Source of the DNA: Styela clava
Lineage: Eukaryota
Assembly (NCBI RefSeq): GCF_964204865.1
Contig: NC_135255.1
Coordinates: forward strand, 930,001 to 994,000
Direction: 5' to 3'
Length of the DNA stretch: 64,000 bases
Below are positions 1 through 64,000 of this stretch, in pieces. The number at the start of each line of letters is the position of its first letter. Position 1 is the first letter of the stretch. The notes under the pieces were generated by a model that worked only from the letters and a program-made list of their open reading frames with translations, was not told the origin of the DNA and ran no database searches. The translations under genes and the position numbers were made by a program.

Positions 1-999
1 AATACATAAACGCAATGAAATGAAATTATGGTAGCTAGGCTGATACTTTGGGTATCCAGTCTTGCAATTCAAATTCGAAATTCATGAGAATCTCATAAAA
101 ATTCCAAAACGATAGTCAAAATAATAAAATTTTCACCAACTGCATTTTTTGAATATTCGAAAAATTATCAATATTATTTTGCTGATATTAGTCACAAAGT
201 ACTGTCCAAGAATTATCAGTCTTGGAATTGGATGGGTGAAATCAAAATACACAACTTTTTCAGTCTTTACATGCGAATGATTCAAGCAAGTCATCTCTTT
301 CTATATGTTTATGTCAATATCTAGACATATTGCCAAGATGTGTAACAAGAGTTATTAGTTTTCTGTTCCTACTAAGTAACTAAATATTTATATCTTTGTC
401 TTCCATTTTCTCCCGCGCTAAACTTAACTTCTATGTCTATGAAATGTTCACATGTACTCTATTGTACTCTATGTTGTATTCAAATAATTTCAACTTAAAA
501 AATTCCACAAAATGACGTTTAATTAATAACTCAAGTGACCTGTATTCGATTGCATGTCGATTGCTCAATCTGTATGTTCGTAACAGGAAATTGCACATTG
601 AACTTTGCACATTTAATTATCTACTTGATAATTGATACGACGTTGTTGATTTTATGAATTCGATAATTTCGACCACCATATATATCAGTCCAAGTTTTCG
701 TCGAAATACCTGGGGTATTTCGAGCGAACAATGGTATACTGGTGTTTTGCTTAAAATACTTCTTAGGTAATTTTGTTCTGTTAGTATCCGCTATATCAGA
801 GATGGCGAGCCACTGAATGGGGTTTTTCTTCAGTTACCCACGAAATCACGAATTAATGCAAACATACTATCATTTCAGTAAAATATAATAATAATACTGA
901 ATTCCATTTAACAAAATGTGAGCTACTATGGGATATACGTTTATGACATAAATATAGATATATAATTGATCCATTTTTACAACTTGTTTTGTAACAGAG

Positions 1000-1235
1000 G
1001 TTACCTTTCGAGGTGCACAAATGAAACGAGGGCGAAGAATGTATTTGGGAGTATACGAGAACTGGATGCTACTTTGCATTTTTTTTTCCGCATACAATGC
1101 CGTATGAAAAGCAAAATTTATTGGCATGGATGAACGACCTCGAGAATCAGAAATGAAAATGAAGCAGGATGGTAGTGTCTTCAATCGAGTACGAAAAATT
1201 ACCCTCATATTAAGAGATACGCGTGTGAAGCTCAA
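1000..1235 (+). pseudogene. Possible decayed C-type lectin-domain fragment
   Basis: Pieces in different frames read CIWEYTRTGCYFAFF..MPYEK, FIG/MNDLEN and IKRYACE. They resemble the start, the WIGLND-type core and the terminal YICE-type motif of a CTLD. Stops and frameshifts interrupt them; the resemblance is by eye only. Confidence 0.25.
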
Positions 1236-2467
1236 AGAAACACAATATTGACCAAGAATTACAACACTTGCGGAAAAATGCAACAGCAAGTTTTTCAATG
1301 GCGCAAGCTTTGATTATTTAAATATATAATTACATGTATGACACATAACAATAATATCCTACACCGCCCATTCATCAAAAAGGTTGGCCTTCCTTGCGCT
1401 ATAACAATTTCTTACATCTTCACACTTGCCATATGAAATTGAAATATTTCAAACACTAACGAAAAATTAGCATGACTTGAATAAAAACGCCACTATCGAC
1501 GTATTATGTTGGTAGATAGAGGAATGTTGGGAAATAAATATATTCTAATACATTGCTAAAGTGCACTGCACATTTTGAAATTATCCAAAATGTTTGATAT
1601 TTAGGATCGTTATCGATTCAGAAGTCAAATGAACCATGTCTAGGCATCCTATTCATTGCCTTTTTGTTTTTACGTGTATTCATTCTTCCTTCTATATCTA
1701 TCAATGACGTCATGTAATTTGAAACCTTTTCATATACACCTGCTTACAAAATTTCTGGACTACACGCTTGTAATTGTTAAATCGCAATCTTAAATCAGTA
1801 GAAGCAAATCTTCTAATATATATTCAAAGGGAACGAAAAATATAATTTTCAAATACTAAATACCAACAATAAAGATTTTTTGCTCTATCATTTTTACGAA
1901 ACTTAGGGCCCTGATTTCAAGACATTTCGCAGATTTAACTTACTAAAACTTCACTAAGATGGCATCATTATCTTTTAGTACGATGTTCTATAAATTTATC
2001 GTTTTAACATTTAGTCCTTCGCAGTAAGCATTGTACATATAGTCTACTAGTCAAACACGCTTATTAGACGCAGAGAGTTCGAAATAGCTTTCGTGACGCA
2101 AAACGTGCACGTGTCTGGATCAATGGCAAAAGATATATGACAGAAAACGCGAGCTTATCAATATAATATAATATCTAGATGTCAGAACGATTCATTTTGT
2201 GATATTGTGATATATAAACGACATGTTTGTTTATCAAACAGTAATTGACGGCATATCTGAATACATACGCTATGATGTGGAGCATCTCTATCTCAACGCT
2301 CTGTCGACAATATATATATCCCTCTATACCCCAAGAACCTGTAATGAACACTCATTAATTTTCACATAAAAGATGTCAAATGTACAGAAAATCTCGTCAC
2401 TTCCCTCTAGTGGTAAAGAACCAATATCACCAATATTATGAGTAGTTGAACTACGGTTTATTACATC

Positions 2468-2920
2468 CAAGGATGGGCAAACTGCGACCCGCATGCAGCC
2501 CGCGGAAGCTTCAACAAAATACTTAAAAAATGAAATTCGATTAATGACATATTTTCCGAGAAAACATTGGTCGACTTCTATAGGTCCTTTCCTTCTGAAA
2601 TATTCCATGTAGGAGGAAATTTGCTGGGAAAACGTTGTCTATATATTTGTGCAAGAACATGCATTTGCACACTCATGTCAACAATAATAAATGCTCGTTG
2701 ACAGCCGCTAATTTGCAAGCTTTGATGGAAATCTCAACAAGCATATAACCCCTTATTCAAAAGAATATAAGTAAAACAGTGCATTTTTCTCACTGAAGAA
2801 ATTTGAATTTTGAAAATGCTTGCTAATCTTTGGTTTTTCATTTTATACAAAGTTTTAAATTACTTAGCAAATTATACCCCTTATACCCGCTCATTTGAAA
2901 GTGCGGCTCTTGTCTTACTT
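2468..2920 (+). mobile_element. Degraded hAT (Charlie/Buster-like) element: one end plus transposase C-terminal remnant
   Basis: A Charlie-type end caaggatgggcaaactgcgacccgc starts at 2468. Positions ~2638-2796 translate as SIYLC...NNKCSLTAANLQALMEISTSI*PLIQKNISKTVHFSH*, matching the hAT dimerisation-domain pattern STYLCE..RSRLTD..L...S...H. Confidence 0.6.
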
Positions 2921-4052
2921 CAGTGACTTCCGCAAACAAAAGCAATCCTTTCGATTTATTCAGTCATATTCACAAGTTTATTAAGCTTAAACTGATGACA
3001 AACTTATTAGAAAATATTACATTAGCAAAAATAATCGAAAAATATTTTTAAAGTGCAATTAGTGTATTTTAATGTAAAAAAATAATATATATGGGGATAA
3101 TGCGGAGAAGTCAAAATATGGCTGCAAAGCTTCAAGGAATTCGGTCAAACAATGATAGAACCAGACTGACAAACGTCGTCGCAGAGCTATTCCAGACAAT
3201 AAATATTCCACAAATTTGTGCATTATTATCGGAATGTAATATAGATTAAACCATCAATGCTAAGAATCGAAATTATGAATATTTTGCAGAGAGCTAAAGA
3301 GGGAACAATGAACGCTTTATGTTGAAAATTTCAATCAAGCCATTTCGCCAATCGTTTGAAAATGTATGTATACAACATGGCTTATAGCAAATGGTCTCGA
3401 TAAACTCAGCTTTCAATATTATAAAAGATTCATCATTGAGTTGGTGATGCAGTATCATAAGTTTTCAACATAAAAGAGACGAATTCCTTTCGATAGGATT
3501 TACAAGGTCGAAACGACATTGGGAAATTCAATACACAGTATGGCTAGGTCGAATTTCTTTTCCTTTTGTTCGGAAAATAATTACCACCCGTCGGCTCGTG
3601 CCTTTTCTCAACATAAACAGTATAACATAAATACAGCGTCAGCGGGCTGATAATATATTTTCATCCATGGCCGACTATAAAACGTTGGTATATCGAGCCG
3701 ACTGCATTTTATTTTGCTTTGTAATATCACAGCCCATTGTACAAAACATAATAGCAATATTTTGACATTATCAGCCAATAACGGTGATCTATCATCGGTA
3801 AAATTCACGACTAAAGCTTTAATTTTATTTTTGGAAAATAATGTCATGAAATCCAAATAAGATTTGTATTTAGTTCACGTTCACGTAGAGAATACATTTT
3901 TGAACAAGGAATGGTCTCATTTTCACGTGAAAACTAATGAAAACAACTATCATTTGCGTCTATTGGTTAGAATAAGATCATCCTGTAAATATCAGTTCAA
4001 TCTGCATGTAAGAATTGTGCTGTACTAGACTAAGCATTAACAATATTTCATA

Positions 4053-4538
4053 TTAATTCGTGCTATTATTGGATCTCCATTTCACCGTGTTTGTTGGAGG
4101 AATACCGGTCATTCTCTTTTTATTGTCTGTGTCTCGTGAAAAGAAGTACCCACATGTTGGCTTTCCTAAACTTACGAAAGGTGCAAGAGAGTTGACGTTC
4201 GTCATCCACATTGCAGCTCTAACACTGTCAGGTGTTGTCGTCGGACGAAAGGGCTGAGGCCTCACTGCTCCTCTAACTTCTCCGGATCTCGTGTTAGAAT
4301 GTCTGACGAACATGTCGCTTCCTGATGCTGGTGCTTTGCTGCTGTCTTGCAAATGCCTCGAATAGTAAAGATATAAAATATCCTGATTTTTATCCGTGAC
4401 TACCCGATTGCTTGCGTTCATAGGAAGCCAAACCGTCTTAAAAGCATTTAGTTTCGGAGTTCTTGCGAAATACTGAAATTTGATGTAAGGCAGATCTCGT
4501 TTCCCCACCGTTGTGCGTTGTAGAACTGGTCCATTCAT
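4053..4538 (-). CDS. Uncharacterised 161-aa basic protein, probable single coding exon
   Basis: This is the longest non-repeat ORF on the supplied track (open 4053-4616, first ATG at 4538, MNGPVLQ...KWRSNNSTN*). It is GC-richer than its flanks, has AATAAA on the minus strand at 3824-3829 and a perfect CRE at 4793-4800. No family recognised. Confidence 0.6.
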   Translation of the reverse strand: MNGPVLQRTTVGKRDLPYIKFQYFARTPKLNAFKTVWLPMNASNRVVTDKNQDILYLYYSRHLQDSSKAPASGSDMFVRHSNTRSGEVRGAVRPQPFRPTTTPDSVRAAMWMTNVNSLAPFVSLGKPTCGYFFSRDTDNKKRMTGIPPTNTVKWRSNNSTN

Positions 4539-4792
4539 ATTTAATCTGAGCGAATTCCTTGACGAGCAATTTGCAGCGGGGGACCTCTCTCTACAATTAT
4601 CCTTTGCCAGGTGCACTACTATGTTTTTCTGCTACGATCTCTTCTATTTTCTACGAAACATCACCCTAACCTTTACCCTATCCTAATAAAACGAGCGCTC
4701 ACACGCACCTATTCACAGTTATTCTTTGTTGTTGTTCTATGATACTGATTGTCTCATTTGTGCATCGCTTCGGTTTTGAACGTTTTAGATTA

Positions 4793-4800
4793 TGACGTCA
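4793..4800. promoter_or_regulatory. Perfect CRE palindrome TGACGTCA
   Basis: Exact octamer ~255 bp upstream of the ATG at 4538, with half-sites (ACGTCA) at ~4851 and ~5271. Function is inferred. Confidence 0.35.
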
Positions 4801-6155
4801 CTATATCAAAACAAATGTAGAAAAGTTATTCCCGGTTACTGAATGTCCCTACGTCACTAAAAATGAAGCCGTGGAAAAATTTGGTGCCGGTGATATCGTA
4901 GTTATCCATGTGATTATTCTCAGTGATGAATGACTCGGTAATAGCAATAAACAAACTTTTTTGCTTGAGAGCAAACTTATCCGATAAAGTTTTGAAATTT
5001 CGCAGGCGCTGTTCGATTGTATGCGGTTTCGTCAATACCAACGAATCCTTCGACGTTGACCTGAATTATTGGACATGTTAGTGGACATAACGATCGTTTT
5101 GTTATTATGTTGTTCTTGTTCTTTGCCACAGAATAGGACACCTAGTGGAAATCTTAAAAACCGTTTTTTTTTTTGATTACTGGACCAATTTCTTTATAAA
5201 AATTTTAAAAGGCTATTACTTTTATTCATTTCAAATATTTCTGTTAGTTATGTGGTATTAGTTTTTTATTACGTCACCGGTCGTTCTGCGGATGCAAATT
5301 GTTTTTATGCTGGCACTCTTCTTCATGTTAATTTGATCACGTGCCATCGACCTTGCTTTGATACGGTTTGTCAATGGGGAATAGCAAATAGCGCCGTACT
5401 TGGTGTTATATCACAGTAGTGACTCGGATCGTTGGTGTTACTACAGTTCCAGCACCGTAACACAGCGCGATGACACTGAACTAACTCGTGACTGTCTCAT
5501 AAAAGCGGGGCTTGCACTCACTGTTATAACTGATGTCTTTTAATGTTGGTGCTTTTCTTGGAATCGATAAACGTGTTCATATATTTGAGCATAGCTCTTT
5601 TGTTATTATTAAGATGCTTCATCGAATAGAAAATATTTTGACGCAATATCAAAGAACTCACATCATGTCATATCATCCAGTATTAACATGAATTTGGAAG
5701 GTAAAATAGTAAACCACACTTGGAAAACTGCTTGCTCTGTCGATTGAGTGAAATATGGAAACTCAAAAATATTTTTAAATCGAAATTGATTGGCCCTAGA
5801 CTGTCGGGTCATGTAAGTGGCCATGTATGGCGGACGTAAAAAGTTACATTTTATGAACAATTATTTACAGTGCTACAAAAGCAAAAATGGAAAACAATAA
5901 GCCTCGTGCCAAAACTAAATTTAATCGCTCTCTCAATCTCAACAAATTCCTTGAGTTATTTTCAGCTTGAACCTCAAAAATTTTAGTTTGGTTTTGGCAG
6001 CATCAGGCGGGCCGGATTTGATCCGCGGGCCGTAATTTGCCCATGTCAGGATTGTACGTACCCGCGGGAAACAAATGGGTAGATAATAATGATGGGCAAA
6101 TAATTTATTGCCGCGGTGCACACGTCTGCCCTGGTGTCAGTATGTCACAATAGAC

Positions 6156-7355
6156 CAGGGGTCACCAACCTTTTTGAAGCCGAGGGCTACTTTCTGGGTA
6201 CCGATTAAGCCGAGGGCTACCAGTTCGATGAACATATTTAAAAAAGTCAACTAACCTTTAATTATTGATAATTACTGGTATTTAGTCAAGAAAAACATTG
6301 ATGAACTTTAGGATTCTTCAGGAAATCAAACGATTATCACAACGTAGCAAATGAATTACTAGCAATGACACTTCCATTTTCAAACTGAGGGTTTTTCAAA
6401 TTGATTTTAAAGTGATCACTGCAATAATATCTTCGGAAACCACAGGTCCACAATGTACCTACTTTTTTACAAACACCCTGCATAACCCTAAGATAAATGA
6501 ACTTAACAGTTGTATTGCCGAATGTTACATTTACAAACACATTTAACTAATTATAAATATCTTCGTTTTCAACAAGGAGAAAACTAAAATCAAACAAATC
6601 TAGTCTAATGCTCTCCACCAGTGTGTTGTACTCCTGCGTGTAACTTGACAGTTGACACGGTAACTCTGAGCGGGTCTTGCAGATTTTCATCAGTAAGGCG
6701 TATTCCGTGCTTAGTTCTTTGTGAAGTTCATGTCAAAAAATGTTGATTCACCAAGATGGCTTGAACCAAACACTGATCTCGTAACATACATAGGATTGCT
6801 GTTTGAATTAGAAGGCGAGCTTTTTCTGCCCGTACTGCGCTGACCAATGGACAGTGACAAGATGTGAAATGTCTCTTCGCTCTCCCCGCAAATGAGACAT
6901 ACGCAAGCTGTTTTCACGGTGGTAAAAGGAAATCCACCTCCCATTCATCGTGAAAATGGTAGGTTTTCTTTCGTTTTTCTGCCATTTTTCTTTGAAATCA
7001 ATAATTGTATTATTGGCATCGCTGCTCCACAAATCAACGGACACGAAAAAACGCGAGTTCGTGGAAGGTGACATCTGTGTGATGTCATAATTGGGAGAGT
7101 GATAAATGACCCGGTACATTACTAAGGTCAAATAAAAGTTAGAATGATCGTTACCATAATAATCAACGGGGGTTTATTCCCAGTTCCCAACTAAGACATA
7201 AGTGTGACTTATACAAAAATAACGTCACAAAAATTAATTGATGTAGCTTACTTATAGGAGCCGTTATCACGCTTTTTTTGGAACAGACCTGCGGGCGACT
7301 CATGTGGTCTTCACGAGCGACTTGGTGCCCGCGGGCAACGGGTTGGTGACCCCTG
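6156..7355 (-). mobile_element. Internally deleted hAT transposon (Buster/SPIN/GTF2IRD2-like)
   Basis: Perfect 15-bp TIRs caggggtcaccaacc / ggttggtgacccctg and a perfect 8-bp TSD caatagac (6148-6155, 7356-7363). The minus strand from ATG 6985 reads MAEKRKKTYHFHDEWEVDF/FTTVKTACVCLICGE (BED-finger start). This is joined to VFGSSHLGESTFFDMNFTKN/KHGIRLTDENLQDPLRV (dimerisation domain). Confidence 0.92.
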
Positions 7356-8137
7356 CAATAGACCATATAAACGAAAACAAGCCTAACATTGAATCTATCT
7401 TTTAATCAATCATATTACCTCCCGAAATTGAAATTGTCAGTTGCCGATTTAATCCGGCCCCGACTGTGCACCAGGTCGATATGAAAATTTGAATTGTTTT
7501 GATTATACTGTAGTGTCCTAAATTTTCATGTATGAGCAATCTGAGTGGCGGTATTTTCGATTGGTATTTTTGGAATAATCAAAGGTGATCATAAAGGTTA
7601 GTTTCTGTAAGAGGATGTTTTACGGACCGGTATACAGTAGTAGGACCGGTAGTTTATGAAATCGCTGCGAGCTATTCGACATGTTACAGCTTTTCTTCCC
7701 GCCACGTAAATGTTATGGAGGATCGAGCAATTTAATTGCACAGCTGCTTTCCTCAAATTCGACCTGAACTGATCACAGAACGAGTGATATTGGTTCGCGT
7801 CAACCCTCCCCACTTCAAATCTCTTTAAAGGGGCCATCTCAAGCAATTGGTACGTAAAGTAGCCTAAGTTTGATTCCACAATTAGGAGTTGCAAAGACCT
7901 TAGAAAACAAATTGGCAGCGTGCATACAGAAATAATGCAGATGGTTTTGACATAGAAGAGATCACGTGTCTGCTCACCCATTAAAATTTGTTCAACGTAA
8001 TTGAATAATGTGTGTCTGAGGTAGTCCGACCTTTGTCAGACGAAACGTTACAAAAATAAATTTGAGTTACTGTGCAGCAAAACTCTTGAATCACTAAAAA
8101 TTGTTTACTTAAGTTTACGATCATACTATAGTGTTTA

Positions 8138-8473
8138 TTACTTATCGATCCCGATCTGTAAGTATGTTGATAGGTATTTGTCTGTTTTTTTGCACTTTCG
8201 TATGTTACGCGATATCTCACGAAAGCGAAAGCGGTTAAATCTGCTCCAAATTTTGCATGTGCATTCATCATATCTCGGACCAGAAGCCTATTGATTTTGG
8301 ATGAATTTTGTCGTATAATTAGCGAGTTATCATTTAATTAATGATAGGACGCGCGGCGTCGATATTGAGTCAGAGCGTAGGAATCGAAACCGCAGTTTCT
8401 GTTTTGGGGGATCCCCTAACTTTCGTCGCTGCGAACGATCGATAAGTCGGCGATCTCCGATCGCTATCTCGTT
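8138..8473 (+). mobile_element. DINE-1/HINE-like non-autonomous Helentron derivative, copy A
   Basis: 5' subTIR ttacttatcgat, degenerate GTCT tract, conserved core, 3' inverted subTIR atcgataagt, 3' hairpin gcgatc-tcc-gatcgc, ending ctcgtt. Homologous to the copies at 29854, 59061 and 60598. Confidence 0.8.
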
Positions 8474-8610
8474 AACAAATTTGACAGGAATTTGTCCCAC
8501 ACAGTAAAACACGACTATCAATTCTTTTTTTTCAATATTTTTCTGAGTTTATTAGACACAAAAGGCCCATTTTAATCGTTTTCGTTGATTAAATCTGATT
8601 AATCTATTCT

Positions 8611-8722
8611 GGGGAGCGCGTCATGGCTTAATTCTTGGACGTGCATTGTTCCCAATATTCATCAATGATCTTCCAGATAATCTCATTTGAAACTCATTTA
8701 TGCTGACCACACAACTCTTTAT
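8611..8722 (+). mobile_element. Non-LTR retrotransposon (CR1/L2-like) reverse-transcriptase fragment
   Basis: Translates HGLILGRALFPIFINDLPDNLI*.. then YADHTTLY, a decayed QGSILGPLLFLIYINDLP...YADDTTL motif. Confidence 0.7.
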
Positions 8723-9640
8723 ACTTACCTTGTCCGAAAACAACATGCCGTTTGGATCTTGCTAAATTTATGGAAACGGATATCTTCGGGTTTCCGAATG
8801 AGAAGCTTCAGTGGCAGATCTATCTGAACTCGAAAAAAATGGTTTTATATGTATCCTGTATCCTAATCTAAATGTCGCTGGAAATCTCAGATGGATCAGG
8901 CCCGAGGGCCGTGGGCTGCCGACCCCTAACACAAAACTTTTGAAGTTTCAGTAGTCAATCCATAATTGGATGGGAGAAGTCGTCAGAAGTCTATTACATT
9001 TAATTTATCTACATAAATTTTGTTATATTTTGTGTAAGTTGTCCTCAGATCCCTTAAAAAGCATTGCCCGATTCTGAATCGTGTTTTTTGTATTCTTGTA
9101 TTAATATTTTTTTCGGTGGGCGGGCGCGTACTTTTACGTTTTTTAACTTTATTTTAAGTTATGCTCGCCTTCCAGGTATCTCTGCATTTTGTTTGTCTGT
9201 CCAGTTTTTGTGTTGTTTTTGTGTTTATGTCAGAGTACCAAAATAAATGATTGATTGATTGATTGAACTCTCCAACAAAGAGACTTACACTATAATACAT
9301 CGTTTACATTTATTATTATCTATGAATCTTATACATGATAGTGAATATGGGCGAAGCTGACTATCGCCGCTCTCCCCAGTCTATAGCCTACTTTAACTTT
9401 AATAACTTTGTGTATTATCTCTTTCTTGCAATGCTTTTTGGTCGCCTGACATACGTAACAATCATTTCTGAGTGGTGCGCGTGACCTTGCTCTGAGCAAA
9501 TTTTCTCGTCTAGATCAATCATGTGATATGTGACGTATTACCTCTCAGCTTATTGATATGGCTTATCAATAAGATTCGGGTGTTGGTAGAAAATTTTGGT
9601 GATCGTCGTTTTGTCAGTCAGCTCTGCTGCTTCAGTTCTT

Positions 9641-9815
9641 TGTCTATAGAATGGCGAAGTGCATTTTCAGTGTTTGACAGATATCGCGATACCCAGCTGT
9701 AGGCTATTTGTTCAAATAAATAGTGCTGTCTATGGAATGGCGAAGTGCTGTTTCAGTGTTTTGACAGACGGACATATCGCGATACTCAGCTATATTTGTT
9801 TAAATAAATTAGTGC
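9641..9815. repeat. Tandem duplication of an ~86-bp unit upstream of SERINC
   Basis: tgtctat(a/g)gaatggcgaagtgc...tttcagtgttt..gacaga..atatcgcgatac(c/t)cagct...tatttgtt(c/t)aaataaat occurs twice, starting at 9641 and 9727. Confidence 0.85.
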
Positions 9816-10092
9816 GTACCGGTAATTCTCCGGAAAATTATGTAGGGCCTATCTACAGATGTCAGTATTTAGGGTAATTGACTAATCCAGTACCGGTACC
9901 AGAGTATGGTAATCATTTGACAGTGCCGCAGAAAACAATTGTCCGATTGTCATTTCCAGATTCGTCTGTTCGTGCAGTTTGTTTTTATTTCGCGATGTCT
10001 TCAGTAAAAAGTAACACACCCTGCAGTCAGGCCATTTTGATTACTGGATGCTGGGATTATACTGTTATATATATTATACGTATATAGTTATA

Positions 10093-10452
10093 GGCGCGGC
10101 GGCGTGGCTCAGGCGCGGCGGTGTGGCTCAACGGGCTAAGTGTTAGGAATACGCTCGCCACCGCACCTCTAACTACTCTGCGTGGGTTCGCAGGTTCGAA
10201 TCCCATGCAGGGATGGTTATGTGCGAGAGGATTGCTGGACTCCTCGCCGTCGTTGCGTGGTTCACGTAACCGCTGGTCGGTTACGGCTTCCTCCACCACC
10301 AAGTCCATGCTACCGAAAACAAACAATACAGTAAAACTAATCCCATACCCGACTTGGAATGGTAACCGGACGAGAGGCCGTGGTTCGCCATATGGATAAG
10401 CCGTCTTATCTGCTTTCCTCTCCCCGGGATAAATATGTAAATCCTATCCTAT
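10093..10452 (+). mobile_element. tRNA-derived SINE, full length, with duplicated 19-bp 5' end
   Basis: Pol III A box tggctcaacggg and B box ggttcgaatcc, ~250-bp body and (atcct) tail. Near-identical copy at 53971-54310 (-) and partial copy at 20203-20341. Confidence 0.9.
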
Positions 10453-10910
10453 ATGCGTGTCATCGAATATCAGAATATTGTCTGGTAGAATCAGTCTGGT
10501 AGTCTGTCAGTATGTAGCTTCGTTTTTTTCAGGAAATGCAAATGTCAGAAGGTCCGAAGGTAGACTGCGGTATGTAGGTGGCAACTCTCGGATTGCTGAA
10601 TTTGAGTGATCAAACTTTTGACCTCACGACACCCCGTCTTCATTCCATGTTTATGTCGAATTTGAAGTTGATGACTGAAGATTTCTGTGATTGCAAAGTC
10701 TGAATGTGGATAAACCATCGCGTAATACTGTAATACATATGCGGAAGTTCTCACTGCTCCAGGCGTTACTAAATGTTAGAATTTTTCATTTCAGAAGTAT
10801 AGGGTAGGCTATCATACAGAACTTATTAGGCTTAGTTGCTTTTCTATTTTTACATTGTCCAATATTTAATAAAACTATTAAGTAAAGATTGGAATATACG
10901 CTGCATAGAC

Positions 10911-13900
10911 ATGGGGTGTGGCATGTCAATGGTGGTAAGTCATAATAGTACAGTTTTTATTGATAATTACTTTTTGACAACACGTCGAGTTTAAGACAGA
11001 ATATTGTGCGATTTTTGTTTATCTATATATCATATAAAGGTTACCGCTAGTTAATTGACAAAAAGACTACTAAAAAAGTTGTCATCAATCTTTAGTCCAG
11101 TTTGATGATGTATTGTTATAATTTTTTTGTTATTCATTTTTAATAGGCAGCTTGTTGTGGATCAGCCGCTTGTTCTTTGTGCTGTAGTGCATGTCCATCA
11201 TGCAAAAATTCAACATCTTCACGAATAGTTTATGCTCTCTTCCTCTTTCTGGGAACAATCATAGCTTCTGTTATGTTGGCTCCCGGCTTGGAAGACAAGT
11301 TGAAATCGGTATGATGTGTTATTTAGTTTAATGATTGATTATTATGTTACTGATTGCTATTTTTGGATTTTTTTGTACAAAACCTCCTCCACTGGTGCAA
11401 AAATGAGATTTGAGAAAACACCCCTCCACGTTTTTAAGTTACAAATTAGTAATTATTCAGTCGGGGTTAGAAATGATTTAAAAATTAGAATTTACTGCGC
11501 AATTTGCATTCCTAATTCAAACCCTAACTAGATAATTACTAAATTTCTTATTTTGAGCGTTGGCGGGGGTGATTTTTTTGCAGGGGCTTTGTGCAAAAGA
11601 TCCCGATTTTTAATATATTGGAACGATTTAAAAAGCCTTTAAAAGCTATAAAAACTCATTTACTACAAATTTAGACGCTCAGCAAATCATTAGGAACACT
11701 CTCTCTATTGCACTACTGATTACCATAGACTTGATTCAGTGGTTTGTTATGCAATCTATGTCAAACGGGGTTAGGTTACGTTAGAGGTAAAACCCTGTTA
11801 GCGTTCTTAAAAACTGCAGACTGACAATCAATCCAATATGTTTCATACAGATTCCCACGTTTTGTTCTCATCTCGTTGACTGTGATGTCATTGTTGGTTA
11901 CCTTGCTGTTTACAGGTACGTAATAGATTTTATAAACATATCCTTGGTAAATGCAGTAGGCAAGGTGGATTGGTACATAATTTATGTTTGAATCGGTCAC
12001 TTAACATAACATATTAATAACAATGTTATTTATAAGTTGCGAATTCTGGCTTAATATTAAAACAAGCTCAGAATGATTAATCTGTATTATGTTCCAATTT
12101 TACTGACTAGGCCTATATAATATATCATTGTCCTAGGTGTAAGAGTATCCTTTTTTCTTATTAAATATTTATTGTTCAACATGCACTTTTGTGTTATACC
12201 TGCTGCCTCTATTTAACTTTGACTGGCTAATGTGTTTATAAAAAGTTCGTATGCAAAGATTTGTTCGAAATTAATTTTTGTTTTATTTTTAATCCCTGAT
12301 GTTATATGAATTATTTGTGTTTTGTAATGGTGTTTCATTCATTTATATCATTTCCACGATTATCTACAAATATATCATTGTTTGTTAAATAATAACAATT
12401 TCCAATAAACAGAGTCTGTTTTGCAATGGCTGGATTCTTTTTATTGATGGCTGTTATTATGATCAAAGTCGAAAGCAGCAAAGATCCGAGAGCTAAGATA
12501 CAGAACGGGTATGCTGTTGTTTTTACTCATAGTAAAATTAGTGTATAGTATTTTTGGGCAAATATAGAATTCAAGTAATTCAATACTGAAATTCTAATCC
12601 AAATTAGGGAGGTCTCTTCATTCAGCTTCGTTGTTTTACCATGTTTACTTGATTCTACTCTAGTCTGAATGCTATATAATAATTTATCAGTGGAGCATCT
12701 AGGAATAGGAATATTGACTTGAGGTATCAGTAACTTGATCTCTGTGAAAGCCACACAATGAAGATGGTCTGGTACAAAACCGTAACTTCCTGTTAATTTG
12801 TGTAAAATTATGTCAAGCCAGTATTCATCTCATATTGTGTTGGCCAAATGAGTCTCATAAAATAACCCTTTCAAAAATGTTAAGTATATTGCTACGATGA
12901 AATAGGCATCATCCGTTCATTTCTGAAGTTCAGGCAAAGATTGAATAAATGTCACTTGGTATTGTTTTTTTGTGTAGTTAATCATTCTTTTTATTAATGG
13001 CATTTTTCCATTTTCAAGTATTTTCTATTTTTTAATATAACATATCAGATTCAGCCACATAATACAGAGAAACCTACATTTGTATTTTGCTGTTTTCCTA
13101 TTTAAAATCTTTGTTGTCATGGATTTTACTGGTTTACTTTATGTAAATTTATATGAGTGACAAATTTGCACAGAGCAACAGACATAAGTTATCAGTTTTT
13201 CAAAATCACTAATTTTCTTGTCTCTTTTATCCAGATTCTGGTTTTTCAAGTTCCTTGCAATGGTTGGAATTGCTGTAGGGGCATTCTTCATTCCACGAGG
13301 ACCTTTCGGGATTGCTTTCTATTATATTGGAATGATCGGGGCTTTCCTGTTTATTTTGATTCAGGTTTATTAATGTTTTATATTCTATTACAAGGAAATA
13401 AACTTTTGAACTTTGAAATGGAAAATGAAACTGCATTATTGTACTTTTAAGTTAACACTACTGGTTAGAAAAAAAAGTGGGAGTTGTTTCAGTCACTCTG
13501 TTTCTTTACTGCTATTCCTGTAATATTTTGAGTTTCTTTGTGCTTAAGAAGGATATTATAATTTTATTACCACTTAACTTGATTAATCCTTTTATTACCA
13601 GTTAATAAAATCTCCAGAATGTTTTTGTTTTCTCATGCTTTGAATGACATGTATAGATTCATGAAATAAAATATGTTTGTATTGCAACATTGCCTTATAG
13701 TTTGAACAATATTTTAAATTTTTTCAACCAGCTTGTCCTCTTGGTTGATTTTGCCCATGGTTGGAATGATGCATGGTTGGATAAAAAAGAGAATTCTGAC
13801 TCACCGAAATGCTGGTTTGGACTTCTGCTTGGAGCAACTTTTGTCAATTATGCGATCTCACTCACTGCAGTCATCCTCTTCTACATTTACTATGCACATG

Positions 13901-16900
13901 TAGGTATCTCTGTATTATTGATATTTTTATCCAACAATCTTTTATCATTTTGGTGTAAATATATTAATAAAAACATCAAATTTACCTTTTTGATTTGGTA
14001 TTGCAGAGTGGATGCGCCCTGAATCAATTTTTTGTGAGCTTCAACATGATATTGTGCATCATTGTCTCAGCCTTTTCCATCACATCTCGTGTTCAAGATG
14101 GTAAGTTAAAACAATTTCGCAAATATCTTGTTGTTTGAACATATTATGCAGGTTTGAAATCTAAGTTTAATTTAATCTTCATTCTGGCTTTCATAATTAA
14201 TCAGTTAAAAACATTGCATCAAATTCCTATGTACTTGATGTGCCCTTATTTAGGTTTTTTAGTACGATTAGTGGGACAGTAATCTTGAATATCATGATCC
14301 TTGAAAAATAAAGGTTTTAACCAAGGATGGCCAATACCGAATAGTTCACTATTTCGAATACATTCGAAATTATTTTTTTCGAATATGAAATTTCGAATAC
14401 TTCGAAAATTGTAGGAAAAATGTAGGAATTTCCATACAATAAGCAATGGAATAACTGCTATCAGGAAGTTACAACCTAGCTTTATTACCAGGCATTTCAT
14501 ATTCCAGTATATATTTTATATACCATGAGTCATGTTAACAGAATTAAATTAATACGGCAATAGTGGTATCGGTGATGGATTTGAATATTTGCGCAACACA
14601 AAATCATCCTAGTGAAACGCCCATACTCTTAATTAAACACCAACCATTATCCAAATTATTTGCCGATAAGCGGGATAAAGTATGAGTTATTTTGGTTATT
14701 GTGAGTACAAAAATGCGAATCAAAAATTAATTATATTCGGGAACTATACCACACATTTTAAGTCCGCAGATCGCCGTTGTATGTTTGAGTAATATTACTT
14801 TTATTATTTTATAAATAGGAATCAAAAACTATTTATAATCGGGTAGTTTATCACACATTCTAAGTTCACAGATCGCCGCTGTATTTTGTAAATACGAAAA
14901 TAGGAATCAAAAATTAATATTAATCGCGAGTTTGCCACACAATTTATGTCCACAGATTGCCATGATATTGTGTCGAATATAATTAGTTTTTAATTCTTAT
15001 TTTCGTACTCACGAAAAAATAGTCACACGTTGGAAAATAATTTATACTTTATCCCGCATTTTGGGAACTAATTTGGATAATGGTTGCCATTGGTTTGTAT
15101 TTAAAAGTATGGACTTTTTACTAGGATGATTTTGTGCTGCGCAAAATATTCGAATCCATGACCGATACCTCTATTTGAAATGCCTTACCGTGTTAATTTA
15201 ATTCTATTATCATAACTCAAATGTTGGTAAATCGGGCAGTTTACCACACATTTTAAGGCCACAGATCGCCGTTGCATTTTAGAAATATAGTTTTATTATT
15301 TTGTAAATATGAATCAGAATTTAATTCTAATTGGGCAGTTTACTACATATTTCATGACCACAAATACCCGTGGTATTTGGTATTAATACTTTCATTATTT
15401 TATCAATATGAAAATAGGAATCAATATTTAATAATATCGGTCAGTTCACCACACATTTTATGTCCACAGATTGACGATACAACCATGAGTTACGTTGAAC
15501 AGAATTAAATTAATACAGCATGACATTTTAATAAATGCTGTTACCAGTCATGGATTGGATTATTTTGCGCAACAAAAATCATCTTGGGTAAAGGATCGAT
15601 ACTTTTAACTATCGTTATCAAAATTATTTGCCAGAAATTATTTTCTAATAAATCGACTTTTTTTTCCAACTTGTGACAATTTATTTGATACGTAACAATT
15701 ACGGCTATAAATACCGTATTTCCCGGCTAATAAGTCCACATGGCAAATAGGACGATGTCTATTTTTAGCACTCAAAAAAGGGGTTTTTCCATATAGCCAT
15801 AGGCCTCCAATAAGACGGGTAAAAAAATTGTGTCCCTGTTGTTCAGTTATGCTAATATGCGCTAATAATTTTATATGTTTAGAACCAGAGCATTTAACTA
15901 TATTTAACAATTGAGCGGTAAATTTAAGTTGTAAAGCGGCAATCATTTTGGACAACCTATTAACCCGAATGTTGAAATAATTTTGAAATGTGATAAGTAC
16001 TACACTGTACGTCCACGGGTTATTTCACAGTGTGTTTTCCTGTCCCTGTCGTGTTCTGCTGAATCGGCAAAACGAAAGGGTCACAAATCACTTTATCTCG
16101 GTGGCCGTGTTTCTCTTTAAAGTAACGATAACCGGCCTGCGATTAAATATCATGATTGGCAGGCTCTAAGACCCAAATATAAGGTTACACAAATCATGTT
16201 TGAGAAGACTCATGCGAATAAAAAGCAGGCCACATCGAAATAAAATAAACATACTTTCTCAATTAGACGCCCCCACCCCGCCTAGAAAAGCGACTCATTA
16301 GACGAATTTTTGACGTAATGGAAATGAATTTGTAAATTAAAAGCCTTGTAGACGAATGTCGGCAATGTCCACCCGCGCAAACGTGCAAATATGTTGCAAC
16401 ACTATGCGACGTACCGTCGCACAGAATATAAACAATCAAAATGCCGATTCTATTTCATCGTCATTACAATACGTGAGACAGCGTAAAAAGTCGTTTGAAT
16501 ATTCCCGTAAAACGAAACACCACGTTTACGGCGAAAAGTGGCTACTATTCGGAATTATTCGAAAATCAGCCGAAAAGGTATTCGAATACTTTGATATTCG
16601 AATACATTCGAATATTCGATTCGTTTTGGACAACCCTGGTTTTAACATTCACTAAACTTGGTTTGTGTGCATCGCACCGAAGAACTAAATAAGTAAAATT
16701 TGGAGTAATCATATTTAAAGTCATTTTCACCTTACTGAATCAAGGTCATGCATGCTTCCTTGTTTTGATGGCTTGAGCTCATGAATTATTTAGTGCCACA
16801 AGATTTCGCTTCGCGAAGTTGTTTGCTGAATAGAGCAAATGCCAAGCACACATTTCTCATTGGATCAAAGACTGTATTTTCGCACACAAAAAATAATGGC

Positions 16901-19220
16901 AGTTACTAGAGTCCAACTTTTTTTTAAAAGTTTCAAATTTGGAATACCCCCTTTTTATTGTTCCATAAGTAAATAAGAACTTTTATAATATGTTTTGGAG
17001 CATATTCGGTTTGTTTTACTCTTTCTCGTGGAAAATTATGGGCGAGTAGAATATGGAATTAGACTGTTTCTGAATAGCACAAAGGGGTTGCCCTGTGAAA
17101 AAAGTAATGATTGTATGCCATATCTAGAACAACCAAGGAGTGGACTTCTGCAGTCATCTGTTGTGACCATGTATACAATGTATCTTACTTGGTCTGCAAT
17201 GACAAACGAACCTGATCCAACCTGCAATCCCAGTCTGCTGACTATTGTACAGGTCTGTACTTTATATTGTGTAATCGATAGGATCTATAGTTATGAGTAA
17301 TGTGTGATTCATCTATATTGTCAGTGGTGTCAGTTTAAGCATTCATGAGGTCAGTGACCTACATGAACTATTTATTTATCGTTCAATGTTTGCGATGTGA
17401 AGCAGACTTGATATTTCCAAAAAGTCTGCCAGCAAAAGTTTGTTATTAAATGTGCTATTTAGTCGACTAGTTCTCCATTTTCCCAAATAGACCTGAATAT
17501 TCAATATCATTGTCTATGCTGCATTAATTCCTCATTTCTATATTTCAATTATTGGTGTAGGAAATCACTCATCCTGGAGATATTGCCCCATCAGCAGGGA
17601 ATGTAACAACACCAGTTCCTACCAAACACGAAAAACAGCTGTGGGATGCTCAGAGTATACTTGGAATTGTTGTCTTCTTCGTCTGTGTCATTTATTCAAG
17701 GTATGCATTCAAAACAGTTGGAATATTCATTCTATTTTGGCTGCTTTGAATAAATCAAAACATAAAAAAGTAGTAGAGTAGTGTTTGTTATTGTTAACTT
17801 ATTATTATGCTGCTAATCCTGAAAAACATAAAACACACATCCGAATATAGAAAAACATTTGAATCTACTTGGTATCATTAATTAAAAATAATCTGTCACA
17901 TGAGCCGTGTTGTATGTATTTAAATTCATTCAAAGTCATGTGATTAGAATTAATGATTATCCTGGGATAAATATCAAAATCTTATCCTGTTATCAAATTA
18001 TTCTCATCCAAAACTTAGTATTTATTTTGAATAATAGCATTCGAAGTTCAAGTCAAAACAATGTGGATCGATTAACTTTGACTGAACATGTTGTTCTTGA
18101 TGAAGAATCAAGTGGACAAGATGCCGAGGTGAGTTGCCTGGAATAAAAAGAACATGTTTTGTTTACTCTGATGTAACAGTGTTTCATATGACAATTCTTA
18201 TACAAGTACATGATTATGATCTCTTGTTGTACTCCAGCAACCATTTTGTTATTTTTCATGGTAACACATTGTGTTCAAATTTATGACTGGTCGTGTCTGT
18301 ATTGTATTATATTATTTTCTAGTCTTCTGACAAGAAAGATGCCGAATCTAAGGTTCATGACAATGAACAAGGAGGTGTTGCATACTCCTATTTCTTCTTT
18401 CACTTCATGTTCTTCTTGGCATCCCTATATATCATGATGACTTTGACCAATTGGTACCGGTAAGTCAACATTTTTAACTATTCTAATCAACATTTCATCT
18501 GTGTGTATAGGAAGTGATGAGGTATCGTTGAATTTCATAGATGTTTTATATCAGAGAGCTGTGAGCTGACCTCTAAGTCTAATACTTGTTTTAATTTTGA
18601 AACTAAATAAGTGATGCCTTAGGCCATATCACACGAATAAACCAGACTTAAGACGCAATAGCAGCAGCTCACTCAGAAGTTGTTACAAAATAAATGGAGG
18701 TTTTGTGAAACTAAACGGCCTATTTGAATTGAAATTGCATCACATTATAAGGATTGTTATTGTTTCTCTTCATTGTAGCCAGTATTTGTGAGGATCCACC
18801 AGGGCCTTGAGGTTGGGAAACACTGTTCTAAACAGGCTATTCAAAATAATTATAGTAGAAAAACAATTGAAAATGTTAAATGAAATTAGCGTTTACCAGA
18901 GAAATCAGAATAGGTCATTAGGACTGTTTAAGTTGAGAACATTGAATCAAATTATAATATAGAAATCCAGTTATATGTGCATTTCTTTATCCATCTTCAG
19001 CATGAGTTTCAATTAAGATAAAAAAACTAAAAAATAAAATGAATCATTCTCACAGTTTAAATCATGTCGATTATATTACAGTCCTGATGAAACCTTTGAA
19101 AAGATGCAAACGCAATGGCCTGCTGTGTGGGTGAAAATAGTCTCGAGCTGGTTGTGCATTGGACTATATATCTGGACCCTCGTTGCTCCTATCTTTTTGA
19201 CAAATCGTGACTTCGACTAA
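10911..19220 (+). CDS. SERINC: Serine incorporator (SERINC/TDE family, SERINC1/3-like), 12 coding exons, 456 aa
   Basis: Exons 10911-10934, 11147-11308, 11851-11915, 12413-12508, 13235-13364, 13732-13899, 14007-14100, 17128-17252, 17561-17700, 18038-18128, 18323-18459, 19082-19220 sum to 1371 nt. All introns are GT-AG and phases agree. Family motifs: [107 protein letters not shown]. Confidence 0.97.
11365..11603. mobile_element. Palindromic MITE in SERINC intron 2 (GG termini, 8-bp TSD; Merlin-like)
   Basis: Imperfect TIRs ggatttttttgtacaaaacc / ggctttgtgcaaaagatcc, inner inverted arms ttagtaattat...ataattactaa, and flanks ctattttt / cgattttt. Superfamily assignment is inference. Confidence 0.55.
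14322..16638. mobile_element. 2.3-kb non-autonomous hAT element in SERINC intron 7
   Basis: Perfect 8-bp TSD gttttaac (14314-14321, 16639-16646) and imperfect TIRs caaggatggccaa / ttggacaaccctg. Clusters of ttcgaa(ta) subterminal motifs sit at both ends, with internal inverted and tandem repeats. Confidence 0.85.
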
Positions 19221-20202
19221 TACCATTATATACTTTTTCTAGTTTTACAAGTCTGAAGTTTATATTTTGTTGTTAACTTTTTCATCTTTACCAAAGTATA
19301 GAACAGTATAAATGTTTTTCACCAGATACCTACCTAACTTGTTTAACACTATACATATTACAGAAAGCCTCTAGAATCACTGGATTTACCACTTCACCAC
19401 TTTTTAAATATAACACATTATGTTCCTCCGTGGAGGATTAGCAATAAATGATTGGCTAGTTTTGGTCAATTTTAAATTTTCGATAGTTAACATTACTATA
19501 CTGTGAATATTCCATTCCGTTACTGTATTATTTGTAAATTACCGAAAAACTATATAAAATACCTGGGTAAATTTCAGACTAGTAAAACTGGAAATCGTTG
19601 TCTTGGAAGTACAAGATTTGTAAATATATTCTTTTTATCTACAAAAATTAAAAGTATTATTATGCACCCAGTCTGAAAATGTTTAATTGTGGGATCTGAA
19701 TACGTTTGAAAGAGCCTTTGAAATTTACATTGAATTTCTGATTTTTCCAAATCAATTTTGGGTTATCTGTTTCGGAATTCAGTCAGAATTAATTTCATTC
19801 TTTGCGACATAACAGTAATAACAACGTCCTTATCATCTGTTTAGAACCTGATTTTCAGACTGGGTTTCAATATTCTTATGCTGAAGAGTTAAACTTCGAT
19901 CCAAATCATTGCTTGATTGGGAATGTGTTGTTGATTGTCTGTGATAAACTTTTAAGGATGCCCATCCTGATTGACCATCGATTTGACAAGTTGACTTCGC
20001 TTTATTGAAATTTTTTTTAAAAGTGAAGTCTGTGGATTTTTCTGTCTTTGTATGTAAAGTATTGTCAAACGCGTGAATAAATATATCTACACAACTTCGT
20101 GAGGTGTTATGCTCATTAGTGCCCGGATCGGAGGGAAGGGATTCCAGCACCGTGCAGAAACGACTTCGCTTTCTCAAATAGATTGAATGTTTGTTATATT
20201 CA

Positions 20203-20341
20203 CGCGGCGGTGTGACTTGTGCTTTGCGTTAGGAATACGCTCGCCACCGCACCTCTGATTACTCTGGTGGGTTCGCAGGTTCGAATCACATGCGGGGATG
20301 GTTGTGTGCGAGAGAATTCCTCGCCGCCGTAGTGTGGTTCA
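20203..20341 (+). mobile_element. Truncated, diverged copy of the tRNA-derived SINE (5' part)
   Basis: gttaggaatacgctcgccaccgcacctct...gggttcgcaggttcgaatc..atgc.gggatggtt matches 10142-10260. Confidence 0.85.
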
Positions 20342-21179
20342 TGGAACGTTTTACGGAAAATATCTCCTCATTTCTCGATTAGAAATATCATGAACTCTTG
20401 ATACTAATTTAAAAAAAAAAATCACTTCTATAACACGAGATGATTGCACGACGAAGGGTGTTGTAACTTACATCATCGATCAACGCGTCTCTTCGTTTGT
20501 TCTCCGTGCGTTTACAGCTTTTCCAAATTTGGGACAATTCGGAGGTTGTTGTATTGGTCACAGTCTTAGATGCACCTACGGCGTCGTTCAATTATATTCG
20601 ACTACTCGAGAAAATTAAAAATAGAATAGCCTGAATGGAATGAACCAGAAGTTATACATGTAGCATATTTCAAATACACTCGCAGGATGGATAAGAGCAT
20701 CAGCAACAGGTAGGTAGGCCTACAAGATAAACAGTATCCACCTTGTCAAGTATCCCTAGGAATGCACTTTCAACATTTTCATTCAGTTGCTTTCTTCCAT
20801 AATTCGATATCTCCTCATAAATCGTTTTTTAACAATTCAAGTATTAACAAATATTCTGTTAGGTAAAATAAAGAAAATAATTTCATCTTGAATTAATTAA
20901 AATCATCAATTTGTTCCTACATTTCTGAGTTAGATTCCTAAAGGCGCACTCCTGATGCATCACAATCTGAACAAAACCCAACTTTAAAAGAGAGAAATCA
21001 GAAACGAAAATTATTACTCACATTCTTTTTTCACTATAAACCGTAATCTGTTTATTTCCCTAAGTACGGCAGTTCCAAATCAAATGCGCTCTAATAGCCT
21101 AGCCCTAAACTACAAATATTTCTACTCCTAAATGTGATATTATATAGCAAGTAAATTGCTACTCAATCGAAATTGAGTA

Positions 21180-24100
21180 TGGACCTTTCTCCGAGCATCG
21201 ACTTCCTTGTTAACTTCGTGACATTGGTCAATCAGGAAGATGCAAAAAGTGACGTAACAATGCTCCCTTTTCGCATCCGCTCAGACACTTTTCTCACTCA
21301 GACAGATTTTCAAGCGTGGTGGTAAACTACAGTGATTTCCCTACACCGCCCCCCCCCCCCCCCACCCTCCCTAAAATTTCAAACACCCCCCTAATTTTGA
21401 GGTGCGATTCCACACTGTAATTCCTAACTCTAGTATAAATGTATTCAAATATAACGACTATGGCACATTTATCAGTGTAGGTGAGGGGTTCCAAACCGCA
21501 GTCTGCGGGCCACTTACGGCCCGCGCAACGACTTAAAATGGCCCGCCAAAATAGTTTAATAGTTTAACACATGAGGTACCTTTTGAGTTTTAGATCCCGT
21601 CTATCGTTACATCATTATCACAGTTTGAGCACGTTTATTTCGTAACAATTGAATTATACCGGTATCTTATGTATACGTATTGGTTTTAGGATTACACACT
21701 GCAGTATTTTAGATATCAGCCGTATATTAAGAAAGCTTAAAGATGTCACAAAACGAAAACTAGGCACTGAAAACAGACGTTTTTTATATGAATGGCAGCG
21801 TTTTTATTTCTTTATTGAAAAGAATCAAACTTCAGCAATTTGTCTTCCATGCCAATATTTCAGTTTTGAAGGAATACAACATTATGCGCCATTATGATCA
21901 GTTGACACGCGTATTTCAAAATTTAATTCATTGTTTAATTCATACAAAAGTCAAACAAACATGTTCAAAATAATGTGGAATGTGTAACAAAACAAGCCAT
22001 AATTGTAGTCATTATGCTAGATGAGCAAGTAACTTCATTAGTCACTATCAGTTGCAAATTACTTGAAGAAAGCCGTGCTTGTTATTTATTTCTCGAGAAT
22101 TCTATCAGCTAAATATTATAATTATTATTTTCATCACATAACAAACTGCCATGCTAGGTGTATCTAAAATCAAGCTTAGAGCCTATTTTGGTGCCTATTT
22201 CTCAAAATTTTCTCAGGGCGCTTGTAGCGCGCCCTGAACCCCAGCCGTGTCGTCGCGCACTTTACATCGCTCCCTTTTTCTGGCCCTACAATTTTATTAT
22301 GTTGTGTGTTTTGGCTCGCCGTCAATCAACTTGGGGTGCCTCTCGTGTACATCATTTCTTAAATACATACCAATTTTTTAAGAATACAAATAGTTTTATC
22401 GCTAATAGCAAATTATTTACCACCCCCTAAATTTCGAAACACCCCCCCTGAAATGAAAAGCTGGGGAACATACTGGGTAAACATTACCTTGTTTTTGCAT
22501 TTTTGAACTCCATTCGCTAGTTTTTAATTGTGTTTCGGAAACTTAAATATAAATTAGATAATTCAATAATAACTCTGTCTTTTTGCGAGTTTTAATTTAA
22601 TTGCAGTAATAAATATTAGGATCAGTAGAGGTTGCGCGAGACTAACTCCCAATCCTTTCTCTATGCCTTTGCGCTAGTGGATCCGTATGCATGTAATGCA
22701 AGGATGCTGTAGCAGGGAAAAAACTTCCTGCTGCTAATAAAAACTGCTAGTTTACAACTGCTTGTCTGAGGAAGTCTGATTTTGGTCAGAAGAAACGTTA
22801 CAGAAATATATTTGTGTTAGTGTGCAGCAGGACTCTTGAATTGCATAATAAATATTAGTGTCGAAATAGCTGTGACAGGCTAGGCTAAAAATCCTTACCG
22901 GTACTTTTAAAAAACAGATTGTTGTATGCGATGGATCATAATAATGGTTTGAAACACATACCCCATTTTACAGGCGCCAACTCGCAAAAGCACTCTTAAA
23001 ATAGCCCCGGAAATTTTGCAATGGTAAAGCATAGAAGGAATTTTTTGGGGGCCAAAGGTCGGGGAGAGGTCCATAGACGTCCTTTTTTCTCAATTTATCG
23101 TTAAATATCGACATCTCATAAAATATAATGGATGTGCATCATTTTCTACATTTTGAATCAAAGAAAATTCAATGTCTTTCAGCATAAAATAATAACATTA
23201 TTTTGACTCCTATTATGAGATATATTAGCAAATCGCAAGAGAATGACTTACAGACGCCTCTTCCTCAATTTTTTGTTAAATATTACCTTTGTTTGTTTTA
23301 TATCTCCTAACTGATATCGATGTGCATAATTTTTTACATTCTAAAATAAGTTAATTGTAATACACTTTTATATAATATTAAAAAAATTCTGCTCCAAATG
23401 TGGGACATTTTATCAAAAGAAATTGAATTGCTAGGAAGCGCCCTTCTTCGACTTTTCATTAAATCTACTATTTTGCTTTAGATTTTGAACCTAACATCGA
23501 TGCGCGATATTTTTTAGATTTCAACACTAAGCACTTTATTTTGAAAAAACAAGATTCCTACACCAAATGTTGCATATTTAATTTTACAAAGACGCCCTTT
23601 TTCTCGAATTTTCGGCAAATATCACAGCGTTTGCTTCAAATCTCTGAAACTAATATGGGGTTTGGCATTTCAGTACCAGTTAAATTCCATGCATCCTTCT
23701 CGACGACTAACATACATAATCCTGACATAATATATAAAAAAAAATAATGATGATATTGGATGTTTCCCCGATCCTTGACTTTTGCGAGTGTTTTGGAGAG
23801 TTGACACTTACAAACTGATTTATATGTAGGATACTAATAGTTTAGTATCGCATATAGTATCGTATAGTCTATCGCAGCTTCTCCGGGACTAATTTTTGAT
23901 TATTGCAACTGAACTGAAGCTCATCGGAAGACATAATATTAATGACAATTAAAATATTTCATTCGCAACTAATTTTCAAACTACTAAAAACGGACAAATA
24001 ACACGAAAATTCGCAAAAACCATGCATGTATATAAGTCTGAGCGTAAATATATACTACTTAACTACTAGTGTCTGGGCGAACAAAGTGTCTGATCGGCTT

Positions 24101-24192
24101 CAAAAATCACATTGTTACGTAAATGTTGACTTTTTAATGATTCGTCATTGTTACGGAAATAAACAAGGAAATCGATGCTTGAAGAAACATCC
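21180..24192. mobile_element. Long-TIR element (~120-bp diverged inverted arms) with internal ~175-bp tandem units
   Basis: 21180-21305 (tggacctttctccgagcatcgacttccttgtt...acgtaacaatg...ccgctcagacacttt) is the reverse complement of ~24070-24192. Four degenerate units start agacg(t/c)cc..ttctc at ~23075, 23252, 23436 and 23590. Exact termini are unresolved. Confidence 0.6.
21330..22475. mobile_element. hAT-like non-autonomous element containing a nested Charlie/GTF2IRD2-type fragment
   Basis: Ends cagtgatttccc / ggggaacatactg are flanked by ggtaaac on both sides, with C-rich subterminal repeats. Inside are a Charlie-type end at ~21487 and 21751-21900 translating KRKLGTENRRFLYEWQRFYFFIEKNQTSAICLPC/NISVLKEYNIMRHYD (BED-finger N-terminus, frameshifted). 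Confidence 0.7.
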
Positions 24193-25104
24193 ACAAATTT
24201 GACTTGACTTTAGATTTTTCACTCTAATGAACTCTTCCGAATTTCGCTGTAATGAAGCTTCGCAATTTCGTCAACTTCTTATGTACGACAGCCAGGAAAC
24301 TACGTTTATAGATAACTGAGGTCAGGAGGTACCGTAACGTAAGACTAGATAGTAGATACCGGTACTGGAGATACGGTACCGTACCATACAGATACTGGTA
24401 GGATAGACTAATAATGCGTACCGGTATTTCACTTACGGTAGGTTATACTTCTACTTATGTCTTTGGTGTTGGTTTTATGTTGGTTTTGTCTTGACTGCAC
24501 AAAGATATCCCATCGTTACTTAGTTCAGTCAGTTAGAACAGCACTGACAGGGATTCGACATGCTCGCAGAGGTTGGGCACCACTGCTTTAGCCTATTACA
24601 GTACTACAAGTACTAGGCCTATGCCATTTTTGTATGCCATGGTGAATGCAAAAAAAATTAAACAATTAAATATTAAACCAGCGTAAATGACAATTTAAAA
24701 CATTTCCCTGGTTTAGGCACAAAGAGGCGAAACCCCTGCTGCCTTTTTTTACATAATTTGTGAGTTGCAGAGTTGGGAAAATACGGTACATAACAGCATA
24801 AAGGAGAGTTTCACCAACAGAGTACCATCTCTGTTCTTTATAGGCTCATTATCGTGATAGAGCATGCTAAACAGGGAGATACTTGGCAAATATTTATGCA
24901 AGCAGCATTCAGTAATACGACAAAAAACATTCTAATTGCATCTGAATTACTATAAATTCTGAAATGGGAAATGCTTGCAAGAATATGCTTGAAGACGATA
25001 AAATTGACCACGAATAAATTAAATTAATTTTAAGAAAAAGATTCGTTCAACTGACTACTACGACTGCGAGAAAGAAATTTTTTTTATAAATTAATACTGA
25101 AATA

Positions 25105-25905
25105 TCAGAGATGCGAATATTTTGTGGCTAACAGCGTATTGCTGTATTGACAAACTCAGGCTTTATTATTATTGTGGACTATGTTTAAATTTGTAATTAA
25201 GTCCAAATATGCATAATGGACGCGGCGCTGACGAGCGATAATTAATTGGTCGTCGGCGACGCTGTATCTCGATCAAACATGGTAGCTGGAGCTAAAGTAA
25301 GACGACATTCGCACAGTATGCTTGGTCTGGTATGAAATCTGGCACGTGTTGATGTAAAACAGTGCACAAGTTGCCATTCCTCAAGTATTATCTACTTCCA
25401 TCTGTCGTTATGACATTGCTAGAAATATCGTAATATCGCAGTATCGTAAATATCTAATAGTTCTTTTAAATGTACGCGAAATATTCCACTCAGAACAATG
25501 TTCAAATTAAATTTTAATTAAAATTAAATATCGTCGTCGGTAGCTGATTCTCTATCCAATCATGCCTGGGCGTACCATAACTTAGTCGCAGCGCATGTGT
25601 GTCATCAAATTCATGGAAAACTGAACTTGCAGTCTGGGGGAAATTACGCCACACATCATCTCGAGTAATACGTAAAAGAGTGTGTTGTGCTGAACTTGAA
25701 ACAAATGACGGCGGATCAGTAAAAAAGTCAATCACGAAAAATAAATTTTCATTTCCATCCCATAATTTGGAGTGCCGCATAATCGCATTCGGCAGATTTA
25801 ATGCAGCTGAAAACAACGATTAACAAACAATCAATGTTTTTTTTTTGGTGAATCGCTCTATTTTCCCGAATCGCGTAAATCCAAGGACCAAAAGTGGCAT
25901 CCCTA
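25105..25905 (-). mobile_element. Possible old hAT remnant
   Basis: Ends cagagatgc / gcatcccta. Minus-strand pieces KYL..MATCA..ILCECRLTLAPAT resemble the dimerisation-domain motif. No TSD found. Confidence 0.3.
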
Positions 25906-26214
25906 TCTGTAGGTGGCAAGCAAAAAATTGAGTAATCGAACCTACAACTATTCTACTGTACAACGCTTTGTCTTCATTTTATCAATATATACAAGTACTA
26001 ATATTAATATTGTCTTATTTTGTTATTTTTTCTGTTAACTTGAAATATTTATGGAACTGTTGCTTAACACATTTGACTTATACTGAGGTGTGCAGACTTA
26101 CCAGCTCACTCTGTTTGGATTTTTATCTTGCAACTTACGAAACTTGTGCAAATAACAACCAATGTAACTGATGATTTAACAAGAATTTATATCCAATTTG
26201 AAACTGAAATCAAG

Positions 26215-29200
26215 ATGAGTAAGGGAGATGAAGATAAAAGGCCTGCTACAGCTTCAAAAGTTAATGTGGCCGTGCGAGTTAGACCTTTTAACAAAAGAGG
26301 TGAGGCAAAAGATTTATTATTCATGTATGTGGTGACGACTTTTTAAAGAAGGGATCTTGTGTAAATTTATTTATTATAATATAAATAGCATTCTGACAAA
26401 CAACATTACTATGGTCGTTGCCAAATTTAATCTGAGGTTTGCGAGTTCGATTTTGTGGGTTCTGTACATCGTCTCATGCTTTCACATATCATGGAGATCT
26501 GATATTGTGCATCAACCAAATTTAACTTTGTCCCAGTTCACTCTGGCTTACATCTCTTGCGTGTTTACTCTTAAGTAAGTTTCATCAATTTACAGATAGT
26601 GTATGTGACCCTGCTTTGTGCATATTCTCATAAGGAAATATTACTTTTCACATTATTTTCAGAGATTGAATTGAATTCAATTTGTGTTGTGGATATGGAA
26701 GACAATCAAACTATTCTGCTTCCTCCACCTGTTGTAGGAAAGGCACCTGATAAGTAAGCTAATAATTTTTTTATATATATATATATATGTTTTTTTCATT
26801 GCTGTTACATTACAATGAGCAAAAATCTTTGGGACTGTTCACTGTTCAAAGTTCATTCAAGTGCACAACAAATACCTCAGTTGCCTCATTGTAAATTTGG
26901 AACAATACAAATCGTATATGTTTTCCCAAGTTTATATTTTTCGTTTTTGGCATTCCCACTTCTTAACTATTATATATTGATTCCTGTATTTGCAAAATTA
27001 AGTATACCGTAGTTATTTACTATTGCAAATGTTAGCAATTTGTTGTAATTGACCTATATTTGATTGTGAACTGCATTGTCAAACTGAAATTCCAGGGTAA
27101 ACTGGAACATTTTATTAACCTTTTTAATGTTATATTTGTTATCTGGGATGTGTCACTATTCCTAATACCCTTATACAAACAAAGTTGTTTTGCTTTATAT
27201 TTATATTGTTTGTATATCTGACATGTGTTTATTTTTCACAAGAACGCCCCAATTACATGGCAAGCTAGTACAAAATTGTTAGTAGCCAACTGAGGTAGTT
27301 GTTGAGCACTTGAATGAACTTTGAACGGTGAACCATTTTGGTCTTTGTACTACAAGTGTTCGATGCTGATGTAATGTGTGTGGTTCATGAAAATAATTCA
27401 TTACATCAATATATAATTATTTGTGAACATATCATATGTAGAATTGAATAATTTTTAAATCAACAGCAGTTCTTGCAAGTCATAGCAGAATCTGTCGAAG
27501 TTTATCAGCGTAAATATTTTCATGGGAATTACCACATGGTTTTGATCAAATATTTCATTGGTAGCTGCTGCTATTGCATATAGTATATATATTGAAATAT
27601 AGTGTGTATAATGATGAAATGTTTGTTTGTAATGACTTTTCTAGAAAACTATATTAAAGTACTATGATGTGCTATTATTAAAAGAAACTGACATTCAAAT
27701 ATTCAATCATTTTTTAAATCTCAATCATACTGATACCTTATTAAAGAAGTTAATATTAATAAGAAATATCTAGTTAGAAACCTATTTATACTTTCATGGT
27801 CTCTCATTTTGCGTCATAATAATAACGACCTGAGATGCCCTTTGGGGATTATGGTCCTTTTCTTCTTAATATTGACCAACTTTATACTAGTTTAAAAGCC
27901 ATGATTTCATCAATTGTCTGGGATTGTCCCAACAAAATGCAATGTTTTACAATCAAAAAATATTATTTGCAGTCAATATTATTAATAGTTGTACATTCAA
28001 CTACAGGGCCTTTGAGGAAAAAAATTCCAACTTTAATAAATTCCTCAATATTACAGTACTGATCAGTTGCCATTTTCATATGACAGTATGTTTAATTAGT
28101 TTCACATGTTAATAACTAATTTTTTTTTGACATGGATGATTGTATAATTGTTGAAATTATTTTTAAGTTACCAGGCCTCATTATAAAAATAAAAAAATTG
28201 AAATGAGTTATTCATATGATTGATTCATATCAAAATCCAGATTAAATTAAGTACCCAAGTTTATATGGACTTGAACTTATTTTGAGTTCATTGCCTGCTA
28301 TTTTGCTGCCAGTTATTAAAGCGTTATTATTTAAATCTATTCCTTATGTTCATGTGCCAGTATGTTCTTCTTGTGTTTTAACTTTTGGACACTAAAAAAA
28401 TGTTGTTGGACACTAAAAAGCTTGTTGATGACCATAGTTTTTGTAATTCCGAGAATTTTTTTGGAAGTCTCTTTTATACAGCTGTTAAATTGCTGATTTT
28501 GTTGATTTGAACAGATTCAAATGTATTTTCAAGTTGTTGATAACTCTTGACATACCAGGAGTGTCCTTCATTTTGATATTGAAGGATTTTCTTTTTTGAG
28601 CTGTGCTGGTGACCCTGCTTCAATAAGCAAATATAGAAAGAATCTATCTATGCTGATTACCATGTACAAAATAATTGAATTTCTCCATGATCATTGCTCT
28701 ATCATTGAGCCTGGCTGGCCTATACCACTGCGTCAATATAATCATTAAATTTTTTTTTCATGTATCGTGAACAGAAAACACACCAAGGTAAGCTCAGAAT
28801 CTTGTGTTTTTTATTCTTTGAATTTCAATTAATATTACTTGACTTTGACACTAAAGTTACCATAATCTGCTAGTGCTGGTTGCCGAAAGACCATAAAGCA
28901 AAATTATGCCTAATTATCACCTTGGCCTCGTAATAGGTAATACCAGTGTTGAGTAGCATGTGTTGAATTTCAAAGGGAAAACAGCATCTAATGGTATTCT
29001 AGATCAAGTAGGCACCAAACATATATCTGCAATTAAAGTTCAATATATCTATGTTCTCACGTTGATTGACTGTGGTAACCCTTAGCAACCATAATGAAAA
29101 CTGCATTTTTAAATTTTACAACCTTACAAGCTGTGAGTTTGCTTTTCAAGTGTACTGTGGCATGTTTAATAATTCAGACAATGGCTGTGATGTAACGCTG

Positions 29201-32200
29201 TACTTATGGGCGAGAATTGAAATAATATTATTATAGCCTACCTGTTGTCGTTATATCCATATACTATACATAACATAAAATGATTGTTCCTAGTAATGTA
29301 ACGAGAAAAGTTTTGTTGATAACATTCTCTTGAATGCCCTGCTTGAATTCCGGCAAATATATTTCAAATCTATATTTTATTGAAAAACATTTCTTTATAT
29401 ATTATTTCGTTTTTGTTCTTTTCAGACTTTTGCCTTTGATCATTGTTTTTGGTCAATGGATCCATCTCAAGAAAATAAATTTGCAACACAAGAATCAGTC
29501 TTTGAGAAATTGGGATTTGATGTCTTAACAAATGTATTCACTGGATACAATGCCTGTATATTTGCCTATGGACAAACAGGTACAAAATTATTATACTGAT
29601 TGAATAATTTGAATGAAAAATTCTAGGTAAACTTGTGAAGTTGCCTACTCAATGATATTGCTGCTGCGATTCCCTCAATGTAATAGATATGTGGTTAGCT
29701 TGCATTGCAAAAAAAAACTGGAGCCTAATTATTTAAATGAAACTTTTAAACTAATTTATATTTACATCCAGGGGTAGTGACAGTTTGCAATTTTGCTAAT
29801 TATGATGCATTTTGTCATTGTGGTTTAGGGGTCTGTAGCAAATTATGTATGCCTTATTACTTATCGATTTTAATCGGTAAGTATGTTGATGGGTATTTGT
29901 CTGTCTGTTTGTTTGTCTGTTAGATGCACGCGATATCTCACGAAAGCGAGATTGAATCTGCTCCAGATTTTGCATGTGCCTTCATCATATGTCGTACCAG
30001 GAGCCTATTGATTTTGGATGAATTATGTCGTATAATTAAATTAGCGAGTTATTAATTAATTAGTGATGGGACACAAAGTGTCACTATGGAGTAAGAGCGC
30101 TGTTTTGGGGGATCCCCTAACTTTCGATCGATAAGTCTTCGGTCTCTGACCGATATTCTCGTTTTTGTTTTGTTCTAAAATTTCCTATTTTAACATTTTT
30201 TGAGTATTCTGTAGAAGCAATTGAATGCAATTTTCTATTTTTGAATAATTTTTTTCTCACTGTCTTCGCAGTTTCTACTCAATTTCTTTTTTCCATTTCC
30301 ATTGATTCATCTTTTCATCAGGTTCTGGCAAATCTTACACCATGATGGGATCACATGATCAACCAGGATTAATTCCAAGGCTCTGTTCTGAACTTTTTGA
30401 ACAAATTGTAACAAACACAAATGAACATCAGTTTTTTAAAGTTGAAGTATCATACATGGAAATTTATAATGAAAAAGTTCGAGATTTATTGGATCCTGAA
30501 GGGTGAGATTTAGTTGTACGATCCTTTATAAGTTGTGTTCCCATATTGTAAAGATTATTAACAATTTGCACGATTAGTCACAATTTATTATTTTCATCCA
30601 ATTTGCAAGTTAGGCTACTGTATAACAATAACTAACTTCTTAAGCGATGCATGATGCACAATTAAAGGGTCCATATTACCTGTCAATCCACTTCATTCAC
30701 TGTGTTATATTGAGTTATTTTCAGTGCTAAATTTTTGGCAATATTCTTGTACACATGCATCTTCAGAGACAGGTTATTTATACCGATCTATATGATTGGT
30801 CTTCATGTTCACATTATCCTTGAAATGTTGCCTTATAATTTGATGTAGACAACAGTGAACATGCATGCTTGACTAACCACAAAATTGAATAATTTTTTCT
30901 GTTTTTTACTTGCCCAGGGGAAAACGTCATTTGAAGGTTCGAGAACATAAATCATTAGGACCTTACGTAGATGGTCTGCAACAACTTGCTGTGTCAAATG
31001 CCAGTGATATCCAGGTATTTATAATTCATTGAATGGCTTTATGTGTAAAGCTGGCATTTGAAATATGCAGCATAAATTGCATACATCGGAATAAAGTATT
31101 TGATTTGAGGAAGGTGTATGTGTCTGTCTCTTGATTTTTGCTTCATTAAATGGTTATCTGTTATTTTGTTCGGTTCACTACAATATTCACCACTTCTTTG
31201 TTCAGCTTAAATGTCCCACCGTATTTCATTCGAATACAATTTATTAGGAAATTCTTATTCCATTACTGAACTATATTCTTTAAAAAATGAAATCAATAAG
31301 ATGATTGAAATTGTATTTCTATTTTGGCTAATATGTGAACTCTTTCCAGGAATTAATGTCAGAAGGTAATAAATCAAGAACTGTGGCAGCAACAAAAATG
31401 AATGCGGAATCATCTCGATCTCATGCAGTATTTACATTGATTGTCACACAAACATTAGTCGACCCTCAGTCACAGGTAACGTCAATTCAATCATGATTCA
31501 TACATTGATGTCGGAGATATGGCGGAAATATGAAACATATATTTTTACTGTATGAGATGAACTTATATAAACTTGAACGATATTGATAAACAGATATAGC
31601 TGAGATTGAATAATTGACTATATATCTTGAGTTAAGTTCAGTAGAGAACTTTCATGAATTAATATACATTATAATAGATGAACTGAAAATGCAGAAATGT
31701 TACGAAAAACATATGTAAATTTTTTTATTGTTATTAGGTATACAATGAATCCGATTTTGGCTTTTTTTCAGTTATCATGAACTCAAAATCCTAAGTTTCA
31801 AAATTAAATTGTAATTTTTTCCAAAATAATATATTTATGTTGAACTTCTTTCAAATGTATTCTAATATTCTTTTTGCCAATATCTGTACTGTGTAAAATT
31901 TCCAATTATTTCCATATTCCACTTTGAATGTACGCATTGTATAGAACATAAAACCCTTAATTTTTTACATGTTAGTTACTTCACCAGAGGTATCAACAAT
32001 TTTAAAATGTATATATTATTGTAAATCAGAAATATGAAATACATTCATGTCAAATTGTCAAACTTTCTTTTAGGTTTCTGGCGAAAGAGTCAGCAAAGTG
32101 AGTTTGGTAGATTTAGCTGGAAGTGAAAGAGCATCTAAAACTGGAGCAGAAGGAAGTCGATTAAAAGAAGGAAGTAATATTAATAAGTAAGTTTTCTATG

Positions 32201-35200
32201 AAAAGTGTAATTGGTAATTATGCTTTACCCACCCATTATGATTTTAACTGACATTTTCCCATCGGTAATCTTCACCTTTTCAATGTACGTTTTTTATTTA
32301 GATCGTTAACAACACTTGGACTCGTAATAAGTTCACTTGCTGATCAAGCCTCTGGAAAATCAAAAAATAAGTTCGTGCCATACAGAGATTCAGCATTGAC
32401 ATGGATATTGAAAGTAAGTGTGATATTTTCGAGGTTATAAGTGATTTTAAGACGCAGTCTCTATTTTAAAATAGAGCGATGATATTGTTGAATCGTGAAT
32501 ATTTGGCAATGACTCGACGCAGTTCATCTATTTCATATTCAGATTAAAATTGTTTTGTCGATAACAAGTTTAGCTGCCACTGATATTTATTATGATTTTG
32601 CTTACCTTCTTGCAGGATAATTTGGGTGGGAACAGTCGAACTGCTATGGTTGCAACAATCAGTCCATCGGCTGATAATTATGAAGAAACGTTATCAACAT
32701 TGAGGTTAGTTATAAAATTTTCTTTCTGAAATAATTTTTATGTTTTATTTATAATAACGTACTTACTTCCAAAATAACAAAATGTCTCCTGAATCTCCTC
32801 TTCTGGTATTAAGGTGTTATATTTAATAATAAACTCATTTAATTTGAAATGGAATGAGATCTTAACTGTAATTTTTCTGACTATTACTGAGTGTGATGGA
32901 GTTACATTTGAACGTCTGTGTTCCATATTATCAAGCTGTGATATCAAATTCTAGGTATGCTGATCGTGCTAAACGAATTGTCAACAAAGCAGTTGTTAAT
33001 GAGGATCCAAATGCTCGTATCATCAGAGAATTGAGGGAAGAAGTCGAAAAATTACAAAATCAACTCAAAGAATCAGAAGTGGGTGAACTTATTTCATATA
33101 TCAAGTTATCAACATATTTCAGGCTCAATTACCATGATTAAGTTTGTTGTCTGCGTGATCAAATATCGTCAGTGATTTTAGTAGAGTTTTACACATTTCA
33201 GTTTTCGGACAAGTTTATTTGATTTTACAATTTATAATGTAAAAATATTATCGTTATGAAATATTCATTTCATTGAAGTTTTGTTAATTCTATACTAAAA
33301 CTAAATGACATTGATAACAAAAATCCATAGTAAAAATTTTGGTGTTGAATATATGATATTAAAATGAATATGAGATGTATTTTTCTCTTTAAATCACATT
33401 CAATGTCATTTTTGTTGGTGGAAATGAAGTTTTTCATCGACTGTTCATGATTGTTTCAGAGCATGAGAGCCCCAGAATTGAAAGAAAAATTAGAGCAGAG
33501 TGAAAATTTAATTAAAGAAATTTCGCAAACATGGGAAGAAAAATTACGAAAAACAGAAGCTGTTCACAAGGTATTTATAATAAATAATTGTAGATAACCC
33601 GAAGACAATGAGATTCGACTTGTATCATGCTTGATTTTGTGGTCATTTTTAACTATTAAAAAATATTTTTTTAGCAACGTCAAGAAACTCTTGAAAAAAT
33701 GGGTCTTTCACTAGAAAAATCCGGGATAAAAGTCGAAAAGACAAAATGTTTTCTTGTGAATCTCAATGCTGATCCATCTCTGAATGAATTGCTTGTTTAT
33801 TACTTGAAGGTAACAAACAGTTAACTAACTTGATTGATTTCATTTTGACAGAATAAATACTGTATTACAAATTACAATATACTTCAATCAATTAAGGAAT
33901 TAAAAAAGCTGTTAATTTATTTTTATTCTATAAATTGTTGATGAAAGATTGTAAGAATTTAGTACAATTTTGTTTTTGAATATTTACATATATTAATTTG
34001 CTGGAGTAGACTGCACTTGTTGCCCCATTATCTCCTTGTATAACCTTTCAAATTGGTTTCATAAATTCAGCCTACAACAACAGTTGGTCAAAACGAAGAG
34101 AGCGATATGCAACTCAGTGGTTTAGGTATTTTGGATTTTCATTGTCATGTGGAAATAACTAACGAAGGTGGTGTTTTCATTACTCCTATGAAAGATGCAA
34201 GGTAATTGTGATTTATATTTTGGTTTTTAGTTGGGGAATCTCATTTTTGTATCAAGCTACTATGAACACCAAAATACAAAAGCCCATGCAATATTTTTTT
34301 TATTATCTAATTTTATAATTCGTAGTGCCAAGCCATGAGTTCTTATGGCATTATTATGTGATCAGTCATGTACTTGCTCTCCATACATGATACATACATA
34401 CATCATACTTAATACGATTCTGACCTTTAAACAAGAATAAGCTAATCAACTTCATAACAACTTCATGACCTGCATTAACATACAGTTATCACATCTATTT
34501 TACTTTAATACTAAACATAATTCAAATTTTCCAACGCCTTCAAGATTTCTATGTAATGTTTTGAGTGATACTAAAAATTGTTTTACTGTGACAAAAATAT
34601 CCGAATATCTTAGCTGGGAACTTATGTTTCTGAATTTTGATGTTCTTAGTTACACATGTTTCTTTATGTCATTCAAATCTATTTCAATTGCACAAGATGT
34701 ATATGTAGTATTACTATATTGTGATTATCTTATGTGTTGCTACGCCTAAATCAATCATTTTAATTTATTAATAGATTTTGAAATCAATATTATGGTGATG
34801 ATAATAAAATATTATGTGTTCATGATCAGACTGAGACTTATTAATAATTATGATAATACTCAGAAGGAGATCATAAATGCATTTAATTTATGAAATACAG
34901 ATGCAAATTTAATAAGGTCCTAAAATAATAATATCAATAATATGATATACTAATGCTTAACCTAGTGGTTTTCAATTCATTTATTATTATTTAAATAAAT
35001 TCTTATTTGAGAAGTACAACATTGCATCTATTTTTGTGGGACTTATTTTGTTGATTTATTTCAAGGAAGTAAAGGTATGGGTATGTTGAATTAGAAATAT
35101 GGGTATTTTCCTGCAATAAAACAATATTTTGATTTGGTCCAATTTTTCAGAACATGCATAAACGGTCAAATAATCAACTCAAGAACAAATTTGCGACATG

Positions 35201-38200
35201 GAGATAGAATATTGTGGGGAAACAACCATTTTTTTAGAATAAATATTCCAAGGATTCCTCGTCTTACTCTGACAAAACCTGAAAATGAACAAAAGGATAA
35301 AGAACCATCAGATGGTGACAAGATACCACCTTCAGGTAATCTGCGACTTTTAGGCGCTTCATATTTGATTTGCATCATGAGAATTCAAAGGAATTCACTG
35401 AATAAAAATCATGATAGAATTCAAATTTAAGTTTCTTGAAACAGTTGAATTTGGGGCATATGGCATGGTTTTTCTCAATTTCCTGATTTAATCTCATTGT
35501 CTGTTGTCATGTTATAAATTATTGATGTATTTTTTCAGAATCAGATATATCATTGAATGAATCTACAATAGATTATGAATTTGCACAAAGAGAGGTTTTA
35601 ATGAATCAAGTTGAAGGTTAGTCAATGATTATTTTGTGTGTGTGAGGATTTTAAGCATTGATAATACAGGCACAAACATTCCAATAAAACTAGTTCTTTT
35701 ATTCTTATAGATGTATATACGGTAGATTGTTTTGTTATATTTATAATAACACCATCTATTTTTACCCTCTTAATATTTGGATAGCAATGTATGGCATTGT
35801 TCAAATTTTGTGTTATGTAACTGAAATTTTAAATTCTGCTTCTCTTCAGCAGCTAATGAAAAATAAAATATTTCGTTGAAAAAGCCTGAATTCTATGTCT
35901 CCTGGTTGATTTTGTTAGATGTACTGTCTGTCTTGAACCAAGCCCTTGTATTTTTGTTATTTATTTATTATCTTTTGGCACTAAAGTATAAATACTAAAT
36001 ATGTAAATTTTTTCTAAATATCCAGCTCCAATTCAAGAAACTATAATGCATCTTGAAAATGAATTCAAACAACTGACTGATGAAACTAATTATTCTACAC
36101 TAGATATTGATGAAAGGAATAAATATGAAGAGGTAATGTTCACATATTTCTACACAACTCAACATGGCTACGTGTTTATCTATGACTCATTATAGGAAGT
36201 AGCCAGGTTTTTTCTATTGTTTTACAATCTTTTATTGACTTCATGTATATTTTGCAAATTTTGTATGTATTACTTTTTTTGAATTATTGTTTGAGCTATA
36301 TTTTTAAACATTAATCAGATAGTTGTAATTTTTAGTTATCAACTTTTCATGTTTTTATTAAACCTATTTATACCAAGTTTTGTGGAGTGACATGGCATGA
36401 CTTATGCTTATTAGAGATTATTAGATATCAAAATTTATTTCTAGGTAGCATTTTACATAGTTGCAAAACTATTGGGTTATGCACCTCCCTAGTACTATCC
36501 ACCAAGCATTTGTGTCTGATCTTCTTGTTATTTGAATAAGTGCTTGGGCTATGTGACAACAATAACATGAATGCAAGATGTTTATTTCAACTTTGCCTGT
36601 TTTTAGGAAATACGAGCTCTCAGACAACAGTTATTATCTCTTTCGCCTCGAGGTAGTTCAGATTCGCTCGACCCTCCTCCCGAGATACCAGAGGATGAAC
36701 AAAGGAGAAAATCACCTCTCAATGGAAACAGCACAAATAACATACCTTTGCAATATAAAGATTGGAAAAAAGAAAGGTGAAAAAATTTGCAAACAAGGAA
36801 GTTTTTCCTCTAGAAACAATAATATTGAGATTTTTCAATACACACAATGCTAAAATATTTTATTCATGAAAATGTCAGGAATAACCAGCTACACTGTGGT
36901 GTCAAGAAGTTGCAAGAAGAATTGGTCAGAGCACAAGCTGCTGTTCAGGAAGCTAATTACCTGGCTAAAGAAATGAACAAAGAAACTGAATTTCTTGTCA
37001 GTTTACAAATTCCTGCTCATAATCTAACTCCCAACAGAAAGGTAATGGTATCTGATATAATTAATGCAAAATTTGTTTTTTAAATCTTCATATTCGCTGA
37101 TGGCCGCAATACTTCTTCGAAAAGTGATAAAACAGAATGACTGATTCGTCACAATTTTTGAGAATAAAATAATATCTTGTCTTGCTGAATATTTTTGTTT
37201 CTGTCAACACTCTTTAAATGGTTCCAACATTTTCCCATTTTTAGAGAGGAACGCTACTTTGTGTACCAGCAATTCAAGTTATAAAAAATGGTAGAGATTG
37301 CCAAGTATGGTCCGTTGAAAAGTTGGAAAACAGGCTTGCTGATATGCATGATGTTTATGAGGAATATAAGGAAAATACAAATAAGGAGGTCAGTTCACAG
37401 CATAACTTACACAAAAAATAAATTGTATTAATTGATATTGTAATAATTCTTCAATTTCAAATTGGACATTGGGACTGAAAAATCTTTGCATATACTGTAC
37501 CTGTAAGGCATTGATATCAGGTTTATTTAATTATGCTTTTATGCTACAGAAAAAGTTTTTTTCTCATATTCTCATTCGGTTTTAACTTGTTAACAATATT
37601 TATACTAATTTTGTTGCAAATGAACTCGATTTTCAGGAGACAGATTCATCTGATTATGATCCATTCATCGAAACGGAAAGAAATCAATTATTGATAGGAG
37701 TTGCAAATGTATTTCTCACTTGTTTATTGCAAAACCAACCATTCAGATATCCTGTTCCAATTATTGATCAACATGGACAGGTAGTATTGGATTTGATTTT
37801 TATTTATTCTTATACTTGCGAATATTTAGCAGTTGCGAAAAATATTGTTTATAAATACAGTAAAGTATTTTTACTCTCGGTTTCAAATTATACTGCGTAC
37901 TAACCAGACAAAGGAAAGGGCAGTTTTTCACCATATGATTAAGATGTTTTACTGGAATAATGGATAAATATAAAATGAATTATAATAAATATGAATATAT
38001 CTTACTCTGTATTGCTCAGCAGAAATGCTGTAATGTCTAAACATATTCAAACCAGTCATCTTTATTAAGTTTTAAAACGTCTTTTGTAAATTAGGACTTT
38101 GGTTTCAGCTACCCCTTCTTGCAATATTAGGTAAATATGCTTTGTTGTTGAATTGAAATTTAATTTCTTTCAGTGCCATTCTTGGTTGCTATTGTCAGTT

Positions 38201-41200
38201 TTGAACAGTATAAATTTTCTAGTAACTTTTAAGTAAGTTTTAAGTTTTTCTAGTAGCGTTTAAATATCTCTAATAATAATTTGTTTCACCAGGTTGCGGG
38301 AAAACTTCTTGTTGAAATTCACAGAATATCTGGTTCAAGCAATCAGGAATCAATGACACGAACTACAGACTCAGACACAAGTGATGACAGTATATTATCT
38401 GATGTATCAAGTTCTGCAAGTAGTGGTATCGGATCTAGTCTTTGTACTGATGTAGTAGCTGGATCGCAAACAGGTGCAAATTAAACTGTTAAAGTGCTTT
38501 ATTTATTTGGTTTTCAATGTCTTAATGCCTTAGTTTTGAGATGCTTAGAATTTGTGGATGGGTCAATAGTGGAAGATTTCTTCAAAAATCACATGTGTTG
38601 TGTATGAATTCTTTCAAAAATTTTGTACCAAATCAAGATTCTCAATTATGTGACGAAATGAACTTGAAGTGAGAATATAATTTCCAAAACACAAAAGTAA
38701 AATACATTCTAACTAAATATTAAACAACATATTACTACCACAAGTTATTATTCAAGAATTTGCTCTAACAAACATTTTGTTTGGTTCAGTGAATCAACTA
38801 ACAATAGAGAATCATAACATGAATACGTCGTCTTCGTCATTATTCAATTCATCATCTTTATCATCATCTGTTCCTGTTGAGTTATCGTCCAGTTTATCCA
38901 ATCATCGATATCAACAAATGACATGCAGGTAGGATTTTTTGTTTTATTGTTTCATTCAAATTTCATTTCAAATTCTAAATTGTGACATCTTTTTACACAG
39001 AGTGACTGTTATTGAAGCTCAAGGTTTATCTTCTACTTTATCACATTTTGTACAATGTCAATATTATTTTTTGAATTGTCCCGATGTAATTCTTGTTCCA
39101 CCTGATTTAAGTCCTGAAGAATTATCACCAAAGGGCAGGTAAGTTGATACTCTCATTTATTTGTTCTACATGATGTTAGACTCGAGTGTAAGTCTGGTTA
39201 ATGTGAAAGAAGTAGCATTGTTGGAAAATGCTGTAACCAAATAGTTTGTGTTACATTCTTTAAACAACAATTTTTGAACGAGAAAGCGACTAGTGCAATC
39301 TGCAGTTCTGATGTTCAAGATTATTTTTGACTTTGTTCTTACTTCGCCGCTATGAATTGACTCTTATGTAAGGATAGCATTGTTTCAGTTTGCATAGGCT
39401 CTCTCTTTGACGTAGTTAAACGAATATTATTGTTCTACACGAATCCCAAAGGACTGTTTTGCCAATTTTGGTTCACTCTTTGAATAAATTTGTCAACTAT
39501 TGAAAAAACTAAATCCTGAAATTATATTTTACCCTAGATTCTCATTTTATTTTTAATACTCAATTTTGAAAACTATTTTTGTAAATGTGAGTTATTTCAT
39601 TGTTTGTTGTTATTCTCATTTTGTATGAATTTCTTGTGGATAAATTTGATCTTTCGCTTTAGTTTATATCTTAACTTAGTTGTTTTATATTTCATCTATC
39701 TCAACTTTTTACAGGGACTTAATTTACTATTATCTTACATTTATTTACTTTGCTAATTTAATTGCTAACCTGTTGTTAGATTTTCCAAGCATCACATAGT
39801 TCAATCTGTAGGCTCTGGATTGACAGAAAATCTAGATAGCTGATGTCTATTTGGTATAAAATCCAATCCATTTTTTCAGTCGATCGACTTTAAATATAAA
39901 GTTTCATCACACAATGCAATTCACATGTAACATCACTGAAGATCTTATTGATAACATCAATTCTGGATCATCACTCGCTATCGAAGTGTGGGGTCACAGA
40001 GATCGTTACAATAATTTGGGTTCGGACGGAGATATTCCAACTAAAATTCAAGATAAAGTTCGTTCGTCCAGCCTTTTGTCCGAGAAGCATAAATCCTTAA
40101 CTGAGAGGTTTATTGTGTTTTTGTTCACATGTCTTTTTGATGTTTTATCTAAAATATATTTGTTGGTTTAGTGAAAAGGCAAGCTATTCTATACCTGCAA
40201 GAAATTTGAATAAATTTTGTATCTTCTTGTATTGGGGTATATAAAGATGTAGAAGAATAGTATTAATAGCTTCTCTGTTCAATCTGTCTCAACTTCTCTA
40301 ATTTATCCCATATAGTTAGACGAAATCGAGAATTTTTACCCAAACTATTTAACGAATACCATTGTGAATGGTGAAAACACCTGCATTTTGGGGCCAGGCA
40401 ATCATCAGTTGAACATTATTTGCCTTGTAATTTCAAATCTTAAGGCACTGATAATACTAAAGACTTCATTAAAAATAATCAGCTAGGTTTTTAGAATTGA
40501 TGATAAATAGATAAGTTATCGGAAGCACATAGAGAATTGTTAGGGAAGAATAAAATAATTGATTTTTCAATGTTTTCCTTTATTTAGATGGAGTGAAGTA
40601 ATAAAACGAATCAAATTAGAAATTATAATTCTGGAACTTGGTGAAAATGCTGAATATGTTCCAGTTGAAATCGTTAATAAATTAGATGTGTTGAGTAAAG
40701 GTGTCTTTGAACTGAAACAAGTAAGTGATTATGTTGTTACTTGTGTTTTTTTCATTCCCTGACATACTTTCTTGCTATTCAATATAGGTCTCGAATAAAT
40801 ATGCTCTCTGTGTGAGTTGCTGAATCAGGGTTGCCTAAAACAAATAGGAAGAATTTAGAATATTTTCTTGAAAATATAATAATATAGGCTTAACTTTCGA
40901 CACTGAAATTGAAAAAATTTTTATCAAAATTATTCTGCATTGCCAAATTCAATTTCTATTAATTTACAATGATTTCTACATATTTCCTTTTTCAATTTAA
41001 AATATTCTAATTTTAAAAATATACTATAATAATAGTACAAATCTCTCTCTAGGGCCAATCAAGGCGAATTGAAGTATCTGTTGAGACTGTACAAAACTCA
41101 GGAACTTTACCTCTAATTGTCGACAGTATTGCTTCTGTGTATGCAGGGAGTGTCCAATCTGGGAGTGCAAAGGGTCAAAGGTCAGTTTCAACATTTTGAT

Positions 41201-44200
41201 ATGCAAGAACTATTCATGATCAATTTGGAATTGTTTGCATCGGTGTTGTCAATCATTTGGATATCTGTTGTTAATAGTTATTGGACACAGACAGTTTAAA
41301 ACACAAAAGGATTCTTCGAAATATTTATTTAAACTCTGAGAACTCTTACAAAAGAATTTCCATATCACACCGGATTTCAACTTAATAAGAAATTAATTTA
41401 GTATGGTCTCTGGATAATACCCTACAAATTTCAAATTGAGGAACAGCATGGCTATATTTGTCTTTGTGTAAAAGTATTTAAATTTATTTATAAATTTCAA
41501 TAGCAACCTAATCGCAAATTCCTATTTTTTTAGCAATATGGACAGTTACCATGACAATGATTTAACAAACTTAAGAAATACTTGGCTTGATATATTGGAG
41601 AAACGTAAAGATTATCTTGATCAAGAAATCAAACGACTTGCTAACAAGGGTAAATACATCTTGATTTGAGCTGCAGAAGCTTTTTTTGAAACTGTCATCA
41701 GCTTTTTGCATGATAACGTAAAAGTTTTGTTCTCGTATAATATTGAATACTGCATATAGAAGATATTGTGTATGTTTCTTCAGCTGATAAAAGTTTACTT
41801 GAACAAGAGAGAGAATCTCGTTTATTCGATCAATGGTTGACCTTAACAGAAGAACGGAATTCTTTAGCAACTCCTCATGCTGGTATTCCTGGTGCACCTG
41901 CTTCATGGGATCCTCCTGATTCTATAGAAATGCATATTCCTGTCTTGTTTTTGGATATCACAGGTATGATGTGCAATCGGTACCTTGTGATTGATTATAT
42001 CATGTGCAATATGGCAATACTTGATGTGTATTTTGATGTTTTCACTTCAAGATAAAGTTTGTTCGTCCAGCCCTTTGTCTGAAAAGCATAAATCCATAAA
42101 AACACAACAAATCTTTCTGTTAATTTTATGCTTTTTTAGACAAAAGGCAACATATTGAAATGAATTTCAATTGCTTACAATCAATTTTTTAATTTTACAA
42201 GGGTTTTTGATTTCACATATACAAGATATCTATTTTATCTTATCCTTCTTGCTATTTGTAGGTGATGATTGTAAAAATGAATTACTTCACAAACCACGAG
42301 GTCTCGATAATATGTTGCCGAATGAACTGCCTGGAAATTATATCGAAGTTCCAATCATAAGAGCGGGAACTGATGAGGTTGGTAATATTTGTTATTTTGT
42401 TAAGATTTCCAAATTTTTTGTTACGAGTTGCTTCAGCATTTTTAAGTCTTCGTAGCATTATTTTGATTATTATTTTATATGTCGTCTCGTATTGTAATAA
42501 TGTATTTATACAGATGCACAACCATCTTACTGCAGTTGCATCGTGGGATTCATCATTACATGATTCAATATTGTTAAACAGAGTTACTCCATCTAATGAG
42601 CAAGTCTATGTTGTAATACAGGTAGTTTGTTTGTCTATTTTGAAAAAATAACTGTGTTAATATTATTATGTAATATTTATAGTTTACAAAGCACAGCAAG
42701 TGTGAGCAAACCACAGTCCTCAGACTGTATACAGCTTGTATTGAATTATCATACGACGCTCCATGTTTTATATGGATAAAAGAATCATTTATGAGAAAAC
42801 AATGGTTGATTGCTACAGGTCCTTTTTTGCTAAAAAATGGCCATGATGAAAAATATTTGTTGGATGTTTTCTATATTTCCGACAACGAATATTTGTGCAA
42901 TAACATGTAATCATTCCTGAAGGTATACAAGAATAAATATACATGCTCCTTGACAAATATTAATTTGCAGGCTTTGCTGAGTAGAGTATGGCTCCTGATT
43001 TTTAAAAATTTTTACAGGTAACAGGGTCCATTTTCGTCATTGGTGGAATTAGAAAATTGAATATACTTGCAATTTAGTTAAAATAAAACTTTATCAGTTA
43101 TGAGAACACTGCATCAATAGAAAGTGCTGTCCCCGGCTAACTTATGTGACCCCCGAGCCAAAACAATAACACTGGTCTACAAATGTTGTAGACATAATGT
43201 TATGTGCTGACAACACCAAAACCTTGGATTCATTTGATTCCCAACCATTGCGTCAATGTATTTTTAAGTTCAATCCTCTTACGCTAATTAATTCAGGACA
43301 TTTTTACTAAGTACTCAAATGGACTGCAACCGTCTGCAAGGTCTGAAAACCCATTTACGGAATTGAATTTTTTATTTATTTTTCCAATTAAGAGAAAGTT
43401 ATTCTATTTAATTCTAAATTCTTTCAATTCAGGTTCATCTTCGATTAAGCCATCCTGTAGATATGTCCATTGTTTTGAGAAAAAGAATTTGTGTATCCAT
43501 ATATAAACAGCGAGGAATAACTGCTTTTATGAGAAGAAGAATGCAAGGGAAGGTATGTGTTTAATAAGCTTTCATATTTTCTCAACGAAGATCGGGGTTT
43601 GTTGAAAGTTGGGTGAATCCATTTTGCTGCAAAATCATGATACATACCAAGTTTTGCCACTTTTATTTATCAAGAAATGGCAATATGTGTCTCAAATTTG
43701 GACTGTGGAAATATGTAATTTCATAGATGAATTGTTATTTTTTGTTAATGGGTGAATCCATGATATACTTCTTCCACTTTCTTAGTTATTGCGATCATCT
43801 GGAGTGATATATGAATTGGTATCGAGCATTCCATTATCATCTCAAGACAACGAAGACCAGGAATCTCTTGCTATTATGGCTGCTTCGGGAGTGGATTCAA
43901 ATGTAAGTGTTTTTTGTCTCCTGTCTATTGATCTATTTTGGCATATGGACTTAGATAAAATGCAATCGAACACAAACAAACTTTTATTTTCAGGATACTA
44001 CTGATGACAAAGTTTTAGATGATAATAATGATAAATCAACAAAAACTAAAAAGAATCCATTCGAATCATATGTAACTCGGTCGATGCAATCTGTAGATGA
44101 TATTTTATCTCTCGATAAAATTCGACAACAAGTTACTTTACGAGAAATTATTCATGCACATAAACAGAAACAGGTACTTTTATAATGTAATAATAATCTT

Positions 44201-45288
44201 AGAATGAACAGTAGTAATTTTTTCGATACATCTTCAACACTTTATTTATGTTTTCGACTATCATTACATCCCATTCCCATTATATCGTAATGATGAAATA
44301 ATAATAAGGAATAAGCTTTGGAGCCAATGGAAAGTTAAACAATTTTCGCTCCAACCCAGAGTTAACAAAGATTTCCCTTCGATTTGAAAAAAATTCTAGA
44401 CTCCAGCTCTGCTCGAACATAAATTAACAGAGAAAACTTAGCCGTATGCAAGCTTTTTCCAATAGACTGTTTAAGAACACTTAGTGAAATTAATGCTTTT
44501 TCAGTTTTAGTAAGAAGTTTTGATTTATTTCATCACCATTAAATATCTGCAATTCCAACTCTGGTGAATTCAGTGTTTCGACTCCACAGCACTGGCTACG
44601 TGTGATGCTAATGTGCAAAGCCAAGCTGAACCATTACAATCCTTCATTATATTTTTGACTATTTTTAAGATTAAATTCCGGCTACCACGTTCAGAACGAG
44701 CTTTACAATCAAAGCAAGTTATATATTCTTGTTGGGGACATAAAAAACGAATAAAGGTTAAAATGAGCTGCTTTCGTGAATCGAATATCCATTTGAAATC
44801 AATTTTATAAATGAATGATAGGAATATTTAATTGACCAATTTACAGTGATATGAAAACAGTGATTTTGTTACACACAAGCAATGAGAATGATAACCTGGA
44901 AAATTATTTTTTTAATCTTATATTAATTCATAATTACATAAATATTGGTAATTTTAGATCATAACCTGGTTCATGTTAGACGACATATGTTAGATAAGTG
45001 TTTTTGTAATGACTAATGTAGATTTCCAATAACTGCATAGCATTTTTTTGATGACTACAAGTACATTTTTGTATTGCATGCAAAGTGATATAGACACTTC
45101 AAGGTTATAGATTGTTTCCTTCTAATAAAATTTAGCCTTACCTGGTCAAAATAATGTCATGCAGCATGGCTGTGGGGTTTCCTTGCTCACATAAATTTCC
45201 AGTTAATTAGTAACATGGGTGAATTAAGAATTTATAATACTTAATTTTTTTTCAGAAATCTCAAAAGAAAAGTGCTGACAGCAGGTGA
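26215..45288 (+). CDS. KIF13: Kinesin-3 motor, KIF13A/KIF13B (Khc-73/KLP-4)-like, 35 coding exons, 1489 aa
   Basis: Exons 26215-26299, 26663-26753, 28775-28787, 29426-29579, 30322-30502, 30918-31014, 31350-31475, 32074-32186, 32302-32413, 32616-32704, 32955-33078, 33460-33570, 33675-33809, 34071-34201, 35151-35335, 35539-35616, 36026-36132, 36607-36776, 36879-37041, 37245-37388, 37637-37780, 38293-38473, 38790-38928, 39001-39138, 39880-40107, 40588-40720, 41053-41180, 41534-41649, 41784-41963, 42262-42377, 42514-42621, 43433-43552, 43786-43902, 43994-44173, 45256-45288 sum to 4470 nt with consistent phases. Motifs: [13 protein letters not shown]-loop [41 protein letters not shown] region ([19 protein letters not shown]...[18 protein letters not shown]), [22 protein letters not shown]. 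The last exon is the least certain. Confidence 0.96.
28775..28787 (+). other. 13-nt micro-exon (KIF13 coding exon 3)
   Basis: acag|AAAACACACCAAG|gtaagc. It is required to join exon 2 (ends phase 2) to exon 4 (starts phase 0), giving [19 protein letters not shown]. Confidence 0.85.
29854..30165 (+). mobile_element. DINE-1/HINE-like element, copy B (KIF13 intron 4)
   Basis: 5' palindrome acttatcgattttaatcggtaagt, (GTCT/GTTT)n tract, 3' subTIR atcgataagt, hairpin tcggtc-tct-gaccga and a T-rich end. Confidence 0.85.
42046..42123. repeat. Intronic partial duplicate of the KIF13 exon 25 / intron 25 junction, 3' part inverted
   Basis: 42046-42095 matches 40047-40096 at 46/50 nt. 42098-42123 matches the reverse complement of 40097-40122 at 22/26 nt. 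Confidence 0.85.
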
Positions 45289-47689
45289 CAATGGCAGAAA
45301 AGCATTCAGTATGTTATCATGATGATGGTGTTTCCTATTCTATCTTTGCTGACTCGTTATATTATTCATCATAGTGCACTAAAAAGACGATGCCTTGCTA
45401 TTTATTGATTTATTTTATTCTTTTACTGTATTCAATCAAACCTTTCTAAAATATTATCAGATTTTTTCTTAGTCATCACCAATGAAGGATTTGATCCCAT
45501 TTCCTAATCTCTGAAGAATTTTTAGTCCCAATCATGCCTACAGCAACACAGCCTGCTTAATGAACATGAAATAGCAATCTACCGAAAGTGAATTTCTGTT
45601 GTTTTATTACTGTTCTAGTTAGCGAAATTTGATTTTGCATTTTTTTGTAAGGTTTTGGCTTTGTTCATACTAACTATTACACATGCTGAAGCACAAATAA
45701 TATGAAAAATTAATCTATTAAACAATATATATTTTCACATAGAGTTAGGAGTTCTGTTCGATGCTCTCAACCTCTCCACACTATATATATATTGCTACTA
45801 TTAGGCCATAAGATGTTTATACAGAAGCATGTTAGTTATCGATAACATCATATAGTGTCATTTATTGCAATTTTTGATATATTTATCACAACTAGATTTC
45901 AAACTTATTTACTTTAATTCAGAAGTCAATTTTGTTTAGTTGAAATTTGTATCCTATAAGCCTATAACGGGTATGAATGTGATTGTTTTAAAGCTCTCCA
46001 ATATCTGTAGGTAATTAATTAATTGTTCATGCCAACTTATTAGTCATATTGCGAGGTGTTTGTAGCATGTGCCATTCACATCTAATTATCATCTGCTTTA
46101 TGATGCATCAATTTATAAGGAATATTTTTTTTTATTGGTAGTAAATTCTATCTTCTATGCTTCTATCTATCTATCAACTCAAATGATTAGTTTGTTCCAT
46201 CATCGCTTCATTGTGCCTTTTTAGAAAATTAAATGAGAAATATTAGCTATATTTTGCATCACTGTCACTTTAGAAACATGATATTTCCTTTTATCATTTA
46301 CCTAACCACATTTCATGTATTCAATTTAATATAAATCTACATTGTTAGGTAATTGTAAAAGGCCAGAATAATGTTTTTTTTACAATCTAATTCAAAACAA
46401 TTTTCAACATTTCAGCAACCGATAGTTGACTCCAAATGATATAAGCATTTTGCGCTGTATTTTTCCATTCTCTTCTTTTGGTTACTAATATCCATATTAT
46501 GACGCATTTGTATGGCGAATCATAAACATCAATGTAAATGAGTGATCACCATGTTATTTTGAATCTCTAGGGCTGATGTATTTTTATAACATTGTATATT
46601 CTGAATCTTAGTTACTTAGACATCACCATTGTTCTTAAGTTTCATCCTAAAATCAGCATTATATAACAGAGCATCTGTAAAATGAAGTTAGTGTAGCATG
46701 CTGACGAGTTCTATAATGACAGTATTTCTTTCGAACTGATTGTAGTTCATAATGTATGTTGCCAAATTCAACTAGGTACGAACGGAAATATTAAAATAAC
46801 TTTCAGAATAGATATTTATAAAATATGTAGGCCAAAGGAATAGAATGTAACTACAAATAATTAAAAACTTGCCTGCAAGACATCAAATATTTCAAAATTA
46901 TGATGAATAAAAAGGGTCAATTCTATTGTTACTGCAAAATAACCCCCCTTTGTACAAGATTCTTGATCATGTTAATAGTATATTTTTAAGTTGAATATGC
47001 TGTATGTTATCGTATTAAATGAGAATAAAAGACTGTGATTCAATTCCATTTGTACAATGTCGCTTATGCATCAATAATACAGTAGTGTTAAAATCATGTG
47101 CGCTTTTATGTGTTGCTTCCTTTTGTGTAGCTCTCTATTTCGCTCGCATAGTTTCAATATTGATTTTAATCATTTTTGCGAATCATTTTTGATAATCGTT
47201 ATTGCTGACTATTCTGCAAATTATTTTACTCGTCATTACATAGTAGATCTTTTTTTGCTTTACGTCTAAAATGGTATTTTTTCTTAATGATAAATTATTA
47301 TTTATATTAAAAATAAAGCAGTATCATTCGTATTCTATGTGGCATGTTATTTACACGACCTCCTGTGAAAATGTTTTTAAAAATCGTTCCGAATGTTAGC
47401 TGATGAGTAATCCGTTATTTAGAACATTTAGGCACCATTTTTCATTCTACTATAGGTTGCAGATCTGGTCTCTCGGGTGGCGTATTTTCTTATACTTTCC
47501 ACCTTTCTCTTAAGTTCCATCTCAAACAAAACATTGGTCGTATCATATGTCACAAGGAACAAATAACTGCCATTTAGGATTTTGCAAAATATAGTGTATT
47601 TGATAATTATTACATCAGTAAAGCTTAAATAGTGACTGCGCAGACACAGAAGCGAAAATTTCGTAGCTGAAAAAGGATGCACACGCTCA

Positions 47690-48410
47690 AAGCGTTGTTT
47701 GAAATAGACTAGTGGATCCGTTAGCTCAGCACAGTATATGTATTCAAATGGCCACTGAAGAAGATACCGAGTGCGACAAGTCTAACAGGATGAGGGAAAT
47801 GGGAGGCACCTGCAACGCCACCGCCACTTGAAACAGAAACTACTTAAACGGAAGTTTAGATTTGCAAAATCCACAGGGTGACCTCAAAAAACTGAACCCA
47901 TAAATTTCATTAATTTCCAGTTAGTGGTGCGCATTTCCTACAGTCAGGATGTCAATAGCAACAATTATGTTTATTGAGGCACAGCGCCACGAAGGAAGTC
48001 GTACGAAGACAACTACACTCGGTAGATTGCACGACACGGGTAATCATTTTCAGACATGGCATAATTGGTTTGCGGACGAGGATGAACGAGCTCAAGTCGT
48101 GAATAGGGAACGTTAGTGCTGGACATCACTTGTACGTTTTAGAGGGATTGATAGAGGCAACGAGCAGTTACAGCATGATGGGGCGACCCCCATTCAAATC
48201 ACACCCTTGACTGACAGAGCGATTTCAGTGAAAGCCGATATGATCTGCAATGACGCCGAGTGGGCACCTCATTCATCGGGCTTGACCCGTGAACTCAGCG
48301 CAGAAGTCAGAGCAATCCCCATAGAGAAGTCTGTGCGAGTGATGGACAATTTTGCTAACGCATTCAAGGGTGTCTCCAACGCCGAGGGGGGCATTTGGAA
48401 CATATTCTGA
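47690..48410 (+). mobile_element. Decayed Tc1/mariner-superfamily (rosa/maT-like) transposase remnant
   Basis: Fragments VNRER*, QHDGATP (48171), WAPHSSGLT (48261) and AEVRAIPIEKSVRVMDNF...EGG correspond to TVNGERY, QQDGAPPH, WPPRSPDLTP and the C-terminal NF..R..C....GGH motif. Many stops; TIRs not resolved. Confidence 0.7.
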
Positions 48411-49165
48411 AGAAAACGTATTTTTTTGTGCAAAACGTGCAAAAAGAAAATTGATTAATTCACTCCATTTTTGTAGCAGTTAGTTAAGTAATTTATAGGT
48501 TCTGTTTGTTTTTTCTGATTTTTTTACTTTCACATTATACATCTGCCACAATAATGACTATTTTGACTATTCAAATTAGTCTTGAAACATTTCACGGTTA
48601 GTAATGTTGCGAAACATTATCAGTGTTAGCAACTTTTATTGCCATTAATTTAGGATCATCTATCATGCAAGGCAAATGTCAATATGATAATTATAATAAT
48701 AAATAACAAGAGAGCAATGTTCAAATATATGGATACGAAGGTTAAATGTTTACGGCCTAATTTAGCATAAAATTACCCTATTTTGAACCCCTCGTTTCAC
48801 AGACAAGTAATGTGTTTTTTGGGTATATCTAAATAGTCGACAATCTTGAAATCGGAGAACTGTGCTTCCGACAAAAACAAATACCCCATACGACAATTTA
48901 GCAAATCGATTCTTATGCATTCTTCGTGTCAATAAGACTTATTCTTACAGGTGTGAATTGTGTTTATTGGAATGCGCCAAAGCGCGATTTAGCAAGCAGC
49001 AGCGATTATCGCAAGTTTTCAGCTTACTGCTAGGAATATTTGATAAAATCACATGCATCTCAAATTACTAACAGGAACCCAGTTTCTAAGGATTTAGTTC
49101 AAGCGCAAACTACCGTGAACGAATATGATAAAACAAATATTTGTAAAACACGACTAGATGGTAGT

Positions 49166-50624
49166 TTATAAGTCTGATGAGGGCATTTCCCACCAGTTTT
49201 CACCACTCATTTTTGTAGGAGATGGCGACGCACTTATTTGACCCCATGGGTCAACAAATATAGTTTCTGTTTCAACATGAGAGCCGTTCTGAGAAGTAAC
49301 ATATGATGTAGTTGCGTTCGGTGGGTTTTGATATACAGATTTTGACATATATGCATTTCTAGTGACGATTGAAGATTTTCTCTCAGGGACAGGTGGAGGA
49401 GGATCAAAATTCTGAGCACCTGCTGTTTTTGCTCTTTTAAATTCATCATCGGCTCTATAATATTCGTCTTCCTCCACCATCACAAAATCACAATGTCTAT
49501 TGTCTCGATTCAATGCCCTTCGTCTGTTAAAATAATATGATAAAACAAGGGTCGTACTAACATTTGAGCCCGAAAAAATTGTAATAAATCCGCAATAACA
49601 ATAAGTATGTAATGCTAAAACTACACACTACGAAACCAGGATGATAAGAGTTGTGGCAAATATGCAACAGCACGTCTCTTATTAACGCAGACGTTGATTA
49701 AGTCTATAACATATTCTTCTTTTTTCGCGATAAAAATATCATGCATTCGCATTCAAAAAAAAAGGTTCGCTACCTTAATGATAAACCAGGGGCGTAGCCA
49801 GGCGGATGGCTTTGGGGGTCGGAACCTCCCCCTTCTGAAACGTAAAAAATCTAATAGCATCCTTCTGTATCATACATAGCAATTTTGTGTAGCTTAAACC
49901 CTCAAGACTCACGAAAACACATGCTTCCGGCGTCCCGCTAACCGTTTCGAACTAACTTGGCTAAATAGAAATTTTACCTTTGGTAATTTCTGGCAACCCT
50001 CCTGTGATAAACATACCTCTGCAATTTTAACTTCATAAGAAAAAAACGTGAATCATATAATTCATAGTCACGTTGGACTTGTAGTAAGGTGTGAAACTAT
50101 TTCATTGAAAAAATTAATTGAATGTATGCAATAACAGGTTAATTTTCTCATGCAAAGTGGTGTTAAACTTTAATTTCTCACACTGGGCAATACCACAGAA
50201 AATAAGGACTTCCAGAAGTATGCGCACCAAGATGATGCACGACCTGAACATAGTGTGTGTACCGGTTAGGATTCAGGTTGTGCGACATCTTGGTGCGCAT
50301 ACTTCTGGAGCACCGAAAAAAATGGGAAGAAAAAGTTGAAGTCGTGACAAAGAATTCAACACAATATCATTTCTGAAATTTATGACATTTCTCAAATGTT
50401 TTACGTAACACAAAACAACTGTTGACATTAAACACGACTTACTTTCTCGATTTCGCTTGGCAGAACAGTAGCAACAAGAATCCCATCAAAATCGCTGAAA
50501 ACATTATTCCATATGGAATAATCCATGATTCGATCTGCCCACCATTTTTCAAATGCTGTAATCTAAGTTGTGCTTGAATTTCTTCCGTAATATTGTTGCT
50601 TCTCACCCTAATTTTCTTCACCAT
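49166..50624 (-). CDS. Uncharacterised 179-aa single-pass type III membrane protein with adaptor-like tail (2 coding exons)
   Basis: Exons 50624-50443 (donor gtaagt) and 49523-49166 (acceptor ttttaacag) join in frame (540 nt). An in-frame stop lies upstream of the ATG (50670-50672), and AATAAA is on the minus strand at 48963-48968. One hydrophobic segment WIIPYGIMFSAILMGFLLLLF is followed by CQAKSRKRR. Confidence 0.8.
49787..49835. mobile_element. Probable PIF/Harbinger-type MITE end
   Basis: caggggcgtagccagg..ggggg..aacctcccc is a typical Harbinger MITE terminus. The partner end was not found. Confidence 0.4.
50211..50309. repeat. ~100-bp hairpin / mini-MITE in the intron of the membrane-protein gene
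   Basis: Perfect 24-bp inverted repeat tccagaagtatgcgcaccaagatg (50211-50234) / catcttggtgcgcatacttctgga (50286-50309), continued inward by gcacgacctgaa / ttcaggttgtgc. Confidence 0.85.
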
Positions 50625-52302
50625 TTTACAATTTTTTTTTCCAAATTTTACAAGTGTGCTGGTATACGGCTATATTACCGTAACGATGATAACTAGGGTA
50701 TAAATGCCGAGAAATAGAAAATCAACAGCAATGCAAACGAATTAGAACAAAAGTTACAGAACAAAGTGAGAATAGATGTTGAAAAAATGCTTTATATCGT
50801 TGTCCCCTTCCTCATGGAGAGAAACAATTTATTAAAATACTGTATCCCAATCGTAATAGGAAACCCGATAGTGTCCTCCAGATCTTCATAGATCAGCACA
50901 ATCTTGTACAATGTACATAAATGTCAACTTAACTTCCGGGTATAAATTGAAGTGTAAAGTCACATACAATAACATAACACTCGGGCGAGCTATATGCATC
51001 CGGTCCCAATTCATTACAACCTAACGTTAACATCAAAAGTTTTACTAGTGCATCCTACTAGGTCAAGTTCTATATTACGATACTCGTTTGATAAAATAAT
51101 ACAAAGCGTGTGCGATTGAGACTGAATCACGTGAAACGTTTAAAAATGCCGACAGTTTTTTCCAAAACTGTTAAAACCTATTACTTCCGTAAACCCCAAT
51201 CGATGCAGATGATGATTACTGATATAAAGTGAAGAAAACTAGTCTTTCGACTTTGGAACTCATATCCTATCTATTTTAAACTGAATTTCATAAATAGTTT
51301 CAAGTACGTCCTTGCTTTCTCTATACAGTATCTCATCGCAAGCGATTTCATCTTTGCACAGGTTCTGAGTTCAGTCAACGGAGAAGGTGTTGTGACGGCA
51401 TAAATCAAATTACTGTATAATAATCCACATTATCAACTTATCGAACACAGACAGCGTTGATACCTCCCATTTCGTTGTCTACGTGATTCGTTATCTTACG
51501 GATTCGGTAGGAGTGATTCCAATTTGCTGCTTTAACCTGTTGAGCAATATCATAATTTTATAAACATGCTCGATGTCTGTTGACGATGAGCGAATCAACT
51601 GGTACTTGGAAACTTCCGTGTGTCGTTTGTCCTAGGTTAGTCGTCAAGAGCACTTGTCTATTCGCCATAATGCATGGTGTGTAATGGGTGTGTCCTGTCA
51701 TGTCGAGACGGCGGTTTGCACACCCGTACTCATTCAACCACTATACTTCGAAATAAACTATAATTTTTATCGATGTTCTAGTAAGCACTAAACAGCGATC
51801 AATGAACGTAAACTCATCACCATACTTTCGAGAGTAAGTTGTCATCATTTGAGTAATTGACGTTCAAGAACAAATTTCATATATGCAATAAAACATGCAA
51901 GGTATTAAATACAAGGTAACCTCAGAATATCACTTTTTGATATTTAACGATGCCCATAGCATACATGTCACTATCGGGTACGAGGGTGTGGAAACGTCCC
52001 TCAAAATCGTCATGGTGTATTCGAACTTTAGTCGGCCAGTTTCAAATAACACAAATTAGTGTTCTACAGCAGTCCGCGAAATTTCTCTGGTTGGGCCACT
52101 TTCATCGCTTTTTCACGACTAACAACAAAATTCTGGAATGAGTCTTCATTTTTTAATATCAATTAATGATAACATCATTAACACACTTCCCCGCTCGTAT
52201 ATTAAATTGTTGGAAATTATATGAGAAAAAATATTCGGGAGATTAGGCTATTAAGAGGCCCATCCATCGTTCGAATTTGAAACCGTGTTCGAACTCGTGA
52301 AG

Positions 52303-52338
52303 TGTAATGATAACGAATGCGCATTCGTTATCATTACA
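52303..52338. repeat. Perfect 36-bp spacerless palindrome
   Basis: tgtaatgataacgaatgc|gcattcgttatcattaca. Confidence 0.95.
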
Positions 52339-53233
52339 GGTTAAACATCACTCAATTACAACAGGGTCGTTAAGCACATCGTGCAAAGATTCAGGGAAAT
52401 ACTTGGAGGTTGATTATGTGTGGGAGGAACGCTAAACTCATCGACGATGTCAGTGCCGGTTGAATGCTTTTTTTGAATTAAGTGCATTAATTGAGTGTTA
52501 ATTTGTACAGAAACGAACTTGTTGGGTAATATTTGACTTGCTTATAAAACTATAATATCTTTTGTAGGTAATAAAACTTGGAACTTCCGTTGATGAAAGC
52601 CGGAAAGCAACTCAATTACTTGAGATATTTCATTATGATATTCTTTGTATATATTTGGAATCTTTCGGTAACCGTTGTCGACAAAAAGGTTTTGTTGACT
52701 GTTATATATTTTTCATTGAAATTTGAATATATATATATATAAATATTTCTGAGCTTACAATTGGCGGAATTCTGCGACATTTTCCCATTGTCGCATCCTA
52801 GACACCGGTCGACTTAAAACCGCATAGCTGCTTAAATGGAGTGTACTTCTTCTCTCTCATTTTTGCGGGATCAATCTTTTTTACGATAGACTTTCAACTC
52901 ATTCGTGGCGTGTAATACATTTCTTATCTTATGGTATTTGACAGAAATTATTTATTTACGTCGATTTTTCTTGCATATTCGCATGATCTTGATTCCTATT
53001 TTATCAAGTACGAGCGAGACGCTGATAGATTCCAACCCATCATATCACGCCAATTATGGCTGCTACTTTTATCAAATTTGGGTAAGTCTTAAATAAATAA
53101 TAAGGCCAACGTATCGCGAACATTCACGACCACATAACATTACTCAAGGTGGCTTACCGGAATCGATTCCCCATTTACATGTAATCGGCCATATTGTACG
53201 ACCTGACTCTATATTTTGCTTGGCGATCTCAGT

Positions 53234-53695
53234 CAGAAATGTATCGACAATATCGGCCAACTTTTCGATATCGGTATCGGCCAAATTTAAACCGATATTT
53301 CCGATATATTTAGCTTTTTAGTATGATCCAGAATGTTTTAAAAAATAAGTTCGAATACTGATGTTGCAATTGTTTCTTTCTTGAATAGATAGTGAACTAT
53401 GGGCCATACACATACCCAGGAATATGACGCAGACGCAGGATTATGATTCTGACCTTTTTTTAGCCATTTATCAGCCAAACTAGCTCAACTAATTTAGATT
53501 TTCGCTGTCAAATTTTTATATTGACATTTTAAATATTACCTCACAATTATGAACGAATATATCAATCGAATATTAGTGGATTTTTCAATGATTAAAAAAA
53601 TATGTCATTATATAGGCACAATCCTGCGCCTGTATCGGTATCGGCGTTTATAGTTGGTATCGGTATCGGCGACAAAAGTGGTATCGGTACATCTC
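53234..53695. mobile_element. hAT-type MITE inserted in a pseudogene exon
   Basis: Ends cagaaatgtatcga / tcggtacatctc with many atcggtatcgg subterminal motifs. It is absent from the paralogous site at ~56929 (atctcaat). Confidence 0.8.

Positions 53696-64000: not shown

What the first reader, a model, noticed from the sequence alone, without database searches (positions are those of the whole stretch)
49166..50624. Candidate LAT/NTAL/PAG-style transmembrane adaptor protein in an invertebrate-type genome
Seen in sequence: two ORF-track fragments splice in frame into one 179-aa protein with no signal peptide. It has a ~33-aa N-terminal segment with an N-I-T sequon, one TM helix (~W34-F54), a Cys right after it (C55) and a basic cluster KSRKRR. 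The ~120-aa low-complexity tail has no catalytic domain. The tail carries EEDEYY, PPPPVPER, YMSK, YQNP, YVTS, DPW and a terminal NWWEM motif. Established knowledge: vertebrate transmembrane adaptors (LAT, NTAL/LAT2, PAG, LAX) share this topology, several with a palmitoylated juxtamembrane Cys. pY-x-N binds the Grb2 SH2 domain, PxxPxR is a class II SH3 ligand, acidic residues before Tyr suit Syk/Src kinases, and DPW binds the AP-2 alpha ear. Inference: this could be the scaffold of an undescribed tyrosine-kinase or immune signalling module. Such proteins are motif-defined and fast-evolving, so homology searches easily miss them.
Basis: partly seen in the sequence, partly recalled or inferred. 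Interest (0 to 1): 0.8.

Follow-up and report, generated by a model that had tools for sequence, protein, structure and literature searches.

The report
Small sea-squirt membrane protein, function unknown
The two fragments are a real, spliced and expressed sea-squirt (Styela clava) gene for a 179-residue single-pass membrane protein with a floppy tail, but the tyrosine and proline motifs that suggested a LAT-like immune adaptor are missing in its more distant relatives, so it is an uncharacterised small membrane protein, not a demonstrated signalling scaffold.

Summary
Minus-strand exons 50624-50443 and 49523-49166 are joined by a GTAAGT...AG intron. The joint appears in assembled contigs of four runs from three studies. 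The product is 98% identical over exon 2 to the 179-aa Styela clava RefSeq prediction 'uncharacterized protein LOC120332079'.

The protein has one TM helix with positive-inside charge and a disordered tail. No Pfam family matches it, and it is single-copy in its genome.

A full HMMER pass over 1.84 billion representatives found three relatives. Across all five sequences the invariant residues lie before and in the membrane: LKNGG-x2-E-x-W-x2-PY. The distant orthologue P0003 keeps Cys55, Cys72, PWG and the C-terminal NWW[ED]MPSSDL. None of the five tail tyrosines, the YxN, the PxxPxR or the DPW is kept outside the closest relative.

Best reading, inferred: a lineage-restricted accessory or adaptor subunit that docks through its conserved outer/TM part and carries a class I PDZ-type C-terminus. 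A LAT-like phosphotyrosine role is possible only as a Styela-level feature (about 10%).

The parts
50443..50624 (-). Coding exon 1: M1 to the first two bases of K61. It covers the outer N-terminal segment, the TM helix, C55 and the start of the basic cluster.
   Evidence: Translation. The exon end is fixed by the RNA joint and the GTAAGT donor. It matches residues 1-67 of P0001.
49524..50442 (-). Intron of 919 nt, GTAAGT...TTTTAACAG.
   Evidence: The joint 49523->50443 is seen in contigs of 4 runs from 3 studies.
49166..49523 (-). Coding exon 2: the last base of K61 to L179, plus the TAA stop (49168-49166). This is the disordered cytoplasmic tail.
   Evidence: Translation. It is 98% identical to P0001 over 100% of the query. 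RNA contigs cover it.
50511..50552 (-). Codons for L25-Y38, the family signature LKNGG-x2-E-x-W-x2-PY in the outer juxtamembrane segment.
   Evidence: L25 K26 N27 G28 G29 E32 W34 P37 Y38 are invariant in all five family members.
50463..50525 (-). Codons for the TM helix, about W34-F54.
   Evidence: The Kyte-Doolittle 19-residue maximum is 2.3 at residue 35, with no second hydrophobic segment. AlphaFold2 gives a helix at 14-61; the 10-residue blocks spanning 31-60 average pLDDT 73-91.
49169..49198 (-). Codons for N170-L179, NWWEMPSSDL-COOH. This is a Trp-Trp-acidic patch followed by a class I PDZ-type C-terminus (S-D-L).
   Evidence: 10/10 identical in P0002 and 9/10 in the 33%-identical P0003. 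A C-terminal [ST]-x-[LIVF] occurs in 2.4% of tail shuffles.
49244..49252 (-). Codons for D152-P-W. Only P-W-G is kept in P0003, which reads GPWG.
   Evidence: Alignment and motif scan.
49325..49333 (-). It is kept in P0002 (YRN) and absent in P0003 and P0004.
49379..49396 (-). Codons for P104-PVPER, a class II SH3-type PxxPxR. It is kept in P0002 (PPVPAR). P0003 has PPIVRR, which is not PxxP.
50670..50672 (-). In-frame TAG 16 codons upstream of the start ATG. No coding extension is possible within this exon.
50791..50796 (-). TATA-like TATAAA about 170 nt upstream of the ATG. There is no ATG triplet between 50814 and the start codon. The transcription start itself is not determined.
   Evidence: This is sequence only and has not been verified by reads.
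48400..49165 (-). 3' untranslated region. Contigs run colinearly from the stop to 48400 and roughly 730-800 nt further. AATAAA/ATTAAA signals lie at 48968, 48640 and 47975.
   Evidence: (records 7 and 13). Contigs are unstranded, so a merge with a convergent transcript is not excluded.

Best explanation
Shown: this is a real, spliced and transcribed gene of the ascidian Styela clava with two coding exons, already predicted in RefSeq as uncharacterized LOC120332079. It encodes a 179-aa single-pass membrane protein. The short N-terminus (33 aa) most likely faces outward, and a 125-aa intrinsically disordered tail lies in the cytosol.

It belongs to a very small, unnamed family: three further cluster representatives among 1.84 billion. 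The family's invariant residues form the outer juxtamembrane/TM signature LKNGG-x2-E-x-W-x2-PY. In the tail, the distant orthologue keeps only Cys55, Cys72, P-W-G and the C-terminal NWW[E/D]MPSSDL-COOH.

Inferred: the protein works as a small accessory or adaptor subunit. Its conserved outer/TM part docks side-on to a partner membrane protein. Its extreme C-terminus, a class I PDZ-type S-D-L end preceded by a Trp-Trp-acidic patch, ties that partner to a cytosolic PDZ scaffold or sorting machinery. Cys55 and Cys72 may be acylated. The tyrosine, SH3 and DPW motifs seen in S. clava evolve fast and are at most a Styela-level addition.
For: - Gene and splice: RNA contigs from 3 studies carry the exact exon joint. 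RefSeq holds a 179-aa model that is 98% identical over exon 2. An in-frame stop lies upstream of the ATG and the start has a strong context. The gene is single-copy with no intronless copy.
- Topology: there is one hydrophobic segment, and the 15-residue flanks hold 2 K/R on the N side against 6 on the C side. The N-termini of P0003 and P0004 are acidic.
- Disorder: AlphaFold2 with the family alignment gives a helix at 14-61 and pLDDT below 50 for residues 66-100 and 109-169.
- Family: the HMMER profile search returned P0002 (E 5e-116), P0003 (E 4e-13, covering 19-179) and P0004 (E 6e-4, covering 14-82).
- Where conservation lies: the invariant columns in the outer segment and TM are L20 L25 K26 N27 G28 G29 E32 W34 P37 Y38 L51 L52. 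Against P0003, identity is 9/10 in NWWEMPSSDL but 11/55 in the middle of the tail.
- C-terminal motif: a C-terminal [ST]-x-[LIVF] arises in only 2.4% of tail shuffles and is kept in P0001, P0002 and P0003.
- Polymorphism: RNA contigs differ from the window at 2 of about 540 coding positions, against about 1-2% in the flanking untranslated sequence.
Against: - No partner, tissue or localisation is known, and the PDZ and docking steps are inference from sequence alone.
- P0004/P0005 lack the C-terminal block altogether, so it is not a family-wide feature.
- The conserved outer/TM signature could reflect insertion or oligomerisation constraints rather than a partner.
- Both coding differences between the window allele and the transcripts are non-synonymous and lie in or just before the conserved C-terminal part (I157M, E169K).
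Orthology versus paralogy and the taxonomic range are therefore uncertain.
Confidence: 0.4

Rival explanations
1. One reading: a LAT/NTAL/PAG-style phosphotyrosine scaffold. Src/Syk-type kinases phosphorylate the tail tyrosines, pY125-Q-N recruits Grb2, PPVPER binds an SH3 domain, and C55 is palmitoylated.
For: The architecture fits the descriptive definition of the class: a short outer stub, one TM, and a tail without enzymatic activity that carries Tyr motifs (PMC3342071). YxN, PxxPxR, DPW and four of the five tail tyrosines are kept in the 72%-identical P0002. All three motifs together occur in 0.17% of tail shuffles. Language-model neighbours include LIME1 and SCIMP clusters at 0.88-0.89.
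Against: None of the five tail tyrosines aligns with Tyr in P0003 or P0004, and YxN, PxxPx[RK], DP[FW] and the acidic-Tyr cluster are all absent there. There is only one YxN, whereas five of the ten tail tyrosines of LAX lie in Grb2-binding motifs (PMC3342071). There is no CxxC. No Pfam adaptor family is hit even at E up to 10. The atlas scores are below the level that tool treats as more than a lead. The motifs were picked after the fact from a very large motif vocabulary, and conservation at 72% overall identity does not discriminate. The family's conservation sits in the outer/TM part.
Confidence: 0.1
2. An ancestral Nedd4-type (WW-domain) adaptor. The family's original tail function was a PPxY motif recruiting a HECT ubiquitin ligase to a membrane partner, as in PMEPA1, NDFIP or Commissureless-type proteins. 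Styela has lost or degraded the motif.
For: P0003 (PPSY, residue 120) and P0004 (PPAY, residue 114) carry PPxY at the one tail column that is invariant in all five sequences, P129. The comparison with PMEPA1, NDFIP and Commissureless comes from my own knowledge and was not tested here.
Against: S. clava has NPPNATTSY and P0002 has NTPQASTSY, so neither has PPxY. The motif cannot explain the function of the window's own gene. Two occurrences of a four-residue motif are thin evidence, and no Pfam match to WBP-1-type or other PPxY families was seen.
Confidence: 0.1
3. A kinesin-1 cargo adaptor. The C-terminal W-W-E/D acts as a tryptophan-acidic motif bound by the kinesin light-chain TPR domain, as in calsyntenin, SKIP and vaccinia A36.
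For: A W followed by E/D is kept in P0001-P0003. The motif definition in PMC5450233 is a central W flanked by D/E. A poxvirus A36R cluster appears among the atlas feature neighbours at 0.88.
Against: The usual L/M at W-2 is N here, and an acidic residue follows the Trp on one side only. W[DE] occurs in 34% of shuffles. The atlas score is lead-level only.
Confidence: 0.06
4. A collectrin/ACE2-type transporter chaperone: true homology of the TM/juxtamembrane part to the collectrin domain.
For: Pfam Collectrin is the commonest weak hit, in 4 of 5 members with best E 0.0067. The family profile hits residues 740-779 of ACE2 in PDB sequences at E 6e-4.
Against: Scores of 12.6-16.4 bits (P0001 and P0002) lie far below the 27.1-bit cut-off. 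The match covers only profile positions 121-154 of 154, that is the TM helix plus basic stop-transfer cluster, and none of the collectrin ectodomain. The family signature LKNGG..E lies outside the aligned part. This is most simply convergence of TM composition.
Confidence: 0.04

Closest known systems
Vertebrate transmembrane adaptor proteins (LAT, NTAL/LAT2, PAG/Cbp, LIME, LAX, SCIMP), a functional class and not one homologous family
   Same: A short outer N-terminus without a signal peptide, one TM helix and a Cys at the cytosolic membrane boundary. A basic cluster follows, then a domain-free disordered tail with Tyr- and Pro-containing short motifs (definition in PMC3342071).
   Different: No sequence relationship was detected. 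There is a single Cys rather than CxxC, and one YxN rather than several. The tail tyrosines are not conserved in the distant orthologue. The outer stub is long (33 aa) and is the most conserved part of the family, whereas the outer segments of these adaptors are a few residues and not thought to matter. No immune context is known.
Small single-pass accessory subunits (collectrin/ACE2 C-terminal domain, FXYD, KCNE, TMIE)
   Same: The size class matches, as does conservation concentrated in the outer juxtamembrane segment and TM helix. There are weak TM-level hits to Collectrin/ACE2, and a TMIE cluster is among the atlas neighbours. ACE2 also ends in a PDZ-type motif (from my own knowledge).
   Different: No family reaches its Pfam cut-off. 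The collectrin ectodomain and signal peptide are absent. No partner transporter or channel is known.
Class I PDZ-ligand membrane proteins (C-terminal [S/T]-x-hydrophobic-COOH)
   Same: The C-terminus S-D-L-COOH is kept in P0001, P0002 and P0003 within a 10-residue block that is 9/10 identical at 33% overall identity.
   Different: Binding is untested, and P0004/P0005 end differently (…RLMV). The motif class is defined by three residues only.

Membership tests
Transmembrane adaptor proteins (LAT/NTAL/PAG/LIME/LAX/SCIMP class) | Short extracellular N-terminus, single TM, no signal peptide | tested here: met
   A 33-aa hydrophilic N-terminus and one hydrophobic segment (Kyte-Doolittle 2.3 at residues 35-53). 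K/R count in the flanks is 2 against 6. Helix at 14-61. DeepTMHMM and SignalP are not available here.
Transmembrane adaptor proteins (LAT/NTAL/PAG/LIME/LAX/SCIMP class) | Cytoplasmic tail without enzymatic domain | tested here: met
   No Pfam domain in the tail. pLDDT below 50 over 66-100 and 109-169.
Transmembrane adaptor proteins (LAT/NTAL/PAG/LIME/LAX/SCIMP class) | Juxtamembrane CxxC palmitoylation motif (present in LAT, NTAL and PAG; absent in LAX) | tested here: not met
   There is a single Cys55 at the boundary and the next Cys is C72. Both are kept in P0002 and P0003 and absent in P0004/5. Acylation itself is not testable here.
Transmembrane adaptor proteins (LAT/NTAL/PAG/LIME/LAX/SCIMP class) | Several tail tyrosine motifs conserved among orthologues | tested here: not met
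   Four of five tail Tyr are kept in the 72%-identical P0002, and none of five aligns with Tyr in P0003 or P0004. YxN is absent there.
Transmembrane adaptor proteins (LAT/NTAL/PAG/LIME/LAX/SCIMP class) | Tyrosine phosphorylation by Src/Syk kinases and SH2 recruitment | not testable with these tools
   Needs biochemistry.
Transmembrane adaptor proteins (LAT/NTAL/PAG/LIME/LAX/SCIMP class) | Sequence match to one of the Pfam adaptor families (e.g. PF15332 LIME1, PF15050 SCIMP) | tested here: not met
   hmmscan at E up to 10 on both exons and on all five family members lists none. There are only language-model neighbours at 0.88-0.89.
Collectrin / ACE2 C-terminal domain (PF16959) | Score at or above the gathering cut-off over the collectrin domain | tested here: not met
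   12.6 bits (P0001) and 16.4 bits (P0002) against a cut-off of 27.1, matching only profile positions 121-154 of 154. The ACE2 match covers 740-779 only.
Class I PDZ ligands | C-terminal [S/T]-x-hydrophobic-COOH | tested here: met
   S177-D-L179 in P0001 and P0002, and SDL in P0003. Binding is not testable here.
Tryptophan-acidic kinesin light-chain motifs | Central W flanked by D/E, often with L/M at W-2 (PMC5450233) | tested here: inconclusive
   The sequence is N-W-W-E/D-M. The acidic residue after W is present, but W-2 is N, not L/M.
PPxY (WW-domain-binding) small membrane adaptors | At least one PPxY in the cytoplasmic tail | tested here: not met
   There is none in P0001 or P0002. It is present in P0003 (PPSY) and P0004 (PPAY).

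The most novel reading that the evidence does not exclude
In the Styela lineage this family has acquired an acidic Tyr cluster, a YxN, a PxxPxR and further tyrosines. On that reading it acts as a phosphotyrosine/Grb2 scaffold, an independently evolved functional analogue of LAT/NTAL in the sister group of vertebrates, built on an older accessory-subunit chassis.
Probability: 0.08. Interest if true: 0.6.

Novelty: new member of a known kind. Interest (0 to 1): 0.25.

Why it matters
Tunicates are the closest living relatives of vertebrates, and LAT-type adaptors are described only from vertebrate immune cells. A true tunicate counterpart would bear on how immunoreceptor signalling arose. The evidence here does not support that.

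What it does give is a validated gene model and a first definition of a tiny orphan family. That definition comprises an outer/TM signature and a conserved C-terminal block. It also yields a concrete, cheap set of experiments. As it stands this is one of many uncharacterised small bitopic membrane proteins with a disordered tail.

Tried and rejected
- Pfam scans of both exons apart, of the public full-length protein and of all five family members at E up to 10 gave no family. The only recurrent hit was a sub-threshold Collectrin match confined to the TM helix.
- A PDB sequence search with the family profile hit only the ACE2 TM/basic stretch. I judged this compositional.
- The own-genome search found no paralogue and no processed copy.
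- A word-based search with the family alignment added nothing beyond the four known proteins.
- Two metagenome-contig scans, one with the alignment and one with P0004, were blank.
The DNA, intron positions and source species of P0002-P0005, and dN/dS, could not be obtained.
It answered only for P0001, with lead-level neighbours.
- A literature search for the locus name found nothing. A search for tunicate transmembrane adaptors found nothing relevant.
- Fold search was not run, because a model with pTM 0.22 and a disordered tail would give meaningless matches.
- I considered a long 5' leader reaching 51599, as in the X1/X2 contigs, and left it open. A low-depth + strand splice (51633->52338, GT..AG on +) suggests a head-to-head transcript that unstranded contigs may have merged with this gene.
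- Joined step left out: I did not type, join or search my own spliced model. The exons were searched apart, and whole-protein analyses used the public record P0001 returned.
Full report
**1. The observation**

On the minus strand an ATG at 50624 (context TGTAAAATGG) opens 60 codons plus two bases, ending at 50443. It is followed by GTAAGT. After ...TTTTAACAG the frame resumes at 49523 and runs to a TAA at 49168-49166. An in-frame TAG lies 16 codons upstream of the ATG (50672-50670), and no ATG triplet occurs between 50814 and the start. All listed motifs are present: most were located by pattern scan, and EEDEYY, YMSK, YVTS and NWWEM can be read in the protein sequence. NWWEM is followed by PSSDL and so is not strictly terminal.

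**2. Is it expressed and spliced?**

The look-up of sequencing runs returned nine runs holding 11-49% of the sampled words of 49000-50800, and four holding 83-99%. The first pattern is what exons alone would give.

I laid X1, X2, X5 and X6, which come from three studies. In all four, contigs skip exactly 49523->50443, with CT..AC on the + strand, which is GT..AG on the minus strand. The intron is otherwise uncovered, apart from a short dispersed repeat. The genome contains only this intron-bearing copy, so the joined form must be RNA.

These are unstranded contigs, so they show presence but not strand, ends or level. Contigs run from the stop colinearly to 48400 and about 730-800 nt beyond. 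In X1 and X2 they also run upstream of the ATG to 51514 and 51599. A low-depth contig of X5 carries a joint 51633->52338 whose only canonical reading is GT..AG on the + strand. A head-to-head + strand transcript may therefore have been merged with exon 1. The true 5' end is undetermined, though a TATAAA lies at 50796-50791.

**3. Identity**

Exon 2, searched on its own, hits a 179-aa protein named 'uncharacterized protein LOC120332079' of Styela clava at 98% identity and 100% coverage. It also hits a 179-aa protein from a Logan assembly at 70%.

The window is therefore from a tunicate, and the gene model is already in RefSeq, without function. Whole-protein work used P0001.

**4. Properties**

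- There is one hydrophobic segment (Kyte-Doolittle 2.3, residues 35-53) and no second one. The flanks hold 2 K/R on the N side against 6 on the C side.
- The N-termini of the distant relatives are acidic. All of this points to N-out/C-in.
- AlphaFold2 with the family alignment gives a single helix at 14-61. The 10-residue blocks spanning 31-60 average pLDDT 73-91, and pLDDT is below 50 for 66-100 and 109-169.
- No Pfam family matches either exon or the whole protein.
- There are no paralogues in the genome.

**5. Relatives**

The word search and family scans left the protein open, so I ran the full HMMER search with the P0001/P0002 alignment over 1.84 billion representatives. It gave three hits at E <= 0.001:

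| Protein | Length | E-value | Query residues covered |
|---|---|---|---|
| P0002 | 179 aa | 4.7e-116 | 1-179 |
| P0003 | 168 aa | 4.3e-13 | 19-179 |
| P0004 | 124 aa | 5.8e-4 | 14-82 |

A second word search with the five-sequence alignment added nothing. All come from Logan or JGI assemblies on contigs of about 1-1.4 kb and carry no names.

**6. What is conserved**

Across all five sequences, the invariant columns apart from M1 are L20, L25 K26 N27 G28 G29, E32, W34, P37 Y38, L51 L52, D68, V77, N99 and P129. This amounts to the signature LKNGG-x2-E-x-W-x2-PY just outside and at the start of the membrane helix.

Identity to P0003 by segment:

| Segment | Identical to P0003 |
|---|---|
| Outer juxtamembrane segment | 7/17 |
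| Middle of the tail | 11/55 |
| NWWEMPSSDL | 9/10 |

P0003 also keeps Cys55, Cys72 and P-W-G.

None of the five cytoplasmic tyrosines of the S. clava protein aligns with a tyrosine in P0003 or P0004. YxN, PxxPx[RK], DP[FW] and the acidic-Tyr cluster are absent from both. P0003 and P0004 instead carry PPSY and PPAY at the invariant P129 column. Styela has NPPNATTSY and NTPQASTSY there, so no PPxY.

In composition-preserving shuffles of the tail, motifs arise at these rates:

| Motif | Shuffles with at least one |
|---|---|
| YxN | 29% |
| PxxPx[RK] | 11% |
| DP[FW] | 4% |
| All three together | 0.17% |
| C-terminal [ST]-x-[LIVF] | 2.4% |

The joint figure is not a fair test, because the motifs were chosen after reading the sequence.

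**7.

By the definition in PMC3342071, transmembrane adaptors have a short outer segment of a few residues, one TM, often a juxtamembrane CxxC, and a tail whose tyrosines are phosphorylated and recruit SH2 proteins. LAT has nine conserved tyrosines and LAX has ten tail tyrosines, five of them in Grb2-binding motifs.

The topology and the domain-free tail are met. CxxC is not met. Conservation of multiple Tyr motifs is not met beyond the 72% relative. No Pfam adaptor family is hit. The atlas lists LIME1 and SCIMP clusters at 0.88-0.89 alongside TMIE, SMIM33, opalin, stannin and poxvirus A36R. This says 'small bitopic protein with a disordered tail' and no more. The conservation pattern is the reverse of that of LAT-type adaptors.

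**8. Best explanation and rivals**

The shown parts are the gene, splice, topology, disorder, family and conservation map.

The inferred part is that the conserved outer/TM signature docks the protein to a membrane partner. The conserved C-terminus, a class I PDZ-type S-D-L preceded by W-W-E/D, then links it to a cytosolic scaffold or sorting factor. I give this about 0.4.

| Rival | Confidence | Main point |
|---|---|---|
| Ancestral PPxY/Nedd4 adaptor | 0.1 | Does not apply to the Styela proteins themselves |
| W-acidic kinesin-1 adaptor | 0.06 | Motif incomplete against PMC5450233 |
| True collectrin homology | 0.04 | Match limited to TM helix plus basic cluster, far below cut-off |

**9. 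Surroundings**

The neighbours are unrelated: a CIMIP3-like ORF (4053-4616, minus strand), Serinc exons (13690-17300, + strand) and a kinesin-3-type gene (DUF3694 at 42373-42651, + strand). Nothing suggests an immune or kinase gene cluster.

**10. Verdict**

The gene is a new, uncharacterised member of the broad kind 'small single-pass adaptor or accessory membrane proteins'. Interest is modest.

An earlier follow-up of this scan on other DNA of the same genome (s1-812124) reached a similar conclusion for another tyrosine-rich tail. I did not test that finding.

Noticed in passing
window 50211-50309 (inside the intron): A 38-nt inverted repeat, 92% complementary, with a 23-nt spacer. RNA contigs pile up here at depths of thousands with many different loose ends. 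It looks like a MITE-like dispersed repeat embedded in many transcripts.
   Followed up: partly
window 51516-51633 joined to 52338-52455: A low-depth contig of run X5 (depth 2.6) skips 704 nt. The only canonical reading is GT..AG on the + strand. This suggests a spliced + strand transcript lying head-to-head with the gene. Unstranded contigs of X1/X2 reaching 51514 and 51599 may be merges of the two.
   Followed up: partly
window 47949-48410 (+ strand), within or just beyond the 3' UTR: Two + strand ORF fragments of 55 and 67 aa in a locally GC-richer patch. By eye they resemble the C-terminal part of a Tc1/mariner-type transposase. This was not tested with any tool.
   Followed up: no
window 54062-54394 (-) and 10121-10399 (+): The two ORF translations are nearly the same (WLNGLSVRNTLATAPL..TLRGFAGSNPM.GWLCARGLLDSSP...). 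This is a dispersed repeat present in both orientations in the window. Pfam found nothing in the overlapping + strand ORF 53976-54398.
   Followed up: no
window 61628-63824 (- strand): A series of long ORFs with a recurring 'TCPDS/CPDCI...LVMLVS...' peptide theme. The 62001-64000 bin shows strong GC skew (+0.28) and AT skew (+0.35), consistent with a tandem or satellite-like array. Pfam found nothing in 61628-62218.
   Followed up: no
window 49235 and 49201: The window allele differs from the RefSeq protein and from all RNA contigs covering these two sites by two non-synonymous changes (I157 for M, E169 for K). There is no synonymous difference in the coding sequence. Both changes lie in or just before the most conserved C-terminal part.
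   Followed up: yes
window 4053-4616 (-), 13690-17300 (+), 35134-42651 (+): Neighbouring genes are a CIMIP3-like ORF, Serinc exons and a kinesin-3-type gene (DUF3694). None is related to the finding.
   Followed up: partly
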